Translations under genes and position numbers: made by a program
Part shown: positions 1 through 64,000 of the stretch, one piece after another
How the letters are laid out: every line of letters starts with the position of its first letter
Numbering within the stretch: the stretch's first letter is position 1
Assembly: GCA_016931415.1 (NCBI GenBank)
Contig: JAFGEW010000099.1
Coordinates: 18,522 to 82,521, forward strand
Source: Verrucomicrobiota bacterium
GTDB lineage: Bacteria; Auribacterota; JABMQX01; JAFGEW01
Direction: 5' to 3'
Length of the DNA stretch: 64,000 nt
Notes under the pieces: model-generated
What the model was told of the DNA's origin: nothing
Database searches by the model: none
What the model saw: the letters and a program-made list of their open reading frames with translations, nothing else

Positions 1-455
1 AGCATTGGATGCGTGAGGCGTTGCGGGAGGCGGCGAAGGCGGCTGAACGCGACGAGGTGCCGGTCGGATGTGTCATTGTGCACGAGGGGCGCGTGGTCGG
101 GCGGGGGCATAATCAGACGGAGATGCTCCGCGACGCGACGGCGCACGCCGAGATGCTGGCGCTGACGCAGGCGGCCGAGGCGCTGGGCGGCTGGCGGCTC
201 ACGGGTTGCACGCTCTACTGCACGATCGAGCCGTGCACGATGTGCTGCGGGGCGATGGTGCTCAGTCGCGTGACGCGACTCGTGTACGGCGCGGCGGACC
301 CGAAGTTCGGCGCGGTGGTGAGCATCGCCGACGTATTGAACAACCCGCGCCACAACCACAAGGTGCAGGTCATCGGCGGTGTGTGCGCCGATGAGGCGGC
401 TCAGATCATGAAAACCTTCTTCCAGGCGCGTCGCAACAAGAAGGAACCGGACTGA
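1..455 (+). CDS. tadA: tRNA-specific adenosine deaminase, 5' end probably just outside the window
   Basis: EVPVG, HAE and TIEPCTMC zinc-deaminase motifs; the frame is open upstream of the ATG at 9 (His-Trp-Met). Confidence 0.93.
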   Translation, partial: HWMREALREAAKAAERDEVPVGCVIVHEGRVVGRGHNQTEMLRDATAHAEMLALTQAAEALGGWRLTGCTLYCTIEPCTMCCGAMVLSRVTRLVYGAADPKFGAVVSIADVLNNPRHNHKVQVIGGVCADEAAQIMKTFFQARRNKKEPD

Positions 456-463
456 TTCCTGCC

Positions 464-589
464 CCGTGTCCCCCATGCTCCCCGTGGCGCGTCCTCCAGA
501 TTCCCCAAAACCACGGAGACCACGGGGGACACGGAGGGGGAGTAGGCACACTCTGTGCTTGGCTGTGGTGCCTGTGCAGATCTGTGGTT
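464..589. repeat. Imperfect palindromic repeat built from 9-10 bp CACGG/CTGTG units
   Basis: 464-487 is the reverse complement of 511-534 at 21/24 positions; CTGTG recurs at 553, 563, 572 and 582. Confidence 0.7.
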
Positions 590-619
590 CTTTCCTTCCG
601 GAATCGGCGGAGGTCGGTT

Positions 620-1543
620 ATGGATTCGATCAAGGTTTTCGCGCCCGCGACGATCGGCAACATCGGCCCCGGCTTCGACGTGCTCGGACTGGCGGTCACG
701 GCGCTGGGCGACACCATCGAGGCGCGCAGGATCCCCGACGGTGTCCGCATCGCCGGGATCACCGGTCTTAACGGCGACATCCCGATCGAGGCCGACAAGA
801 ACACGGCAGGCATCGCGGCGCGCGAAGTGCTTCGACTGATTCACGCCGGTGGCGGGGTCGAGCTCAGGATCCACAAGAACGTCGCCTCGGCTGCCGGGCT
901 GGGCTCGAGCGCGGCGAGTGCGGCGGGCGCGGCGTTCGCCGTCAACGAGCTCTATCAGGGCCGGCTGACGCCCAACGACCTCATCCTGCCGGCAACGATG
1001 GCCGAGGCGGCCGTGAGCGGCGGCTTTTTCGCCGACAACACGGCACCCGCGCTCCTCGGCGGAGCGACACTGACGCGCTGTCACGAGCCGCTCGACGTGG
1101 TGCGGCTCGGTTCGATCCGCGACCTGCTCATCGTGGTGGCGACACCCGAGTTCAAGCTCACAACCAAGAAGGCGCGCGCTGTATTGCCCGAGTATATCCC
1201 GCTCCGGTCGTTCGTCGAGAACATGGCGAACTCGTGCCTCATGGTGGCGGCGTTCACGACGGGCGACATCAGCCTCCTTGGGCGGTGTGTCAGCGACAGC
1301 GTGATCGAGCCGGTGCGCGCGCACCTCATCCCCGGTTTCTACGATGTGAAGTATGCGGCGCTCGATGCCGGCGCGCACGGCTGCTCGATCAGCGGGGCGG
1401 GACCGTCGGTGTTCGCCGTGACGGACAACATCAGCAAGGCGCACACGATCGGCGAAGCGATGGTCAGGGCGTTCGCCGGCGCCAACGTTCAAAGCACGTC
1501 GCAGATCGTGAAGATGGAGAGCGATGGCTGCCGCATCATCTAG
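620..1543 (+). CDS. thrB: Homoserine kinase
   Basis: APATIGNIGPGFD N-terminus, GLGSSAAS GHMP-kinase loop, ISGAGPS; GGAGG RBS before ATG 620. Confidence 0.95.
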   Translation: MDSIKVFAPATIGNIGPGFDVLGLAVTALGDTIEARRIPDGVRIAGITGLNGDIPIEADKNTAGIAAREVLRLIHAGGGVELRIHKNVASAAGLGSSAASAAGAAFAVNELYQGRLTPNDLILPATMAEAAVSGGFFADNTAPALLGGATLTRCHEPLDVVRLGSIRDLLIVVATPEFKLTTKKARAVLPEYIPLRSFVENMANSCLMVAAFTTGDISLLGRCVSDSVIEPVRAHLIPGFYDVKYAALDAGAHGCSISGAGPSVFAVTDNISKAHTIGEAMVRAFAGANVQSTSQIVKMESDGCRII

Positions 1544-2819
1544 GTCGCGCGCGCGCGACGCGCGTTCGCAATTCCGGTGCATCGAGTGCGCGGCGGTATA
1601 TCCGCTCGACGAGGTGCGCTACCGGTGCGACTGCGGCGGTCTGCTCGAGGTCATCACCGATCTCGCCTCGTTTGGTCGCACCGCCTCCGCGTGGAAGGCG
1701 CACTGGGCGCAACACCGCCATGAGGTGGCCTTCGTCCGCTACAAGGACCTGCTGCTTCCCGACCTTCCCGACGACGAGATCGTGTCGCTTTGCGAGGGGG
1801 ATACGCCGCTCTACCCGGCGGGCGAGCGCGTGCGCGCCTACTGCGGCGTGCGCGAGCTGTGGCTCAAGCACGAGGGGATGAACCCGACGTTGAGCTTCAA
1901 GGACCGCGGGATGGTGGCCGGGGTGTCGTGGGCCAAGCATCTCGGTGCGACACGCGTGATCTGTGCCTCGACGGGCGACACATCTGCGGCGATGGCGGCC
2001 TACGCGGCGCGCGCGGGCATCCTGAGCGCCGTGCTGCTGCCGCACGGCAAGGTGTCGGCCGAGCAGCTCTCTCAGGCGATCACCTACGGCGCGCGCGTCG
2101 TTGAGCTCGAGACGGATTTCGACGGCTGCATGCGCTGCGTGCAGGAGCTCGCTGAAGACCCGCGCGTCTACCTGCTCAACTCGATGAACAGCATCCGCAT
2201 CGAGGGCCAAAAGGCGATCGGCATCGAGACGCTCGATCAACTCGGGTGGCGCGCGCCCGACTACTTCGTCGTGCCTGTCGGCAACGCGGGCAACATTTCG
2301 GCGCTGGGCAAGGGGCTGCGCGACCTGCGGGAGCTCAGCGTCATTGACCGGCTGCCGCGTCTTGTCGGCGCGCAGGCCGAACGGGCGAATCCGCTGTACA
2401 CAAGCTACATCCGCGGCTTCGTGCCGCTCGAGCCGGTCGCCGCAGGCGAGACGGTCGCCAGTGCGATGCGGATCGGCAACCCGGTGAGCTTCAAGAAGGC
2501 CGTGCGCGAACTCAAGGCGAGCAACGGGCTTGTCGAGCAGGCGAGCGAGGACGAGATCATGGATGCGCGCGCCGTCGTGGACCAGAGTGGCGTGGCCATC
2601 TGCCCCAACTCGGCGACAGCCGTGGCCGTCGTACGCAAGCTGCGGATCAGCGGCGCGATCGCCGAGGACTCGAGCGTCGTCGTGATGCTGACGGGCCATG
2701 GCGCGAAGTTCTCCGACAGCGCGCGCCGCTATCACGAGAGCGCCACGTCGCGGTTCGCCAATCACCCGGTGGTCGTCGGTGCCCACCTCGCCACTGTGCG
2801 CGAGACGCTCGGGCTGTAG
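1524..2819 (+). CDS. thrC: Threonine synthase
   Basis: NPTLSFKDRG PLP-lysine motif, ASTGDTS, PVGNAGN; overlaps the thrB stop. Confidence 0.95.
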   Translation: MAAASSRSRARDARSQFRCIECAAVYPLDEVRYRCDCGGLLEVITDLASFGRTASAWKAHWAQHRHEVAFVRYKDLLLPDLPDDEIVSLCEGDTPLYPAGERVRAYCGVRELWLKHEGMNPTLSFKDRGMVAGVSWAKHLGATRVICASTGDTSAAMAAYAARAGILSAVLLPHGKVSAEQLSQAITYGARVVELETDFDGCMRCVQELAEDPRVYLLNSMNSIRIEGQKAIGIETLDQLGWRAPDYFVVPVGNAGNISALGKGLRDLRELSVIDRLPRLVGAQAERANPLYTSYIRGFVPLEPVAAGETVASAMRIGNPVSFKKAVRELKASNGLVEQASEDEIMDARAVVDQSGVAICPNSATAVAVVRKLRISGAIAEDSSVVVMLTGHGAKFSDSARRYHESATSRFANHPVVVGAHLATVRETLGL

Positions 2820-2867
2820 GACGGGAGAACCACGAGGCGCACGAAGAACACGGGGCAAGCTCTTCCC

Positions 2868-2896
2868 TTGACCTGCCTGAGGCTCCGCTTTATTGT
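2868..2896 (+). promoter_or_regulatory. Sigma70-type promoter for tRNA-Ser
   Basis: TTGACC-N17-TATTGT, 14 nt upstream of the tRNA. Confidence 0.7.
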
Positions 2897-2910
2897 ACGG
2901 CACCACTCAC

Positions 2911-3000
2911 GGAGAGGTGCCAGAGTGGTCGAATGGGGCGGTCTCGAAAACCGTTGACCTGGTAACAGGTCCGTGGGTTCGAATCCCACCCTCTCCGCCA
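2911..3000 (+). tRNA. tRNA-Ser (anticodon CGA)
   Basis: GGAGAGG acceptor strand pairs with CCTCTCC-G-CCA; anticodon arm GCGGT-CTCGAAA-ACCGT; long variable arm; GTTCGAATC T-loop. Confidence 0.97.
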
Positions 3001-3290
3001 TGCTGTTCATCAACGCGTTCTCTGGAGGCATGCTGCGACAACGCACATCCTGCAACACATGCCAACACCCTGCCGCAGTCGGCCGCTTGCGCCAGGGAAG
3101 GACAGAGCCTGTGCCGGGTGGGAAGGCGATGGCTCGCCACGAGGTCGCGGGATGCTCTGGAAGTCGAGCGGATCCCTGATGCATGAAGGCATTGCTGCAT
3201 GGAGAACCTGATCGGGTCGCGGCCCAGCCACTGAAGCAGCGGGGGCTGGAGAGAAGCCGCGTTCTGACGGAAGAACGCGTGCTTTTTCGC

Positions 3291-3344
3291 TGGACTTGTG
3301 GTGGGGCTGGTTGTATAAGACGAGGATTGTGAAATAATTCACGA
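3291..3344 (+). promoter_or_regulatory. hox promoter with a Rex operator
   Basis: TGGACT-N17-TATAAG at 3291-3319, then TTGTGAA-ATAA-TTCACGA at 3327-3344 (13/14 match to the Rex consensus TTGTGAA-N4-TTCACAA). Confidence 0.75.
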
Positions 3345-3397
3345 ATTGACGACTTGGCGCGTCGTCCAGGTTCGAACCGAGCGAACAGAGGTAGTGC

Positions 3398-5212
3398 ATG
3401 AGCGGTCTTGAAGCGGAAATCAAGGCGATCTGCAAGGCGGTCGGCAATGATCGAACACGTACAATGGACATCGTGCGCGCCGTGCAGGACAAGCACGGCT
3501 GCGTCTCGAGCGAAGCAATCGACGTGATCGCCAAGCAGGTGGGCACGCCGCGGGTCGAGGTCGAGGGCGTGGTTTCGTTCTACTCGTTCCTCTCCGAGCA
3601 GCCCAAGGGCAAGGTGGTCATCCGGCTCTGTCACGACATTATTGATCAGATGCAGGGGTGCGACCGGGTGGCGCAGGCGTTCGCGGAGGAGCTGGGGATC
3701 GCGTTTGGCGAGACTACGCCGGACGGGATGATCTCGCTCGAGTACGCGGCTTGCATCGGGATGAGCGATCAGGCGCCGGCGGCGTTGGTCAATGACGTGG
3801 TGGTGACGCACCTGTCGAGCGACGCGGCGCGCGAGATCGTGCGCAAGCTCAAAGCGGACCCGGATCCGAAGCGCCTCGTGGCGAGCTTGGGCGACGGCAA
3901 CAACGCCCACCCCAAAGTGCAGTCCATGGTGATGAACAACATCCGCGTGCGCGGACCCGTCGTGTTGGCCGACTTCGATTCCGGCGAGGGGCTGCGCAAG
4001 GCAGTGGCGATGACACCGGCTGAGGTGATCCGCGACATCAAGACGGCGCGGCTGCGCGGCCGGGGCGGCGCGGGTTTCCCGACGGGGCTCAAGTGGGAGT
4101 TCACACGCAAGGCATCCGGCGATCAGCGCTACGTGCTGTGCAACGCCGACGAGGGCGAGCCGGGCACGTTCAAGGACCGTGTGATTCTGACCGAGCACCC
4201 GGACCTTATGTTCGAGGGCATGACGATCGCCGGCTACGCCATCGGCGCAGAGACGGGCATTGTGTATCTGCGCGGCGAGTACGCATATCTGCGCGCGTTT
4301 CTCGAGGAGGTGCTCGAGACGAGGCGCAAACAGGGGTTGCTCGGCAGGAACGTGTGCCGCAAGGAGGGCTTCAACTTCGACATCCGCATCCAGATGGGTG
4401 CGGGCGCCTATGTGTGCGGCGAGGAGACCGCGCTGATCAGCTCTTGCGAGGGCAAGCGCGGCGACCCGAAGAACCGCCCCCCCTTCCCGGCGCAGAAGGG
4501 CTACCTCGATGGGCCGACGGTGGTGAACAACGTCGAGACGTTCTGTTGCGTCTCGCGTATCCTCGAGAAGGGGCCAGGTTGGTTCGCCGAGTCGGGCTCG
4601 AAGGGCAGTGCGGGCACAAAGCTCCTGAGTATCGCGGGCGATTGCCGCCGGCCGGGCGTCTACGAACTGCCCTTCGGCGTGACGCTGCGCGAGGTGCTCG
4701 ATCTGGCCGGTGCGAGCGACGCGGCCGCCGTGCAGGTCGGCGGGCCGAGCGGCCAGCTTGTCGGGCCGAAAGACTTCGATCGCATGATCTGCTACGACGA
4801 CCTGGCCACAGGCGGCTCGATTATGGTGTTTGGCCCGGAACGCAACGTGCTCGAGGTCGTGCGCGAGTTCCTTGAGTTCTTCGTCGACGAGAGCTGCGGC
4901 TACTGCACGCCGTGCCGCGTGGGCAACGTGCTCATGAAGGAGCGCGTCGAGCAGATCATCGCCGGGCGCGGCGAGCCGGCCGATCTCGACTACCTCCAGG
5001 AACTGGCCGAGACGGTCAAGGCGTGCAGCCGGTGCGGGTTGGGGCAGACGTCGCCCAACCCGGTGCTGACGACGCTCAAGAACTTCCGGCCGGCCTACGA
5101 GGCGCTCGTGAAACAGGACAAGGACGGCTTCCGGCCCACGTTCGTGCTGAGCGAGGCGGTGGGCGATGCGGAAGCGATTAGCGGACGAAAATCAGTCCAC
5201 ACTCACCAATAG
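3398..5212 (+). CDS. hoxF: NAD-reducing [NiFe]-hydrogenase diaphorase large subunit (NuoE-like domain fused to NuoF-like domain)
   Basis: GRGGAGFPTG, NADEGEPGTFKDR, YVCGEETAL, ESCGYCTPC; the NuoE-like domain has an incomplete [2Fe-2S] Cys set (CHDIIDQ, CIGMS), as in Cupriavidus-type HoxF. Confidence 0.92.
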   Translation: MSGLEAEIKAICKAVGNDRTRTMDIVRAVQDKHGCVSSEAIDVIAKQVGTPRVEVEGVVSFYSFLSEQPKGKVVIRLCHDIIDQMQGCDRVAQAFAEELGIAFGETTPDGMISLEYAACIGMSDQAPAALVNDVVVTHLSSDAAREIVRKLKADPDPKRLVASLGDGNNAHPKVQSMVMNNIRVRGPVVLADFDSGEGLRKAVAMTPAEVIRDIKTARLRGRGGAGFPTGLKWEFTRKASGDQRYVLCNADEGEPGTFKDRVILTEHPDLMFEGMTIAGYAIGAETGIVYLRGEYAYLRAFLEEVLETRRKQGLLGRNVCRKEGFNFDIRIQMGAGAYVCGEETALISSCEGKRGDPKNRPPFPAQKGYLDGPTVVNNVETFCCVSRILEKGPGWFAESGSKGSAGTKLLSIAGDCRRPGVYELPFGVTLREVLDLAGASDAAAVQVGGPSGQLVGPKDFDRMICYDDLATGGSIMVFGPERNVLEVVREFLEFFVDESCGYCTPCRVGNVLMKERVEQIIAGRGEPADLDYLQELAETVKACSRCGLGQTSPNPVLTTLKNFRPAYEALVKQDKDGFRPTFVLSEAVGDAEAISGRKSVHTHQ

Positions 5213-5221
5213 GTTTTCAGG

Positions 5222-5932
5222 ATGAGCGAGACGATCCCAATCACCATCGACGGGGTGGAGGTCCAGGCGAAGCCGGGCCAGACCATCCTCGAGGCGGCCG
5301 ACGCGGCGGGCATCTACATCCCGCGGCTCTGTTACCAGAAAGACCTCGTGCCGTTCGGCGCGTGCCGCGTGTGTACGGTGCTCGTCAACGGGCGGCCGCA
5401 GCCGGCGTGTACGCAGCCGGTGGCGCCGGAGATGGTTATCGACAACAGCAGCGAGAAGGTACAGACGTACCGGCGCAACATCATCGAGATGCTGTTCGTC
5501 GAGGGCAACCACTTCTGCATGTTCTGCGAGAAGAGCGGCAACTGCGAGCTCCAGGCGCTCGCGTACCGGTTCGGGATTACGGCGCCAAAGTACCCGTTCC
5601 TGTTTCCGAAGCGCGAGGTTGACGCGTCGCACCCGGACATCTTCGTCGACCATAACCGCTGCATCCTGTGCGCACGCTGCGTGCGGGCCTCGCGCGATGT
5701 GGACGGCAAGAACGTGTTCGGTTTTGTCGGGCGCGGGCCGCACAAGAAGGTGGCGGTCAATGCCGACGCCAACCTGGGCGGGACCGACGCGGCGGCAACC
5801 GACAAGGCGCTGGACATCTGCCCAGTGGGCGCGCTGATGCGCAAGCGCGTCGGCTACGCCGTGCCCGTCGGCCAGCGCGACTACGACACAAAGCCGATCG
5901 GCTCGGACATCGAGACGTCGAAAGCCAAGTGA
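5222..5932 (+). CDS. hoxU: Hydrogenase diaphorase small subunit
   Basis: [2Fe-2S] motif (IPRLC...GACRVC), HFCMFC...C, CILCARCVRAS. Confidence 0.92.
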   Translation: MSETIPITIDGVEVQAKPGQTILEAADAAGIYIPRLCYQKDLVPFGACRVCTVLVNGRPQPACTQPVAPEMVIDNSSEKVQTYRRNIIEMLFVEGNHFCMFCEKSGNCELQALAYRFGITAPKYPFLFPKREVDASHPDIFVDHNRCILCARCVRASRDVDGKNVFGFVGRGPHKKVAVNADANLGGTDAAATDKALDICPVGALMRKRVGYAVPVGQRDYDTKPIGSDIETSKAK

Positions 5933-5943
5933 GGACGAGGACG

Positions 5944-6489
5944 ATGGCGAAACCGAAGGTTGCAACGACATCGCTGGCCGGCTGTTTCGGCTGTCACATG
6001 TCGATTCTGGACATTGACGAGCGGATCCTCAAGCTCGTCGAACTGGTGGACTTCGATAAGTCGCCCATCAACGACATCAAGAAGTTCACGGGGCGGTGCG
6101 CGGTGGGCCTTATCGAGGGCGGCTGCGCGAACGAGGAGAACGTTGAGGTGCTACGCGAGTTCCGCAAGCACTGCGACGTCCTCATCGCCGTGGGCGAGTG
6201 CGCCATCATGGGCGACATCCCGGCGATGCGAAACATGGTGCCGCTCAAAGAGTGTCTCGATGAGGCGTACCTGAACGGACCGAGCGTGTACAACCCGAGC
6301 GGGCAGGTGCCGAACGACCCGGAGATCCCGCTGCTCCTGAACAAGGTGTATCCGATCAATGAGGTCGTGAAGATTGACTACTTCCTGCCGGGGTGCCCGC
6401 CGTCAGCGGACACGATCTGGCAGGCGCTCACGGCGCTGCTCGGCGGCAAGCCCGTCGAGCTGCCCTACGAGCTTATCAAGTACGACTGA
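5944..6489 (+). CDS. hoxY: Group 3d hydrogenase small subunit
   Basis: GCFGCHMS, GECA, PGCPP; short single-cluster form; GAGGA RBS before ATG 5944. Confidence 0.92.
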   Translation: MAKPKVATTSLAGCFGCHMSILDIDERILKLVELVDFDKSPINDIKKFTGRCAVGLIEGGCANEENVEVLREFRKHCDVLIAVGECAIMGDIPAMRNMVPLKECLDEAYLNGPSVYNPSGQVPNDPEIPLLLNKVYPINEVVKIDYFLPGCPPSADTIWQALTALLGGKPVELPYELIKYD

Positions 6490-6508
6490 GCCGATTCGGA
6501 GGACAACG

Positions 6509-7954
6509 GTGGCTTCGACCAATGGCTTGAAACGGATAGCGATTGAGCCGGTGACCCGCGTCGAGGGGCACGGCAAGGTAACCATCCTGCTTGACGCGCA
6601 GAACCGCGTCAAGCAGGCGCGGCTGCACATCGTGGAGTTCCGCGGCTTCGAGCGGTTTATTCAGGGTCGCCTGTTCTGGGAGGTCCCGGTCATCGTGCAG
6701 CGTCTGTGCGGCATCTGCCCGGTGAGCCATCACCTCGCGGGCGCCAAGGCGATGGACCAGATTGTCGGCGGCGAGAACCTCACGCCGACAGCGGAGAAGG
6801 TCCGGCGCCTGATGCACTATGGGCAGACGCTCCAGTCGCATGCGCTCCACTTCTTCCACTTGTGCTCGCCCGACCTGCTGTTCGGGTTCGACGCCGACCC
6901 GGCGATCCGCAACGTGATCGGCGTGGCGGCCAAGTATCCCGAGCTGGCGGTGCAGGGCGTCATGCTGCGCAAGTACGGCCAGGAGATCATCAAGGTCACA
7001 GCGGGCAAGAAGATCCACGGCACGGGCGCGATCCCGGGCGGCGTGAACAAAAACGTCTCCATTGCCGAGCGCGATGCGCTGCTCAAGGACCTCGACCAGA
7101 ACGTCACGTGGGCGCGCAGCGCGCTCAAGCTCGCCAAGGACTATACCGTCGAGCACCTCGAGACGCTGGCGCCGTTCGGGTCGTTTGACTCGAACCACCT
7201 GTCGCTCGTGCGCGCCGATGGGGCAATGGACCTCTATCACGGCAACCTCAAGGCGATCGACGCGGCGGGCAAGGCGATCTTCGACCAGGTTGACTACCAG
7301 AACTACCTCGACTACATCGCCGAGGAAGTGCGGCCCTGGTCGTACATGAAGTTCCCGTTCATCAAGTCGCTCGGGCCGGAGAACGGCTGGTACCGCGTCG
7401 GGCCGCTCGCGCGGCTCAACACGGCCAAGTTCATCGACACGCCCGAGGCCGAGGCGGCGCGCAAGGAGTTCGTAGCCGTCACCGACGGCAAGCCGAACAA
7501 CATCACGATGGCCTACCACTGGGCGCGCCTGATCGAGCTGCTCCACTCGGTCGAGAAGATCAAGGAATTGCTCCACGACCCGGACCTGCAGGGGACGGAT
7601 CTCGTGGTCAAGGGCGAGCGGCGGAATGAAGGGATCGGCCTGATCGAGGCGCCGCGCGGGACGCTGTTCCACCACTACAAGGTGAACGAGAACGATCAGA
7701 TCACGATGGCGAACCTGATCGTTTCGACGACGAACAATAACGAGCCGATGAACCGCGCCGTGCAGCGGGTGGCCGCCGACCACATCTCGGGCAAGCCCGA
7801 AGTGACCGAGGGGCTGCTCAACCACGTCGAGGTGGCGATCCGGGCCTACGATCCGTGCCTGTCGTGCGCGACGCATGCGCTTGGCAAAATGCCGCTCGTT
7901 GTCGAACTGGTTGACTGCGAGGGCAAGCTGGTCGACCGGCGCGCGAAAGGGTAA
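6509..7954 (+). CDS. hoxH: Group 3d [NiFe]-hydrogenase large subunit
   Basis: PVTRVEGHG, L1 RLCGICPVSH, L2 DPCLSCATH with C-terminal extension; GGAGG before GTG 6509. Confidence 0.94.
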   Translation: MASTNGLKRIAIEPVTRVEGHGKVTILLDAQNRVKQARLHIVEFRGFERFIQGRLFWEVPVIVQRLCGICPVSHHLAGAKAMDQIVGGENLTPTAEKVRRLMHYGQTLQSHALHFFHLCSPDLLFGFDADPAIRNVIGVAAKYPELAVQGVMLRKYGQEIIKVTAGKKIHGTGAIPGGVNKNVSIAERDALLKDLDQNVTWARSALKLAKDYTVEHLETLAPFGSFDSNHLSLVRADGAMDLYHGNLKAIDAAGKAIFDQVDYQNYLDYIAEEVRPWSYMKFPFIKSLGPENGWYRVGPLARLNTAKFIDTPEAEAARKEFVAVTDGKPNNITMAYHWARLIELLHSVEKIKELLHDPDLQGTDLVVKGERRNEGIGLIEAPRGTLFHHYKVNENDQITMANLIVSTTNNNEPMNRAVQRVAADHISGKPEVTEGLLNHVEVAIRAYDPCLSCATHALGKMPLVVELVDCEGKLVDRRAKG

Positions 7955-7958
7955 TGTG

Positions 7959-8435
7959 ATGGGTAAGGGCGGTCGGCGCGTACTCGTGATCGGGTACGGC
8001 AATCCGGGCCGCCTCGACGATGGGCTCGGCCCGGCCTTTGCGCGCGAGCTCGAGCGGGCCGGCTTGCCGGGCGTCACGGTCGACGCCGACTACCAGTTGG
8101 CCGTCGAGGACGCGCAGGCGGTGGCCGAGCACGAGGTGGTTGTCTTCGTCGATGCGAGCCTCACGGCGCCTGAGCCGTTCACGTTCCGGCGCATCGAGGC
8201 GAACGCGGGCGGGCAGTTCAGCAGCCACATCGTCGAGCCTGAGGGCGTGCTCGCATTGGCGCAGCAGCTCTTCGGCGCGACGACCGAGGCATACGTGCTC
8301 GGCATTCGGGGCTACGTGTTCGACGAGTTCGGCGAGACGATCTCGGAGCAGGCCCAGGCCAATCTCGCGGCGGCGCTCGCCTTTCTCGAGCGTGTGATCG
8401 GCGAGGGCTCGTTCAGCGAGGCGGCGAAGTCGTGA
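7959..8435 (+). CDS. hoxW: Hydrogenase maturation protease
   Basis: GYGNPGRLDDGLG, VVFVDA and SSH motifs; directly follows hoxH. Confidence 0.88.
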   Translation: MGKGGRRVLVIGYGNPGRLDDGLGPAFARELERAGLPGVTVDADYQLAVEDAQAVAEHEVVVFVDASLTAPEPFTFRRIEANAGGQFSSHIVEPEGVLALAQQLFGATTEAYVLGIRGYVFDEFGETISEQAQANLAAALAFLERVIGEGSFSEAAKS

Positions 8436-8482
8436 AAAGGGTAATCGGTGTTGGATGCCACACCTTCCGATGAGGACGGACC

Positions 8483-8857
8483 ATGCAAGACGGCAAGTAC
8501 GTAATCCTCTGTATTGACGACGACCAGGACATCCTTGAGTCGCTGCGGCTTGTGCTCGAGGCCAACGGCTACATCATGCTCGGCGCGGCGACGGGCGAGG
8601 AGGGTCTGCGCATCTACAAGCAGACGAAGCCGGACCTGCTCATCGTTGACCTGATGATGGAAGAGGTGGACGCCGGCACGAGCTTTGTCAGGGAGCTCAA
8701 GGCCTCCGGCAACACGGCGCCGATCTACATGCTCAGCTCGGTGGGTGACAGCCTCAACCTGAGCGCGGATTACTCCGAGCTCGGGCTCACGGGCGTGTTC
8801 CAGAAGCCGATCGACCCGGAGACGCTGCTCACTATCCTTCGCAAGAAGCTCAAGTAG
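8483..8857 (+). CDS. Single-domain response regulator
   Basis: CIDDD, VDLMM phospho-Asp, MLSS, QKP. Confidence 0.9.
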   Translation: MQDGKYVILCIDDDQDILESLRLVLEANGYIMLGAATGEEGLRIYKQTKPDLLIVDLMMEEVDAGTSFVRELKASGNTAPIYMLSSVGDSLNLSADYSELGLTGVFQKPIDPETLLTILRKKLK

Positions 8858-8969
8858 GCACGCGGACCGGTCGGAACCGCCTCACGAGGCCGCCACTCTC
8901 TGATAGAGGGTCTGTCCGCCGTGGACGATGCAGTCCCGGATGGCCCTGGATGAGACGCGCGCGAGAACG

Positions 8970-9383
8970 ATGGCCGAGCAGAAGACGATCCTCATCATCG
9001 ACGACGATCCCGACGTGCTCGAGGGGATGCGCCTGCCGCTCGAAGTGGGCGGCTACAATGTCGTTGTGGCCACGAGCGGCGAGGAGGGGTTGGCCAAGGT
9101 GCTCGAGTGCGCGCCGAACCTTGTCATCCTCGACGTCATGATGTTCACGCCGACTGAGGGGTTTCACGTCGCCCATACGCTGCGCAGCGATCATCCGGAC
9201 TCGCCCTATGCCAAGTACCGCACCGTGCCGATCCTCATCGTGGCCGCCACCCATCAAGTGACGTCTCTCAGGCCTCATCTCGAAGGCGACGAGGGCGTTT
9301 TGCCGGCCGATGACTTCGTCGAGACACCCGTGGACCCCAAGGCGCTGCTCACGAAGATCGGCAGGTTGCTTGGCGCCCGATAA
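8970..9383 (+). CDS. Single-domain, atypical receiver protein
   Basis: IIDDD and LDVMM present, but IVAA and ETP replace the conserved Thr/Ser and Lys-Pro. Confidence 0.82.
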   Translation: MAEQKTILIIDDDPDVLEGMRLPLEVGGYNVVVATSGEEGLAKVLECAPNLVILDVMMFTPTEGFHVAHTLRSDHPDSPYAKYRTVPILIVAATHQVTSLRPHLEGDEGVLPADDFVETPVDPKALLTKIGRLLGAR

Positions 9384-9441
9384 CCCAGCCGTGCGTGGGC
9401 CAGGATGTCCCTGCACTTGCCCTGCCGTACGGGGATTTCGC

Positions 9442-9471
9442 TTGACGGCCCGGACGAGGCCGGCGCATAGT
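9442..9471 (+). promoter_or_regulatory. Putative sigma70 promoter of the leader-GNAT-aroF unit
   Basis: TTGACG-N18-CATAGT. Confidence 0.45.
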
Positions 9472-9504
9472 GCCGACGAACGAACGTACCGCAGGGACCT
9501 TGCG

Positions 9505-9600
9505 ATGGGGCGCAACGAATACGCGATGACGACGGCGGCGACGTTTCTCGCTTCTATGTATTCGTTCGGCTTTACGGGCCGGAGGCGTCCGGGTCCTTAG
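9505..9600 (+). CDS. Putative Phe/Tyr-containing leader peptide
   Basis: MGRNEYAMTTAATFLASMYSFGFTGRRRPGP-stop (alternative ATG at 9526); TTT, TAT, TTC, TTT codons cluster just 5' of the antiterminator arm. Confidence 0.65.
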   Translation: MGRNEYAMTTAATFLASMYSFGFTGRRRPGP

Positions 9601-9621
9601 GCGACGAGAGAGCGCGATCTC

Positions 9622-9652
9622 AAGCCCCAGGACCCGGGTTCTGGGGCTTTTT
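9622..9652 (+). terminator. Attenuator terminator hairpin
   Basis: AAGCCCCAGGAC-CCGG-GTTCTGGGGCTT followed by TTT; competed by pairing of 9589-9597 with 9629-9637. Confidence 0.8.
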
Positions 9653-9682
9653 GCTGGCCGGACTCGATGAAGGGACACGATC

Positions 9683-10267
9683 ATGATTGCGGGCGAGAAA
9701 GTGCGCTTGCGAGCGCTGCAGGAAGAGGACGCCGAGGACTGCTGGCGCTGGTTCAACACCTGGGAGATGGTGCGCAACCTCGAGATCCGCTATCCGGTCT
9801 CGCGGCTGGCCGAGCGGGAGTTCATCGCGAACGCAATGAAGCCGCAGGCGGACGACAAGGTGTTCGCGATCGAGGCGCTCGATGGCGGCGCGTATCTCGG
9901 CAACGTCGGGTTGCACCGGATCTCATGGGAGGACCGGCGGGCGACGTTCGGCATCTTCATCGGCGAGAAGGCCTACTGGGGCAAGGGGTACGGCACGGAC
10001 GCGACGCGTGCGATCGTGCGATTCGCGTTCGAGCAGATGAATCTGAACCGGGTCGATCTGCAGGTGCTGGCCGACAACGAGCGCGGGATTCGCTGCTACG
10101 AGAAGGTCGGCTTTGTGCGCGAAGGCGTGCAGCGCCAGCACCGCTACCGCGAGGGGCGCTACGTGGACATGGTCGTCATGTCGATCTTGCGCGAGGAATA
10201 CGAAACACGACGCGATGAGTTCCTGCCGAAGCAGGTCGACACGCCGCGCCACGCCCGGGAGGACTGA
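9683..10267 (+). CDS. RimJ/RimL-type GNAT N-acetyltransferase
   Basis: WGKGYGT acetyl-CoA loop, N-x-R-x-I-x-C-Y-E-K-x-G-F motif. Confidence 0.9.
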   Translation: MIAGEKVRLRALQEEDAEDCWRWFNTWEMVRNLEIRYPVSRLAEREFIANAMKPQADDKVFAIEALDGGAYLGNVGLHRISWEDRRATFGIFIGEKAYWGKGYGTDATRAIVRFAFEQMNLNRVDLQVLADNERGIRCYEKVGFVREGVQRQHRYREGRYVDMVVMSILREEYETRRDEFLPKQVDTPRHARED

Positions 10268-10270
10268 GCC

Positions 10271-11284
10271 ATGATTATTGTGATGAAGCATGGGGCGACG
10301 CAGGAGCAGCTCGACCACGTCTTCGAGCGCATCACGACGCTAGGCCTGCGCTACCAGGCCATCTACGGCGAGGAGCGCGTCGTCATCGGCGTGATCGGCG
10401 AAGAGGACGTTGTGCGCACGCTGCCGCTCGACGCAATGCCGGGCGTCGAGCGCAGCTTCCCGATCCTCCACGAGTTCCGGCTGGCGGACCGCGAATGGCA
10501 CGAGGCGCCGTCGAAGATCACGATCAACGGCGTGGTCGTGGGCGGGAAGAAGCTCGTCGTCATGGCCGGTCCGTGCACGATCGAGAATGAGGCGATGCTC
10601 GTCAAGACCGCCGAGGCGGTGCGACAGGCGGGGGCGTTGGTGCTGCGTGGCGGGGCGTTCAAGCCCCGGACCTCTCCGTACACGTTCCAGGGTCACGGCG
10701 AGGCGGCACTCGAGTACCTTATCGAGGCCCGCAGTATCACCGGGTTGCCCGTGGTGACCGAGGTGATGGACACCGCCGAGATCGAGCTGGTGGCGCGCTA
10801 CGCCGACGTGCTGCAGATCGGGGCGCGCAACATGGCCAATTTCAGCCTGCTCAAGAAGGTGGGCAAGCTCGACAAGCCGATACTGCTCAAGCGCGGCATG
10901 GCCTCGACGGTGCGCGAGTTGCTCATGTCGGCCGAGTACATCCTGTCCAACGGCAACATGAACGTGATCCTGTGCGAACGCGGCATCCGCACGTTCGAGG
11001 ACGGTACTCGCAACACGCTTGACCTGAGCGCCGTGCCGGCGATCAAACAGATGAGCCACCTGCCCGTGATCGTCGACCCGAGCCACGGCACGGGCCGCAG
11101 CGCGCTCGTCGGACCGATGGCGAAAGCGGCCATCGCCGCCGGTGCCGATGGGTTGATGATCGAGGTCCATCCGAATCCCGAGGAGGCGATCAGCGACGGC
11201 GCGCAGACGCTCAGCTTCGAGCAGTTCGAGCAGTTGATGCGCGAGCTCCGCCCAATCGCCGAAGCTGTCGGCCGGGAGATCTAA
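10271..11284 (+). CDS. aroF: DAHP synthase type I-beta with N-terminal regulatory domain
   Basis: [39 protein letters not shown]. Confidence 0.95.
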
Positions 11285-11482
11285 CCCCCAGATACGTGCG
11301 TGACACAGGGGTCTCTCCCGCGTCGCATCACAGAGCCATCGGCATCGTCCAGATCACGGACAGGATGTCTGTGGTGCGATGCAGGCGCAACGCCTGGCCT
11401 GCACGGGGCCCAGATTCTCGGATAAAGGGCTTTTCTCCTCGGGAAGCCCTTCACCCGATGGGTGTGACACACGGAGGAGGGC

Positions 11483-11698
11483 AAGCCCCGCTGTGGCGGG
11501 GCGGCTGGGAGTAGCCACGAGTGCGAACCCGTGGGGCGGAACGCAACGAGCAACGCCCCGAGCCCCTTGAGGGGCGATTGAGATTCCTCGTCGAGGGTTT
11601 GGACCTCAATCGCCCCATAAGGGGCTCGGAACGTCGCGTGATATGCCGGTCCGCGGGCTATCGCCCGTGGCTACTGCCAGACGCTCCTGACGGAGCTT
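11483..11698. repeat. REP/REPIN-like nested palindrome of the GTAG family
   Basis: 11558-11582 and 11605-11629 are inverted at 23/25 positions; outer arms GTAGCCACG..CCCGTGG (11511-11534) and CCGCGGG..CCCGTGGCTAC (11651-11674). Confidence 0.75.
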
Positions 11699-11828
11699 CC
11701 AGCCTCCACCGGACGACTGCTACCCGCCGATCTGGGCGGGGCCGGGGGATTGCGTTCTGGATAGAGAGTGGGTACACTCACCGCGGCAAGGGACCTTGGC
11801 ACGACGCACGGTGGCATAAGGAACGGCG

Positions 11829-12368
11829 GTGATCCAGTTCTACGTTGGGGACGGCAAGGGCAAGACGACAGCGGCGATCGGGCTGGCAGTCCGGGCGCTG
11901 GGCGCTGCGCTGCGCGTGGCCATCGTGCAGTTCGACAAAGGTGAGGCGCCTGACGGGCCGGGTTACTCGGAACGGCGCGTGCTCGACGGGCTTGACGGGC
12001 TGACGCTGATCGCCACGGGCCGCGACCGCCGCAACCCGGACGGCTCGTTCCGTACCGGGAATACCGACGACGACTACCGCGAGGCGCGGCACGGGCTCGA
12101 GGTGGTCGCCCGCCTGCTCGACAACGGGCGCCACGATCTCATTGTGTGCGACGAACTGCTTTCCTGTCTGACCACCGGGCTGTTGGAGCGGCGCGACGTC
12201 GAGGCGATTCTCGACCAACACGGCGGGCGTGAGCATGTCGAGCTGGTGCTCACGGGCCGGTGCAACGACGAGGCGCTCCTGGCCCGCGCCGATCTGATCA
12301 CCGAGATGCGGAACATCAAGCACTACTACGACGCCGGCGTCGAGGCGCGGCGCGGATATGACTACTGA
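11829..12368 (+). CDS. cobO: Cob(I)yrinic acid a,c-diamide adenosyltransferase (CobO/BtuR family)
   Basis: GDGKGKTTAAIG, QFDK, CDE, LVLTGR, ADLITEM, KHYY. Confidence 0.9.
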   Translation: MIQFYVGDGKGKTTAAIGLAVRALGAALRVAIVQFDKGEAPDGPGYSERRVLDGLDGLTLIATGRDRRNPDGSFRTGNTDDDYREARHGLEVVARLLDNGRHDLIVCDELLSCLTTGLLERRDVEAILDQHGGREHVELVLTGRCNDEALLARADLITEMRNIKHYYDAGVEARRGYDY

Positions 12369-12371
12369 CCC

Positions 12372-14543
12372 ATGAGGCGTCTGCAACTCCCAGATCCGGT
12401 CTGCCTGAACGATGGGCGCGGCAGCGACAAGTACCCGTGCGCCATCGTCGATCGGCACAACCGGCTGTGGCTTGCCTGGCAGCGCTTTGCCGACGGGCGC
12501 GACACGACGGTGGTGACCTGTCTGCGCGACAACTTCGTCGTCTACCGGGAGGAACTGGGTGCCACGGGCTACGCGTACAAACCGGTGCTGTGCGAGGACG
12601 CCGCCGGCCGGATCGCGGTGGCATGGTCGGAAGTGGGCGAGGGCGGCTCAGCCGTGTGCCTGAGCTGGATCGCCCATGGCCAGCATTCGCCGCCGGGGTA
12701 CGTCTCGATGGGCGGGCGCGATCTCGAGCCGTCCCTGGCCGCCGACGCGCAGGGCCGGCTCTGGGTAGCCTATCATTCCTTCCGTTCGGGCAGGGCGAGT
12801 GTGTTCCTTCGAGTATTCCAGGACGGGTGGAGCGACGAGATCGAGGTCACGCCCGGCATGGAGGCGTATCGGCCTTCGGTCGTGACGCTCGGGGGCGGGC
12901 GCGTGCGGGTTTTCTTCGATGCGTTTGCCGGCGGGCGGTACGATGTGTATTCGGTCGATTGCGACGGGCGGGGCGTCGGCGCACCGCAGCGTTGGTCCAC
13001 GGGCGGAACCTGGTGCAACTCGGCGTCGGCCGTGCGCGATGGACGCGGCGGCGCCGCGGTGGCCTGGACCGGGATCGGCTCAGGCGCCTACGTCTGCCAC
13101 GACGTCGCCGTGGACGGGCGCGTCGAGCGTGTGGCGTCGCTCGAGACGCGGTACGCCTCGCACGCCATTGCGGCCGACCGCGATTCGGTGTGGCTCGCGT
13201 GGCGTGGGCCCAAGTCGGTTATGCTCGCGCGGCGTCTCGACCGGACGACGGGCACATGGTCGGCGGCGGTCGCCGTGGACCGCAGCGGGCTGTACACGCG
13301 GCGGCCCGCGGTGGCGCTCAATCGCTCGGGCGTCCTCTGGGTGGCGTGGCAGGGCTCTCCGGCCAACGGCAAGCACCCGGTGCGCGACGCGCGGGTCTTT
13401 CTCCAGGCGTTGCCGCCGGATGTGGCTCATGCGCCCGCCGATCCGATGCTGCCGCCGCACGCCTGGCCAAGCGAGGCGGGCCACGAAATACCGCTGCCGT
13501 TCGACGAGTCCACGCCGTACAAGACGAGCGACGGCAGACGGGTCTTCTTCGGCGATATCCACGGCCAGATCTCATTCTCCGACGGCCTGGGCACGCACGA
13601 CCAGTTCTACAACTTCGAGCGGCATGTCAGCCGGCTCGATCTGGGCGCCGTGACCGACCACTGCGACTACCCGGACGGCGTTGCGCCGTCGGAGTGGAAC
13701 GTGACGCGGCTGCTCGCGTCCGCGTTCAACGAACCCGGACAGTTCGTGACGCTGCTTGGCTACGAGTGGACCTCGAACGAGGTGCGCGACGACTTCGGCC
13801 ACAAGAACGTCTACTTCCCGGGAGACCGGGGGGAGGTGTTCTCGCCGCTGCGCGAGTCGGGCCGGACGCCTGAGGCGCTCCATGCCGGGGCGAAACGCTA
13901 CGGGGCGCTGGTGGTGCCGCATCATGTCTCGGCGAACTGGGGCTCGGTCTCCGCCGCGACCGACTGGTCACGGCACGATCCCGAGACCGAGCGGCTGTGC
14001 GAGATCGCATCCATCCATGGCGCGATGGAGTATGACGGGAATCCGCGTGCGCACTCCCAGCCGCCCGTGCCGAACTGCTCAGTCCAGGCCGCGCTGGCGA
14101 GAGGCTGCAGGCTGGGCCTGATCGCCAGCAGTGACACCCACCAACTTGCACCGGGCAGGGACGGCGGGATTGTGGCGGTCGTGTGCGACGAGCTGTCGCG
14201 CGAGGCCGTGTTCGAGGCGCTCCGGTCGAGACGATGCTATGCGTCAACCGGACCACGGCTGCTCATCGAGTTCAGCGTCAACGGCCACGGAATGGGGAAT
14301 GAGGCGCCCGCAGCCGGGGATGTCCCGGTGGTTGTCGCGTACAGGGTCGAGGCCGACCGTCCTATCGTCGCCGTGCAGATCGTCAGGGACAACGCCAACG
14401 TCCACCGCGAGGATCCGGTCGGCTCGAGCTGCTCGGGCGAGTGGCGCGACCCAGCCTCCCGGTCTCCGGGCGTCTTCTACTACCTCCGCGTCGAGCTCGA
14501 AGACAACGCGTTCGCATGGTCCAGCCCTGTCTGGATTGTGTGA
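12372..14543 (+). CDS. PHP-fold metallohydrolase (DUF3604 / CehA-McbA-like) with an N-terminal beta-propeller-like region
   Basis: GDIHGQ..FSDG, VTDH, GYEWT, GHKNVYF, PHH, SSDTH, AWSSP; repeated 'P..A.D..GRLWVAW' blades in the N-terminal half. Confidence 0.75.
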   Translation: MRRLQLPDPVCLNDGRGSDKYPCAIVDRHNRLWLAWQRFADGRDTTVVTCLRDNFVVYREELGATGYAYKPVLCEDAAGRIAVAWSEVGEGGSAVCLSWIAHGQHSPPGYVSMGGRDLEPSLAADAQGRLWVAYHSFRSGRASVFLRVFQDGWSDEIEVTPGMEAYRPSVVTLGGGRVRVFFDAFAGGRYDVYSVDCDGRGVGAPQRWSTGGTWCNSASAVRDGRGGAAVAWTGIGSGAYVCHDVAVDGRVERVASLETRYASHAIAADRDSVWLAWRGPKSVMLARRLDRTTGTWSAAVAVDRSGLYTRRPAVALNRSGVLWVAWQGSPANGKHPVRDARVFLQALPPDVAHAPADPMLPPHAWPSEAGHEIPLPFDESTPYKTSDGRRVFFGDIHGQISFSDGLGTHDQFYNFERHVSRLDLGAVTDHCDYPDGVAPSEWNVTRLLASAFNEPGQFVTLLGYEWTSNEVRDDFGHKNVYFPGDRGEVFSPLRESGRTPEALHAGAKRYGALVVPHHVSANWGSVSAATDWSRHDPETERLCEIASIHGAMEYDGNPRAHSQPPVPNCSVQAALARGCRLGLIASSDTHQLAPGRDGGIVAVVCDELSREAVFEALRSRRCYASTGPRLLIEFSVNGHGMGNEAPAAGDVPVVVAYRVEADRPIVAVQIVRDNANVHREDPVGSSCSGEWRDPASRSPGVFYYLRVELEDNAFAWSSPVWIV

Positions 14544-14828
14544 ACGGAGCGCTCTCCTCGAGGCTGGCCTTCGCGCACGATCCTCGGCGGCTTATCCACA
14601 TGGTTATCAACGGGATTCCAACAGCTTTCTCCCGCATTGGGGCGTAGCTTCGGCAGGGCTGTCAGTGCTCGAACAGAGACGTGTTCTCGACGAGCTGGAG
14701 AGGCTGTGGGCACTGAATCTTCACTGGCGGACGCAACATACTCTCAATAGGCTAGTAGCGTTCGCAGGGAGCGATGTGCACAGAGGAATGATGCGGGCGG
14801 AACAGTTCTTGCTCTGGGTGTGGACAAC

Positions 14829-15866
14829 TCAGTCGAAAACGACCGTTCCCCGTCCGCTGCAGATTTCACCGATGGTTTTGTGGGGCATGTGTGCCGCTCG
14901 CAGGCCCTCGCGTACGGCGGCCAGCTTGCGGCTCGGTACTACAAGGATAAGGCCGATGCCCATGTTAAACGTTCGGTACATCTCCTTATCCGCCACGCGG
15001 CCAAGCTCTTGGATCACGCGGAAAACCTGAAGTGTTTTCCAGGTCTTTGGTCGTATCACGGCGTCGGCGTTCTCCGGAAGGATCCTGGGAATGTTTCCGT
15101 CGAATCCGCCCCCTGTGATATGGACAACGCCGCTGAGCAGTCCGTGCGTCGATAGGTTGTGGATAACGTGCGAGTAGTCCCGGTGGACCTTGAGCAGTTC
15201 GCGACCGACCGTTGTGCGCGTGCCTGGAAGCCGGTCGGTGAGCTTGAGCCCGGCCTGATCGAGCAAGACCTTGCGCGCCAGGGAGTAGCCGTTGGTGTGC
15301 AGGCCGGACGACGGTAGCCCGATCAACACGTCTCCCGGCCGGATGCGGGAGCCGTCGATGATCTTCGACCGGTCAACGACGCCGACAATGGTGCCGACGA
15401 GGTCATAGTCGCCGGGCTGGTAGACGCCGGGGAGTTGCGCGGTCTCCCCGCCCAGGAGCGCGCAGCCGGCTTTGCGGCACCCGGTGGCGAGGCCGGTGAC
15501 AATCTCGCCGACGGTGTTGGGAGCGACTTGCGAGAAGCCGATGTAATCGAGAAAGAAAAGCGGCCGAGCGCCTTGCGCCGCGATGTCGTTGGCGCAGTGG
15601 GCCACCAGGTCCCGGCCCACCGTCGAGTGAACACCCATCAGGCTTGCGACCTTCAGTTTGGTGCCCACACCATCGACGCTCGCGACCAGCACCGGCCGCT
15701 TCATGCCGAGGGAATGTGCGTCGAAGAGCCCGCCGAACAGGCCAATGTCCGCGAGCACGCGGTTCGAGAACGTCGACCGGACCTTTCGGGCGATGGTCCG
15801 TTTGACCGAATCCATCGCATCGATGTCAACGCCGGCGTCCCGGTAAGTGATCCCGCGCTTGCCCAT
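14829..15866 (-). CDS. purM: Phosphoribosylformylglycinamidine cyclo-ligase
   Basis: YRDAGVD, DGVGTK, PLFFLDY, GGETA, SSGLHTNGYSL, HITGGG, TFNMGIG. Confidence 0.97.
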   Translation of the reverse strand: MGKRGITYRDAGVDIDAMDSVKRTIARKVRSTFSNRVLADIGLFGGLFDAHSLGMKRPVLVASVDGVGTKLKVASLMGVHSTVGRDLVAHCANDIAAQGARPLFFLDYIGFSQVAPNTVGEIVTGLATGCRKAGCALLGGETAQLPGVYQPGDYDLVGTIVGVVDRSKIIDGSRIRPGDVLIGLPSSGLHTNGYSLARKVLLDQAGLKLTDRLPGTRTTVGRELLKVHRDYSHVIHNLSTHGLLSGVVHITGGGFDGNIPRILPENADAVIRPKTWKTLQVFRVIQELGRVADKEMYRTFNMGIGLILVVPSRKLAAVREGLRAAHMPHKTIGEICSGRGTVVFD

Positions 15867-15905
15867 CTACCTCCTGTTCGCTTCCGTACCCTCCGCGGAA
15901 GCTCT

Positions 15906-15934
15906 AATATAGGTATCACGAAAAGGCAGTGCAA
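15906..15934 (-). promoter_or_regulatory. Sigma70-type promoter of purM
   Basis: Minus strand TTGCAC-N17-TATATT. Confidence 0.65.
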
Positions 15935-16125
15935 GAGAAATCGAGGTGGAGGCGCGTTTTGCATGCGAATCACGCAGCATGCATTGCGCCAAGAAAGGTC
16001 AAGGGCGAGAGATGGCACGCTAACCTCTTCGTAGTCTGAGACTTGACTGGAAGGACGTGTTTGTGGCATGGTGTCTGGGGCGCTGTGGATAACTCGTGCT
16101 TGAACTGGCGAAGGAGGGCCGAGGC

Positions 16126-16806
16126 ATGTTGCGGATATGGCTGGCGGCGCTGGCTGTCGGGGCGGTCATCGTCTCGTGTGGCTGCGGCTGCCGAACGGAG
16201 AAGGTCACGGACGGTGCCGGGAAGGCCGGAAGGAATGGGAAGGCGGCCGAGGATATGAACGCGGCCGTCAAGCAGTCGTTCTGGGGTGAGGAGCGCGTCA
16301 CGTACACGGCTTCGTCGGGCTGGATGGCCGGCTGGCCGGTGCCCGATGGTGAGCAGTGGTCAGCAGCGCCGACAGACTCCACCCATGTGAAGTTCACTTA
16401 CGCGGGCGATCGGCTCGTGCGGCAGGAGGGCTTCGACGTCGCGGGGCGGCCGATGCGCCTTGATATGAACGGCGTGAGGCGCGAGTGGACGTACGCGGCG
16501 CATGGCGGCGTGCTCGAGGAGGCGCTCTACGACGCGGAAGGCAAGGTGGCCCGGCGGGAAGCATTCCGCTACGATGATGGCGGGCGGTGCGTGTTGCGGA
16601 CGCTGTACGAGTACGACAGGAAGCAGAACGAGAGCACGTACACGTACAACGCCGACGGGATCAGGCGCACGAACCGGATGGAACTGTACGGACCCGACGG
16701 GTCGCGCATCAACGTGCTCTCCGAGACGGAGCTGTGGAATCCCGAGACGAAGACTTGGGAGATCGAAACCGACGGCGCGTTTCCCTTTGGTGCCGGCAAC
16801 TCGTGA
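16126..16806 (+). CDS. Hypothetical lipoprotein with YD/RHS-like beta-hairpin repeats
   Basis: Hydrophobic leader ending in Cys; repeats YDAEGK, YDDGGR, YNADG, YGPDG. Confidence 0.65.
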   Translation: MLRIWLAALAVGAVIVSCGCGCRTEKVTDGAGKAGRNGKAAEDMNAAVKQSFWGEERVTYTASSGWMAGWPVPDGEQWSAAPTDSTHVKFTYAGDRLVRQEGFDVAGRPMRLDMNGVRREWTYAAHGGVLEEALYDAEGKVARREAFRYDDGGRCVLRTLYEYDRKQNESTYTYNADGIRRTNRMELYGPDGSRINVLSETELWNPETKTWEIETDGAFPFGAGNS

Positions 16807-16860
16807 TCCGGTCCGTGGATGACCGTCGGAGCCAAACCGAACACTCGAAGAGGTGCGAGC

Positions 16861-17577
16861 ATGAAGCGGGTGATGATGTGGATCGTGGTTGGTGCGGCGC
16901 TGGTGTCGCTGTTCTCATGTTGTGCGAGGCAGGGCGCCCCCGTTGGCAGGCAGACGGAGGCTCAGGACCCGAATACGGCCCTTGCCGATGCGCATTGGGG
17001 TGCCGAGCGCATCGTGTACGCGGGCAGCGTGGAGGTGTGGGATTCCGAGAGGACCGTGCCGGGCGAGGAGCAGTGGGACGGTCCACAGCCGGGGCGGGTG
17101 TGTTACAGGTTCACCTACCGCGGCGACAAGCTGGTGCGGATCGACACGCTCGGCCCGGATGGGACGCCGTTCCAGGCGCTCAAGGAGGGGCAGCGGGTCG
17201 AATGGAGGTACGGGCCGCACGGCAAGCTCCTCGACGAGATAGGCTATACCGAGACCGGCGAGATGGAGGCGCACAACACGCGGCGCTACGACGCGGCTGG
17301 CCGGCTCGTCGAGCAGGTGTATGGGTACGGTTCGGACACGGTTGTCTCCAAGGTGACGTGGGAGTACGAGGGCGATGCGAAGCACCCATCGAGCCGCGAG
17401 ATGCGCGACGAGGACGGCCGGGTCCGGAACAAGAGCACGTTCGCTTACGGCGCCGACGGCACGACGCGCACGGAGCGGCATGAGCCCTACGACGACCGTG
17501 GCGCTCCGGAACAGGTGGTCGAGTTCACACAGAAGTGGAACCCACAGACCGACCGCTGGGAAGACACCGGGGAGTAG
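16861..17577 (+). CDS. Paralogous hypothetical lipoprotein with YD/RHS-like repeats
   Basis: Leader ending LFSC; YDAAGR, YGADG; shares WG.ER..Y, GE.QW, FTY.GD.LVR and WNP.T..WE with the upstream gene. Confidence 0.68.
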   Translation: MKRVMMWIVVGAALVSLFSCCARQGAPVGRQTEAQDPNTALADAHWGAERIVYAGSVEVWDSERTVPGEEQWDGPQPGRVCYRFTYRGDKLVRIDTLGPDGTPFQALKEGQRVEWRYGPHGKLLDEIGYTETGEMEAHNTRRYDAAGRLVEQVYGYGSDTVVSKVTWEYEGDAKHPSSREMRDEDGRVRNKSTFAYGADGTTRTERHEPYDDRGAPEQVVEFTQKWNPQTDRWEDTGE

Positions 17578-17625
17578 GGGATGCGGCGACTTGCCCCTCG
17601 GTGAAAGCGTCTCACAGGCGCCGGT

Positions 17626-18153
17626 TCAGTCGCTGAAGAGCTTTTTGACGGCGTCGGACTCGCCCGGCTTGCGGCGCTGGCGCGGCAACGACTCGGGCTC
17701 TTCCTCGTCGGGTATTGAGATGTCGGCGCCGCCGCCTCCGCCGAGGACGAAGTCGGGATTGACGACCTGGTGCATCTTGAACGTCTGCGCGTTCATGTCG
17801 AGGAGCACGCCAAGCTTGAGCTTGGCCGCCTTGATGGCGCTGGCGACCTGCATCTTGAGCAGCCCGGGATGACCGCCCTCGGCCGCGAGGCGCACAAACA
17901 GCCGGTCGCGCAGAACGAAGTCGAGCGTGTACCCGCCCACGGTGGCGCCCTTGTAGAGCACGGGAATGAGCTTGTCGCGCTCGTACGGGATGTCGCGGCG
18001 GGTGAGCTCCTGCGCGAACGCTTTCTTGTACGGTTCCACGTCGAAGCCGGGCCCAAGCGTGGAGTACACCTCCTCGAGCGCCTTGCGGGCCTCGAACGCG
18101 ACGTCCTCGATGCTGACCCCGCTCATCTGCGTAGCCTCCTGTTCAGAAACCAT
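17626..18153 (-). CDS. Degenerate GxxExxY-family (PD-(D/E)xK fold) protein
   Basis: V..TLGPGF...Y...EL..R.IPY...IPVLYKG...D..L...LG.L pattern; start may be the ATG at 18126. Confidence 0.72.
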   Translation of the reverse strand: MVSEQEATQMSGVSIEDVAFEARKALEEVYSTLGPGFDVEPYKKAFAQELTRRDIPYERDKLIPVLYKGATVGGYTLDFVLRDRLFVRLAAEGGHPGLLKMQVASAIKAAKLKLGVLLDMNAQTFKMHQVVNPDFVLGGGGGADISIPDEEEPESLPRQRRKPGESDAVKKLFSD

Positions 18154-18235
18154 CCCCGAAAAACCCTACCACAGGCGGGGCTGTGCTCAAAGCGAGATAT
18201 TGGCGCGGCCTTGGCGCGGGCCGTACAATAGAGGC

Positions 18236-19450
18236 ATGGAGCGGGCGCGACAGATCCTGCACGTGGACATGGACGCGTTCTTCGTGTCGGTCGAGGAGCT
18301 GGCCAACCCGTCGCTCGTCGGCAAGCCGGTCGTCGTAGGCGGCGATCCCGACGGGCGGGGCGTGGTGGCGGCGGCCTCGTACGCGGCGCGCAAGTACGGC
18401 ATCCACTCGGCCATGCCGCTGCGGACGGCCAAGCGGCTGTGTCCGCACGCGATCTTTCTGCACTCGGACCTGCAGAACTACTCCGCGTGGTCGCAGCGCA
18501 TCTATAGGGTATTTGAGCAGTTCACGCCCGATGTGCAGGCCGTCTCGATCGACGAGGCGTACCTCGACATCACCGGCACCGAGCGGCTCTTCGGGCCGGG
18601 TGTGGCGGCCGCCGAGCGGGTCAAGCTCGCCGTCAAGCAGCAGGTGGGGCTCAACGCATCGGTCGGATTGGCGACGAACAAGCTCGTCGCAAAGGTGTCC
18701 TCGGAGCTGGCGAAACCGAACGGGCTGTGTGCGGTGTTTCCGGGGGGCGAGGCGGCGTTTCTCGCGCCGCTCAAGATCGAGCGGCTGCCCGGTGTCGGCG
18801 CGGCGACGACCGAGCGGCTCCGCGTGCTCGGCGTGCGTCGCATCGGCCAGCTCGCCCGTCTCGACCCCGGGCTGCTCGAGCGCGCATTCGGCTCGACGGG
18901 CCTCTGGCTCCATGAGCGCGCGAACGGCCTCGAGCCGAGCCCGATCGAGACGCGCGGCCTGCCCAAGTCGGTCAGTCGCGAGACGACCTTCGACGAGGAC
19001 ACCGCCGATGTCGAGCTGATGCACCGGACGCTGTTCCGGCTCGTCGAGCGCGTTGGCCGCGCGCTGCGCAAGGAGAAGCTCCAGGCCAAGACGATCACGC
19101 TCAAGCTGCGCTACAGCGATTTCTCGACCATCACCCGCTCGATCACGGTCCGCGAAGGCACCGACCTCGACGCGGTCATCTACGAGCACGTCAAGGCCCT
19201 GTTCGACAAGGCCTACACCCGCCGCGGCCGCGTCCGCCTCCTCGGCGCCGGCACGTCCAACTTCGTCTCCGCCGCCTGGCAGCAGCCGCTCCTCGCCAAC
19301 GACCTCGACGTGACCAAACTCAAGAGCCTGTACAAAGCCATCGACAAGGTGCGCAACCGCTTCGGCACGGATGCGCTACACGTTGGGAAGGAGGAAAGGG
19401 ACGATGGGGAACAAGAGCAGGGGAATGAACCTGAGATGCTCACAGACTGA
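18236..19450 (+). CDS. dinB: DNA polymerase IV
   Basis: HVDMDAFF, AASYAAR, SIDEAYLD, KPNG, KSVSRETTF. Confidence 0.96.
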   Translation: MERARQILHVDMDAFFVSVEELANPSLVGKPVVVGGDPDGRGVVAAASYAARKYGIHSAMPLRTAKRLCPHAIFLHSDLQNYSAWSQRIYRVFEQFTPDVQAVSIDEAYLDITGTERLFGPGVAAAERVKLAVKQQVGLNASVGLATNKLVAKVSSELAKPNGLCAVFPGGEAAFLAPLKIERLPGVGAATTERLRVLGVRRIGQLARLDPGLLERAFGSTGLWLHERANGLEPSPIETRGLPKSVSRETTFDEDTADVELMHRTLFRLVERVGRALRKEKLQAKTITLKLRYSDFSTITRSITVREGTDLDAVIYEHVKALFDKAYTRRGRVRLLGAGTSNFVSAAWQQPLLANDLDVTKLKSLYKAIDKVRNRFGTDALHVGKEERDDGEQEQGNEPEMLTD

Positions 19451-19562
19451 TACGGATGGAGACTCCTCGGCCCACATGTGCTTGTCAAGGTTGTCCGTCA
19501 GGCGGGGGTGTGGTAAGTTCTGTGGGCGAAGCGACGATGAATGACTGAGCGGAGGAGTGACG

Positions 19563-19772
19563 ATGGCTGTCCGGGTGAAGTCTTTCAAGCGCACGGAGTT
19601 CATTGAGATCGGGAGGGACCGCTTCGACGACGCGGTGTCGCAGGCCCTGACGGCGATCGGTGCGGAGAATATCATCTCCGTGCTACCGCTCAACTACGAG
19701 CACATCGACATCGCCACCGAGAAGATCGTGACCGACTTCGGGGTGATCGTGGTCTACAAGACGGCCGATTAG
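19563..19772 (+). CDS. Small hypothetical protein
   Basis: GGAGG RBS, gene-like codon usage, alpha/beta-type composition. Confidence 0.7.
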   Translation: MAVRVKSFKRTEFIEIGRDRFDDAVSQALTAIGAENIISVLPLNYEHIDIATEKIVTDFGVIVVYKTAD

Positions 19773-19951
19773 GGGCGAGCGCTTGCCCCCTGCCCCATTG
19801 TGTCACGATTGTGCGTAGGGGCTGTCGCCTCTGCGGGGCCCCCGGCTTTTTCCCTGTCGAGGACCCCGGGCTATCGTCTTGGGCGAGTGTCTGCCGGGCG
19901 CAGGTGCCCTTGGCAGGCCGTCGGTTGTTATCTCCCTCCAGAGCTTCCATG

Positions 19952-20179
19952 CTATGCCAGTCTGTCTTTGATCCGGTTCCACCGGGCGAGGACTTCCCAC
20001 TCCCCCTTCTCGCGCCAGCGGGCATAGGCGGGGTGTTCCGGCACAAGGCGCCCTAGTTGGGCGAGGGCGAAGAGCATCCGGAGCCGCCCCGACATGTTGA
20101 GCTTGGCCTTCTCCGCGAGGCTGTTCCTGAGCATGGCGTTCCAGGCCTTGATGCTGCGAGGCGGCAATCCCTTGTCCAT
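19952..20179 (-). CDS. Small hypothetical helical protein
   Basis: GGAG RBS just downstream of the trpD stop; gene-like codon usage. Confidence 0.55.
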   Translation of the reverse strand: MDKGLPPRSIKAWNAMLRNSLAEKAKLNMSGRLRMLFALAQLGRLVPEHPAYARWREKGEWEVLARWNRIKDRLA

Positions 20180-20192
20180 TGCGTGCTCCGGG

Positions 20193-21248
20193 CTATTCGT
20201 TCGTCAGCTTGACGAGGACGTCGAGTTTGGCGCGGGCGGCGCCGGACGTGATGGCGTCGGTCGCGGCCATGATGCCGTCGGCGATGTCGCCGGTGAGGCC
20301 CGCGGCGGCGATGGCGGCGCCGGCGTTGAGGACGACCGCGTCGAAGTGCGGACCGCGCTTGCCATCGAGAACCTCGCGCGCGATGCGGGCGTTCTCATCG
20401 GGCTCGCCGCCGGCAAGGTCCTGGGTGCGGACGCGCTTGAGGCCGAAGAGCTCGGGCTCGATAATGTAGGACTCGATATGGCCGTTGCGCAGCTCGGCGA
20501 CGTGGGTCGGGCCGGTCAGCGAGATCTCGTCCTGGCCGTCCTTGCCGTGGGCGACGAAAGCGCGCTCGCTGCCGAGGCTGCGGAGTACGGCGGCGAGGGT
20601 CTCGCAGAGGCGGCCGTCGTAGACGCCGAGAAGCTGGGCGGTGGCGCCGGCGGGATTGGTCAGTGGCCCGAGGATGTTGAACACCGTGCGGATGCCGATC
20701 TCGCGGCGCGGGCCGATGGCATGCTTCATTGCCGTGTGGAGCATGGGCGCGAAGAGGAACGCGATGCCGATCTCGCTCAAGCAGCGCTCGACGGTCTCGA
20801 CGGGCGCTTCGATGTTGACGCCGAGCGCCTTGAGCACGTCGGCGCTGCCGCACTTGCTCGAGACCGAGCGGTTGCCGTGCTTGGCGACCGTGGCGCCGGC
20901 GCCGGCGGCGACGAGCGCGGCAACGGTCGAGATATTGAACGTGTGCAGGCCGTCGCCGCCGGTGCCGCAGGTGTCGATGACGGCGTGGGCTCTATGCCCG
21001 TTCGACACGGCTTGTGGCAGCCTTATCGGCGTGACCTTGTCGCGCATAGTAGCGGCGAAACCGGTGATCTCGTCGGTGGTCTCGCCCTTGAGCCGGAGCG
21101 CGGTGAGCAAGCAGCCGATCTGCGCGCCGGTGGCCTCGCCGGACATGATGGCGTCCATGGCGGCCGCGGCCTGCTCGCGCGAGAGGTGCGTGCCCTCGAC
21201 GACGATCCTGATTGCCTCGCGAATGATGGTGTTGGCATCGGCTGACAT
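20193..21248 (-). CDS. trpD: Anthranilate phosphoribosyltransferase
   Basis: DTCGTGGD, FNIST, KHGNRSVSSKCGSAD, FNILGPLTNP. Confidence 0.96.
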   Translation of the reverse strand: MSADANTIIREAIRIVVEGTHLSREQAAAAMDAIMSGEATGAQIGCLLTALRLKGETTDEITGFAATMRDKVTPIRLPQAVSNGHRAHAVIDTCGTGGDGLHTFNISTVAALVAAGAGATVAKHGNRSVSSKCGSADVLKALGVNIEAPVETVERCLSEIGIAFLFAPMLHTAMKHAIGPRREIGIRTVFNILGPLTNPAGATAQLLGVYDGRLCETLAAVLRSLGSERAFVAHGKDGQDEISLTGPTHVAELRNGHIESYIIEPELFGLKRVRTQDLAGGEPDENARIAREVLDGKRGPHFDAVVLNAGAAIAAAGLTGDIADGIMAATDAITSGAARAKLDVLVKLTNE

Positions 21249-21373
21249 CGTTGTCTGGTCTCCCATTGCTGACGGAGGATGCTGTCCATAGATCTCACAG
21301 ATGGTACGCTTTCGATCGCCATCGGTGGGAACCCGTGCAGTCTGTGGCTGAGGCTTCCGTGTCCGGGTTTCTC

Positions 21374-21787
21374 CTATTCGCCCATGGCTTTGATGACGAG
21401 ACGCTTGGGGCGCTGGCCGTCGAACTCGGCGTAGTAGATCTGCTGCCACGGGCCGAGATCGAGCCGGCCGGCGGTGATCGGGACGATCACCTCGTGGTGG
21501 ATAAGGAGGCTCTTGAGGTGCGAATCGCCATTGGTCTCGCCGGTGCGGTGGTGGCGGTAGTCGTCGCGGTACGGGGCGAGACCCTCGAGCCAATCGTCGA
21601 TATCGTCGATCAGGCCGCTTTCGGCGTCGTTGACGTAGACGGCGGCCGTGATGTGCATGGCCGAAACGAGAACCATGCCCTCGCGGATGCCACTCCGCTC
21701 GACGACGCCGGCGACCTCACCGGTGATGTTGATATACTCGCGGTGTTTGCGCGTGTTGAAGGTCAGATACTCAGTGGCGGACTTCAT
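21374..21787 (-). CDS. yjbQ: YjbQ / UPF0047 family protein
   Basis: [25 protein letters not shown]. Confidence 0.92.
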
Positions 21788-22136
21788 GAGCGCGTTTCAT
21801 CCTTGTCTCCGTATTGCGGGCCGAGTCTACAGAAGCAGGGCGACGGGAGCCACAGGTTTTGCGGGGGCACTCATCCACGCTCCTCGGGGAAGTGGCTGCG
21901 CGAGATGGCTTGCTGCGGTGCAAGTCGTCTCACCGCAGAGACGGGGGCCATACAACGCAGGTGGCCTCATGCAGGCACACGGCGGCACAAACGGCGCAGT
22001 TCCAATCCCTCGGTGCACGACACACGCTGGCCCGTTCTGGCGGCGGGGCGATCAGCTCGAACGGCGACCCGCTGCTGTTGGGCGAGTGTGAGATCGCCAC
22101 GCGCATCATCGACCAGTTCGCGCGCTGCTCTGTCGA

Positions 22137-23504
22137 TTACCACGACCCGGGGCCTAGCGGCAACACCACCGTGAACGTGCTGCCTTCGCCGGCGACGCTC
22201 TCGACTTCGATGCGACCACCGAGGTCCTGAGCCACTTTCCGGGCGATGCACAGGCCGAGGCCGGTGCCGACAGCTTCGTAGAGGCGCGCATTGGCAGCGC
22301 GGTAGAACTCATCGAAAATCTTCGGCTGGTCCTCGGGTGCGATACCGATGCCGGTGTCTTTGACGGCGATGCGGGCTTCATCGCGTCCGTATTCGGCCGT
22401 GACGGTGACGGTCCCCCCCTCGGGCGTGTACTTGACCGCGTTCTGCACAAGCGAGGCAAAGAGCTGCAGGACTTGGTTGCGTGCGCCCGTGATGCTCGGC
22501 AGGTCGGGGTCGATGTCGGCGGTCAAGGTGACCTCCTTGTGCTGCGCGGCCGTCTGGGCTTCCTCGACGACATCGGCGATGAGCGGCCCGAGGGAGATCG
22601 CTTCGGTTTTCTCGGTATCCGCCATTTCCTTGAGCCGGGTCAGGCTGAGCATGTCGTTGATGAGAGCGAGCATGTGTTGCGACTGAACCTCGGCGCGGCT
22701 CACGAGCTCAGCGGTTTTCTCCGTGTCCTCGACGTAGCCGCCGGTCACCAGCTTGAGAACGGTCTGGATCGACGCGAGCGGCGAACGCAGTTGGTGGCTC
22801 ACGAGGCGGAAGAAGGCGTTACGCTCGCGGTCGAGCTCCTCGAGTCTGCAGTGGGCGAGCTCGACTTCGTGGGCGTGCCCTTCGAGCTGACGGCGCGTCT
22901 CGTCGAGTTCGATCTCACGGCGGCGCAAGCGCCGGGCGATACCGCCGACGAGGACTGAGATCGTTACGAAGGTGATCACGATGACGGCTGCGACCGAGAG
23001 CAGGTAGGTGCGGCTCTCCATCGGATCGGCGGCCCCGGGGTCGAGAGCGGACCAGTGCTGAAGCCAGTGATTGGCCTCGGCGACGCCCATGGCGATCAAG
23101 GCGAGGAAGACCCAGGCGGCGTGCACGAGCATCATGCGCAGGCTCACCAGCAGGCCGCAGATCACCAGGTGGAAGACGAAAAACGGCAGAAACGGGCTCG
23201 TCGGCCCGCCGGTGTAGTGCACCCACACGAGCAAAGCGATGAAATCGGTCGCGATCTGGATGTTGATGAAGCGGTAGACGCGCTGCAGGTCGGGGCGACG
23301 GTCAACGGCCCACCGGGTGCCCACCGACAGAACAACGTTGTAGACGGCGACGAAACCGGCCACCAGGAAAAGCGGCACAGCGGGGTAGGCGAGCCTCAGA
23401 AGCCAGGACAGTGCCGCCCCAACTCCCATGAGCAGAACAACAAACCACCGGACCCGTACCAGCCAGCGGGTCCTGTAGATGAGCTCTTCTTCCCGTGGAA
23501 TCAT
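22137..23504 (-). CDS. Membrane-bound sensor histidine kinase
   Basis: About six N-terminal TM segments; SHQLRSPL H-box, NAVKYT, DTGIG, GTGLGL. Confidence 0.92.
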   Translation of the reverse strand: MIPREEELIYRTRWLVRVRWFVVLLMGVGAALSWLLRLAYPAVPLFLVAGFVAVYNVVLSVGTRWAVDRRPDLQRVYRFINIQIATDFIALLVWVHYTGGPTSPFLPFFVFHLVICGLLVSLRMMLVHAAWVFLALIAMGVAEANHWLQHWSALDPGAADPMESRTYLLSVAAVIVITFVTISVLVGGIARRLRRREIELDETRRQLEGHAHEVELAHCRLEELDRERNAFFRLVSHQLRSPLASIQTVLKLVTGGYVEDTEKTAELVSRAEVQSQHMLALINDMLSLTRLKEMADTEKTEAISLGPLIADVVEEAQTAAQHKEVTLTADIDPDLPSITGARNQVLQLFASLVQNAVKYTPEGGTVTVTAEYGRDEARIAVKDTGIGIAPEDQPKIFDEFYRAANARLYEAVGTGLGLCIARKVAQDLGGRIEVESVAGEGSTFTVVLPLGPGSW

Positions 23505-23768
23505 CGAACGCCCACACCTGATGCTGGAACACAATAGGCGCTGCCCCAACCCATCGACAAGCGGAATATGCCGTCCATCTCCTGCAGTCAGAGCACAGAG
23601 CCTCCTTCTGATGTTGATCTCTGAGGGCAGAGTATTGCGCCCCCCAATGGGCCATTTCCCGACAATAACCACCTGACATGTAGAGAAATGCGCTTGGGGG
23701 CCGGGCAGCCTAGATGAGACTGCGTCGCGTCTAGCGCTCGTTTTGGGGCTATCTGTGGAGATTTCGTG

Positions 23769-23816
23769 TTGACGCCTGACGCGGATGTGCCATGATAGCT
23801 GTGAAAGAAATCACAC
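23769..23816 (+). promoter_or_regulatory. hdr operon promoter with a Rex-like operator
   Basis: TTGACG-N16-CATGAT with TGn extension; CTGTGAA-AGAA-ATCACAC at 23799-23816 (11/14 Rex match). Confidence 0.55.
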
Positions 23817-23920
23817 AGCCGCCGTTAGAGTTTTCACGCACCTCTAGACGCACAGCAAGATGGCCGCGCACCTGCCGGACGCGGTCGAAGGTGGCTCGGC
23901 AACCTGTTGGGGGGTCTGCC

Positions 23921-24493
23921 ATGTACGCGCCTGCGGTCAACGAAGCTTTCCTTGCCGAAGTGTCCTCACTCCCTGGCGGCGAACGGATTACGCAATGCAT
24001 CCAATGTGGTTCCTGTTCGGGCAGTTGTCCGACGGCGGCCTGGATGGACCATTCGCCACGCCAGATCTTCGCGTTGATCCGGTGCGGGATGCGCGACGAG
24101 GTGCTCAGTTCGAACACGCCGTGGACCTGTGCCTCCTGCTACACGTGCTACGTGCGGTGCCCCAAGGAGATCAAGATCACCGACATCATGTACGCGCTCA
24201 AACGCTTGTCGATCCGGGAGCACAAAGCGAAGCCGGAGACGAAACCCGCCCGCGTGATGGCCGAGGTTTTTGAGGGCTTGGTCAACAAGCACGGGCGCAA
24301 TTCGGAGTTTCATCTGATGCGGCGGCTGTACGGGCGCCCCTCCGCGATCACCAAGGCGCTACGCAATGCCCCGAGCGGCATGAAGCTCAAGCGCCTCGGC
24401 CGGCTGCCGTTCCGGCAGGAGAAGCTGAGCGCCAATGGCCTTATGCAGATGAAGCAGATCACTGACGCCGTCGAGAAGATGGGCGGTCTCTAG
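23921..24493 (+). CDS. hdrC: Heterodisulfide reductase subunit C-like protein
   Basis: CIQCGSCSGSCP and WTCASCYTCYVRCP [4Fe-4S] motifs. Confidence 0.92.
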   Translation: MYAPAVNEAFLAEVSSLPGGERITQCIQCGSCSGSCPTAAWMDHSPRQIFALIRCGMRDEVLSSNTPWTCASCYTCYVRCPKEIKITDIMYALKRLSIREHKAKPETKPARVMAEVFEGLVNKHGRNSEFHLMRRLYGRPSAITKALRNAPSGMKLKRLGRLPFRQEKLSANGLMQMKQITDAVEKMGGL

Positions 24494-24602
24494 CATCAAG
24501 AGGAATGACAGCACAGGATCAGCGACCCATCTCGGAGGACGGCGGACACCCAGCACGCAGAGCTTGAGACAGAACCCGGTCTTCAGACCGCGGGAGGACG
24601 CC

Positions 24603-25490
24603 ATGGGACTTGCGTACACCTACTACCCCGGATGCTCGGTCGGCGCCACAAGCCGCTGGTACGACATCTCGCTTCGGGCCGTCGCCAAGGCGCTTGACGT
24701 CGAGCTGGCCGAGCTCGAGGACTGGAACTGCTGCGGCGCCACCGCGTACATGAGCGTGCGCGAGCTCATGAGCTTCTGCATCTCGGCGCGCAACCTCGCG
24801 CTGGCCGAGCCGCTCGGCCGCGACATCGTCACCCCCTGCAACGCCTGCTTCACCGTCCTGCACAAGACCAACCGCTACTGGCACGAGGATGAGACCCTTC
24901 GCGGCAAGGTCAACGAGGCGCTCGCTGCTGCGGGCCTCCACTACAAGGGCACGGTCAAGGTGCGTCACGCGCTCGATCCATTCGTCAACGATGTCGGTCT
25001 CGATGCGATCAGTGAGAAGGTCACGAAGCCACTCGCGGGGCTGAAGGTTGCGGCGTACTACGGGTGCCAGCTCGTGCGGCCCGAGACAGGGCTCGACAGC
25101 CCCGACTACCCTGTGATCCTTGACCAGTTGCTCGCCTCGCTTGGGGCCGAGCCAGTGGACTGGGCCATGAAGGCGCGCTGCTGCGGCGCCTCGCTGATCG
25201 TGAGCCGCGAGGACGTCGCACGCGACCTGATCGCCGACATCCTCAAGTGCGCGGCCGACGCCGGGGCCGAGGCGATCACCACGCTCTGTCCGATGTGCCA
25301 CATCAACCTCGAAACGCAGATGGCCCGTATCAACAAGGACTACGGGTTTGATCTCAACTTCCCCGTGCTGTTCTTCACGCAGTTGATGGGAGTCGCGCTT
25401 GGTGTCGACGAGACCGAACTGGGTCTTGACAAGGGCTTCATCGACGCCCGCCCGCTCCTGACGCGCCACGGCATCGGGGCCAGGGCATAA
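24603..25490 (+). CDS. hdrB: Heterodisulfide reductase subunit B-like protein
   Basis: Two CCG domains: YYPGC..WNCCG..CNAC and YYGC..CCG..CPMC. Confidence 0.93.
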   Translation: MGLAYTYYPGCSVGATSRWYDISLRAVAKALDVELAELEDWNCCGATAYMSVRELMSFCISARNLALAEPLGRDIVTPCNACFTVLHKTNRYWHEDETLRGKVNEALAAAGLHYKGTVKVRHALDPFVNDVGLDAISEKVTKPLAGLKVAAYYGCQLVRPETGLDSPDYPVILDQLLASLGAEPVDWAMKARCCGASLIVSREDVARDLIADILKCAADAGAEAITTLCPMCHINLETQMARINKDYGFDLNFPVLFFTQLMGVALGVDETELGLDKGFIDARPLLTRHGIGARA

Positions 25491-25508
25491 CACGGAGGGA
25501 CCCGTGCG

Positions 25509-26396
25509 ATGACTGACAAACCGGCCTGCCGCATCGGATGCTACATCTGCCATTGCGGCACCAACATCGCGCAGATGGTTGACGTCGCGGCCGTCGCGAA
25601 GTTCGCCGAGGGGGAGGCCAACGTCGTCGTGGCCCGGCACTACAAGTACATGTGCTCGGACCCGGGCCAGGAGATGATCGTCAACGACATCAAGGAGCAG
25701 AAGCTCGACCGGATCGTGGTGGCCTCCTGCTCGCCGCGCATGCACGAGCCGACGTTCCAGGGCGCGTGCCAGCGGGCGGGGCTGAACAAGTACCTGTTCG
25801 AGATGGCCAACATCCGCGAGCACTGCGCGTGGGTGCACGAGGAGCGCGCGGTGGCCACGGAGAAGGCCAAGGCGCTCGTGCGCGCGGCGTTGCGGCGGGT
25901 GGCGTTCCACGAGCCGCTCGAGGACCGCGTTGTGCCGATCCATCCGGACGCCGTGGTCATCGGTGGCGGGATCGCGGGGATCACGGCGGCGCTCAACATC
26001 GCCGACGGCGGTTCGAAGGTCTACCTCGTCGAGCGCGACCCGTCGATTGGCGGTCACATGGGCCAGTTCGACAAGACGTTCCCGACGCTCGATTGCTCGG
26101 CGTGCATCCTGACGCCCAAGATGACGTCGGTGGGCCAGCACCCGAACATCGAGTTGCTCACGTGCGCCGAGGTGACGAACGTCGACGGCTACATTGGCGC
26201 CTTCAAGGTCAAGATCAACAAGAAGGCGCGCTACGTTGACGTCGAGAAGTGTACGGGGTGTGGGGTGTGTTGGACCCTGTGCCCGTCGCGGGCCACACCG
26301 CGGCGCAAGACGATCCGGATCAAGACCAAGTTCGGCGACCAGCTCGTAAGGAGTGCGACGAATGGCAACGGAAGCCGCTCTGAAGACGGACATTGA
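25509..26396 (+). CDS. hdrA: HdrA N-terminal half (split gene)
   Basis: ICHCGTNI, CSPRMHE, NIREHC, GGGIAG, DKTFPTLDCSAC; ends shortly after a single ferredoxin motif CTGCGVCWTLCP. Confidence 0.9.
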   Translation: MTDKPACRIGCYICHCGTNIAQMVDVAAVAKFAEGEANVVVARHYKYMCSDPGQEMIVNDIKEQKLDRIVVASCSPRMHEPTFQGACQRAGLNKYLFEMANIREHCAWVHEERAVATEKAKALVRAALRRVAFHEPLEDRVVPIHPDAVVIGGGIAGITAALNIADGGSKVYLVERDPSIGGHMGQFDKTFPTLDCSACILTPKMTSVGQHPNIELLTCAEVTNVDGYIGAFKVKINKKARYVDVEKCTGCGVCWTLCPSRATPRRKTIRIKTKFGDQLVRSATNGNGSRSEDGH

Positions 26397-26844
26397 TCTG
26401 GCGCCGGCCGAGGCGCTCATTGCCGCGTACATGGACAACCGTGAGGCGACCATTGCCTTGCTCCAGGACGTCCAGAAGCACTACGGCTACCTGCCTCGCC
26501 CGGTGCTCGAGCTGATCTCCGAGCGCCTGAACCTGCCGCACACGCAACTCTTCGCGCTCGCGACGTTCTACCGGGCGTTCAGCCTCAAGCCGCGCGGCCG
26601 CCACCTGATCAACGTCTGCACAGGCACGACGTGCCACGTACGCGGCGCCCCGATGTTGCTCGAGGCCATTGAGCGCGAGTGCAAATGCAAGGCCGGCGGG
26701 ACGACGGCCGACGGCCGGTTTACGATCGAGACGGTGAACTGCGTTGGCGCCTGCGCTTTGGCCCCTGTCATCGTCATTGACGAGGAGGCGCACGGCCGCC
26801 TGACCCAGGCCAAGCTCAAGAAGGTGCTCGACCAGTACAAGTAG
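26362..26844 (+). CDS. NuoE/HydC-like [2Fe-2S] subunit
   Basis: ATFY, CTGTTC, CVGAC; AAGGAG RBS inside the tail of hdrA-N. Confidence 0.92.
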   Translation: MATEAALKTDIDLAPAEALIAAYMDNREATIALLQDVQKHYGYLPRPVLELISERLNLPHTQLFALATFYRAFSLKPRGRHLINVCTGTTCHVRGAPMLLEAIERECKCKAGGTTADGRFTIETVNCVGACALAPVIVIDEEAHGRLTQAKLKKVLDQYK

Positions 26845-26890
26845 CCGACCCGACGTTGGCGAGCGCAGTCGAAGCGAGGGAGAGACCACG

Positions 26891-28909
26891 ATGAAACTCA
26901 AGGGCCTAGCGGACCTCGACGAAGTCAAGCGAGAGGGCCTCCGCCTGCTCTATCCGGACCGGGTCAAGATTATCGTCGGCACGGCCACGTGCGGCATGGC
27001 CGCCGGCGCGGGCAAGGTTGTCGAGACGTTCCGGCGCGTGATCGACGAGCTGAAGCTCGAGGCGATCGTCGAGGAGACCGGGTGCATCGGCATGTGTCAG
27101 AAGGAGCCGATCGTCACCGTCTACCGGCCGGGCCAGACCAAACTTGTCTACCACTCGATGACGCCTAAGAAGGCCGAGGAACTCGCCCGCCAACTCGCCG
27201 AGGGCAACCCGGGCACGCAGAACGCCCTGGGCCAGATCTTCCGCGAGAAGGCGTTGCTCAGCGGCGAGGAGAGAGTGCTGGGCAAGAACGGCGGCAGCGC
27301 ACCCCTGAGCGAGGCGCCCGACCTTGACGAGATCCCCTTCTATCGCAAGCAGCTCAAGATCGCGCTGCGCAACTGCGGCTATATCGATCCGAACGACATC
27401 CGCCACTCCATCGCGCGCGGCGGCTACTACACGCTCTACAAGGTGCTCACCGAGTGGAAGCCCGACGCCGTCGTCGAGGAAATCACCAAGAGCGGCCTGC
27501 GCGGCCGGGGCGGCGGCGGGTTCCCGACGGGGCGCAAGTGGCGCTCGTGCCGCGACGCGAAAGGCCAGCATCACTACATCATCTGCAACGCCGACGAGGG
27601 TGATCCCGGGGCCTTCATGGATCGCAGCCTGCTCGAGGGCGATCCGCACAGCATGCTCGAGGGGATGATCATCGGCGCCTTCGGCATCGGCGGCGACGAA
27701 GGCTACATCTACGTCCGCAACGAGTATCCCCAGGCGATACGCAAACTCACGCGCGCCCTCGAACAGTGCCACGAATACGGCTTGCTCGGCGACAACATCT
27801 TCGGCACCGAGTTCTCGTTTGACATCACGATCAACCGCGGCGGCGGCGCGTTCGTGTGCGGCGAGTCCACCGCGCTCATGGCGTCGCTCGAAGGGCAGGT
27901 CGGCGAGCCGCGCGCCAAGTACATCCACACCGTCGAGCACGGGTTGCGCGACCAGCCGAGCTGCCTCAACAATGTTGAGACGTGGGCCAACGTGCCTGCC
28001 GTCATGGGCAAGGGCGCCGACTGGTTCACCTCGATCGGCACAGGCGGCAGCAAGGGCACGAAAGTGTTCAGCCTCGTCGGCACGATCCGGACCACGGGCC
28101 TGATCGAGGTGCCGATGGGCATCTCAATCCGCGAGGTGCTCGAGGATATCGGCGGCGGTGTGCGCGAGGGCCACCGGTTCAAAGCCGTGCAGACCGGCGG
28201 CCCTTCGGGCGGCACGATCCTCGTCGACGAACGCGGCGCCACCGTCCGCACCGAGCCCGCGACCGGCGCCTACACGGTCGGCATCATGCCGGAGAGCCTG
28301 CTCGACTTGCCGATCGACTTCGACAGCCTCACCGAGGCCGGCTCGATGATGGGCTCTGGCGGCTTGATCGTGATGGACGAGACGAGCTGCATGGTCGACG
28401 TCGCCCGCTACTTCCTCAGGTTTCTTGCCGAGGAGAGTTGCGGCAAGTGCCTCCCGTGCCGCGAAGGTCTGCGCCAGATGGTCAACATCCTCGACCGCAT
28501 CTGTGAGGGCAAGGGCGAGCACGGCGACATCGAGCTGCTTGAGGAACTCGGCAACGTGGTGATGGACACATCGCTCTGCGCGCTCGGCGGCACGGCGGCC
28601 AACCCGCCGCTGTCGACGATCCGGTATTTCCGCGACGAGTACGAGGCGCACATCTACGACAAGAACTGCCCCGCCGGTGTGTGCAAGGCGCTGATCGCCT
28701 ACGGGGTCAACGCCGAGGCGTGCACGGGTTGCGGCCTGTGCCTGAAGGCGTGTCCGACGGACGCCGTGTTCACACGCAAGCCCAAGGCGGGCGAGAGCAC
28801 GCCGAAGCTGCGCGAGGGCCGCGACCTTCACGACATTTCGCAGGACAAGTGCATCAAGTGCGGGGCCTGTTTCGAAGCCTGCACGTTCGACGCCGTGGTC
28901 AAGGAGTAG
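26891..28909 (+). CDS. HydB-type NuoF-like FMN/NADH subunit with N-terminal [2Fe-2S] and C-terminal 2x[4Fe-4S] domains
   Basis: TCGMAAGA..CIGMC, GRGGGGFPTG, NADEGDPGAFMDR, GGPSGG, ESCGKCLPC, CPAGVC and two CxxCxxCxxxC motifs. Confidence 0.92.
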   Translation: MKLKGLADLDEVKREGLRLLYPDRVKIIVGTATCGMAAGAGKVVETFRRVIDELKLEAIVEETGCIGMCQKEPIVTVYRPGQTKLVYHSMTPKKAEELARQLAEGNPGTQNALGQIFREKALLSGEERVLGKNGGSAPLSEAPDLDEIPFYRKQLKIALRNCGYIDPNDIRHSIARGGYYTLYKVLTEWKPDAVVEEITKSGLRGRGGGGFPTGRKWRSCRDAKGQHHYIICNADEGDPGAFMDRSLLEGDPHSMLEGMIIGAFGIGGDEGYIYVRNEYPQAIRKLTRALEQCHEYGLLGDNIFGTEFSFDITINRGGGAFVCGESTALMASLEGQVGEPRAKYIHTVEHGLRDQPSCLNNVETWANVPAVMGKGADWFTSIGTGGSKGTKVFSLVGTIRTTGLIEVPMGISIREVLEDIGGGVREGHRFKAVQTGGPSGGTILVDERGATVRTEPATGAYTVGIMPESLLDLPIDFDSLTEAGSMMGSGGLIVMDETSCMVDVARYFLRFLAEESCGKCLPCREGLRQMVNILDRICEGKGEHGDIELLEELGNVVMDTSLCALGGTAANPPLSTIRYFRDEYEAHIYDKNCPAGVCKALIAYGVNAEACTGCGLCLKACPTDAVFTRKPKAGESTPKLREGRDLHDISQDKCIKCGACFEACTFDAVVKE

Positions 28910-28913
28910 CTCC

Positions 28914-30671
28914 ATGCCTGACGAGACGGTCACATTGACGATCGACGGCAACAAGATCGAGGTCGAGCCGGGCATCTACGTGCTCGAAGCCGCCCAACGG
29001 CTCGGCATCTGGATTCCGACGCTATGCAACTACAAGGGCCTGACACCGTACGGCGCCTGCCGGCTCTGCACGGTCGAGGCGACGAAGGGATCGCGCACTC
29101 GCCTTGTCACCTCGTGCAACTACCCGGTGAGCGACGGCCTTGTCGTGCGCACCGACACCGAGCGTGTGCGCACGGCGCGGCGCATCCTCGTCGAGCTGCT
29201 CTGTGCGCGCCACGGCAAGGTGGGGATCGTCAAAGAGCTTGCCGCCAACGTCGGTGTGACCAAGCCGCGCTTCGGCGAGGGCGACGAGGCGTGTATCCTG
29301 TGCGGCCTGTGCGTCCGCGCGTGTGCCGAAATGGCGCGCGCCTACGCGATCGGGTTCTCGCAGCGCGGTACGGAGAAGATCGTTACCACGCCGTTTGACG
29401 AGCCGAGCGAGGTGTGCATCAACTGCGGTGCCTGCGCCAAGGTCTGCCCGACGGGCGCGATCTATATCGAGGGCGCCGAGGAGATCCGTCACGACGAGCT
29501 CATGCTCGGCCCCGACGCGGCGATCTCGGTGCCGACGATGCAGGCGGTGCCCAACGTGCCCGCGCTCGACGCGACACGCTGCCTTCACTTCCAGCGCGAC
29601 GGGTGCGGCATCTGCGCGCCCAACTGCCCGGCGAACGCGATCGACTACTCGATGCAGGACGAGGAGATCGAGGTTGAGTGCGGCACGATGGTCGTCGCCA
29701 CCGGCTTCCAGACCTTCGACCCCAGTCCGATGGAGCAGTACGGCTACGGCCGCTTCCCGAACGTGATCACGTCGCTCGAGTTCGAGCGGCTCTCGAACGC
29801 GGCGGGCCCGACGGGCGGCGAGATTGTGCTGCGCAACGGCGAGCGGCCGAAGTCGGTTGCCATCCTGCACTGCATCGGCAGCCGCGACGAGCACTACCAC
29901 AAGTACTGCTCGCGGGTGTGCTGCATGTACTCGCTCAAGTTCGCCCACCTCGTGCGCGAGAAGGTCGGCGCTCGGGTCTACGAGCTCTACATCGACATGC
30001 GCAGCTTCGGCAAAGGCTACGAGGAGTTCTACGACCGGCTGCTCCAGGAGGGGGCGCTGTTCATCCGGGGCAAAGGCGCCGAGGTGACCGACTTCGCCAT
30101 GCGGCCCGAGGAGGAAGGCAAGCTCATCGTCAAGTGCGAGGATACGCTCGCCGGCGTGCAGCGCCGCCTCCCGGTCGACATGGTGATCCTGTCGGTGGCG
30201 CTCGAGGCGCGTAGCGACTCGAAGCAGGTCGAGCGCCTCTTCAAGTTGTGCGCGAGCGAGGACGGCTTCTTCCTTGAGCGGCATCCGAAGCTCGCGCCCG
30301 TCGAGACGACGAGCGACGGCGTGTTCCTTGCGGGCTGTTGCCAAAGCCCGAAGGACATCCCGGACACCGTGGCCCAGGGCAGCGCGGCGGCGGCGCAGGC
30401 CTTGAGCCTCATCCTGCGCGGCGAAACCACGTTGAGCGGCGCGCATGCCGAGATCAACCCCGAGCTGTGCAGCGGCTGCCGCATCTGCAACGAGCTGTGC
30501 CCGTACAACGCCATCACGTATGACGCCGAGAAGAAGGTGAGCGAGGTCAATGCGAGCCTGTGCAAGGCGTGCGGGACGTGCGTGGCGGCGTGTCCGAGCG
30601 GGGCGATCAAGGGCAAGCACTTCACGAAGCAGCAGATCCTTGCCGAGCTGGAAGGAGTGTTGGCGAAATGA
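28914..30671 (+). CDS. Fusion of a NuoG/HydA-like Fe-S domain to the HdrA C-terminal half
   Basis: IPTLC..GACRLC..SC, CILCGLCVRAC, CINCGACAKVCP; then QAVPN, VVATG, LEFER, CIGSR, YCSRVCCMYSLK, PKDIPDTVAQ and a C-terminal 2x[4Fe-4S] domain. Confidence 0.9.
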   Translation: MPDETVTLTIDGNKIEVEPGIYVLEAAQRLGIWIPTLCNYKGLTPYGACRLCTVEATKGSRTRLVTSCNYPVSDGLVVRTDTERVRTARRILVELLCARHGKVGIVKELAANVGVTKPRFGEGDEACILCGLCVRACAEMARAYAIGFSQRGTEKIVTTPFDEPSEVCINCGACAKVCPTGAIYIEGAEEIRHDELMLGPDAAISVPTMQAVPNVPALDATRCLHFQRDGCGICAPNCPANAIDYSMQDEEIEVECGTMVVATGFQTFDPSPMEQYGYGRFPNVITSLEFERLSNAAGPTGGEIVLRNGERPKSVAILHCIGSRDEHYHKYCSRVCCMYSLKFAHLVREKVGARVYELYIDMRSFGKGYEEFYDRLLQEGALFIRGKGAEVTDFAMRPEEEGKLIVKCEDTLAGVQRRLPVDMVILSVALEARSDSKQVERLFKLCASEDGFFLERHPKLAPVETTSDGVFLAGCCQSPKDIPDTVAQGSAAAAQALSLILRGETTLSGAHAEINPELCSGCRICNELCPYNAITYDAEKKVSEVNASLCKACGTCVAACPSGAIKGKHFTKQQILAELEGVLAK

Positions 30672-31132
30672 GCAAGTTCGAACCGGTCATCGTCGGCTTT
30701 CTGTGCAACTGGTGCAGCTACACGGGCGCGGACCTTGCCGGCACGGCCCGCCGGCACTACCTGCCCAACCTGCGCATCATCCGCGTCATGTGCAGCGGGC
30801 GCGTCGAGCCGGGTTTTGTCGTCCAGGCGCTGCAGGACGGGGCCGACGGCGTGCTCGTGGCGGGATGCCATCCCGGCGACTGCCACTATATCGAGGGCAA
30901 CTACAAGACGCTGCGCCGCATGACGCTGCTCAAGAAGATGCTCGAGCAGTTCGGCATCGAGCCTGAGCGGGTGCGGCTCGAATGGATCAGCGCGAGCGAG
31001 GCGAACGACTTCGTCCGGGTCGTCAACGAGATGACCGAGGAGATTCGGGCGCTCGGGCCGCTCAAGCTCGGCCACTTCGAGGACGCTGCCGACGCCGAGC
31101 ACGCCGGGAAAGAAGCGGCCACGCCCGCATAG
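30668..31132 (+). CDS. mvhD: MvhD [2Fe-2S] adaptor subunit
   Basis: CNWCSYTGAD, RVMCSGR, GCHPGDCHY, WISASE; ATGA overlap with the upstream gene. Confidence 0.94.
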   Translation: MSKFEPVIVGFLCNWCSYTGADLAGTARRHYLPNLRIIRVMCSGRVEPGFVVQALQDGADGVLVAGCHPGDCHYIEGNYKTLRRMTLLKKMLEQFGIEPERVRLEWISASEANDFVRVVNEMTEEIRALGPLKLGHFEDAADAEHAGKEAATPA

Positions 31133-31156
31133 ACACCGCGATTCGAGGAGAAAGCC

Positions 31157-32152
31157 GTGGGCAAGCCCAAAGTCGCCTTCTACTGGTGCGCCAGTTGCGG
31201 CGGGTGCGAGGAAGCGGTCGTCGATCTGGCCGAGGATATCCTCAAGGTCGTCGATGCCGTTGACATCGTGCTCTGGCCCGTGGCGCTCGACTTCAAGCTC
31301 AAGGACGTCAAGGCGATGAAGGACGGCGAGATTGCCGTAAGCTTCATCAACGGGGCGGTGCGCACCGAGGAGCAGGAGGAGTGGGTCAAGCTGCTGCGCA
31401 GGAAGTCGGGGTTGGTCGTGGCCTTCGGCGCGTGCGCGCACCTAGGCGGCGTGCCCGGGCTGGCGAACTTCTTTGACCGCAAGGCGATCTTCGATCGCGC
31501 CTACGACAAGGTTCCGAGCGCCGACAACCCGAACAAGACCCGGCCGCAGACGAGGACCGAGGTGCCCGAGGGCGTGCTCACGCTGCCCGCCTTCTTCAAC
31601 ACGGTGCGGACGCTCGACCAGGTCATTGACGTGGATTATTACCTGCCCGGCTGCGCGCCGCCGCCGGACCTGATCATGGGAGCCGTCACGGCGATCCTCA
31701 AAGGCGAGCTGCCGCCCAAGGGCACGGTACTCGCTCCGACGAAGGCGCTGTGCGACACCTGTCCGCTCAAGGAATCGAAACCCGAGAAGATGCTCATCCA
31801 CGAGTTCAAACGCGTGGCGACGAGTACGCCGGACCCGACGGTGTGCTATCTCGCGCAAGGCTACGTCTGTCTCGGCCCGGCGACCCGCTCGGGCTGCGGC
31901 GAACGCTGCATCAACGCCAACATGACGTGCCGCGGCTGCTTCGGGCCGACGCCCGAAGCCATTGACCTGGGCGTGAAGGCCCTGTCGGCCATGGCGTCCA
32001 TCCTCGACACGAATGATGCCGACGAGATCACGCGGATCATGGATACCATGCCCGACCCGGCCGGCGTCTTCTACATGTACTGCTTGCCCTCGTCCGTGCT
32101 GCGGCGTCGCAAGGTGGAAGCCATTCCGAGAACGGAGAGCGCTCATGTCTAA
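31157..32152 (+). CDS. mvhG: Group 3c hydrogenase small subunit
   Basis: CASCGGC, GACA, PGCAP, CLGPATRSGC, CRGCFG. Confidence 0.92.
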   Translation: MGKPKVAFYWCASCGGCEEAVVDLAEDILKVVDAVDIVLWPVALDFKLKDVKAMKDGEIAVSFINGAVRTEEQEEWVKLLRRKSGLVVAFGACAHLGGVPGLANFFDRKAIFDRAYDKVPSADNPNKTRPQTRTEVPEGVLTLPAFFNTVRTLDQVIDVDYYLPGCAPPPDLIMGAVTAILKGELPPKGTVLAPTKALCDTCPLKESKPEKMLIHEFKRVATSTPDPTVCYLAQGYVCLGPATRSGCGERCINANMTCRGCFGPTPEAIDLGVKALSAMASILDTNDADEITRIMDTMPDPAGVFYMYCLPSSVLRRRKVEAIPRTESAHV

Positions 32153-33605
32153 GCAGATCACCATTGACCCGATCACGCGGCTCGAGGGCCACGGCAAGAT
32201 CGAGATATTCCTCGACGATGCAGGCAACGTGGCCAACGCCTACCTGCAGATTCCCGAGCTGCGCGGGTTCGAGCAGTTCGCCGTCGGCCGGCTCGTCGAG
32301 GAGATGCCGCGCATTACCCCGAAGATCTGCGGCGTGTGCCCGACGACGCACCACATGTGTTCGGGCAAGACCGTTGACGCCGTGTATCACGTCGACCCGC
32401 CGGTGCCGGCCAAGAAGATCCGCGAGCTGATCAACTCAGCGTTCATGTTCGAGGACCACACGCTGCACTTCTACTTCCTCGGCGGGCCGGACTTCGTCAT
32501 GGGGCCCGATGCGCCGGCGGCGACGCGCAACATCCTCGGCGTCATCGGTAAGGTGGGGCTCGAGATCGCGGGCCAGGTCATCGCCATCCGTCGCCGCACG
32601 CGCAAGGTGATCAGCGACCTCGGCGGACGCGTCATCCACCCGGTGTGCAACGTGCCGGGCGGTGTCTCGAAGGGGGTCACCAAGGAGCTGCAGGAAGAGT
32701 ACATCCAGACCGCGAAGGACGCCGTCGAGTTCGCCAGGTTCTCGCTCAAGCTCTTCGACGACGTCGTGCTGGCGAACAAGGGTTACGTCGACGTCATCGT
32801 CGGCGACGTCTACAAGCACCAGACCTACTACATGGGCCTGGTGGACAAAAACAACAAGGTCAGCTTCTACGACGGCGACGTGCGGGTCGTGACGCCGACG
32901 GGCGAGCAGTTCGCCAAGTTCAAGCCGAACGAGTATCTCGACCATATCGCCGAGCACGTCGAGCCGTGGAGCTACATCAAGTTCCCGTTCCTCAAGAAGG
33001 TCGGCTGGAAGGGCTTCGTCGACGGCAAGGACAGCGGTGTCTACCGCGTTGCGCCGCTCGCGCGGCTCAACGCGTCCGACGGTATGGCCACGCCCCAGGC
33101 GCAGGAGGCGTACGAGAAGATGTTCTCGGTCCTCGGCGGCAAGCCGGCGCACAACACGCTTGCCTACCACTGGGCGCGCCTCGTCGAGCTGCTCTACGCG
33201 GCCGAGCGTCTCCTCGAGCTGGCGCAAGATCCTGACATTCTCGATCCGAACATCCGCACGGTGCCGACCGAGACACCGTCCGAGGGCGTAGCTGTCGTCG
33301 AGGCGCCGCGTGGCACGCTCTATCACCACTACAAGACCGACGAGCGCGGCGTCGTGCAGGAAGCCAACCTCATCGTCGCGACGGTGAACAACTCGGCGGC
33401 GATCGCCATGTCGGTCGCGCGCGCCGCAAAGGGGCTCATCAAGAACGGCAAGGTCAACGACGGTCTGCTCAACATGGTCGAGATGGCCTTCCGCGCCTAT
33501 GACCCCTGCATGGCGTGCGCCACACACGCTTTGGGCAAGACGCCGCTCATTGTCACGCTGCGCGATCCGAGCGGCGACGCGATCCAAGTGCTGCGCCGCG
33601 ACTGA
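32145..33605 (+). CDS. mvhA: Group 3c [NiFe]-hydrogenase large subunit
   Basis: PITRLEGHG, ELRGFE, L1 KICGVCP, L2 DPCMACATH. Confidence 0.93.
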   Translation: MSKQITIDPITRLEGHGKIEIFLDDAGNVANAYLQIPELRGFEQFAVGRLVEEMPRITPKICGVCPTTHHMCSGKTVDAVYHVDPPVPAKKIRELINSAFMFEDHTLHFYFLGGPDFVMGPDAPAATRNILGVIGKVGLEIAGQVIAIRRRTRKVISDLGGRVIHPVCNVPGGVSKGVTKELQEEYIQTAKDAVEFARFSLKLFDDVVLANKGYVDVIVGDVYKHQTYYMGLVDKNNKVSFYDGDVRVVTPTGEQFAKFKPNEYLDHIAEHVEPWSYIKFPFLKKVGWKGFVDGKDSGVYRVAPLARLNASDGMATPQAQEAYEKMFSVLGGKPAHNTLAYHWARLVELLYAAERLLELAQDPDILDPNIRTVPTETPSEGVAVVEAPRGTLYHHYKTDERGVVQEANLIVATVNNSAAIAMSVARAAKGLIKNGKVNDGLLNMVEMAFRAYDPCMACATHALGKTPLIVTLRDPSGDAIQVLRRD

Positions 33606-33769
33606 TCGAAACATGACACGCCAGATCAACCGCCCTGTGCCCGTCCGAGGGGTGCAGGGCGGCTTTTCCTCAAGGGACACCCGTCCGGACGCATTCGCGG
33701 AACTCGCTAAGCATCTTAACTGTTACTGTAAGGAATGCCGGAAGTCCGACTGAGCAGAGGAGCACTCTG

Positions 33770-34354
33770 ATGTGGTCTCGGCTGGTTCGTGTGGGTCTGC
33801 TTGCAGTGGTTGTTCTGGTCACACCTGCCTGCGCCGCCTTGGTTCGGCGGGCGGCGGCATTCTCCCCCTTGCTCGCCCATGGCGAAGGCGGCGAAGACGG
33901 CTTGGTGGAGATGCTCGGCGAGCAGCACGTTGCCGTCATTCATTTCCCGATTGCGCTCACCATTGCAGCCGCGCTGGCGGAGCTGCTCGCCCTCATCACG
34001 CGGCGGCCTGCGTTCACGCACGCGGCTCGCTTCTGCATCGTGATCGCGGCGCTCGGCGCCATCGCCGCCGTCATCACCGGCTGGATCGCGTTCGGGGAGG
34101 AAACCGAAGGCATGACGGCAGCAGCTATGAAGTCGAATCCCCTGACCCGGAATCTTCTGATCCATCGTTCGCTCGGTATTGCGGCGGCCATCGTGATCGT
34201 GGCAGGGGCCGTTCTGTCCGAGGTTGGCCACATCGGCCGGAACAAGTGGGTGATGCTGGCATCCCGGATCGCCTTGCTCGCGGCCGTTGTCCTCGTAGTT
34301 CTTACAGGCTACTACGGTGGGAAATATGTGTTCCCCGAAATGCCACCGGCTTAG
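33770..34354 (+). CDS. DUF2231-like membrane protein
   Basis: H..VIHFPIAL, TGW and TGYYGG motifs; about four TM segments after a leader. Confidence 0.7.
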   Translation: MWSRLVRVGLLAVVVLVTPACAALVRRAAAFSPLLAHGEGGEDGLVEMLGEQHVAVIHFPIALTIAAALAELLALITRRPAFTHAARFCIVIAALGAIAAVITGWIAFGEETEGMTAAAMKSNPLTRNLLIHRSLGIAAAIVIVAGAVLSEVGHIGRNKWVMLASRIALLAAVVLVVLTGYYGGKYVFPEMPPA

Positions 34355-34370
34355 CAGACGTGCCACGACC

Positions 34371-35762
34371 GTGCTTCGTGCTGTTGTGCTCGCCTTGATC
34401 GCGGTTGGCGGATCGTCGTGCGCAGGCCGGCGGGAGACGCTGTCTGACGGAAGGCCGGTGCCCGCGAACGGCCCGATGCCGGCGTCGCCGATATCGGCGC
34501 CGGCCATGTTGCCCGACGAGCCGACGATTGATGACTACATCGCCTACGCGGAGCAGAACAACCCAGCGATACGTGCCGCGCGGGAGCGGTGGCATGCGGC
34601 GCTGGAACGCGTCCGGCAGGCGCGCTCGCTGCCTGACCCGAGGCTGAGTTTCGGCGAGTTCGTCGAGTCGGTCGAGACGCGCGTCGGGCCGCAGGAGTGG
34701 AACGCGACGTTGTCGCAAACCTTCCCCTGGTTTGGCACGCTCGGGCTGCGCGGCGACGCTGCCCGCTCTGGCGCCGCGATGGCCGCACAACAGGTCGAGG
34801 CGCTGCGCCTCAAGATCATCTACCAACTCAAACACGACTACTACGAGTACTACTACCTCGCCCGTGCCGTCGGCGTGAGCGAGGAGAACGTGCAGCTTGT
34901 CGCCGATCTCGAGGAGGTCGCCCGCACCGCCTACGCTGCGGGCCGGGTGCCGCAAGCGGCGGTGATCAAGGCCCAGGTCGAGCTCGAGAAGCTCCGCGAC
35001 CGCCTCCGCACACTTAGCGAGCAACGCATTCCCGTCGCAGCCAAGATCAACGCTCTCCTCGGGCGGGAAGCCGATGCGCCGCTGCCGTGGCCGCAGGTAT
35101 TGCCCGACGATGACGAAATCCTGCCGGCCGCTGAACTCCTCAACCAGCTCCGTACAGCGAACCCCGAACTCCGTGCCCTGGCCCATGCGGCGAACAGGGC
35201 GAGCCGCGCCGAGGCACTCGCGCGCAAGGCGCGCTACCCCGACCTGACGCTCGGCGTCACCTACGTCTCGACCGGTGACGCCGTCATGCCCAACGTCGCC
35301 GGCAGCGGCAAGGACCCCGTCATGGTCATGTTGTCGGTCAACCTGCCCGTCTGGGGCGGCAGGAACCGCGCCGTCATCCGCGAGGCCCGGGCGCAGCTCG
35401 AGTCGGCCATCGCCGAACGCGGCGACCGCGAGAACATGCTGGTCGCCGAGCTCGAGATGGCGCTGTTCAAGTACAACGACGCGGTGCGCAAGATCACCCT
35501 GTACCGCGACACGCTGGTTCCCCAGGCCAAGCAGAGCCTCAACGTGACCCAGCAGGCTTTCACGGCCGGCACGGTGGCCTTCCTTGACCTGATCGACGCC
35601 CAACGCACGCTGCTCGAGATCCAGCTCATGGCCGAACGGGCGCTCGTGGACCGCGCTCAGCAGCGCGCCGCACTCGATATGCTGACCGGGCGCGGGCTGT
35701 CGAATGGCGCGGGAAACACTGCGGTCGGGAATCAACTTGGTGCTGATGGTGTTGAGAAATGA
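34371..35762 (+). CDS. TolC-family outer membrane efflux lipoprotein (CusC role)
   Basis: Lipobox-like GGSSC; NNP..A, LPDP, SQTFPWFG, FLDLIDAQR; start codon uncertain. Confidence 0.85.
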   Translation: MLRAVVLALIAVGGSSCAGRRETLSDGRPVPANGPMPASPISAPAMLPDEPTIDDYIAYAEQNNPAIRAARERWHAALERVRQARSLPDPRLSFGEFVESVETRVGPQEWNATLSQTFPWFGTLGLRGDAARSGAAMAAQQVEALRLKIIYQLKHDYYEYYYLARAVGVSEENVQLVADLEEVARTAYAAGRVPQAAVIKAQVELEKLRDRLRTLSEQRIPVAAKINALLGREADAPLPWPQVLPDDDEILPAAELLNQLRTANPELRALAHAANRASRAEALARKARYPDLTLGVTYVSTGDAVMPNVAGSGKDPVMVMLSVNLPVWGGRNRAVIREARAQLESAIAERGDRENMLVAELEMALFKYNDAVRKITLYRDTLVPQAKQSLNVTQQAFTAGTVAFLDLIDAQRTLLEIQLMAERALVDRAQQRAALDMLTGRGLSNGAGNTAVGNQLGADGVEK

Positions 35763-35818
35763 ATGGACTCATCGTGAATGTACACACGCGATCAGCACCC
35801 AGGCCGAGGAGAGTGCTC

Positions 35819-36625
35819 ATGAAGACCATGTTCGCCGCGCTTGTCGCCGCGGCCCTTATAGGCATTGTCGTGACGCCTGCGTTCCCCGAAGGCGAGGCCG
35901 AGGTCAGAGGGCAGACAATCTGCCCAGTCATGGGCGGCGTCGTCGACAAGCAGTACTTCGCCGACCACAACGGGAAGCGTGTCTACTTCTGCTGCCCGGC
36001 GTGCGCGCCCGAGTTCGCCAAAGATCCGGAGAAGTACATCAAGAAGCTCGAAGACGAAGGCATCACGCTCGATCAGACGCCGGACGATGGCCAGGGCGCC
36101 GATGAGGCGGCAGGCCACACCGGGCAAGTCTGGATATGTTCCATGCACGCGCAGGTCGAGCAGCCAGAGGCGGGCAATTGCCCCATGTGTGGCATGGACT
36201 TGGTCTTGCGCGAGGCCGAGGGAACGACCGAGACTGTCACGACGCAGACAGCCTGCCCCAATTCGGGCAAGCCGATTAACAAGAACCACTTCGCCGACTA
36301 CAACGGGAAGCGCGTCTACTTCTGCGGTCCCGGCTGCGTCAAGGCCTTCAAGGCCGATCCCGAGCCGTACATGAAGAGGCTCGCCGACGCCGGCGTCGTA
36401 CTCGAAGATGCGCCCAGGGAAGTGAAAACGCAGACGATGTGCCCCGTGCTGACGAACCAGAAGATCAACAAGAGCATCTTCGCTGACCACGAGGGCAAGC
36501 GCGTCTACTTCTGCTGCCGCAGTTGCCAGCGCGCGTTCGGGAAGAACCCAGCCAAGTACGTGAAGCAGCTCGAGGACCAGGGCATCACGCTCGAGCGTGT
36601 GTCCCAGACCTCCCACTCGCACTGA
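35819..36625 (+). CDS. Exported protein with three YHS domains and one heavy-metal-binding domain
   Basis: Signal peptide; three QTxCP..GKRVYFC repeats; CSMH..CPMCGMDL. Confidence 0.85.
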   Translation: MKTMFAALVAAALIGIVVTPAFPEGEAEVRGQTICPVMGGVVDKQYFADHNGKRVYFCCPACAPEFAKDPEKYIKKLEDEGITLDQTPDDGQGADEAAGHTGQVWICSMHAQVEQPEAGNCPMCGMDLVLREAEGTTETVTTQTACPNSGKPINKNHFADYNGKRVYFCGPGCVKAFKADPEPYMKRLADAGVVLEDAPREVKTQTMCPVLTNQKINKSIFADHEGKRVYFCCRSCQRAFGKNPAKYVKQLEDQGITLERVSQTSHSH

Positions 36626-36806
36626 CAGCACCCGGGCTGCGGGTGACCTCGCGCCTGCGGCGCGGATGTGGGAGGAGGAGGGCCTGAGTGACGATTGTGA
36701 GGCGACGCGACGGGCCCGGACAGACAGCGCGGGTGATGGCGCCGGCGGAGACGCCCCGCTACGGTGTGCTAGCCTCCTGTCCGAGTGGCGCCGAGGTGGT
36801 GACGAG

Positions 36807-38837
36807 ATGAACAGCCCCCGGGGAACGATTCGATTTCTTGTCCTGGCCGCGGTGCTTCTGACAGCGGCCTTCTTGCTGGGCTTCTGGATGCGAGGCGGGC
36901 ATGTGGAGCCCGCCGCGCGCCACGATCGCGCCGACGGCGATGAGGCTGAGGCGGCGGCGTGGTATTGCAGCATGCACCCGGAACTGGGGCATTTCCCGGA
37001 CCCTGGCCGTTGCCCGATCTGCGGCATGGCCCTGGTGCCGGTGCCGACCGAGCATGAGAGCAAGGAGCTTGGGCCGCGCCAGGTCCGGCTCTCGCCCTAC
37101 GCGCGGAAGTTGTCCGAGCTCGAGACGACCAAAGTTGTGCGCAAGCCCGTCGAGGCGCAGCTCCGCCTCGTGGGCAAGGTCGAGTACGACGAGACGCGCC
37201 TCGGCACCATCACCGCCTGGGTGCCGGGCCGCCTCGACCGGCTCTACGTGGACTACACGGGCATCCCGGTCCAGAAAGGCGACCACCTTGTCTATCTCTA
37301 CAGCCCGGAGCTGCTCACGGCGCAGGAGGAGCTGATCCAGGCGCTCAAGACGCTCCGCGCGCTCGAGGCGGGCTCGGCGACACCCGGCGCCGTCGAGTCG
37401 GCACGCCTGACGCTGGACGCTGTGCGCGAGAAGCTCCGGCTCTGGGGCCTGACGCCCGAGCAAGTCGCCGAGACTGAAAAGCGCGGCACGCCTTCGGACC
37501 ACATGACCATCTACGCGCCGATGAGCGGGATCGTCATCCACAAGAATGCCGTCGAGGGGATGTACGTGCAGACCGGCACGGTCATCTACACCATCGCCGA
37601 TCTGTCGCGCATCTGGGTCAAGCTGGATGCCTACGAATCGGATCTGCCGTGGATCAAGTACGCGCAGCGGGTCACGTTCGAGGCCGAGGCGTACCCGGGC
37701 GAGCGCTTCGAGGGCACGGTGGCCTTCATTGATCCCATCCTGGACGCGAAGACCCGGACGGTGAAAGTCCGTGTCAACGTCGAGAACCCCGAAGGCAGGC
37801 TCAAGCCGGGGATGTTCGTTCGCGCGATCGTTCGCGCGCAAGTGGCCGCAGGCGGCCGTGTGGTGAGCGCGGCGCTCGCGGGGAAATGGATCAGCCCAAT
37901 GCACCCGGAGATTGTCAAGGATGAGTCGGGAACGTGCGACGTCTGCGGCATGCCGCTCGTGCGCGCCGAGAGCCTCGGCTACGTCTCACCCGAGGACGTG
38001 CAGGCTGAGGCGCCGCTCGTCATCCCGGCCTCGGCCCCGATTCTCACCGGCAGGCGCGCTGTGGTCTACGTCGAGGTGCCGGGCGAGCCGGGCGTGTACG
38101 AGGGCCGCGAGATCGCGCTCGGCCCGCGCGCGGGCGACTACTACATCGTCAACGCGGGGCTGGCCGAGGGCGAATCGGTCGTCTCGAGCGGCGGCTTCAA
38201 GATCGATAGCGCCCTGCAGATCCTGGCCAAACCAAGCATGATGAGCCCTGAGGGCGGCACAGCGCCGCCGGACCACGATCACGGTGCGGCAACGCCCATT
38301 ACGCCCAACGGGGATACGGAAGCGGCCACCGGGCAGGAGATCGGCGTCCCCGCCGTGTTCACGACGCAGCTCGACGCCGTGCTCGGCGCGTATTTCGAGG
38401 TTCAGCACGCACTGAGCCGCGATGAGCTCGATGGCGCCACGGCGGGAGCGACCGCGCTGCTCAGCGCGCTCGACGAGGTAGACATGGCGTTGCTTCAAGG
38501 ACCGGCGCACGAGGCGTGGATGAAGGAGCTGCAGGGCTTGACGAAGAGCGCGAAGGCGCTCGCCACGGCGCGGGAGATCGCGAAGGCCCGCGAGGCGTTC
38601 GAAGCGCTTTCGGCCGGCGCGTACGTGGTCGCCAAGCATTTCGGCACGGGCGGCGCGCAGCCGATCCTGCGATTCCACTGCCCGATGGCCTTCGACGGCC
38701 GGGGCGCGGACTGGCTCCAGAGAACGACGGACACCGAGAACCCATACTTCGGCTCGCAGATGTTCAGGTGCGGCGAGCAGGTCGAGACCGTCGCCGCGGG
38801 AGCCGCCACCCAGCGCGACGAGCACGGCCATGAATAA
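36807..38837 (+). CDS. cusB: CusB-type membrane fusion protein with metal-binding and DUF3347-like domains
   Basis: CSMHP..CPICGM, YSPELLTAQEE, LKPGMF, PMHP..CDVCGM, HCPMA..NPYFG..CG. Confidence 0.88.
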   Translation: MNSPRGTIRFLVLAAVLLTAAFLLGFWMRGGHVEPAARHDRADGDEAEAAAWYCSMHPELGHFPDPGRCPICGMALVPVPTEHESKELGPRQVRLSPYARKLSELETTKVVRKPVEAQLRLVGKVEYDETRLGTITAWVPGRLDRLYVDYTGIPVQKGDHLVYLYSPELLTAQEELIQALKTLRALEAGSATPGAVESARLTLDAVREKLRLWGLTPEQVAETEKRGTPSDHMTIYAPMSGIVIHKNAVEGMYVQTGTVIYTIADLSRIWVKLDAYESDLPWIKYAQRVTFEAEAYPGERFEGTVAFIDPILDAKTRTVKVRVNVENPEGRLKPGMFVRAIVRAQVAAGGRVVSAALAGKWISPMHPEIVKDESGTCDVCGMPLVRAESLGYVSPEDVQAEAPLVIPASAPILTGRRAVVYVEVPGEPGVYEGREIALGPRAGDYYIVNAGLAEGESVVSSGGFKIDSALQILAKPSMMSPEGGTAPPDHDHGAATPITPNGDTEAATGQEIGVPAVFTTQLDAVLGAYFEVQHALSRDELDGATAGATALLSALDEVDMALLQGPAHEAWMKELQGLTKSAKALATAREIAKAREAFEALSAGAYVVAKHFGTGGAQPILRFHCPMAFDGRGADWLQRTTDTENPYFGSQMFRCGEQVETVAAGAATQRDEHGHE

Positions 38838-41800
38838 GCCGCCGAATGGACAGCGGGCCTCTGGACCGTCGCCCACAGACAAGGTCATCCGCTTCTTCCT
38901 CGAGAAGAAGGTGATAGTCCTCCTGCTCATCATCCTCGTCATCGGCTGGGGCCTGATGGTCGCGCCGTTCGATTGGAAGCTCGGCGGCCTGCCGCGCAGT
39001 CCGGTACCCGTGGACGCGATCCCTGACATCGGCGAGAACCAGCAGATCGTCTTCACCGACTGGATGGGCCGCTCGCCCCAGGACGTCGAGGACCAGATCA
39101 CCTATCCGCTCACGGTGTCGCTGCTCGGCGTGCCGAAGGTCAGGACGATTCGCAGCTACTCGGCGTTCGGGTTCTCGACGATTTACGTCATTTTCGAGGA
39201 TAAGGTGGACTTCTACTGGGCGCGCTCGCGCGTGCTCGAAAAGCTCAACAGCCTCGCGTCGGGCACGCTGCCCGACGGCGTCCAGCCGCGGCTCGGCCCG
39301 GACGCCACCGCGCTCGGCCAGGTATTCTGGTACACGCTCGAGGGCCGCGATGCGCAGGGCAACCCGGCCGGCGGGTGGAGCCTCGACGAACTCCGCACGA
39401 TCCAGGACTGGCACGTGCGCTATTCGCTGCTGTCGGCCGAGGGCATCAGCGAGGTGGCGTCCATCGGCGGCTTCGTCAAGGAGTACCAGATCGACGTCGA
39501 CCCCGACGCGATGCGGGCCTACAACGTCTCGCTCGGCGAGGTGGTGGCGGCCGTGCGCATGTCCAACGTAGACGTCGGCGCGCGCACGATCGAGATCAAC
39601 CGCGTCGAGTACGTCATCCGCGGGCTCGGTTTTGTCAAGAGCCTCGACGATATCGAGAACACCGTCGTCAAGGTCAACGACAACGTTCCCATCTACGTCA
39701 AGAACGTCGGCACGGTGGCGCTGGGTCCGGCGCTGCGCCGGGGCGCGCTCGACAAGGAAGGCGCCGAGGCCGTCGGCGGCGTGGTCGTCGTGCGCTACGA
39801 CGAGAACCCGCTTGCCGCCATCAACAACGTCAAGGAGAGGATCAAGGAGATCGCCCCGGGCCTGCCGAAGAAGACGCTGCCCGACGGCACGGTGAGCCAA
39901 GTGACGATCGTGCCGTTCTACGACCGAACGGGCCTGATCCACGAGACGCTCGGCACGTTGAACACGGCGTTGAGCCAGGAAATCCTGGTCACCATCATCG
40001 TCATCATCATCATGGTGGTGCACCTGCGCAGTTCTATGCTTATCTCGGCCGTGCTGCCGATGGCCGTGCTCATGTGCTTCATCGCGATGAAGCTCTTCGG
40101 TGTGGACGCCAACATCGTGGCGCTCTCGGGCATCGCGATCGCTATCGGCACGATCGTGGATATGGGCATCATCATCTGCGAGAACATCCTCAAGCATTTG
40201 GAGCAGGCCGGCCCGGACGAAAACCGTCTCGAGGTCGTCTATCGCGCCGCCAGCGAGGTGGGCAGCGCGGTGCTGACGGCTGTGGCGACCACCGTCGTGA
40301 GCTTCTTGCCTGTGTTCACGATGATCGCCGCGGAGGGCAAGCTGTTCCGGCCGCTGGCGTTCACGAAGACGTTCGCGCTTGTGGCATCGGTGATCTTCGC
40401 GCTGACCGTGATCCCGTCGCTCGCGCTGGTCTTCTTCCCGATCAAGGTGCCCAGCCGCGCACTGCGTCGCGTTCTGCTCGGCGCGCTCGTGGCCGCCGGC
40501 GTGCTCATCGGGGTGTTCGTCGTCTGGTGGGCGGGCGCACTCGTTGCGCTTGTGGGCGCCTACCGGCTCGTCGAGCCGCTGCTGCCGCCGAGGCTGAGGC
40601 GATCGGCGCCGTGGGTCACGGTGGGTCTCGTTGCCGGGGCGGTGGCCGTGGTGCTGGCCCAAGCCTGGCTGCCGCTCGGGCCCGAGAAGGGTCTTCTGCG
40701 CAACCTCGTTTTCGTCGCCGGCATCATCGGTCTGCTGCTCGCCTTTTTCCTGCTTTTCCAGCGCGTGTACCCGCGCATCCTGCGGTGGTGTCTTGACCAC
40801 AAGGCGGCCTTCCTGGCGATCCCGATCGTGCTCGTCTTTCTTGGCGGCATGGCGTGGCTCGGTTTCGATGCCTTCTTCGGCTGGCTGCCGCGCCCGCTCC
40901 GCACGTCGCGCCCGGTATCGGCCGTCGCACATGCCTTCCCCGGCTTGGGCAAGGAGTTCATGCCCCCGCTCGACGAGGGCTCCTTCCTGTGGATGCCGAC
41001 GACGATGCCGCATGCCTCGATCGGGGAGTCCCTCGACACGCTGCAGAAGCAGGATATGGCCATCCGCGCCGTGCCGGAGGTGGACACGGTCGTTGGCAAG
41101 ATTGGGCGCGCAGAGAGCCCGCTCGATCCCGCACCGATCTCGATGATCGAGACGGTCATCAACTACAGGCCCGAGTACATCGTGGACCGCAACGGACGGC
41201 GCATTCGGTTCCGGTTCGATCCGGGGCGGAACGACACCTTCCGGGCCGAGGACGGCACGCCGCTGCCTGCACCGGACGGCGAGCCCTACGTTGTCGCCGG
41301 GCGCTTCGTGCGCGACGAGGAGGGCCGGCTTATTCCCGACCGGAACGGGCGGCCCTTCCGCCTGTGGCGCCCGGCGCTCGATCCGGCGCTCCAGCCCGAC
41401 GGTGACCGCGCGGCGTGGTCCGGGATCCGCAACCCCAACGACATCTGGGAGGAGATCGTCGCTGCGGCCCAAGTGCCCGGTTCGACGACGGCCCCGAAGC
41501 TGCAGCCGATCGAGACGCGCCTCGTCATGCTCCAGACGGGCATGCGCGCGCCGATGGGCCTCAAGGTCAAGGGGCCGGACCTCGAGGCGATCGAGCAGTT
41601 CGGCATTCAGGTAGAGCGCCTGCTCAGGGAGGTGCCGTCAATCGAGGAGAGGACGGTCAGCGCCGACCGCATCGTCGCCAAGCCCTACCTCGAGATCGAC
41701 ATTGACCGCGAGGCGATCGCCCGCCACGGCGTGATGCTGCGCCAGGTGCAGGATGTCATCGAGACCGCCATCGGTGGCCAGACCATCACGACCACGGTCG

Positions 41801-43020
41801 AAGGCCGCGAACGCTTCCCGGTCCGCGTGCGCTACGCGCGCGAGTTGCGCGACACGATCGAGGCGCTCGAGGGGGTGCTCGTTCCCGCGCACGACGGGGC
41901 GCAAATCCCGCTGCGGCAACTGACCGAGGCTCACACGGAGATCAGCCTCAACGCCGAGAACGCGATGGACCGCAACCTCGATGAGGCAGCCGTGGCGAAC
42001 GCACTCCATGCCTTTATCGCCCAGAACGGCATCCGCCTCACCTACGGTAGCGCCTCGAGTTTCCCCGTCCATGTCCGGCGCAAGCGCGACTGGCTCACGC
42101 ACGAACAGGCCTTCGAGACTGTTACCGTGCGCAATGGGGCCGGGGAGGAGATTGCGTTGAGCGACGTGCTTCGCGTCGAGCACCTCCAGGGCGTGCGCTA
42201 CACGCCCGGGCCGCAGATGATCAAGAGCGAGGACACGTTCCTCGTCGGCTACGTGACGTTCGGCATGAAGCCCGGCTACGCGGAGGTCGACGTCGTCCGC
42301 CACGCGCAGGCGTACCTCGAGCATAAGGAGATGACGGGCGAGCTGCAGCGGCCGCCCGGGGTCAGCTACACGTTCTCCGGGAGCTACGAGAACCAGGTGC
42401 GCGCCGCGCGCACGCTCGCCGTCGTTCTGCCGCTGGCGCTCCTCATCATCTTCCTGATCCTGTACCTGCAGTTCAACTCCGTCCCGAGGACGCTGCTCGT
42501 CTTCTCGGGCATCGTCGTGGCGTGGTCGGGCGGCTTTATTCTGATCTGGCTCTATGCACAGCCGTGGTTCCTGGATTTCGCCGTCTTCGGCACCAGCATG
42601 CGCGAGCTGTTCTCCGTGCACCCGATCAACCTGAGCGTCGCGGTCTGGGTCGGCTTCCTGGCGCTCTTCGGCATCGCGTCGGACAACGGAGTGCTTATTA
42701 CGACCTACCTCAACCAGTCATTCGTGCGCCACAAGCCGATGACGGCTGCCGAGGTGCGTGCAGCGACGATCGAGGCAAGCCTGCGCCGCATCCGGCCCGC
42801 ACTCATGACGTCGGCGACGACCATCCTCGCGTTGGTCCCCGTGCTCACCTCCACGGGACGTGGTGCCGACGTCATGGTGCCGATGGCGATTCCGTCATTC
42901 GGCGGCATGTTGCTCGCGCTCATCACGGTGTTCGTTGTACCCGTGCTCTACTGCGCCATCGAGGAGCACAAGCTCAAAGGCGCGAAGCGGCGGGCTGCGG
43001 TGGCTGCGCCGCAGATGTGA
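38830..43020 (+). CDS. cusA: CusA-type heavy-metal RND transporter, enlarged to 1396 aa
   Basis: VDAIPDIGENQ, GIAIAIGTIVD, FMPPLDEG; Cu(I)/Ag(I) Met triad in LWMP, PISMIET and LVMLQTG. Confidence 0.92.
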   Translation: MNKPPNGQRASGPSPTDKVIRFFLEKKVIVLLLIILVIGWGLMVAPFDWKLGGLPRSPVPVDAIPDIGENQQIVFTDWMGRSPQDVEDQITYPLTVSLLGVPKVRTIRSYSAFGFSTIYVIFEDKVDFYWARSRVLEKLNSLASGTLPDGVQPRLGPDATALGQVFWYTLEGRDAQGNPAGGWSLDELRTIQDWHVRYSLLSAEGISEVASIGGFVKEYQIDVDPDAMRAYNVSLGEVVAAVRMSNVDVGARTIEINRVEYVIRGLGFVKSLDDIENTVVKVNDNVPIYVKNVGTVALGPALRRGALDKEGAEAVGGVVVVRYDENPLAAINNVKERIKEIAPGLPKKTLPDGTVSQVTIVPFYDRTGLIHETLGTLNTALSQEILVTIIVIIIMVVHLRSSMLISAVLPMAVLMCFIAMKLFGVDANIVALSGIAIAIGTIVDMGIIICENILKHLEQAGPDENRLEVVYRAASEVGSAVLTAVATTVVSFLPVFTMIAAEGKLFRPLAFTKTFALVASVIFALTVIPSLALVFFPIKVPSRALRRVLLGALVAAGVLIGVFVVWWAGALVALVGAYRLVEPLLPPRLRRSAPWVTVGLVAGAVAVVLAQAWLPLGPEKGLLRNLVFVAGIIGLLLAFFLLFQRVYPRILRWCLDHKAAFLAIPIVLVFLGGMAWLGFDAFFGWLPRPLRTSRPVSAVAHAFPGLGKEFMPPLDEGSFLWMPTTMPHASIGESLDTLQKQDMAIRAVPEVDTVVGKIGRAESPLDPAPISMIETVINYRPEYIVDRNGRRIRFRFDPGRNDTFRAEDGTPLPAPDGEPYVVAGRFVRDEEGRLIPDRNGRPFRLWRPALDPALQPDGDRAAWSGIRNPNDIWEEIVAAAQVPGSTTAPKLQPIETRLVMLQTGMRAPMGLKVKGPDLEAIEQFGIQVERLLREVPSIEERTVSADRIVAKPYLEIDIDREAIARHGVMLRQVQDVIETAIGGQTITTTVEGRERFPVRVRYARELRDTIEALEGVLVPAHDGAQIPLRQLTEAHTEISLNAENAMDRNLDEAAVANALHAFIAQNGIRLTYGSASSFPVHVRRKRDWLTHEQAFETVTVRNGAGEEIALSDVLRVEHLQGVRYTPGPQMIKSEDTFLVGYVTFGMKPGYAEVDVVRHAQAYLEHKEMTGELQRPPGVSYTFSGSYENQVRAARTLAVVLPLALLIIFLILYLQFNSVPRTLLVFSGIVVAWSGGFILIWLYAQPWFLDFAVFGTSMRELFSVHPINLSVAVWVGFLALFGIASDNGVLITTYLNQSFVRHKPMTAAEVRAATIEASLRRIRPALMTSATTILALVPVLTSTGRGADVMVPMAIPSFGGMLLALITVFVVPVLYCAIEEHKLKGAKRRAAVAAPQM

Positions 43021-43051
43021 TGCGCGCCTGCCGAAGGGCGTCGTAGCGCAG

Positions 43052-43723
43052 CTACGAGCTCTGCTGCCCGCCATGGACGTGGCGGACTACATCGCCCTCG
43101 ATCATGAAGATCACATCCTCGGCGATGTTTGTGGCGTGGTCGGCGATCCGCTCGAGGTTGCGTGACGACGAGAGGGCATGGACGGCCCGCTCGATCGTCA
43201 ACGGGTCGTCGTGCATGAGCTGCTGGAGTGCGTCAAACATCTCACGGTTGGCCGCGTCCACCTCGTCGTCGCGCCGAAGCACGCTCCGGGCCAGCATCTC
43301 GTCCATGTTCACGAGCGCATCGAGGCTCTGTCGCACCATGGTGCGTACCGTCTCGGCCATCCTTGAGAACCCTGCAGGGAGACGGATCGCATCATGTGTC
43401 GCGAGGTAGACGGCGCGCTCGGCGATGTTGGCCGCGAGGTCAGCCATACGTTCGAGGTCGTTGTTGACCTTCATCACGGCAACGATGAAGCGCAGATCGA
43501 TGGCGACGGGCTGATGCAAGGCGAGGATCTTGAGGCATTGCTCTTCCACTTCGACCTCACGGGCATCGATCACGCTGTCGCCGTCGATGACCTCGCGGGC
43601 GGTCTCGGGGCGGCGATCCATAAGCGCCTTGATCGCCTTGCCGATCGCTTCCTCAACCAGCGAGCCGACTTTCAGGATTTCCTTCTTGAGATGCTCGAGG
43701 TCACGTTCGAGATGCTTGGGCAT
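43052..43723 (-). CDS. phoU: Phosphate signalling protein PhoU
   Basis: QPVAIDLR, DLERMAD, LERIADHATNIAE. Confidence 0.95.
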   Translation of the reverse strand: MPKHLERDLEHLKKEILKVGSLVEEAIGKAIKALMDRRPETAREVIDGDSVIDAREVEVEEQCLKILALHQPVAIDLRFIVAVMKVNNDLERMADLAANIAERAVYLATHDAIRLPAGFSRMAETVRTMVRQSLDALVNMDEMLARSVLRRDDEVDAANREMFDALQQLMHDDPLTIERAVHALSSSRNLERIADHATNIAEDVIFMIEGDVVRHVHGGQQSS

Positions 43724-43778
43724 TGTTTGCTCCGTTTGTGAGACGTATCGGCCGGGTTCTGCCTGGCCGCTGGCATAC

Positions 43779-44606
43779 TCAACCGAAGCGGCCGGTGATG
43801 TAGTCCTCTGTTCGTTGCTCTTTCGGCTTCGTGAAGACCCGCCGCGTTACGTCGAACTCGACAAGCTCGCCCTCGTAGAGAAATCCAGTGTAATCGGAGA
43901 CGCGCGCTGCCTGCTGCATGTTATGCGTGACGATCATGATCGTATAGCGGCCTCGCAGCTCACGGATCAGGTCCTCGATCCGTGTCGTGGCTCGAGGGTC
44001 AAGGGCCGAGGTCGGTTCGTCCATGAGCAGCACATCGGGGTCGACGGCGAGCGCCCGGGCAATGCAGAGCCGTTGTTGCTGGCCGCCCGAGAGGCGCAGG
44101 GCATTCTCCGACAGCCGGTCCTTCACCTCGTCCCAAAGCGCCGCGCGGCTCAGGCTGCGCTCGACGATCTCCAGCAAGCGGCGGCGACCGCGGTTCCCGT
44201 GCAGGCGTGGCCCGTAGGCGACGTTGTCGAAGATCGATTTGGGGAACGGATTCGGCTTCTGAAACACCATGCCGACGCGGCGCCGCAGCTCAGCCACATC
44301 GACACGGGGGCCGTAGACATCCTCGCCGTCGAGCAGCAGCCGGCCGCGCGTCGAGCAGCCGGGGATGAGATCATTCATCCGGTTGACGGCACGCAGCAGC
44401 GTGCTTTTCCCGCAGCCGCTTGGTCCGATGATCGCCGTAACCTGCCCGGCCGGGATACTGCACGTGACGTGCTCGACGGCCCTATTCGTGCCGTACAATA
44501 CCGAGAACGCTTCGGCTTGGACATGCGCTTCGGATGGGGCGATCCCGTTGAGCGTGGCGTCCGCTGGTTCGCTCGTGACCTCGTTTTGCGCCGAAAGGCG
44601 GATCAT
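43779..44606 (-). CDS. pstB: Phosphate ABC transporter ATPase
   Basis: [33 protein letters not shown]. Confidence 0.96.
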
Positions 44607-44612
44607 GCCTGG

Positions 44613-45959
44613 CTACCCCCTGAGTTTCTTCGATAATCTCGCGCGTAGCGCGACGGCCACAACGTTGAGCAACAGCACGATGAGAACAAGGGTCAGCACC
44701 ATCCCGTATTGCACGTGCACGATCTCGTCCTGCGCGGCGTGCTCGGTGGTCAAGTTGTAGATGCTCCACGGCAGCGCGGGCGTGGGTTGTGTGAGCGTCT
44801 GCCACACCTTGAGCGGCCTGCCGACGCTGACTGCCGCGGTGAAGATGATCGGCGCCGTCTCGCCGGCTGCGCGCCCCATGCTGATCACGATCCCGGTGAG
44901 CACGCCCGGCAGCGCCGCCGGCAGCACAACGGTTAGTGTTGTGCGCAGGCGGCTTGCCCCGAGGCTCAACGCCGCCTCGCGGTAGGTGTTCGGCACGGCG
45001 CGGATCGCCTCTTCGGACGCGCGGATAATCGTCGGCAGTATCAGGACGGCTAACGTGAGCGAGCCGGCCAGCACGCTCTTCGAGCTCGAGACGTGGACGG
45101 TATTGACAAAGAAGGCCAGCCCGAACAAACCGAACACGATGCTCGGCACGCCCGCGAGCGTACTGATGAACGTGCGCAGCAGGCTCACGGCCCGGCCCTC
45201 GCCCGCGTACTCGGCCAAGTATATGGCTGAGATCACGCCGAGCGGGACGGCAAACAGCATCGCGCCGATGGCGAGGTAGATGGTCCCGAGCATCTCGGGC
45301 CAGATGCCACCGAACATATGCGCATCGAGCGACTCGTCGAATAGAAACCGCCAGTAGACGGTCAAGCGCGGGCGCAGCATGTCGTCCGCATGCTCCTCGA
45401 TGTAGGCAAACAACGGTTCGAGCGACGTGCCTTCGAACTGCTCGACACGAGGCGAGTAGACAAGCGTGCCCATCTTCGTCGGGTCGCTGTGGTCGTAGCT
45501 CTCGGCGTTCAGGATGAGATGCAGCACCTGCTGTGCGCGATCCCACCGGGTCGCCCCGTACTGGGCGCGGATGACAATCGGCCGTCTCTCGCCAGGGAAC
45601 GGGCCAAGCAACTCACGGAGAAGCTCCTTGATCTCGTCAAGCGAATCACGGTACTGGCGCCGTTCGGCGAGCCTCATTCCCACAAGGTCCTGCTCGAACG
45701 CGGCGATGACCTCGTAGACCGGACGGCGCGCCTCCGCCGTGCGGCCCATCTCCTCCGCGAGCGCCGAACGGCTGCCGCGCTGGAACTTCTCGAGCATGAG
45801 CCGCCGGTGCTCGACGGTCGCTCGGAAGACAAACGCCCGGCTTCCGCGTACGAAGATCGGTCCGAGGATCACAACGAGGGCCGCTCCCAGTAGCACGATT
45901 GAGGCGATCCCCAGCCCGGAGAACGCTTTGTCGAGTGCTTTGCGAGTCCCAGGCTGCAC
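44613..45959 (-). CDS. pstA: Phosphate ABC transporter permease with a large extracytoplasmic insertion
   Basis: LAGVPSIVFGLFG, REAALSLGA, GRAAGETAP; GTG start just after the pstC stop. Confidence 0.92.
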   Translation of the reverse strand: MQPGTRKALDKAFSGLGIASIVLLGAALVVILGPIFVRGSRAFVFRATVEHRRLMLEKFQRGSRSALAEEMGRTAEARRPVYEVIAAFEQDLVGMRLAERRQYRDSLDEIKELLRELLGPFPGERRPIVIRAQYGATRWDRAQQVLHLILNAESYDHSDPTKMGTLVYSPRVEQFEGTSLEPLFAYIEEHADDMLRPRLTVYWRFLFDESLDAHMFGGIWPEMLGTIYLAIGAMLFAVPLGVISAIYLAEYAGEGRAVSLLRTFISTLAGVPSIVFGLFGLAFFVNTVHVSSSKSVLAGSLTLAVLILPTIIRASEEAIRAVPNTYREAALSLGASRLRTTLTVVLPAALPGVLTGIVISMGRAAGETAPIIFTAAVSVGRPLKVWQTLTQPTPALPWSIYNLTTEHAAQDEIVHVQYGMVLTLVLIVLLLNVVAVALRARLSKKLRG

Positions 45960-45963
45960 GACG

Positions 45964-47136
45964 CTATCTCCCTCTGAGCTTGGCTTGTGCACGACGCACA
46001 ATCCATTCGCTCGCCAGATTGGCGAGTAAGGCAACGATGAGCAGGCAGAGCGCCAGAGCGAAGAGCACGTGGAACCGGGCCGCGCCCGTGACCTGCTCGG
46101 CCTCGCCCATGTCGCCGGCGATCGTCGCCGTCATCGTGCGCACCGGCTGCGTTAGGTCATACCACGGACTGGGGATCCTGGCGGCGTTGCCCGACGCCAT
46201 CCAGACCACCATCGTCTCGCCAAGCGCACGCATCACGCCGAGAATGACGGCGGCGAGAATCCCACTGCGTGCCGCTGGGATAACGACCTTGGTGAGCGTC
46301 TCGGCACGAGTCGCACCCAGGGCATAGCTGCCTTCGCGAAGCTCGCGACCGACCGCCTGCAGGGCGTCTTCGGACACGCTTACAATCGTGGGCAGTGCCA
46401 TGATGCCGAGGATGATCGATACGTTGAGGGCGTTTGTGCCGCTCGGGATCTCCAGCCGGCCACATGCTCCGGCGACTTCCAGCAATCCATACACACCGGC
46501 GGCACCCAAAGCAACGGCTGCCACGAGGCGCACCGGCAGACGTACACGTTCCGGCCAGCGCACGGCGAACAGGTCGCTCACCACCAGCACGACGAGCGCG
46601 AGCATCGGCAGACCGATGGCCCACGCAGCCACCGTCAGCAGATGCCCGCCCTTTTCCTGAAGCAGGGGAGCAAAGACGACGAGGGCGAAGAAACCGTAGG
46701 CGACCGATGGAATGGCCGCCAGCACCTCGATGATCGGCTTGACGATCTGGCGGAGTGCGAACGGCAGCACGTCGCTCAGACAGAGCGAGGCCGCCAACCC
46801 AAGCGGCACGGCCACAACGATGGCGCCGAGCGTCACGATCCCGCTGCCGACGAACAGCGCGAGCGCGCCGAACTCCGGGGGGGGAGCCGACGGATACCAC
46901 CGTGTGCTGCCGAAGAACTCGGCGATACCCCGCAGCCGGAAGAACGGGAGCGCGTCCTTGAGGATGAACGCGACGATGAACAGCACGGCGATGGCAGAGC
47001 TTGCCGTCACGGCAAACAGCACGCCCCTCGTGGCAAGAGCGGCGAGCCGTTTGGCTCGGCTCGCCCGCTCACTCAACGAAAGGCTGCGTCGGCCGGGACG
47101 TGCTTCCTCGTCGTGCGTGGTGCCGATTCGAGCCAA
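45964..47136 (-). CDS. pstC: Phosphate ABC transporter permease
   Basis: LAAIPSVAYG, YALGATR, RALGETM. Confidence 0.93.
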   Translation of the reverse strand: MARIGTTHDEEARPGRRSLSLSERASRAKRLAALATRGVLFAVTASSAIAVLFIVAFILKDALPFFRLRGIAEFFGSTRWYPSAPPPEFGALALFVGSGIVTLGAIVVAVPLGLAASLCLSDVLPFALRQIVKPIIEVLAAIPSVAYGFFALVVFAPLLQEKGGHLLTVAAWAIGLPMLALVVLVVSDLFAVRWPERVRLPVRLVAAVALGAAGVYGLLEVAGACGRLEIPSGTNALNVSIILGIMALPTIVSVSEDALQAVGRELREGSYALGATRAETLTKVVIPAARSGILAAVILGVMRALGETMVVWMASGNAARIPSPWYDLTQPVRTMTATIAGDMGEAEQVTGAARFHVLFALALCLLIVALLANLASEWIVRRAQAKLRGR

Positions 47137-47138
47137 GA

Positions 47139-47996
47139 CTACTCCTTCGTTGGCCCTGTGGTGTAGTCGGTCACCGGCACAAATCCGAGCGTCTCGACAA
47201 TCTCTTGCCCATGGCGAGACAGGTAGAGCGTAACGAACGCGTGGAGATGCGTGCCCATGCTCGGATAGCCGTTGGTGAACATGAACAGGGGCCGTGCGAT
47301 CGGGTAGATGCCCGACTTGACCGTCTCCGGGCTCGGGGCGATGCCGTTGATCGTGAGCCCTTTGACCTTGCGATCGAGGAAGCCGAGCCCCACGTAACCG
47401 ATGGCCGTGGCTGTCGTCGAAACCTTCTTGTGTACGGCGCCGTTGCTGCCGTAGTACTCGGTCGCGGACGCCATTTTCCCCTTGTTCATCACGAGCGACT
47501 CGAACGTCTCGTATGTCCCACTATTGGTGTCACGGCTGCACACCACGATGGCCTTGTCTGGCCCACCAAGCTCCTTCCAGTTCGTGATGGTCCCTGTGTA
47601 GATGCCGCGCACCTGCTCGACCGTGAGGCCATTGACCGGATTGCTCGGGTGCACGATGACGGCGATCCCGTCGAGCGCCACAACGTGAGCAACCGGGGTG
47701 ATCCCCTTCTCGATGGCCGCTTTGACCTCCTCATCCTTCATGAACCGCGACATGTCGGCCACGTCGCATGTGCCATTGACGAGGCTCTTGGCCCCGTTGC
47801 CGCTGCCCGATTCGCTCACCGTGATGTTCACGCCCGGGTTGCGCTCCATGTAGTACTCGGCAAACGCCTTGGCGATCGGTCCCACCGTCGTCGAGCCGTC
47901 CACGACGATGCTCGTGTCGCTGCCTGCCGCGCCCGCGGCGAGACCGAGTCCCGCAAGGAGGGCCAGCACGCTGATGCAGAGAGCAAACGCTTTCAT
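47139..47996 (-). CDS. pstS: Phosphate-binding protein
   Basis: Signal peptide; GSTTV, GSGNG, SRDTNSGT, YPIARPL. Confidence 0.94.
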   Translation of the reverse strand: MKAFALCISVLALLAGLGLAAGAAGSDTSIVVDGSTTVGPIAKAFAEYYMERNPGVNITVSESGSGNGAKSLVNGTCDVADMSRFMKDEEVKAAIEKGITPVAHVVALDGIAVIVHPSNPVNGLTVEQVRGIYTGTITNWKELGGPDKAIVVCSRDTNSGTYETFESLVMNKGKMASATEYYGSNGAVHKKVSTTATAIGYVGLGFLDRKVKGLTINGIAPSPETVKSGIYPIARPLFMFTNGYPSMGTHLHAFVTLYLSRHGQEIVETLGFVPVTDYTTGPTKE

Positions 47997-48048
47997 GTCG
48001 TCATCTCCTTGGCTTCAATGATACGTCCGCGTGTCAACCATGTTCCAG

Positions 48049-49254
48049 CTAGAAATCGATCTGGAAGCGCATCTGCACGATGTCGGCTTCCCCGACACCG
48101 CTCACGTCCGAGTTGACGTAGTTCAGCATGATGCGCGTGTTGGGGTTGAGGTACCAGTTCGCGCCGAGGGTGATATCGTCCATCTCACCGCCCTCGATCG
48201 TCCCGTCGGTCAGGTCGATGCTCGAGTAGCGGGCGGTGAGCTGCACTGCACCCATGCCGCCGTCCACCATGAGATTCCGATTTGGCCTGACGCGGTCGAA
48301 GGCGCCTTCCGAGAGCTTGTAGCGGCGGTGCTCGCCGGTCAGGAAATAGCTTGCCTCCACATAGTAGCCGGCGAAGTCCGGATCGCCCGATGCAGCCGAC
48401 TGCACCGCGGCCATGATGTACTCCCCTTGTACCGACAACGGGCCGAACACGGCCGCTGCCTCAACACCAATCAAGTCCACTTCCTCGGCCTCGAAGTCAC
48501 CGGTGTCGACGAACCGCGTCGACAAGTGCGCCTCAGGCCGGGCACGGTAGCGCACCTCATCGCCCGGCAGTTTCCTGTGGCTGTAGGCCGCGCCGAGATG
48601 GAGCAGTCTCTCGCCCTTGTCTTCGTAGAGGGGCACGCCTGTCACTCGTGCTGTCAGGTTGTAGTCACTGCCGCCCGCGAACTCGCCGAAGTCGTCGGTT
48701 TCACGGAAGATGCCGGCACCGTACGTGATGCGCTCGTTCATTGCATTGCCCAAGTAGCCGATGCCTACGTTCCGGCTGGGCGAGAAGGTATTGGCCAGCG
48801 AACCCTCCATCAGCGTGACGTACTTGCTGCTCGTGATCTCCTCAAGGCTGAACGGCTCCTTGAAGTGCCCAACGCGCACTGTTCCTGGCCCGACGTTCAG
48901 GATGCCGATGTACATGTCCTTCAACGCCGCCTCACCGCCGGCGAAGTCATACTGTGCCTTGAACTCGACCGAGTCGTAGATGGTCCCCGAGAAGTACAGG
49001 CGCGCCCGGCGGAACTCGATCGCCTCGTCAAGCGGGTCTTCCTCGTCGTCCAGCGCCGCATCCAAATCGAACCAAGCCATGTCGACCATGATCCGGCCCC
49101 CGACCTTGAGCTTGAACGCGCCGTCCTCCGAGTCGGCCCGCAGGCCTTCCTTCCAGTAGACGTTCAAGTCCTCGGCCAGCGCCTGACCTGCCACGACAGA
49201 AGCCGCCAGCAGGCCCAACAAAAACACTCGCATCCGGCTCCCGATTCCCTTCAT
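48049..49254 (-). CDS. Phosphate-selective porin, OprO/OprP family
   Basis: FRRARL, GHFKEPFSLE, RARPE, GANWYLN, C-terminal Phe. Confidence 0.88.
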   Translation of the reverse strand: MKGIGSRMRVFLLGLLAASVVAGQALAEDLNVYWKEGLRADSEDGAFKLKVGGRIMVDMAWFDLDAALDDEEDPLDEAIEFRRARLYFSGTIYDSVEFKAQYDFAGGEAALKDMYIGILNVGPGTVRVGHFKEPFSLEEITSSKYVTLMEGSLANTFSPSRNVGIGYLGNAMNERITYGAGIFRETDDFGEFAGGSDYNLTARVTGVPLYEDKGERLLHLGAAYSHRKLPGDEVRYRARPEAHLSTRFVDTGDFEAEEVDLIGVEAAAVFGPLSVQGEYIMAAVQSAASGDPDFAGYYVEASYFLTGEHRRYKLSEGAFDRVRPNRNLMVDGGMGAVQLTARYSSIDLTDGTIEGGEMDDITLGANWYLNPNTRIMLNYVNSDVSGVGEADIVQMRFQIDF

Positions 49255-49345
49255 TTTCTCCTCCTCAACAGGCGTTTGTGCGTTTTGCAGGAGCGGCTGG
49301 TGTCCACCCTGGGCACGGCATACTCCGCCCTCCATCTTGGCGGGG

Positions 49346-49389
49346 AACTTACAGCGGGCGTGTGAAGAGAAGATGAAGGCGGAATGAAG
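49346..49389 (-). promoter_or_regulatory. Pho-box promoter of the porin-pst operon
   Basis: Minus strand CTTCAT, CTTCAT, CTTCAC with exact 11 bp period, then 10 nt, then TAAGTT. Confidence 0.72.
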
Positions 49390-49418
49390 GTTCTTCCGCG
49401 AGGGATCGTCTGCGCAGT

Positions 49419-51185
49419 CTACTGCGCCAGAGTGAAGCGGACACGGAACGTGCTGCCAAGCCCCGGCGCGCTCTCGACGGTGACACGGCCGCCGTGTGCC
49501 TCGGCGATGTGCTTGACGATGGAGAGCCCGAGCCCCGTGCCGCCTAGCTCGCGCGAACGGGCCTTGTCGACGCGGTAGAAGCGCTCGAAGATCCGCGCCT
49601 GATCGCGCGGCTCGATGCCGATGCCGGTGTCCGCCACCTCAAGCACCGCCTCATCGCCTTCGGCTGTCAGTCGCACCTCGACACGCCCGCCCTCGGGTGT
49701 GAACTTGATAGCGTTGTCCAGAAGGTTCTCGATCAGTTGCCGCACGGCGTTGGGTTCACAGAGCACGACGACGGGCCGATCCGGCAACGTCACCGCGAGC
49801 TTCACCTTCTTGTGCTCGGACAGCGCCCCGAACTGGTGGACCGCCTCATCGATCGGCTGCCGAACATCGCTTGGTTTCAGTTCGAGCGCGGTGTCCCGCG
49901 ACTCGACGCGCGACAGCACCAACAGATCGGCCGTGAGCGCTGCTAAGCGATGGGCCTGATCCTGCAGCTTCGTCAGGAAGCGGCGGCGCGTTGCGTCATC
50001 CATTGACTCATCGTCGAGCAGGGTCTCGACTAGGCCCTGGATTGCAGTCAGTGGCGTCTTGAGCTCATGCGAAACGTTCGCCACGAAGTCACGCCGAACC
50101 GTCTCGAGCTGCCGTAGACGTGTGACGTCATGGAGGACAACTACCGCGCCGCTCAATGCCCCCTCGGCGTCGCGCAGCGGCGCCGCCTGCATCTCGACGA
50201 CGCGGTCCGCAGTCAGCGTTGCCTCCGTCGTCACTCCAGCCGCCGTCTTGAGCGCCGCGGCGATGGTCTCGTTCACTCCAGGCAGACGCGTCACTTCCCA
50301 GACATGTCTGCCGGTACTCGCGTCCGGCGTCGTGCCGAGGATCTCACCCGCCGCGGCGTTCATATGGACGACGCGTTCGTGGCGGTCCACGGCCACAACG
50401 CCCTCGACCATGCTCGCCAGAATGGCCAACACTTCGTTGCGATCAGCCGTGATCCGCTCCATGCGCTCGCGCAACTGGCTCGACATGCGGTCGAGCGCCG
50501 CGGCGAGCTGGCCGATCTCGTCAGGCGTCTGAACATGCGCCCGTTGCGTGTAGTCACCGGCGGCGATCGCCTTGGCGACGCGCGTCATTGCGCGGAGGGG
50601 CTCGGTGACGCGCCTCGCGACGAACACACCAATCACGGCGGCGGCCCCGGCCCCGATGAGCCCGCCAAGCAACACGACGAGTCGCACGCGCCGCAGGCGC
50701 TCCTGGACGGCGGTCAACGGAAGCGAGGTGCGAACGAAGCCGTAGAGCACGTTGCCTTCTTCGACAGCCAGTGCCAGATACATCATGCGCGTGTGAAGCG
50801 TATCGCTGTAGCGCACGTGCAGGCCGACACCTTGCTGGCGCGCCGCCAGCACTTCCGCACGGCGGCCGTGGTTGTCCATCGTCCCTGGGTCCGACTCCGA
50901 GTCGGCTACCACTGCGCCGTTCTTGTCCATCACGGTGAGCCGCGTGTTGATCTGGCGCCCGAGTGTTGCCACACGGGCTTGCAGCGTCGGATCGCCACCT
51001 TTGGCGAACGCCTGCAAAGCCATGTCAGCAAGGAGCTCGGCCCGGCTGCGGAGCGCTTGCCCGGTCTCATGCAGCGCATCTGCCTCGATTCGCCGCGATA
51101 CAAGCACGCCCACGACGACGGCTGTCACGACGACAAGGGCGACAAGGCTGAAATAGACTCTGCAAAAGAAGCGCTTGCACAGCAC
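49419..51185 (-). CDS. phoR: Phosphate regulon sensor kinase
   Basis: TM-HAMP-PAS layout; DFVANVSHELKTPL, RIFERFYRVDKARSR, GGTGLGL. Confidence 0.93.
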   Translation of the reverse strand: MLCKRFFCRVYFSLVALVVVTAVVVGVLVSRRIEADALHETGQALRSRAELLADMALQAFAKGGDPTLQARVATLGRQINTRLTVMDKNGAVVADSESDPGTMDNHGRRAEVLAARQQGVGLHVRYSDTLHTRMMYLALAVEEGNVLYGFVRTSLPLTAVQERLRRVRLVVLLGGLIGAGAAAVIGVFVARRVTEPLRAMTRVAKAIAAGDYTQRAHVQTPDEIGQLAAALDRMSSQLRERMERITADRNEVLAILASMVEGVVAVDRHERVVHMNAAAGEILGTTPDASTGRHVWEVTRLPGVNETIAAALKTAAGVTTEATLTADRVVEMQAAPLRDAEGALSGAVVVLHDVTRLRQLETVRRDFVANVSHELKTPLTAIQGLVETLLDDESMDDATRRRFLTKLQDQAHRLAALTADLLVLSRVESRDTALELKPSDVRQPIDEAVHQFGALSEHKKVKLAVTLPDRPVVVLCEPNAVRQLIENLLDNAIKFTPEGGRVEVRLTAEGDEAVLEVADTGIGIEPRDQARIFERFYRVDKARSRELGGTGLGLSIVKHIAEAHGGRVTVESAPGLGSTFRVRFTLAQ

Positions 51186-51188
51186 GGC

Positions 51189-51887
51189 TCAGCTCTCCAC
51201 ATCGCGGAACCGATACCCGACGCCGCGGATGGTCTCGATCACCTCGTGGTAATCGCCCAGTTTCTTGCGCACGGCGCGCACATGCACGTCGATGTTGCGG
51301 TCCACGACGACGGCATGCTCCCCGATCACCCGGTTCAGAAGCTGGTCACGCGTGAACACGCGCCCTGGGTGCGAGGCCAGAAAATGGAGCAGCCGAAACT
51401 CGGTGGCAGTGAGCGTCACAGGCGTGTCGTCAACACGAACCTCGAAGCGTACGGCGTCAATCATCACGCCGTCGCGCACGATGCGTTCGCCGCCGCCTGC
51501 CTCTTCCTTCAGCGGTCCGCGCCGCAGCACGGCTCGGACGCGCGCGACAAGCTCTTTGGGGCTGAACGGCTTGGTGACATAGTCATCGGCCCCCACGCCG
51601 AGACCGAGGACGATGTCGCTCTCTTCGCCCTTGGCCGTCACCATGATGATCGGGATCGCACGGGTTACCTGGTCGGCCTTGAGCTGTCGGCACAGCTCGA
51701 TGCCGTCGAGGCCCGGCAGCATCAGGTCGAGCAGCACGAGGTCGGGTGCCTCGTCCCGGACCAGGTTGAGGCCCTTGCGGCCGTCGCGCGCCGCGCTGAC
51801 GCGGTAGCCCTCCCGCGCGAGATTGTACTGCATGACCTCGAGGATGTCCTCTTCGTCCTCGATGATAGCGATCTTCGCCTGCGCCAT
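51189..51887 (-). CDS. phoB: Phosphate regulon response regulator
   Basis: LDLMLPG, GADDYVTKPFSP, DVHV..RKKL, TIRGVGYRF; pst context. Confidence 0.92.
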   Translation of the reverse strand: MAQAKIAIIEDEEDILEVMQYNLAREGYRVSAARDGRKGLNLVRDEAPDLVLLDLMLPGLDGIELCRQLKADQVTRAIPIIMVTAKGEESDIVLGLGVGADDYVTKPFSPKELVARVRAVLRRGPLKEEAGGGERIVRDGVMIDAVRFEVRVDDTPVTLTATEFRLLHFLASHPGRVFTRDQLLNRVIGEHAVVVDRNIDVHVRAVRKKLGDYHEVIETIRGVGYRFRDVES

Positions 51888-51946
51888 ACGCCGCCCCGTC
51901 TTCATCGCGTTTTCGGTCGCGTGCCCCTTGGGCCGTTCAGCGCGCT

Positions 51947-51991
51947 CTTGTACGCGACGCAGTATGAAGGAAAAGCAAAGACGATGTGAAG
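51947..51991 (-). promoter_or_regulatory. Pho-box promoter of phoBR
   Basis: Minus strand CTTCAC, CTTTGC, CTTCAT with 11 bp period, then 11 nt, then TACAAG. Confidence 0.6.
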
Positions 51992-52254
51992 CCTTTCTGG
52001 AGCAAGTGCAACAGACGCAGCTCTCATTCCCTCAAGCTTGGCCGGGAAGCGGCAGGCGCGTCGCGGGCAAACAGCGCAACTGCCCCGTTTTCGCGCTTGA
52101 TCTTGGCCGCGCCGCTCCATAGCATCTGGTCCGGGAGCGTTCCCATCGGGGGCGTTTCCGTTCACAGCGAGGGGCGCGCCGCTCGACGCCGACCCCGGGT
52201 TGTGTGGAGGAAAGGGAGTCAACGCATCCGTGCGGCGGAGGAGGGTCCGAGCGC

Positions 52255-53037
52255 ATGCAGCATCCTGACGCCTTGATGGCGATCCTCATGTTTGCCTTTG
52301 CCGCCGTCATCTTTCTCTTCATCTGGCGTGCCCGCCGCGGTCATCTCTCACGTGTGCGCAAGATCGGCGGCATCGCCGCGCTCGAGGAGGCCGTCGGACG
52401 CGCGACCGAGACCGGCCGGCCCGTCGTCTTCGCCATGGGCGGCTCGGACATCATGGACATCATGACGCACGCCTCGCTCGCCGTCATGTCGCACATTGCC
52501 CGGCTCGCCGCGCGAGTGCACACGCGCTTCGTCGCGCTGGTACGCATCCCCAACGTGTTTCCCGTCGCCGAGGAGTTCGTTCGCGAGGCCTACAAGGCCG
52601 AGGGCGTCCTTGAGGAGTTCGATGCTGAGGAGCAGGTCCGCTTCGTCACGGACAACGCGATGGTCTACGCCATGAGTGTCGCGCGCTACATCGAGGAACA
52701 CAAGGCCGGGTGCGCCGTCTTCCTGGGCGCCTTCGACTTCACCAGCCTCCTGATGACCGAGCCCGGTGCCCAGATGGGCGTGATCCAGATCGCCGGGGAC
52801 CCGTACCTGTGGCAGGTTCCGTTCTTCGTCTGCACGTGCGACTACACGATTATGGGCGAGGAGTACTTCGCCGCCGGCGCCTACGTCAGCCCCGACCCGA
52901 CGATGCGCGGCACGCTCGTGAGCCAGGACATCATCAAGGCCATCTTCGTTGGCCTCATCCTTCTTGGACTGCTCTGCTATCACCTCGATGTCAGCCCCGC
53001 GCGCTGGTTCGTCGAGCTGTTGCAGCACTACAAGTAG
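52255..53037 (+). CDS. DUF6754-like membrane-anchored protein
   Basis: RKIGGIAALEEAVGRATETGRP and CDYTIMGEEYFAAGAY motifs; TM segments at both ends. Confidence 0.75.
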   Translation: MQHPDALMAILMFAFAAVIFLFIWRARRGHLSRVRKIGGIAALEEAVGRATETGRPVVFAMGGSDIMDIMTHASLAVMSHIARLAARVHTRFVALVRIPNVFPVAEEFVREAYKAEGVLEEFDAEEQVRFVTDNAMVYAMSVARYIEEHKAGCAVFLGAFDFTSLLMTEPGAQMGVIQIAGDPYLWQVPFFVCTCDYTIMGEEYFAAGAYVSPDPTMRGTLVSQDIIKAIFVGLILLGLLCYHLDVSPARWFVELLQHYK

Positions 53038-53052
53038 ACAAGGAAGCAGCTT

Positions 53053-53709
53053 GTGGCAACACGCCGCCTCATCGTCAGGCTCCTCACGCTCGTGGGCGGG
53101 TTGTTCTTCATCGTCGAGTTCCTCATCCCGGGGTACCGACCCAACGGCGAGAATTTCCTTTCACCGCTGCGTGTCGGCGCGACGACGCTCCTCATGGTCG
53201 TCTCGGCCATGGCGTTCCTGCTCGGCCCGATCAGCCTCGTGCGCAGCCACCTCATGCGCCTCGTTCGGCGTCAGCCCGGCGTCTTCTACAGCCTCACGTT
53301 TCTCGTCTTCCTCGTCTTCGGCATCGTGGCCACTGCTGTCGAGAATGTTGCGAACCTCAAGTTCCTCTACAACGTCGCGTTCTACGGGTTCGGCCTCGCG
53401 CTCGGCGCCACGAGCATGGCGATCCTGGCCTTCTACCTTATGTCGGCCGCGTACCGTTCCTTCCGGCTCAACAACCTTGACTCCGGCGTCATGATGGGCG
53501 CCGCCGTCATCGTGCTCTTAGGTCTCGTGCCGCTCGGCGACTATCTGACCTACGCCCTGCCCGAATGGCTCCATCTCGGTTCCTGGGCGAGCTGGATCCT
53601 CGAAGTGCCCAACGTGGCCATCCAGCGCGCCGTGCTCATAGGCGCTGTCGCCGGCGCATTCGCCGCGGGCCTGCGGCAGTGGCTTGGACTCGGCAGGGTG
53701 GTGGGGTAG
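53053..53709 (+). CDS. Uncharacterised polytopic membrane protein
   Basis: About six TM segments; SAAYRSFR and P..A.QRA..IG motifs. Confidence 0.8.
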   Translation: MATRRLIVRLLTLVGGLFFIVEFLIPGYRPNGENFLSPLRVGATTLLMVVSAMAFLLGPISLVRSHLMRLVRRQPGVFYSLTFLVFLVFGIVATAVENVANLKFLYNVAFYGFGLALGATSMAILAFYLMSAAYRSFRLNNLDSGVMMGAAVIVLLGLVPLGDYLTYALPEWLHLGSWASWILEVPNVAIQRAVLIGAVAGAFAAGLRQWLGLGRVVG

Positions 53710-53712
53710 GCC

Positions 53713-54576
53713 ATGACCAGGTTCTTCGCCAGATTCCACAACCTCGACAGGCGCTGGCTCTACCTCGCCATGGTCGTTATTCTCTCGGTCCCGGTCATCA
53801 TTCAGATCCCACTGCCGCCCGGTGCAACGTCGCCGACGACCAAGGGCCTTTACGATCTCATTGAGTCGTGCCCCGAGGACAAGGTGATCCTGATCGATTC
53901 GAGCTGGGACGCCGGCTCGGCGGCCGAGAACCGCGCCCAGCTCGAATGCGTCATCCGCCACATCTGCCGCGAGAAGATCAAGTTCGTCGTCACCTCGGCC
54001 GGCATCACGGTCTTCGGGCCCGAGTTCGCCAACCAGATCATCGAGCCCATCGCGGCGGAAACCGGCTACGTCTACGGCGCCGACTGGGTCAGCCTCGGCT
54101 ACAAGGTCGCGCCGCAGGGCTCGATCAGCCTGCTCATCGACGGCATCTGCAAGGACCTGCACAGCGTCTACCCGGCCGACCACCGGGGCACGCCCGTGAG
54201 CGAGTTACCCCTTATGGACCGGGTGAGGACACACGAGGACTTCCACCTCGTCTACTGCGTTACCTATCAGCCCGACAATGCGTGGATCAGCTTCGTCAAG
54301 GGCCAGTTCGATGTCCCGGTCGCTTACGGTTGCATGACGATCTCGGCGCCCGGCTACTACCCGTTCATCGACAGCAGGCAACTCGCGGGCATGCTGATCG
54401 GCAACCGCGGCGCGGCCGAATACGAGGAACTCAACCACAAGCCCGGCCTCGGGCGGATCCTTATCATGGCCACCTCCTTCGGCAACCTCATGATCATCCT
54501 CGCCGCCGTCGTCGGCAACATGGGCTTCTACGCCGCGCGCGCGCTCGAGCGCAATGCACGCCGGAGGGCCGGCTAG
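53713..54576 (+). CDS. Uncharacterised membrane-anchored alpha/beta protein
   Basis: N- and C-terminal TM segments; YGADWVSLGY and GAAEYE motifs. Confidence 0.8.
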   Translation: MTRFFARFHNLDRRWLYLAMVVILSVPVIIQIPLPPGATSPTTKGLYDLIESCPEDKVILIDSSWDAGSAAENRAQLECVIRHICREKIKFVVTSAGITVFGPEFANQIIEPIAAETGYVYGADWVSLGYKVAPQGSISLLIDGICKDLHSVYPADHRGTPVSELPLMDRVRTHEDFHLVYCVTYQPDNAWISFVKGQFDVPVAYGCMTISAPGYYPFIDSRQLAGMLIGNRGAAEYEELNHKPGLGRILIMATSFGNLMIILAAVVGNMGFYAARALERNARRRAG

Positions 54577-55257
54577 ATGAACGAACCTCTGACCATCTGG
54601 GTGGGCGCGATCGTCACGCTGGCTGTCTTCAGCTACCTGGTCAAGGAGAACGCGTTCTATCGCTTCTTTCTGCACGCGGCGCTCGGCACCACGGTCGGCA
54701 TGGGCATCGTCATGACGATCAAGCAGGTGCTGATCCCCAACTGGTATCAGCCGATCGCGAACGCAGTCACCGGTGATGGGCCGATGACCGGCCTGCTCTG
54801 GGTGCTGGCGCTTGTGCCCGGCTCGCTCTGGTACTTCCAGATGTCGAAGAAGCACTTCTGGGTCAGCACGCTCGTGAGCGGCCTGTTCATCGGCGTTGCC
54901 GCGGGCCTGGCCTTCAAGACGTGGATGCTGCTCATCATGCCGCAGATCGGCGCCTCGCTCAAACCGCTCAATCCGTTCGACGGCGGCTTCACGGGCGAGA
55001 AGCTCGCGGAGGTCGTGAGCAATTTCGTCTTCATCGCCTCGCTGCTGACCGCGTTGCTCTACTTTTTCTTCTCCTTCAGCACCGAGAGCAAGCTCATGGG
55101 CAAGCCGATGCGTTTCGGCCGCCTTATGATCATGGTCTGCCTCGGCGGCATGTTCGGAAGCACCGTCATGACCCGCCTCTCCTATCTCCTCGAGCGCCTC
55201 CGCTTCCTTTACCAGGACTGGATCGGCCGCCAGATCCTATCGCTCTTCGGCGGCTGA
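54577..55257 (+). CDS. Uncharacterised polytopic membrane protein
   Basis: About six TM segments; FSYLVKEN, YFFFS and FGSTVMTR motifs; TAGATG coupling to the upstream gene. Confidence 0.8.
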   Translation: MNEPLTIWVGAIVTLAVFSYLVKENAFYRFFLHAALGTTVGMGIVMTIKQVLIPNWYQPIANAVTGDGPMTGLLWVLALVPGSLWYFQMSKKHFWVSTLVSGLFIGVAAGLAFKTWMLLIMPQIGASLKPLNPFDGGFTGEKLAEVVSNFVFIASLLTALLYFFFSFSTESKLMGKPMRFGRLMIMVCLGGMFGSTVMTRLSYLLERLRFLYQDWIGRQILSLFGG

Positions 55258-55369
55258 CGCCGCACCCGTTCCAGCCCTGCCGGGCGCCGCGAGTCGCACG
55301 CCACACGCGATATGCGTTATACTGCATACAGAACGCGGAGACGTGCCGCACGCACAAGGGAGTCGCACG

Positions 55370-56443
55370 ATGAAGACGAAGATGAAGGTCAAGTCAGCCC
55401 ACATGCTCAGGCTGCCGCCCGGATCGTTGACCGCGCCGCCGGGCGCCTACATGCCAAAGACGATCGAGGTGTTCCGCTATACGGCCGATTCCGTCGAAGA
55501 GAAAAGCCTCGCGCGAGTGGCCGACCTTGCTGCCTGCAAGGACAAGCCAGGCGTGCTCTGGGTCAACGTCGACGGTGTCGGCGACGTCGAGATCGTGCGC
55601 GAGATCGGCAACCTGTTCGGTCTCCATCCGCTCGCGCTCGAAGACGTGCTTCACGTGCGCCAACGCCCGAAGGTGGACGACTACGGCGACCACCTCTATG
55701 TCGTCGTGCGCATGCTGCACTTCACCGATGAGGTCGAATCGGAACAGGTCAGCATGTTCCTGACCCGCAGCGCCGTCATCACCTTCCAGGAGCATCCGGG
55801 CGACTCCTTCGACACCGTGCGCCAGCGGCTGCGCAAAGGCACCGGCCTGGTCCAGCGCCACGGCGCCGACTACCTCATGTACGCGCTCATGGACGCAATC
55901 ATCGACGACTACTACCCGTTCCTCGAAGGCATCGGCGAGCAGGTCGAGGCGCTCGAAGACCAGGTCGTCGCGCGCCCCTCGCGCACCACGCTCGGCCGCG
56001 TGCACGCAGTCAAACGCAATCTGCTCGACGTGCGGCGCGCGGTCTGGCCGCTGCGCGATGCCGTGAACAGCCTGCTCCGCGAGGACAACGCGCTCATCGC
56101 CAAGGCGACGCGCCTCTACCTGCGCGACTGCTACGACCACACCGTGCAAGTGCTCGATATCGTTGAGACCTACCGCGAATCCGCCGGCAACCTCATGGAC
56201 ATCTACCTCTCGAGCGCGAGTAACCGGATGAACGAGGTGATGAAAGTGCTCACCATCATCGCCACGATCTTTATCCCGCTGACGTTCCTCGCGGGCGTCT
56301 ACGGCATGAACTTCAGGTACATGCCGGAACTCGGGCTCTCCTGGACCTATCCAGCCCTCTGGGCGGTCATGGTGGCCATCGCCGTCACCATGCTCGTCCT
56401 GTTCTGGCGCAAAGGCTGGATCGGCCGGGGACGAGGCGAGTAA
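55370..56443 (+). CDS. corA: Magnesium/cobalt transporter
   Basis: LHPLALED, QRPK, MNEVMKVLT, YGMNF, MPEL. Confidence 0.96.
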   Translation: MKTKMKVKSAHMLRLPPGSLTAPPGAYMPKTIEVFRYTADSVEEKSLARVADLAACKDKPGVLWVNVDGVGDVEIVREIGNLFGLHPLALEDVLHVRQRPKVDDYGDHLYVVVRMLHFTDEVESEQVSMFLTRSAVITFQEHPGDSFDTVRQRLRKGTGLVQRHGADYLMYALMDAIIDDYYPFLEGIGEQVEALEDQVVARPSRTTLGRVHAVKRNLLDVRRAVWPLRDAVNSLLREDNALIAKATRLYLRDCYDHTVQVLDIVETYRESAGNLMDIYLSSASNRMNEVMKVLTIIATIFIPLTFLAGVYGMNFRYMPELGLSWTYPALWAVMVAIAVTMLVLFWRKGWIGRGRGE

Positions 56444-56466
56444 GACGGAGCGCAGGACGAACTGCA

Positions 56467-58353
56467 GTGCGGTTCGGCCGGGCGCTCCAGGAGGTCCCGT
56501 TGGCCTGTGTGCAGACAACTGGCCGCCGATTCGTCGGGCTATGGTATGCCGTCCGGCTCGTGGCCGGGGTGGGATGGCGTTCCCGTCTCACGCGGGCCGT
56601 CATTTTGCTGGGCATCCCCCTCGTGCTGCTGGTGTATGCCGCCGCCTGGGGCGCGGAGTCTGACCGTTACCGCGTATCCTTCGAGGGGATCCCCGACAAG
56701 TCGTTGCGTCGGGCGTTGGAGGCCGCCTCCGATTGTGTTCAACTCCGCAAACGCGCGCCCGTCGCGCCCCGCGCACTGCGCCTGCGCGCCGAGCGCGATC
56801 GTGTCGGGCTGCTGCAGGTCATGCAGGCGAACGGCTACTACGACGCGACGATCACCTTCGATCTTGATGTGGACGCGACGCCCGTCCGCCTCGTCTTCCA
56901 CGTCGAGGCGCGATTGCCCTGCCTCCTGGCGGCCGTTGCTATCCACGGCCCGGACGGACAGCCGGTCGGGCCGGGCAGTCTCTCCGATATCGGCCTCGCT
57001 CTGGGCGAGCGCGCCACGGCTGGCGGCGTCATCGCCTCGCAACGCAGACTGCTCGAGTGGTTCGGTCGGCGCGGCTATCCGTTCCCTGAAGTGACCGATC
57101 GGCGCGTCGTCGTTGATCGCGCCGCGCACACGATGGCCGTAACGTTCGTCGTCGACCCCGGCCCGACGGCCACTTTCGGCACGTTGACGATCACGGGCCT
57201 TGTCCACGTCGACGAGCGCGTCGTGCGCATGGAACTCCCCTGGCGCACGGGCGACGCGTTCAACGGGGACCTGCTTGGCCAGTTCCGGGCGCGGCTGGTC
57301 GCTACCGGCCAGTTCTCCCTCATCCAGGTTTCCACGAGCGAAGCGGTGGACGAGCGCGGCCAGGTGGGCGTCCAGGTTCGTCTCGCTGAGCGCAAGCCGC
57401 GGACGGCCGCCGTCGGGCTAAGCTACAGGACCGACGAGGGGTTCGGCACTACGCTCTCGTGGCAGCATCGCAACCTGCTGGGTCACGCCGAGCGGTTCAG
57501 CTTCTCGGCTGCATTCTCCGGGATCGTCAGCGCCCTTGATGCCGAGTTCCGCAAGCCGCACTTCCGCGGGCGCAGGAAGACGCTGATTCTCGACGTGCGC
57601 GTGGCCGAAGAGAAACCCGATGCCTACACGAGCCGCAGCGTCGGTGCCTCGGCTCTCGTTAAGCGTCATCTCACGCCCAGCCTCGACGTGGGTGCGGGCC
57701 TCGCCTACAAGTACAGCGAAGTCACACAAGGCGGAGAGAAGAACGTATTCAGCCTGATCTCCGTGCCGGGGACGCTCGACTGGGACACGAGCGATGACTG
57801 GCTCTCGCCGAGCCGGGGTGGGCGGCTTGGCGCGCAGATCACCCCGTTCTACGATGTGCGCTCCCCCGGCTTCGGCTTCGTGAAGGGCCGCCTTCAGTAC
57901 TCGCGCTACGTCCCGCTCTCTCGCGGACCGAACCTCGTGCTCGCCGGACGTGTCGCGCTGGGCTCGATCGTGGGCGCGGAACACGACAGCATCCCGGCCG
58001 ACGAGCGGTTCTATGCCGGGGGCGGGGGCTCGATCCGCGGCTATGCCTACCAGACCGTGTCGCCCCTCGATGGGACAGACCCCATCGGTGGCAAGTCGCT
58101 GTTCGAGCTGTCGCTCGAGTTGCGCATTCAGCTTTCAGACGCGGTTGGCCTCGTGCCCTTCATCGACGGAGGGAACGCGTTCGTCGACTCGGCGCCCGAT
58201 CCCGGCGGCGATTTGCTCTGGGGCGCCGGGATCGGCCTGCGCTACGCGACGCCGATCGGTCCGATCCGTTTCGATGTCGGGTTCCCGCTCGACAGGCGCG
58301 ACGGGATGGACGACAGCTTCCAGATCTACGTGAGCCTTGGGCAATCGTTCTGA
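56467..58353 (+). CDS. tamA: Translocation and assembly module outer-membrane subunit
   Basis: POTRA-like GYY/GYP segments, RFYAGGGGSIRGY, TPIGPIRFD, C-terminal GQSF; true start may be further downstream. Confidence 0.88.
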   Translation: MRFGRALQEVPLACVQTTGRRFVGLWYAVRLVAGVGWRSRLTRAVILLGIPLVLLVYAAAWGAESDRYRVSFEGIPDKSLRRALEAASDCVQLRKRAPVAPRALRLRAERDRVGLLQVMQANGYYDATITFDLDVDATPVRLVFHVEARLPCLLAAVAIHGPDGQPVGPGSLSDIGLALGERATAGGVIASQRRLLEWFGRRGYPFPEVTDRRVVVDRAAHTMAVTFVVDPGPTATFGTLTITGLVHVDERVVRMELPWRTGDAFNGDLLGQFRARLVATGQFSLIQVSTSEAVDERGQVGVQVRLAERKPRTAAVGLSYRTDEGFGTTLSWQHRNLLGHAERFSFSAAFSGIVSALDAEFRKPHFRGRRKTLILDVRVAEEKPDAYTSRSVGASALVKRHLTPSLDVGAGLAYKYSEVTQGGEKNVFSLISVPGTLDWDTSDDWLSPSRGGRLGAQITPFYDVRSPGFGFVKGRLQYSRYVPLSRGPNLVLAGRVALGSIVGAEHDSIPADERFYAGGGGSIRGYAYQTVSPLDGTDPIGGKSLFELSLELRIQLSDAVGLVPFIDGGNAFVDSAPDPGGDLLWGAGIGLRYATPIGPIRFDVGFPLDRRDGMDDSFQIYVSLGQSF

Positions 58354-58357
58354 AGCC

Positions 58358-61300
58358 ATGATCAAGACGCAACACAGGATTCGGCGGTGGATCAAGAGGG
58401 TGGCGGTCGCCCTCGGCATCGTCGTGTTGCTCGTTGCCGTGCTGTTCCTTGTCGTCCAGACACCCTGGGCCAAGCGGCGCATTGCCTCGGCCGTGGAGCG
58501 CGCCCTGGGTGACCTGACCGGCTCGCAAGTCCGGATCAAGTCGCTCCGTGGGACCGTGCCGTACTCGATCAGGTTGAACGACGTGAGCTTCACGGATGAG
58601 AAGGGAACCTGGCTTCACGTCGCGGACCTCGGTGTTCGGTGGGCGCCGCTCGCGCTTGTTCGCGGGCGCATCCACATCTACGAGGTCACGAGTTCGGCCG
58701 TCACCCTCGAGCGCGTCCCGCCGATGCCCCCGAGACCGCCGCAACCGCCGCAGCCTTGGCGTGAGCAGATCCCCTCGCTTGTCGTTGAGCGTCTCGCGAT
58801 CGACGACCTCACGCTTGGTCCCGCGCTCGTCGGGAAGCGCGAGCACTTCCGAGTCGCGGGTGTCGTGTCGGCCGGGCGTCCGTTCGAATCCGCCTCAACG
58901 ACCTGGCGTGTTGAGCGCACGGACGACCCGAGCGCCCGCGCGGATGTCTCCGCCGCGCTAAGCGGCGAGTCGCCCTCGCTCTCGCTCGACCTTGTCGTCA
59001 ACGAGCCTGACGGTGCCGTGCTCCGCCGTCTTGCCGGGCTGCGCGACGCCGGCGCCGTAACCGTCTCGCTCCACGGTGAGGGACTGCTCACGGCGTGGAA
59101 CGCGACGCTGGACGCAACGGCGGCAGGTCTCGGAGAGGCAATCGCCCAGCTCGAAGTTGAGCTTGGGCCCGGCTCGATCGATCTGAAGCAGTCGAACCCG
59201 CGGGTGCGCGGCAGCGTACGTGCCAACACGCGCTTCAAGGACCAGGCAGTGCACGCGACGTCCACCTTCGCACTCGACGGCGGCCGTGTCGCTCTTTCCT
59301 CCATCGCCGTCGAGGGCGCCGGTAACCGGATCACCGGCGATCTCGCCCTCGACCTGGCGAGCGGCCTTCTCGATGGCGAGTTGGACGGCGCCGCCGTGAG
59401 TCTGGACTGCCTGACATCGATCTGGACCGAGCCGTTGAGCGGCAGCGCCACGTTGCACGCAACCCTGAGCCGCGCAGACAACGTTCAGACGGTCGATCTC
59501 GATGCCCATGTGCGCAGCTTCGACGGCCGGTTCGGACAGTGCAAGGACGCCACGATCCAGGCGCAGTTGACCGGTCCCTTCAACGCACCCCACGGCACGG
59601 CCCGGCTGCGCGCGAGCGGCTATGTACTCGACGACCTCGAGATCGCCACGCTCGAGATCGAGACAGAAGGCGATCGCCATTCGTTGACTGTTACGGCGCG
59701 CTCGACGGGCAACTACCGCGACCCGTTCAGCGTCGACACGACCGCCCTCGTGCGCGTCGGCGGCGTGATCGAGCTGCGCGCGCTGGAAGGCGTCTACGCG
59801 GCAGTCCCCGTACGCCTCGAGCGCCCCGCAACGATCGTGATCGCACCGAACAAGGTCGCCGTAAGCGAGTTGGAGCTTGGTGTCGGCGACGGCCGCGTCG
59901 GCGTTTCGGGCACCCTCATCGGCGAGGAACTCTCCGGGCTGATCGAAGTCTCGCGGCTTCCGCTTCAGCTCCTGCGGCCCGTGGGCATGCCGGACGTCGA
60001 TGGGCTCGCCTCTGGCCGCGTCCAACTCGCCGGCTCAGCGGCCGCAGCGCGCATCGAGGCCGCCGTCGCGGTCGAGGACCTGAGATGGCTCGACCCGGTA
60101 TATGCCGGGCTTCCGCACGCGGTGTTGTCGGCCAACGCGCAGTTCGACGCCGGGCAACTGAACGGCACGCTGTCGCTCGATCAGAGCGGGGGAGACGGCA
60201 CCTTGACGACGACCTTCCGTGTCCCGATGGCGCTCTCGCTCTCGCCCGCTGCGCTCTCGCTGTCGCGCGACGAGCCGCTCGAGGTCACGCTGACCGGTGG
60301 TGTGCCGATCGCCCCGTTCAGCGCGCTTGTCCTGCCCGAAGGGCGTGAAGCGGAAGGCCGTCTCACCGCCACATTCGACCTCGGCGGCACCATCGACTCG
60401 CCCGAACTGAGCGGGCGAGTCGCCCTCGACGCCGGTGTGCATACGGACGCCGCCCCCGCGACGAGCGTTTCCGCTCTTGCTGCGGCCGTTGAGGTCGAGC
60501 TCAAGCAAGGCGTGCTCTCAGTGACGCAGCTTTCCGCCAAGTCGGGCAGCACCGAGATCGCCGGCCATGCCACGGTACACCTTGCCCCTCGACCGTGGAG
60601 TGTGACGCCGAGCGGCCCGTTCGATGGCGCGCTCACCGTGCAGGCCGATCTCGCCGCCCTCGGCGCGCTCATGCTCCCCGAGGGTGAACAGGTCGAAGGC
60701 CGCGTGCTGCTCAGCGTCAGCGGGTCCGGCACGACCGACGCGCCCGTGTTCGATGGCTCCTGCCGCCTCGAAGCCGTCTCGTACAACATGAAGGGCACGG
60801 GCAGCCTTGTGAAGGATCTCGACGCGGGCGCTGTGTTCGCGCTGCGCGACGGCACGCTCACCATCGCCGACTTCTCGGCCACGAGCGCATCGGGCTCGGC
60901 GTCCGGCAACGTCAGGATCGGCGCCAGGCCGTGGCCGTGGCAGCTCGCGCCCCAACGTCTGCTCGAGGGCAAGCTCCTCGCCGACGTGCGCCTCCACGAG
61001 GCGCTGAGCACGCTGCTCTCCGACGACCAGCGGCTGGCCGGCCGCTTCGAGGCCGATCTCGTCGTCACCGGCACGAGCGATCAGCCGGCTGTCAGCGGCT
61101 GGCTGCGTGTGAGGGACGGCGCGTTCGACAACCTGCGTACGGGCACCACGCTGCGCGACATCACCGCCGACGTCAAGGCGAGTGGGTCCGAACTCACGCT
61201 CACGCACCTCGAGGCGAGCGACGGACACGAGGGCACGATCACCGGCAGCGGTCGGCTCGACGTCGACGCCGGCAAGCAGTTCCCGTTTGAGCTCGCTGTG

Positions 61301-62248
61301 GTGCTCACCGACGCCGCGGTTGTCAACGCCGATTACATCACCGGCTCCGTCGGCGGCAACGTGACGCTCTCCGGGTCCGTGGAACGGATGAGGCTTGCAG
61401 GCGAGGTCACGACCGGTTCGGTCGACGTGCAGTTGCCCGAGCGCGTCGTGCCGGCGCTCGCGGAACTGAACGTCATCGAGATCAACGCGCCTGGCGGTGC
61501 CGCACCGCCGCAGCCGTTGCGCCCGCCGACGCAGCCCATCGGTCTGGATCTCGACGTGCGGCTGCCGAAGCGCGTATTCGTCCGCGGCCACGGCCTGGAT
61601 TCGGAATGGGAAGGCAGAATCAGCATCACCGGTGACTCTGAGAATCCCATCATCACAGGGAGGCTGATGCTCACGCGTGGTCGCTTCGATCTCATTGACC
61701 GGAGTTTTGTACTGACCGAAGGCTCGATCTTCTTCAGCGGCGAGTCGCCGCCCGTGCCCGTGCTTACCATCAGGGCCGAGACTGCTGCGGGCGGCATGAC
61801 GGCCGTTATCATGCTCTCCGGCCCGGTGACAGCTCCGACGCTCACGCTCAGCTCGGTTCCTGCGCTGCCCTCCGACGAGGTGCTGGCTCGCGTATTCTTC
61901 GGCAACAGCGTGACCAGCCTCACGCCGTACCAGGCGCTGCGCCTCGCCCAGATTGCCGATGCACTCGCCCGCGGCGGCGACGGCTTCTCCCTTCTCGGTC
62001 GCGCCCGCGCGATCATGAAGGTGGACCGCCTCGAACTGACCGAGGGCGACGCATCGGGCAACGGCGCGTCCATCAGCGCGGGCAAGTACCTCAGCGACGA
62101 TCTCTACATCGAAGTGAAGAAGGGCGTCTCGGACAGCGCAACGTCTGTTTCCATCGAAAAACAGGTCAACCGGCATCTCTCCGTCGAAAGCGACATCGGC
62201 ACCAACCGCGCACCCGGCATCGGCCTCAAACTGCGTTGGGACTACTGA
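58358..62248 (+). CDS. tamB: Translocation and assembly module inner-membrane subunit
   Basis: N-terminal anchor, beta-rich body, C-terminal VRGHGLDSE, LPSDEVLA, GKYLSD; follows tamA. Confidence 0.88.
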   Translation: MIKTQHRIRRWIKRVAVALGIVVLLVAVLFLVVQTPWAKRRIASAVERALGDLTGSQVRIKSLRGTVPYSIRLNDVSFTDEKGTWLHVADLGVRWAPLALVRGRIHIYEVTSSAVTLERVPPMPPRPPQPPQPWREQIPSLVVERLAIDDLTLGPALVGKREHFRVAGVVSAGRPFESASTTWRVERTDDPSARADVSAALSGESPSLSLDLVVNEPDGAVLRRLAGLRDAGAVTVSLHGEGLLTAWNATLDATAAGLGEAIAQLEVELGPGSIDLKQSNPRVRGSVRANTRFKDQAVHATSTFALDGGRVALSSIAVEGAGNRITGDLALDLASGLLDGELDGAAVSLDCLTSIWTEPLSGSATLHATLSRADNVQTVDLDAHVRSFDGRFGQCKDATIQAQLTGPFNAPHGTARLRASGYVLDDLEIATLEIETEGDRHSLTVTARSTGNYRDPFSVDTTALVRVGGVIELRALEGVYAAVPVRLERPATIVIAPNKVAVSELELGVGDGRVGVSGTLIGEELSGLIEVSRLPLQLLRPVGMPDVDGLASGRVQLAGSAAAARIEAAVAVEDLRWLDPVYAGLPHAVLSANAQFDAGQLNGTLSLDQSGGDGTLTTTFRVPMALSLSPAALSLSRDEPLEVTLTGGVPIAPFSALVLPEGREAEGRLTATFDLGGTIDSPELSGRVALDAGVHTDAAPATSVSALAAAVEVELKQGVLSVTQLSAKSGSTEIAGHATVHLAPRPWSVTPSGPFDGALTVQADLAALGALMLPEGEQVEGRVLLSVSGSGTTDAPVFDGSCRLEAVSYNMKGTGSLVKDLDAGAVFALRDGTLTIADFSATSASGSASGNVRIGARPWPWQLAPQRLLEGKLLADVRLHEALSTLLSDDQRLAGRFEADLVVTGTSDQPAVSGWLRVRDGAFDNLRTGTTLRDITADVKASGSELTLTHLEASDGHEGTITGSGRLDVDAGKQFPFELAVVLTDAAVVNADYITGSVGGNVTLSGSVERMRLAGEVTTGSVDVQLPERVVPALAELNVIEINAPGGAAPPQPLRPPTQPIGLDLDVRLPKRVFVRGHGLDSEWEGRISITGDSENPIITGRLMLTRGRFDLIDRSFVLTEGSIFFSGESPPVPVLTIRAETAAGGMTAVIMLSGPVTAPTLTLSSVPALPSDEVLARVFFGNSVTSLTPYQALRLAQIADALARGGDGFSLLGRARAIMKVDRLELTEGDASGNGASISAGKYLSDDLYIEVKKGVSDSATSVSIEKQVNRHLSVESDIGTNRAPGIGLKLRWDY

Positions 62249-62344
62249 GGCCGGACCCGAGCCGTGACGGTTTTCCGCCTGTGAGACCAAGTGCCTGCCG
62301 AGAGGACGAGGACGACGATCGGAGCATGTCAGGAGGGGAAGAAA

Positions 62345-62422
62345 TGGCGGGAGCGACGGGACTCGAACCCGCAACACCCAGATCGACAGTCTGGTACTCT
62401 AACCAAGTTGAGCTACGCCCCC
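62345..62422 (-). tRNA. tRNA-Asp (anticodon GTC)
   Basis: Minus strand GGGGGCG..CGCTCCC-G-CCA; anticodon arm CCAGA-CTGTCGA-TCTGG; GTTCGAG T-loop. Confidence 0.96.
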
Positions 62423-62474
62423 GCTGTGGGCGCAACGGCCAGCCGGGCAAGCCCAACTGACCATTGGAGCGCGT

Positions 62475-62503
62475 TATATACCACCGGAGCACCCGCCGTG
62501 CAA
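62475..62503 (-). promoter_or_regulatory. Sigma70-type promoter of tRNA-Asp
   Basis: Minus strand TTGCAC-N17-TATATA followed by a GC-rich discriminator-like stretch. Confidence 0.6.
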
Positions 62504-62605
62504 GCACTTTCTGGGCCCCGGCTACCCCAAAGACAGCCTCCGGCCCGGACACCCCAGGCCCCGGCAGGCACCCCCGGTCCGGTCGGGACCGTCCAGGACC
62601 CCGGC

Positions 62606-64000
62606 CTAGAACTCCTCCTCGTTCGGGATGTCGTCCGGACCCTCGTCCTCGTCGGAATCGTCGTCGGGGATTCTGAAGTCGGCCGCCAGGTCGTACTGGT
62701 TTGAGGCGTTCTGTGCCCGCTCGGCCAGCTTCGGGTCCAGATCGACAGCCTTGCGAAGGTCTCGGATCGCTTCCGTGTCTTCGCCCATCTCGGCTCGCAA
62801 CGTGCCGCGCTTGAAGTAGGCCCAGGCATAGTTAGCGTTGCATTCGATCGCCTTGTCCAGATCGGCAATGGCTCCCTCGCACTCGCCCTCCTGCTCGAGG
62901 AAGAGGGCTCGGTACGCATAGGCCAAGGCACTTCGGGGACTCAGCTCGATGGCCCTATTGAGGTCCTCCAGCGCCTTCTCCGGCTTGCCATGCGTGGCGT
63001 AGTAGTTCCCACGAACGACGCACGAATCGGAAGATGCCGGATTGAGCTCGATCGCCTTGTTCAGGTCGCGGATGGCCCTGGCCCGTCTGAGCACCGAATC
63101 GCTTCCCTGCAGAAGAGCGCACCCGCGCCAGTGGTGGGCTCTGAAGCATTCGGGATCTATCTCGATGGCTCTCGAGAAGTACTCTACGGCTTCCTTGTCT
63201 TCGCCCAGTTGCCCAAACGTGCAACCGACGATCACCAGCATCGTGGCGTTGTCAGGCGACAGCTCCAACCCTTTTGCGCAATCGGACAGCGCCTTCTCGC
63301 GTTGGCCGAGCGAGGCCAACGCATAGGCGCGGTCCGCGTACGCCGCGCCGTTGTCCGGGTCAAGCTGGATCACGGCTGTGTGTTCCTCGACTGCCTTCTC
63401 GTACTCGCGCGCTCGCACAAGGTACTCCGCCCGACGCGCGCGGATGTACAGGTCTTCAGGCCCGATCTCGAGCGCCCTCTTCAAATCGCGTTCCGCCTCG
63501 GACGTCTTGCCGAGTGAGTGGAGGAGTTGAGCGCGGTTGATGTGCGCGGACGCATACTCTGGATTCATCTCGATCGCGCGTCCGTAGTCGTCAACTGCCT
63601 GCTCGACGTCGCCGGCAAGCCACCGGGCGCCGGCGATGAGGTTCCATGCCTCGGCGCACTCAGGGTTCAGCTCGAGTGCCTTCTCGCCGTCCGCCACGGC
63701 AGCATCGAACTGTCTTAGGTCCATCTCGGCGGCGCCTCGCACGCGGTATGTCTCCGCACTCGCCGCATCCAGCTCGACCGCCTTGGCCGCGTACTGCAGT
63801 GTCCTCGCGTGATGCCACAGCTCAAACTCCGCCTCGGCGCGGCCGAGGTACGCGGCGGCGCGCAACCCGTCGACGTCGAGCACGCGGATGCGCCGATGCA
63901 GCTTGAGCGCGTTCGCCTCGTCCGCCACGACGAAGAACCCGTCGGCCTTCTTGTAGGCCGCCTCGAAATCGAACGGCTCCGACACCGCGGGGTCGTACGC
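62606..64000 (-). CDS. Tetratricopeptide repeat protein, probably 5'-truncated
   Basis: Roughly ten A..D..KA.EL.P repeats and an acidic tail; the frame is open to the window edge. Confidence 0.88.
   Translation of the reverse strand, partial: AYDPAVSEPFDFEAAYKKADGFFVVADEANALKLHRRIRVLDVDGLRAAAYLGRAEAEFELWHHARTLQYAAKAVELDAASAETYRVRGAAEMDLRQFDAAVADGEKALELNPECAEAWNLIAGARWLAGDVEQAVDDYGRAIEMNPEYASAHINRAQLLHSLGKTSEAERDLKRALEIGPEDLYIRARRAEYLVRAREYEKAVEEHTAVIQLDPDNGAAYADRAYALASLGQREKALSDCAKGLELSPDNATMLVIVGCTFGQLGEDKEAVEYFSRAIEIDPECFRAHHWRGCALLQGSDSVLRRARAIRDLNKAIELNPASSDSCVVRGNYYATHGKPEKALEDLNRAIELSPRSALAYAYRALFLEQEGECEGAIADLDKAIECNANYAWAYFKRGTLRAEMGEDTEAIRDLRKAVDLDPKLAERAQNASNQYDLAADFRIPDDDSDEDEGPDDIPNEEEF

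Follow-up and report, generated by a model that had tools for sequence, protein, structure and literature searches.

A conserved nine-gene operon with a split hdrA probably joins two electron-bifurcating units in a single enzyme of uncultured anaerobic bacteria

In Desulfovibrio, the FlxABCD-HdrABC genes combine an NADH-linked module with HdrABC and a subunit resembling MvhD; Flx proteins have no known kinship with NuoEF/HydBC, hdrA is unsplit and the system is not known to include a hydrogenase. In methanogen HdrB, the CCG domains are the sites of non-cubane clusters. FlxABCD-HdrABC is mentioned in PMC10327494. In the MvhAGD-HdrABC complex of hydrogenotrophic methanogens (5odc, 8rvu; PMC13580544), the low-potential arm is described as ending at a bound partner instead of being free, namely a polyferredoxin that leads to formylmethanofuran dehydrogenase. 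The inserted ferredoxin clusters HA5/HA6 of HdrA are given as the low-potential exit both there and in benzoyl-CoA reductase of class II (BCRII), Bam[(BC)2DEFGHI]2 of Geobacter metallireducens, reported by cryo-EM in a 2026 preprint (bioRxiv 10.64898/2026.04.10.717634). Going by that preprint's account, Bam is the only characterised enzyme joining a HydBC-type module (BamGH and the NuoG-like BamI) to an HdrA-type flavoprotein (BamE), and it also has an MvhD-like adaptor (BamF) and an HdrBC-like BamD; the hybrid concept thus has precedent. As described, its HydBC-type module is the input, supplying HdrA by way of BamF and HdrA's C-terminal ferredoxin domain, while the inserted ferredoxin domain leads to a tungsten enzyme; the account gives no hydrogenase, and BamD has lost the disulfide site. 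In published type III HdrA, a GltD NAD(P)H module, a single domain within one polypeptide, occupies the HdrA site considered below, in some cases beside mvhADG, and is read as having repurposed the ferredoxin-reduction site. BCRII and type III HdrA are the closest precedents for the locus described here. The original prediction had named Flx-Hdr and BamB-I as analogues, aptly, and had known of no biochemical description of the architecture itself; our literature search found no description of a split-hdrA/HydBC-type/Mvh architecture either.

The locus lies in a 64,000-nucleotide stretch of bacterial DNA (the window), where nine co-directional genes, partly overlapping, occupy positions 23921-33605 of the + strand. 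Their order is hdrC, hdrB, hdrA(N), a nuoE/hydC-like gene, a nuoF/hydB-like gene, a gene fusing a NuoG/HydA-type Fe-S domain to the remainder of HdrA, mvhD, mvhG and mvhA. The coordinates and order originally proposed for this hybrid operon are confirmed, and Pfam and NCBIfam models bore out the identities:

23769..23796, + strand: sigma-70-like promoter match 5' of hdrC (TTGACG-16-CATGAT, 9/12 positions, consensus match only)
23921..24493, + strand: hdrC, 190 aa, 2x[4Fe-4S] subunit (Fer4_8/Fer4_17)
24603..25490, + strand: hdrB, 295 aa, carrying two CCG domains (E 7.5e-28 over two stretches)
25509..26396, + strand: hdrA(N), 295 aa (HdrA2 model NF040770 positions 1-257 of 777, E 1.2e-114)
26362..26844, + strand: nuoE/hydC(bfuC)-like [2Fe-2S] subunit, 160 aa (2Fe-2S_thioredx E 1.1e-49; NuoE/HoxE models)
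26891..28909, + strand: nuoF/hydB(bfuB)-like FMN/NAD(H) subunit, 672 aa (Complex1_51K, SLBB, NADH_4Fe-4S)
28914..30671, + strand: fusion gene Fe-S::HdrA(C), 585 aa (Fer2_4 and HdrA2 model)
30668..31132, + strand: mvhD, 154 aa, [2Fe-2S] adaptor (FlpD E 1.1e-56; VhuD model)
31157..32152, + strand: mvhG, 331 aa, [NiFe]-hydrogenase small subunit (Oxidored_q6; VhuG model E 9.8e-60)
32145..33605, + strand: mvhA, 486 aa, [NiFe]-hydrogenase large subunit (VhuA model E 9.6e-128)
33630..33672, + strand: terminator-like hairpin, 25 nt past the mvhA stop (13-bp stem, 10 G-C pairs, T-rich tail)

Coding regions overlap at hdrA(N)/nuoE (35 nt), fusion/mvhD (4 nt) and mvhG/mvhA (8 nt), with the remaining gaps measuring 4-109 nt, and no hairpin on the + strand from hdrC to mvhA was as strong as the one after mvhA. 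This layout of overlapping or abutting genes with a strong hairpin only at the end points to one transcription unit. The nuoE-like gene starts inside the hdrA(N) tail, with AAGGAG 8 nt 5' of the ATG at 26362. The promoter match is weak, as two sigma-70-like matches were seen near hdrC where 1.0 was expected in the region.

All six subunit types of the methanogen MvhAGD-HdrABC complex, with their cofactor cysteines, are present, and MvhD likewise adjoins MvhG/A; unlike in methanogens, hdrA is in two genes and the host is a bacterium. Here too the low-potential arm would go to a bound partner, in this case a HydBC-type NAD(H)/ferredoxin module attached by way of the NuoG-type Fe-S domain of the fusion. 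HdrC scored 86 bits against TIGR03290 (cut-off 160) and HdrB 227 bits against TIGR03288 (cut-off 345), both under the cut-off. HdrC carries cysteines 26, 29, 32 and 36 and 70, 73, 76 and 80. HdrB residues 6-276 aligned with Methanothermobacter marburgensis HdrB (E 1.8e-57), the C...CC...CxxC cysteines being matched in both halves, so both CCG motifs are intact, in contrast to BamD. MvhD, which also matches C-terminal positions 640-774 of the HdrA2 model, and MvhG retain their cofactor cysteines, as does MvhA, with CxxC pairs at 62/65 and 455/458. The best solved relatives of MvhA were 7t2r_D (403 bits) and methanogen Vhu/Mvh large subunits (381-397), with the NAD-reducing 5xf9_D at 319.

The break in HdrA falls inside the inserted ferredoxin domain, after its first cluster motif, and the gap is filled by the nuoE-like and nuoF/hydB-like genes. 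HdrA(N) comprises the N-terminal cluster domain, the GGGIAG dinucleotide-binding start of the thioredoxin-reductase fold and, at C248-C258, the first CxxCxxCxxxCP motif of the inserted domain, followed by a conserved tail. Motif and tail were kept in 14 out of 14 aligned split forms, the proline after the last cysteine being replaced in two, and stand-alone HdrA(N) forms of 273-324 aa are widespread. In the fusion protein, a NuoG/HydA-type [2Fe-2S] plus 2x[4Fe-4S] domain (Fer2_4, aa 4-82, with C38, C49, C52 and C68; 2x[4Fe-4S], ~125-185, with C127-C137 and C168-C178) is joined in frame to the remainder of HdrA (HdrA2 positions 240-641, aa 166-583). That remainder holds the second motif of the inserted domain (C223, C231, C234, C238), what is left of the FAD domain and the ferredoxin domain at the C-terminus. 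The flavin-flanking LEFER (aa 288-292) and CCMYSLK (aa 336-342) aligned with LELER and CCMYIMK of Methanothermobacter HdrA, in agreement with the claim that these residues are kept as in methanogens. The HydA-like domain had been said to lack an H-cluster, and indeed the fusion protein gave no Fe_hyd_lg_C match at E <= 0.001; read from its sequence, it also lacks the His-ligated cluster of HydA/NuoG, unlike the NiFe-Bfu family. Where type III HdrA places its pyridine-nucleotide module inside the ferredoxin-reducing inserted domain, the window has a three-part HydBC-type module on separate genes that split hdrA, bringing its own flavin and ferredoxin-binding domain. In contrast to Bam, the fusion point of the NuoG-like domain is the inserted ferredoxin domain, and a [NiFe] hydrogenase stands on the MvhD side.

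The NuoF/HydB-like protein had been credited with the full HydB architecture. All domains are there (a 2Fe-2S-ferredoxin-like stretch at the N-terminus, Complex1_51K, SLBB, NADH_4Fe-4S and, at the C-terminus, a 2x[4Fe-4S] domain), as are the quoted motifs NADEGDPGAFMDR at aa 233 and GGPSG at aa 436, but the N-terminal [2Fe-2S] site keeps only three of four cysteines. Its best solved relatives were bifurcating BfuB/HydB chains (7t2r_B, E 4.2e-194; 8a6t_B, 7q4v_B, 7p5h_B), aligned over aa 26-671. The Hox-type NuoF of the same window has NADEGEPGTFKDR in place of NADEGDPGAFMDR (GEPGTF versus GDPGAF). This likeness over the full length, together with GDPGAF, places the subunit with HydB and not with the NuoF of complex I. 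NiFe-HydABCSL (NiFe-Bfu) of Acetomicrobium mobile (7t2r) provides the best solved relatives of both the NuoF-like and the [NiFe] large subunit; to our knowledge, NiFe-Bfu has no Hdr part. A feature shared with the Bfu family (PMC9304861) is that the BfuA Fe-S domain carries a variable third-substrate module, and the Bfu types given in that source do not include an Hdr-Mvh type. At 3398-8435 the window has a further [NiFe] hydrogenase, which is NAD-linked and of the Hox type.

The nine-gene split-hdrA operon is conserved in many uncultured anaerobic bacteria, judging from their sequences. The gene order recurred, at 54-90% identity, in 27 metagenome loci, and likewise in each of the five genomes belonging to the window's family (f1), where the fusion was full-length in four and cut by a contig end in one. 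The BfuA-domain::HdrA(C) fusion was present in all of these metagenome loci, which were examined as those with a junction-spanning fusion gene. In line with the originally proposed search for fusions downstream of nuoEF-like genes, a nuoF-like gene lay directly upstream in 24 out of 24 loci with >400 nt of upstream sequence. mvhD followed directly in 20 out of 23 loci, the other three having a second nuoE-nuoF(-fusion) copy, and hdrA(N) preceded nuoE in 16 out of 17. The Fe-S::HdrA(C) fusion belongs to a large family of at least 120 relatives, all those listed being full-length with Fer2_4. HdrA(N)::NuoE fusions occurred in four of six proteins scanned (P0340, P0321, P0333 and P0365), so that Rosetta-stone links exist on both sides of the inserted block. 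In two bacterial examples, L013 and L014, HdrA has a GltD-like insert at the site of the split, within a single ORF.

Structure prediction, suggested as a check on the original claim, placed the two HdrA halves together with an ipSAE of 0.85 against 0.01 for the best of three controls, a score that may reflect likeness to, or memory of, solved HdrA structures. Among solved complexes, 116 of 157 attain the ipSAE mark, as do 2 of 215 mismatched pairs, counts that are rough because our own alignments were used. Three runs had at least 93% of contacts in common, with a partner pLDDT of 88, and the predicted contacts include those between HdrA(N) 247-283 and residues 125-265 of the fusion. Folded alone, the fusion protein gave a poor model (mean pLDDT 59).

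Conserved order, the large fusion family, the HdrA(N)::NuoE fusions and the predicted binding of the HdrA halves favour the single complex first proposed, an enzyme in which two electron-bifurcating units are probably connected. Our tentative reading, to which we give somewhat less than an even chance, is that the nine subunits form a single soluble complex, where the arm by which HdrA reduces ferredoxin would connect directly with a flavoprotein module of the HydBC/Bfu type for NAD(H) and ferredoxin, and electrons would run from H2 towards disulfide and NADH/ferredoxin. The wiring was read from domain joins in the primary structure rather than from a three-dimensional model with cofactors; the direction of electron flow is simply the one that we favour, and the coupling of the four substrates is conjectural. 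MvhAG would oxidise H2 and pass electrons through MvhD to the HdrA flavin, held by both HdrA pieces. There they would be bifurcated, the high-potential electron travelling through HdrC to the HdrB site and some disulfide. The low-potential electron would leave by the inserted ferredoxin clusters, held by four Cys motifs from both polypeptides, and reach the BfuA-type clusters and then the FMN subunit, to be shared out between NAD+ and ferredoxin. In sum, NADH and reduced ferredoxin would be formed at the expense of H2 and disulfide, and such an enzyme could run at H2 too low for a HydABC-type enzyme alone. Against the inserted-domain wiring, the BfuA-like BamI of BCRII is described as reaching BamE by the C-terminal ferredoxin domain and BamF. 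Against the complex as proposed, the genome (98.9% complete) gave no candidate disulfide carrier and, in the recommended check for dsrC, no DsrC match.

Reverse use of the same complex is unlikely but deserves serious weight. NADH, with or without reduced ferredoxin, would enter the HydBC-type module and pass through the inserted clusters to the HdrA flavin, which would send one electron to disulfide and one through MvhD/MvhAG to protons; H2 could then be evolved even where its pressure is high, with disulfide reduction meeting the cost. The type III HdrA authors put forward the very same scheme where HdrA with the GltD insert lies beside mvhADG (the mid-potential donor being NADH and the acceptors CoB-S-S-CoM and H+, or the reverse), and in BCRII the HydBC-type module is reported as the input, by confurcation. 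The host looks like an anaerobe with ferredoxin metabolism (four POR_N matches, no COX1 and no CdhC in the genome), for which shedding reductant as H2 would be sensible. However, stoichiometric oxidised disulfide would be needed, and no carrier or regenerating system was found in the genome. The Hox-type hydrogenase could already vent NADH, and the Mvh/MvhD input path of the methanogen enzymes is fully kept.

We consider it improbable that in this lineage the HydB-like module of the complex has ceased to bifurcate and is a plain diaphorase, with NAD+ taking the place of free ferredoxin as low-potential acceptor of the HdrA flavin, so that H2 would reduce disulfide and NAD+ overall. The first cysteine of the N-terminal [2Fe-2S] site is glycine in the window and its close relatives L005 and L016, which share a ~25-residue insert, while the CxxxxC...CxxxC pattern is complete in the other 18 of 21 aligned relatives. 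Bifurcation is reported to need the full BfuB cluster set, and the three-cysteine site stands against a bifurcating module in the window. Moreover, nuoE and nuoF were only 62-65% identical between operons whose other genes were 86-93% identical, which suggests a cassette evolving or exchanged on its own. Yet the C-terminal 2x[4Fe-4S] domain, the linker Cys/His and GDPGAF are all intact, three cysteines and another ligand can still hold a cluster, and reducing NAD+ with very low-potential electrons would throw away the energy saved by bifurcation.

That there is no joint complex at all, the locus being an assembly artefact, a freshly broken hdrA or separate enzymes sharing a promoter, is very improbable: although the hdrA(N) tail overlaps nuoE and could from one genome resemble a disrupted gene, the split form recurs in the 27 metagenome loci and in four species genomes, the hdrA(N) tail and first motif are conserved, 25 out of 28 split forms fall in one clade (SH-aLRT 96) and both pieces are needed for the FAD fold. 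Both junctions are bridged by Logan contigs of run X1, possibly the source sample of the window, which match 26060-27603 and 28630-29807 without any difference; with the recurrence and the conserved tail, they led us to reject an artefact or a broken hdrA, the former having been named at the outset as a way in which the original prediction could fail.

The operon comprised nine co-directional genes. It encoded all domains of HdrA, but divided them between two genes that were separated by three other coding regions. Pfam and NCBIfam searches assigned the genes as follows.

Features of the nine-gene operon
23921-33605, + strand, nine co-directional genes (Pfam and NCBIfam)
Gene 1, + strand, HdrC, with two 4Fe-4S motifs
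Gene 2, + strand, HdrB, with two CCG domains
Gene 3, + strand, HdrA(N), 295 aa, matching HdrA2 model positions 1-257
Gene 4, + strand, NuoE-type [2Fe-2S] protein (Pfam/NCBIfam)
Gene 5, + strand, NuoF-type flavoprotein, 672 aa, with additional Fe-S domains at each end
Gene 6, + strand, fusion protein, 585 aa, with Fer2_4 at residues 4-82, 2x[4Fe-4S] at about 125-185 and HdrA2 positions 240-641 at residues 166-583
Gene 7, + strand, MvhD (FlpD) (Pfam/NCBIfam)
Gene 8, + strand, [NiFe] small subunit (Pfam/NCBIfam)
Gene 9, + strand, [NiFe] large subunit (Pfam/NCBIfam)

The hdrA(N) and nuoE genes overlapped by 35 nt, with AAGGAG located 8 nt 5' of the nuoE ATG, and there were further overlaps between the fusion gene and mvhD (4 nt) and between mvhG and mvhA (8 nt). 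The sole strong hairpin with a T tail lay 25 nt 3' of mvhA, and we found a weak promoter match 5' of hdrC. Neither flank was related to the operon: a histidine kinase and a phosphoribosyltransferase were encoded upstream on the opposite strand, and a DUF2231 protein and a copper-efflux set downstream.

Three unsplit bacterial HdrA proteins, from the scan loci L009, L011 and L012, served to locate the break. Their first cysteine motif (KARxVDxxxC-x2-C-x2-C-x3-CP) was followed, after about 35 residues, by PFPQAVPNxPxID and then by C-x7-C-x2-C-x3-C. HdrA(N) from the window ended with the first motif (C248-C258) and a tail, and the fusion protein carried two NuoG/HydA-spaced motifs (C127-C137 and C168-C178), then LGPDAAISVPTMQAVPNVPALD, and then the second HdrA motif (C223, C231, C234 and C238). 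Because motif 1 lies on HdrA(N) and motif 2 on the fusion protein, the inserted ferredoxin domain is split over two polypeptides. Forms that were only 47-60% identical kept every one of the sixteen cysteines in the four motifs as well as the four [2Fe-2S] cysteines. The best solved matches to the fusion N-terminus were HydA1 (8a6t_A) and the NuoG-like 9mqx_A, with the cysteines of its Fe-S domains conserved, and sequence inspection of the fusion protein revealed no His/Cys motif of the third NuoG/HydA cluster. Judging from these motifs, a BfuA-type cluster chain is spliced onto the divided ferredoxin domain, the low-potential exit in methanogen HdrA. Sequence alone does not fix the pairing of the four motifs, all of which occurred in one chain at locus L045. 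The alignment of the window HdrA was consistent with Lys409 and Glu356 (M. wolfeii numbering), reportedly the flavin contacts in Wagner et al. 2017.

The split form was widespread. A homologue search with the fusion protein returned at least 8000 scored candidates; the 120 matches listed were 568-603 aa long, all contained Fer2_4, and they aligned to at least 98% of the query with 57-93% identity. Submitter labels of the homologues included Planctomycetes, Dehalococcoidia, Chloroflexota, KSB1, Eisenbacteria and Pseudomonadota MAGs. Scanning a species-genome collection with the single fusion protein recovered 10 loci only, as the patterns were too specific, and the split operon was present in 4 out of 10 (L005-L008). 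Aligned junction-region sequences proved a better query against metagenomes, yielding 79 loci; in 27 of them a fusion spanned the junction and passed the 45% identity threshold (range 54-90%). The gene order was recurrent: a nuoF-like gene was immediately 5' of the fusion in all 24 of the 27 loci with enough sequence. The mvhD gene was immediately 3' in 20 out of 23, hdrA(N) was 5' of nuoE in 16 out of 17, and six loci (L018, L023, L028, L033, L037 and L039) held the complete nine-gene set at 36-69% identity. Within the window organism's own family, the fusion was present in 5 out of 5 genomes (79 genomes of the phylum were covered). Logan contigs, assembled independently from a sequencing run that is a possible source sample, spanned both junctions with zero differences. 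Taking the metagenome loci, the family genomes and the Logan contigs together, the arrangement is real, and an assembly artefact at the junctions can be dismissed.

In a tree of the C-terminal HdrA part, 25 out of 28 split forms made up one clade (SH-aLRT 96), a result to be read, on the question of a single origin of the split, as coming from a biased sample, since the loci had been chosen via the fusion itself. Three forms fell outside, namely L019 and the pair L029 and L040, the latter two beside the unsplit L012 (support 99).

Further variants occurred at the same HdrA site. HdrA(N) commonly occurred on its own, with a length of 273-324 aa, including on contigs of 75-314 kb. Of 6 longer matches scanned, 4 were HdrA(N)::NuoE fusions in which the joint lay some 20-25 residues past motif 1. 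A GltD-like NAD(P)H module within a single ORF was found at L013 and L014 only. At L045 (7020-8828), a single-ORF HdrA bore a scar in which motif 1, a linker, the two NuoG-type motifs and motif 2 were all retained; it had neither a Fer2_4 domain nor nuoEF genes, and appears to be what is left of a split form that was fused again. L032, L036 and L038 carried a second nuoE-nuoF(-fusion) set after the fusion gene in place of mvhD, an apparent tandem duplication of the inserted block. About 3-3.7 kb separated hdrA(N) from nuoE at L008, L019 and L032, with gaps of 3.1-3.7 kb at the latter two; at L008 (2448-5367), this interval held small genes for DRTGG (weak matches), CBS-HATPase, PHP and HATPase_c proteins, which may be regulators brought in with the NADH module. 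A NuoG-like domain was fused to a double HdrA in a single BamI::BamE-like ORF at L043 (1351-4833). Such fusions of a NuoG-type Fe-S domain with two HdrA-like units (about 1085-1160 aa) also occurred in genomes G027-G031 and as proteins P0123 and P0155, and class-mates of the window's organism had several copies per genome. At L007 (6039-7993), the nuoF-like matches were split over two frames (with a 246-aa open frame) and the near-identical L015 was intact; the break is either a frameshift or an assembly error. The Dehalococcoidales contig at L009 contained two unsplit hdr sets in tandem (780-4661 and 5074-10993), and its first hdrA open frame was broken at aa 200 in translation.

We then predicted the complex of the two HdrA halves, using alignments of window sequences and protein-search matches. 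HdrA(N) and the fusion protein reached an ipSAE of 0.85 (runs 0.83, 0.85 and 0.85), compared with 0.01 for the best of three controls. This mark was reached by 116 out of 157 solved complexes and 2 out of 215 mismatched pairs, counts that are only roughly valid here because we used our own alignments. The runs had at least 93% of contacts in common, with a partner pLDDT of 88. The tightest contacts, between fusion residues 256-262 and 486-493 and HdrA(N) residues 145-164, were between strands of one nucleotide-binding fold, and HdrA(N) 247-283 contacted fusion 125-265. Because solved structures exist for the fold that the two proteins make up together, this pass indicates likeness and is not proof of binding. 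Folded alone, the fusion protein was too poorly predicted for a fold search (mean pLDDT 59, pTM 0.39).

The operon differs from each of the known systems to which we compared it. Relative to MvhAGD-HdrABC, it keeps the features of the hydrogenase subunits, MvhD, HdrB and HdrC, but HdrA is on two genes. Type III HdrA has GltD within one polypeptide, whereas the insert here is of the NuoE/NuoF/NuoG type and splits hdrA. Compared with the HydABC-type bifurcating (Bfu) enzymes of Schut et al. 2022, the BfuB core, BfuC and BfuA-like Fe-S domain are present, and the N-terminal cluster is one cysteine short. The tungsten-pterin BamB, BamC and fused double HdrA (BamE) of class II benzoyl-CoA reductase (BamB-I) from Geobacter metallireducens are absent from the operon. 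The stacked-module concept is already established for that reductase, and NAD(P)H modules at the same HdrA site are already published. We found no description of an hdrA split by nuoEF-like genes in full-text searches or in passages from PMC9304861, PMC5736913, PMC7325909, PMC5165239, PMC10689502, PMC6085437, PMC10327494, PMC11406978 and its supplement text, PMC12054007, PMC13580544 and preprint 10.1101/2024.09.26.615249; Appel et al. 2021 (BBA Bioenergetics) may cover it. The Bfu types given in part 2 of the classification section of PMC9304861, and its Hdr-related passages, comprise none with Hdr-Mvh. Relative to these portions of the literature, the split appears to be new. NAD(P)H modules have been attached repeatedly in evolution to the HdrA arm that reduces ferredoxin in methanogens, and the split form is a strong structural clue to the function of bacterial Hdr-Mvh operons.

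In the published methanogen Hdr structures, as far as the accessible text describes them, the low-potential path runs from the flavin semiquinone through HA3, HA5 and HA6 to a bound polyferredoxin. The accessible part of the benzoyl-CoA reductase preprint (bioRxiv 10.64898/2026.04.10.717634) assigns low-potential output to the inserted ferredoxin clusters and input to the C-terminal ferredoxin domain and an MvhD-like subunit, and BfuA-type chains are described in the available Bfu text as feeding the FMN subunit. In the operon, the hydrogenase is still present on the MvhD side and the BfuA-type chain runs on from the inserted domain, an arrangement that therefore favours the H2-oxidation direction. 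H2 would be oxidised at the hydrogenase, and electrons would bifurcate at the HdrA flavin, one branch reducing a disulfide and the other feeding the HydBC-type module, where NAD+ and ferredoxin would be reduced. It is conceivable, if somewhat doubtful, that the enzyme is a two-stage bifurcation cascade, with low-potential electrons from the HdrA flavin passing straight into a second, HydBC-type bifurcation site via the two-polypeptide ferredoxin domain. The anatomy is equally compatible with the opposite direction, in which NADH, perhaps together with ferredoxin, would donate electrons to H+ and the disulfide, as the type III HdrA authors, in the available part of their text, suggested for their GltD-insert form. 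If true, the two-stage cascade would allow widespread uncultured anaerobes to use trace H2 for making NADH as well as reduced ferredoxin, paid for by a disulfide; it would reverse the wiring of benzoyl-CoA reductase and give bacterial Hdr-Mvh a new physiological role. Flavin sites in series would add a second, differently wired natural case of stacked bifurcation modules to that of benzoyl-CoA reductase, and would provide a compact system for testing how stacked modules are gated. The operon is self-contained, with all nine genes on one strand, and recurs across many lineages, which makes it a practical choice for heterologous expression and cryo-EM.

Both C...CC...CxxC sets of HdrB matched those of M. 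marburgensis HdrB, and the two CCG motifs of HdrB and two CxxCxxCxxxC motifs of HdrC were present. The [NiFe] large subunit, small subunit and MvhD (FlpD) were encoded together, and MvhA retained both its N- and C-terminal CxxC pairs; large-subunit scores of 397 versus 403 bits do not decide between group 3c and the NiFe-Bfu type. The NuoF-like protein aligned over its full length with bifurcating BfuB/HydB chains (7t2r_B, E 4.2e-194), and the BfuB-like FMN/NAD(H) core, C-terminal 2x[4Fe-4S] domain and BfuC-like [2Fe-2S] subunit were all present. The eight cysteines of the C-terminal domain were conserved, except that one position was Asp in 2 out of 21 relatives. The N-terminal [2Fe-2S] site was CxxxxC...CxxxC, with four cysteines, in 18 out of 21 aligned relatives and had three in the window (VGTATCG...TGCIGMC), L005 and L016, which also had in common an insert of about 25 residues. 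The full HydB architecture originally noted for this protein therefore held for its domains and fell one cysteine short at the N-terminal site. This three-cysteine site raises a further alternative, that in the window's lineage the HydBC-type module is a plain NAD+ reductase. The nuoE and nuoF genes were only 62-65% identical between operons whose other genes were 86-93% identical. They fell into two types, one in L006, L007 and L015 and the other in the window, L005, L016 and L017, which differed at the N-terminal [2Fe-2S] site (four cysteines in one type, three in the other); this looks like either cassette exchange or fast divergence.

In known MvhAGD-HdrABC systems, heterodisulfide reductase acts on CoM-S-S-CoB or, in sulfate reducers, on DsrC. 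Searching the whole genome (4.06 Mb assembly, 98.9% complete) revealed no DsrC family member, COX1 or CdhC; there were four POR_N matches, HypD and one further CCG protein on contig C4. Elsewhere in the genome (G000:C24:16412-19027, - strand), a 990-aa open frame contained two HdrA-like stretches with 26-35% identity to the fusion protein. Metatranscriptome pieces from two runs were considered as operon RNA and rejected: they were short, 90-95% alike and continued into unlike sequence, and thus derive from other organisms. The window also encoded a second [NiFe] hydrogenase operon, of the Hox type, whose NuoF has GEPGTF where the NuoF-like protein of the nine-gene operon has GDPGAF.

Features of the Hox-type operon
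3398-8435, + strand, whole operon
Within 3398-8435, + strand, NuoE::NuoF fusion, 604 aa, with GEPGTF and no additional Fe-S domains
Within 3398-8435, + strand, HoxU-like protein and small subunit
Within 3398-8435, + strand, large subunit, closest to the NAD-reducing 5xf9_D (580 bits)
7875-8435, + strand, maturation protease
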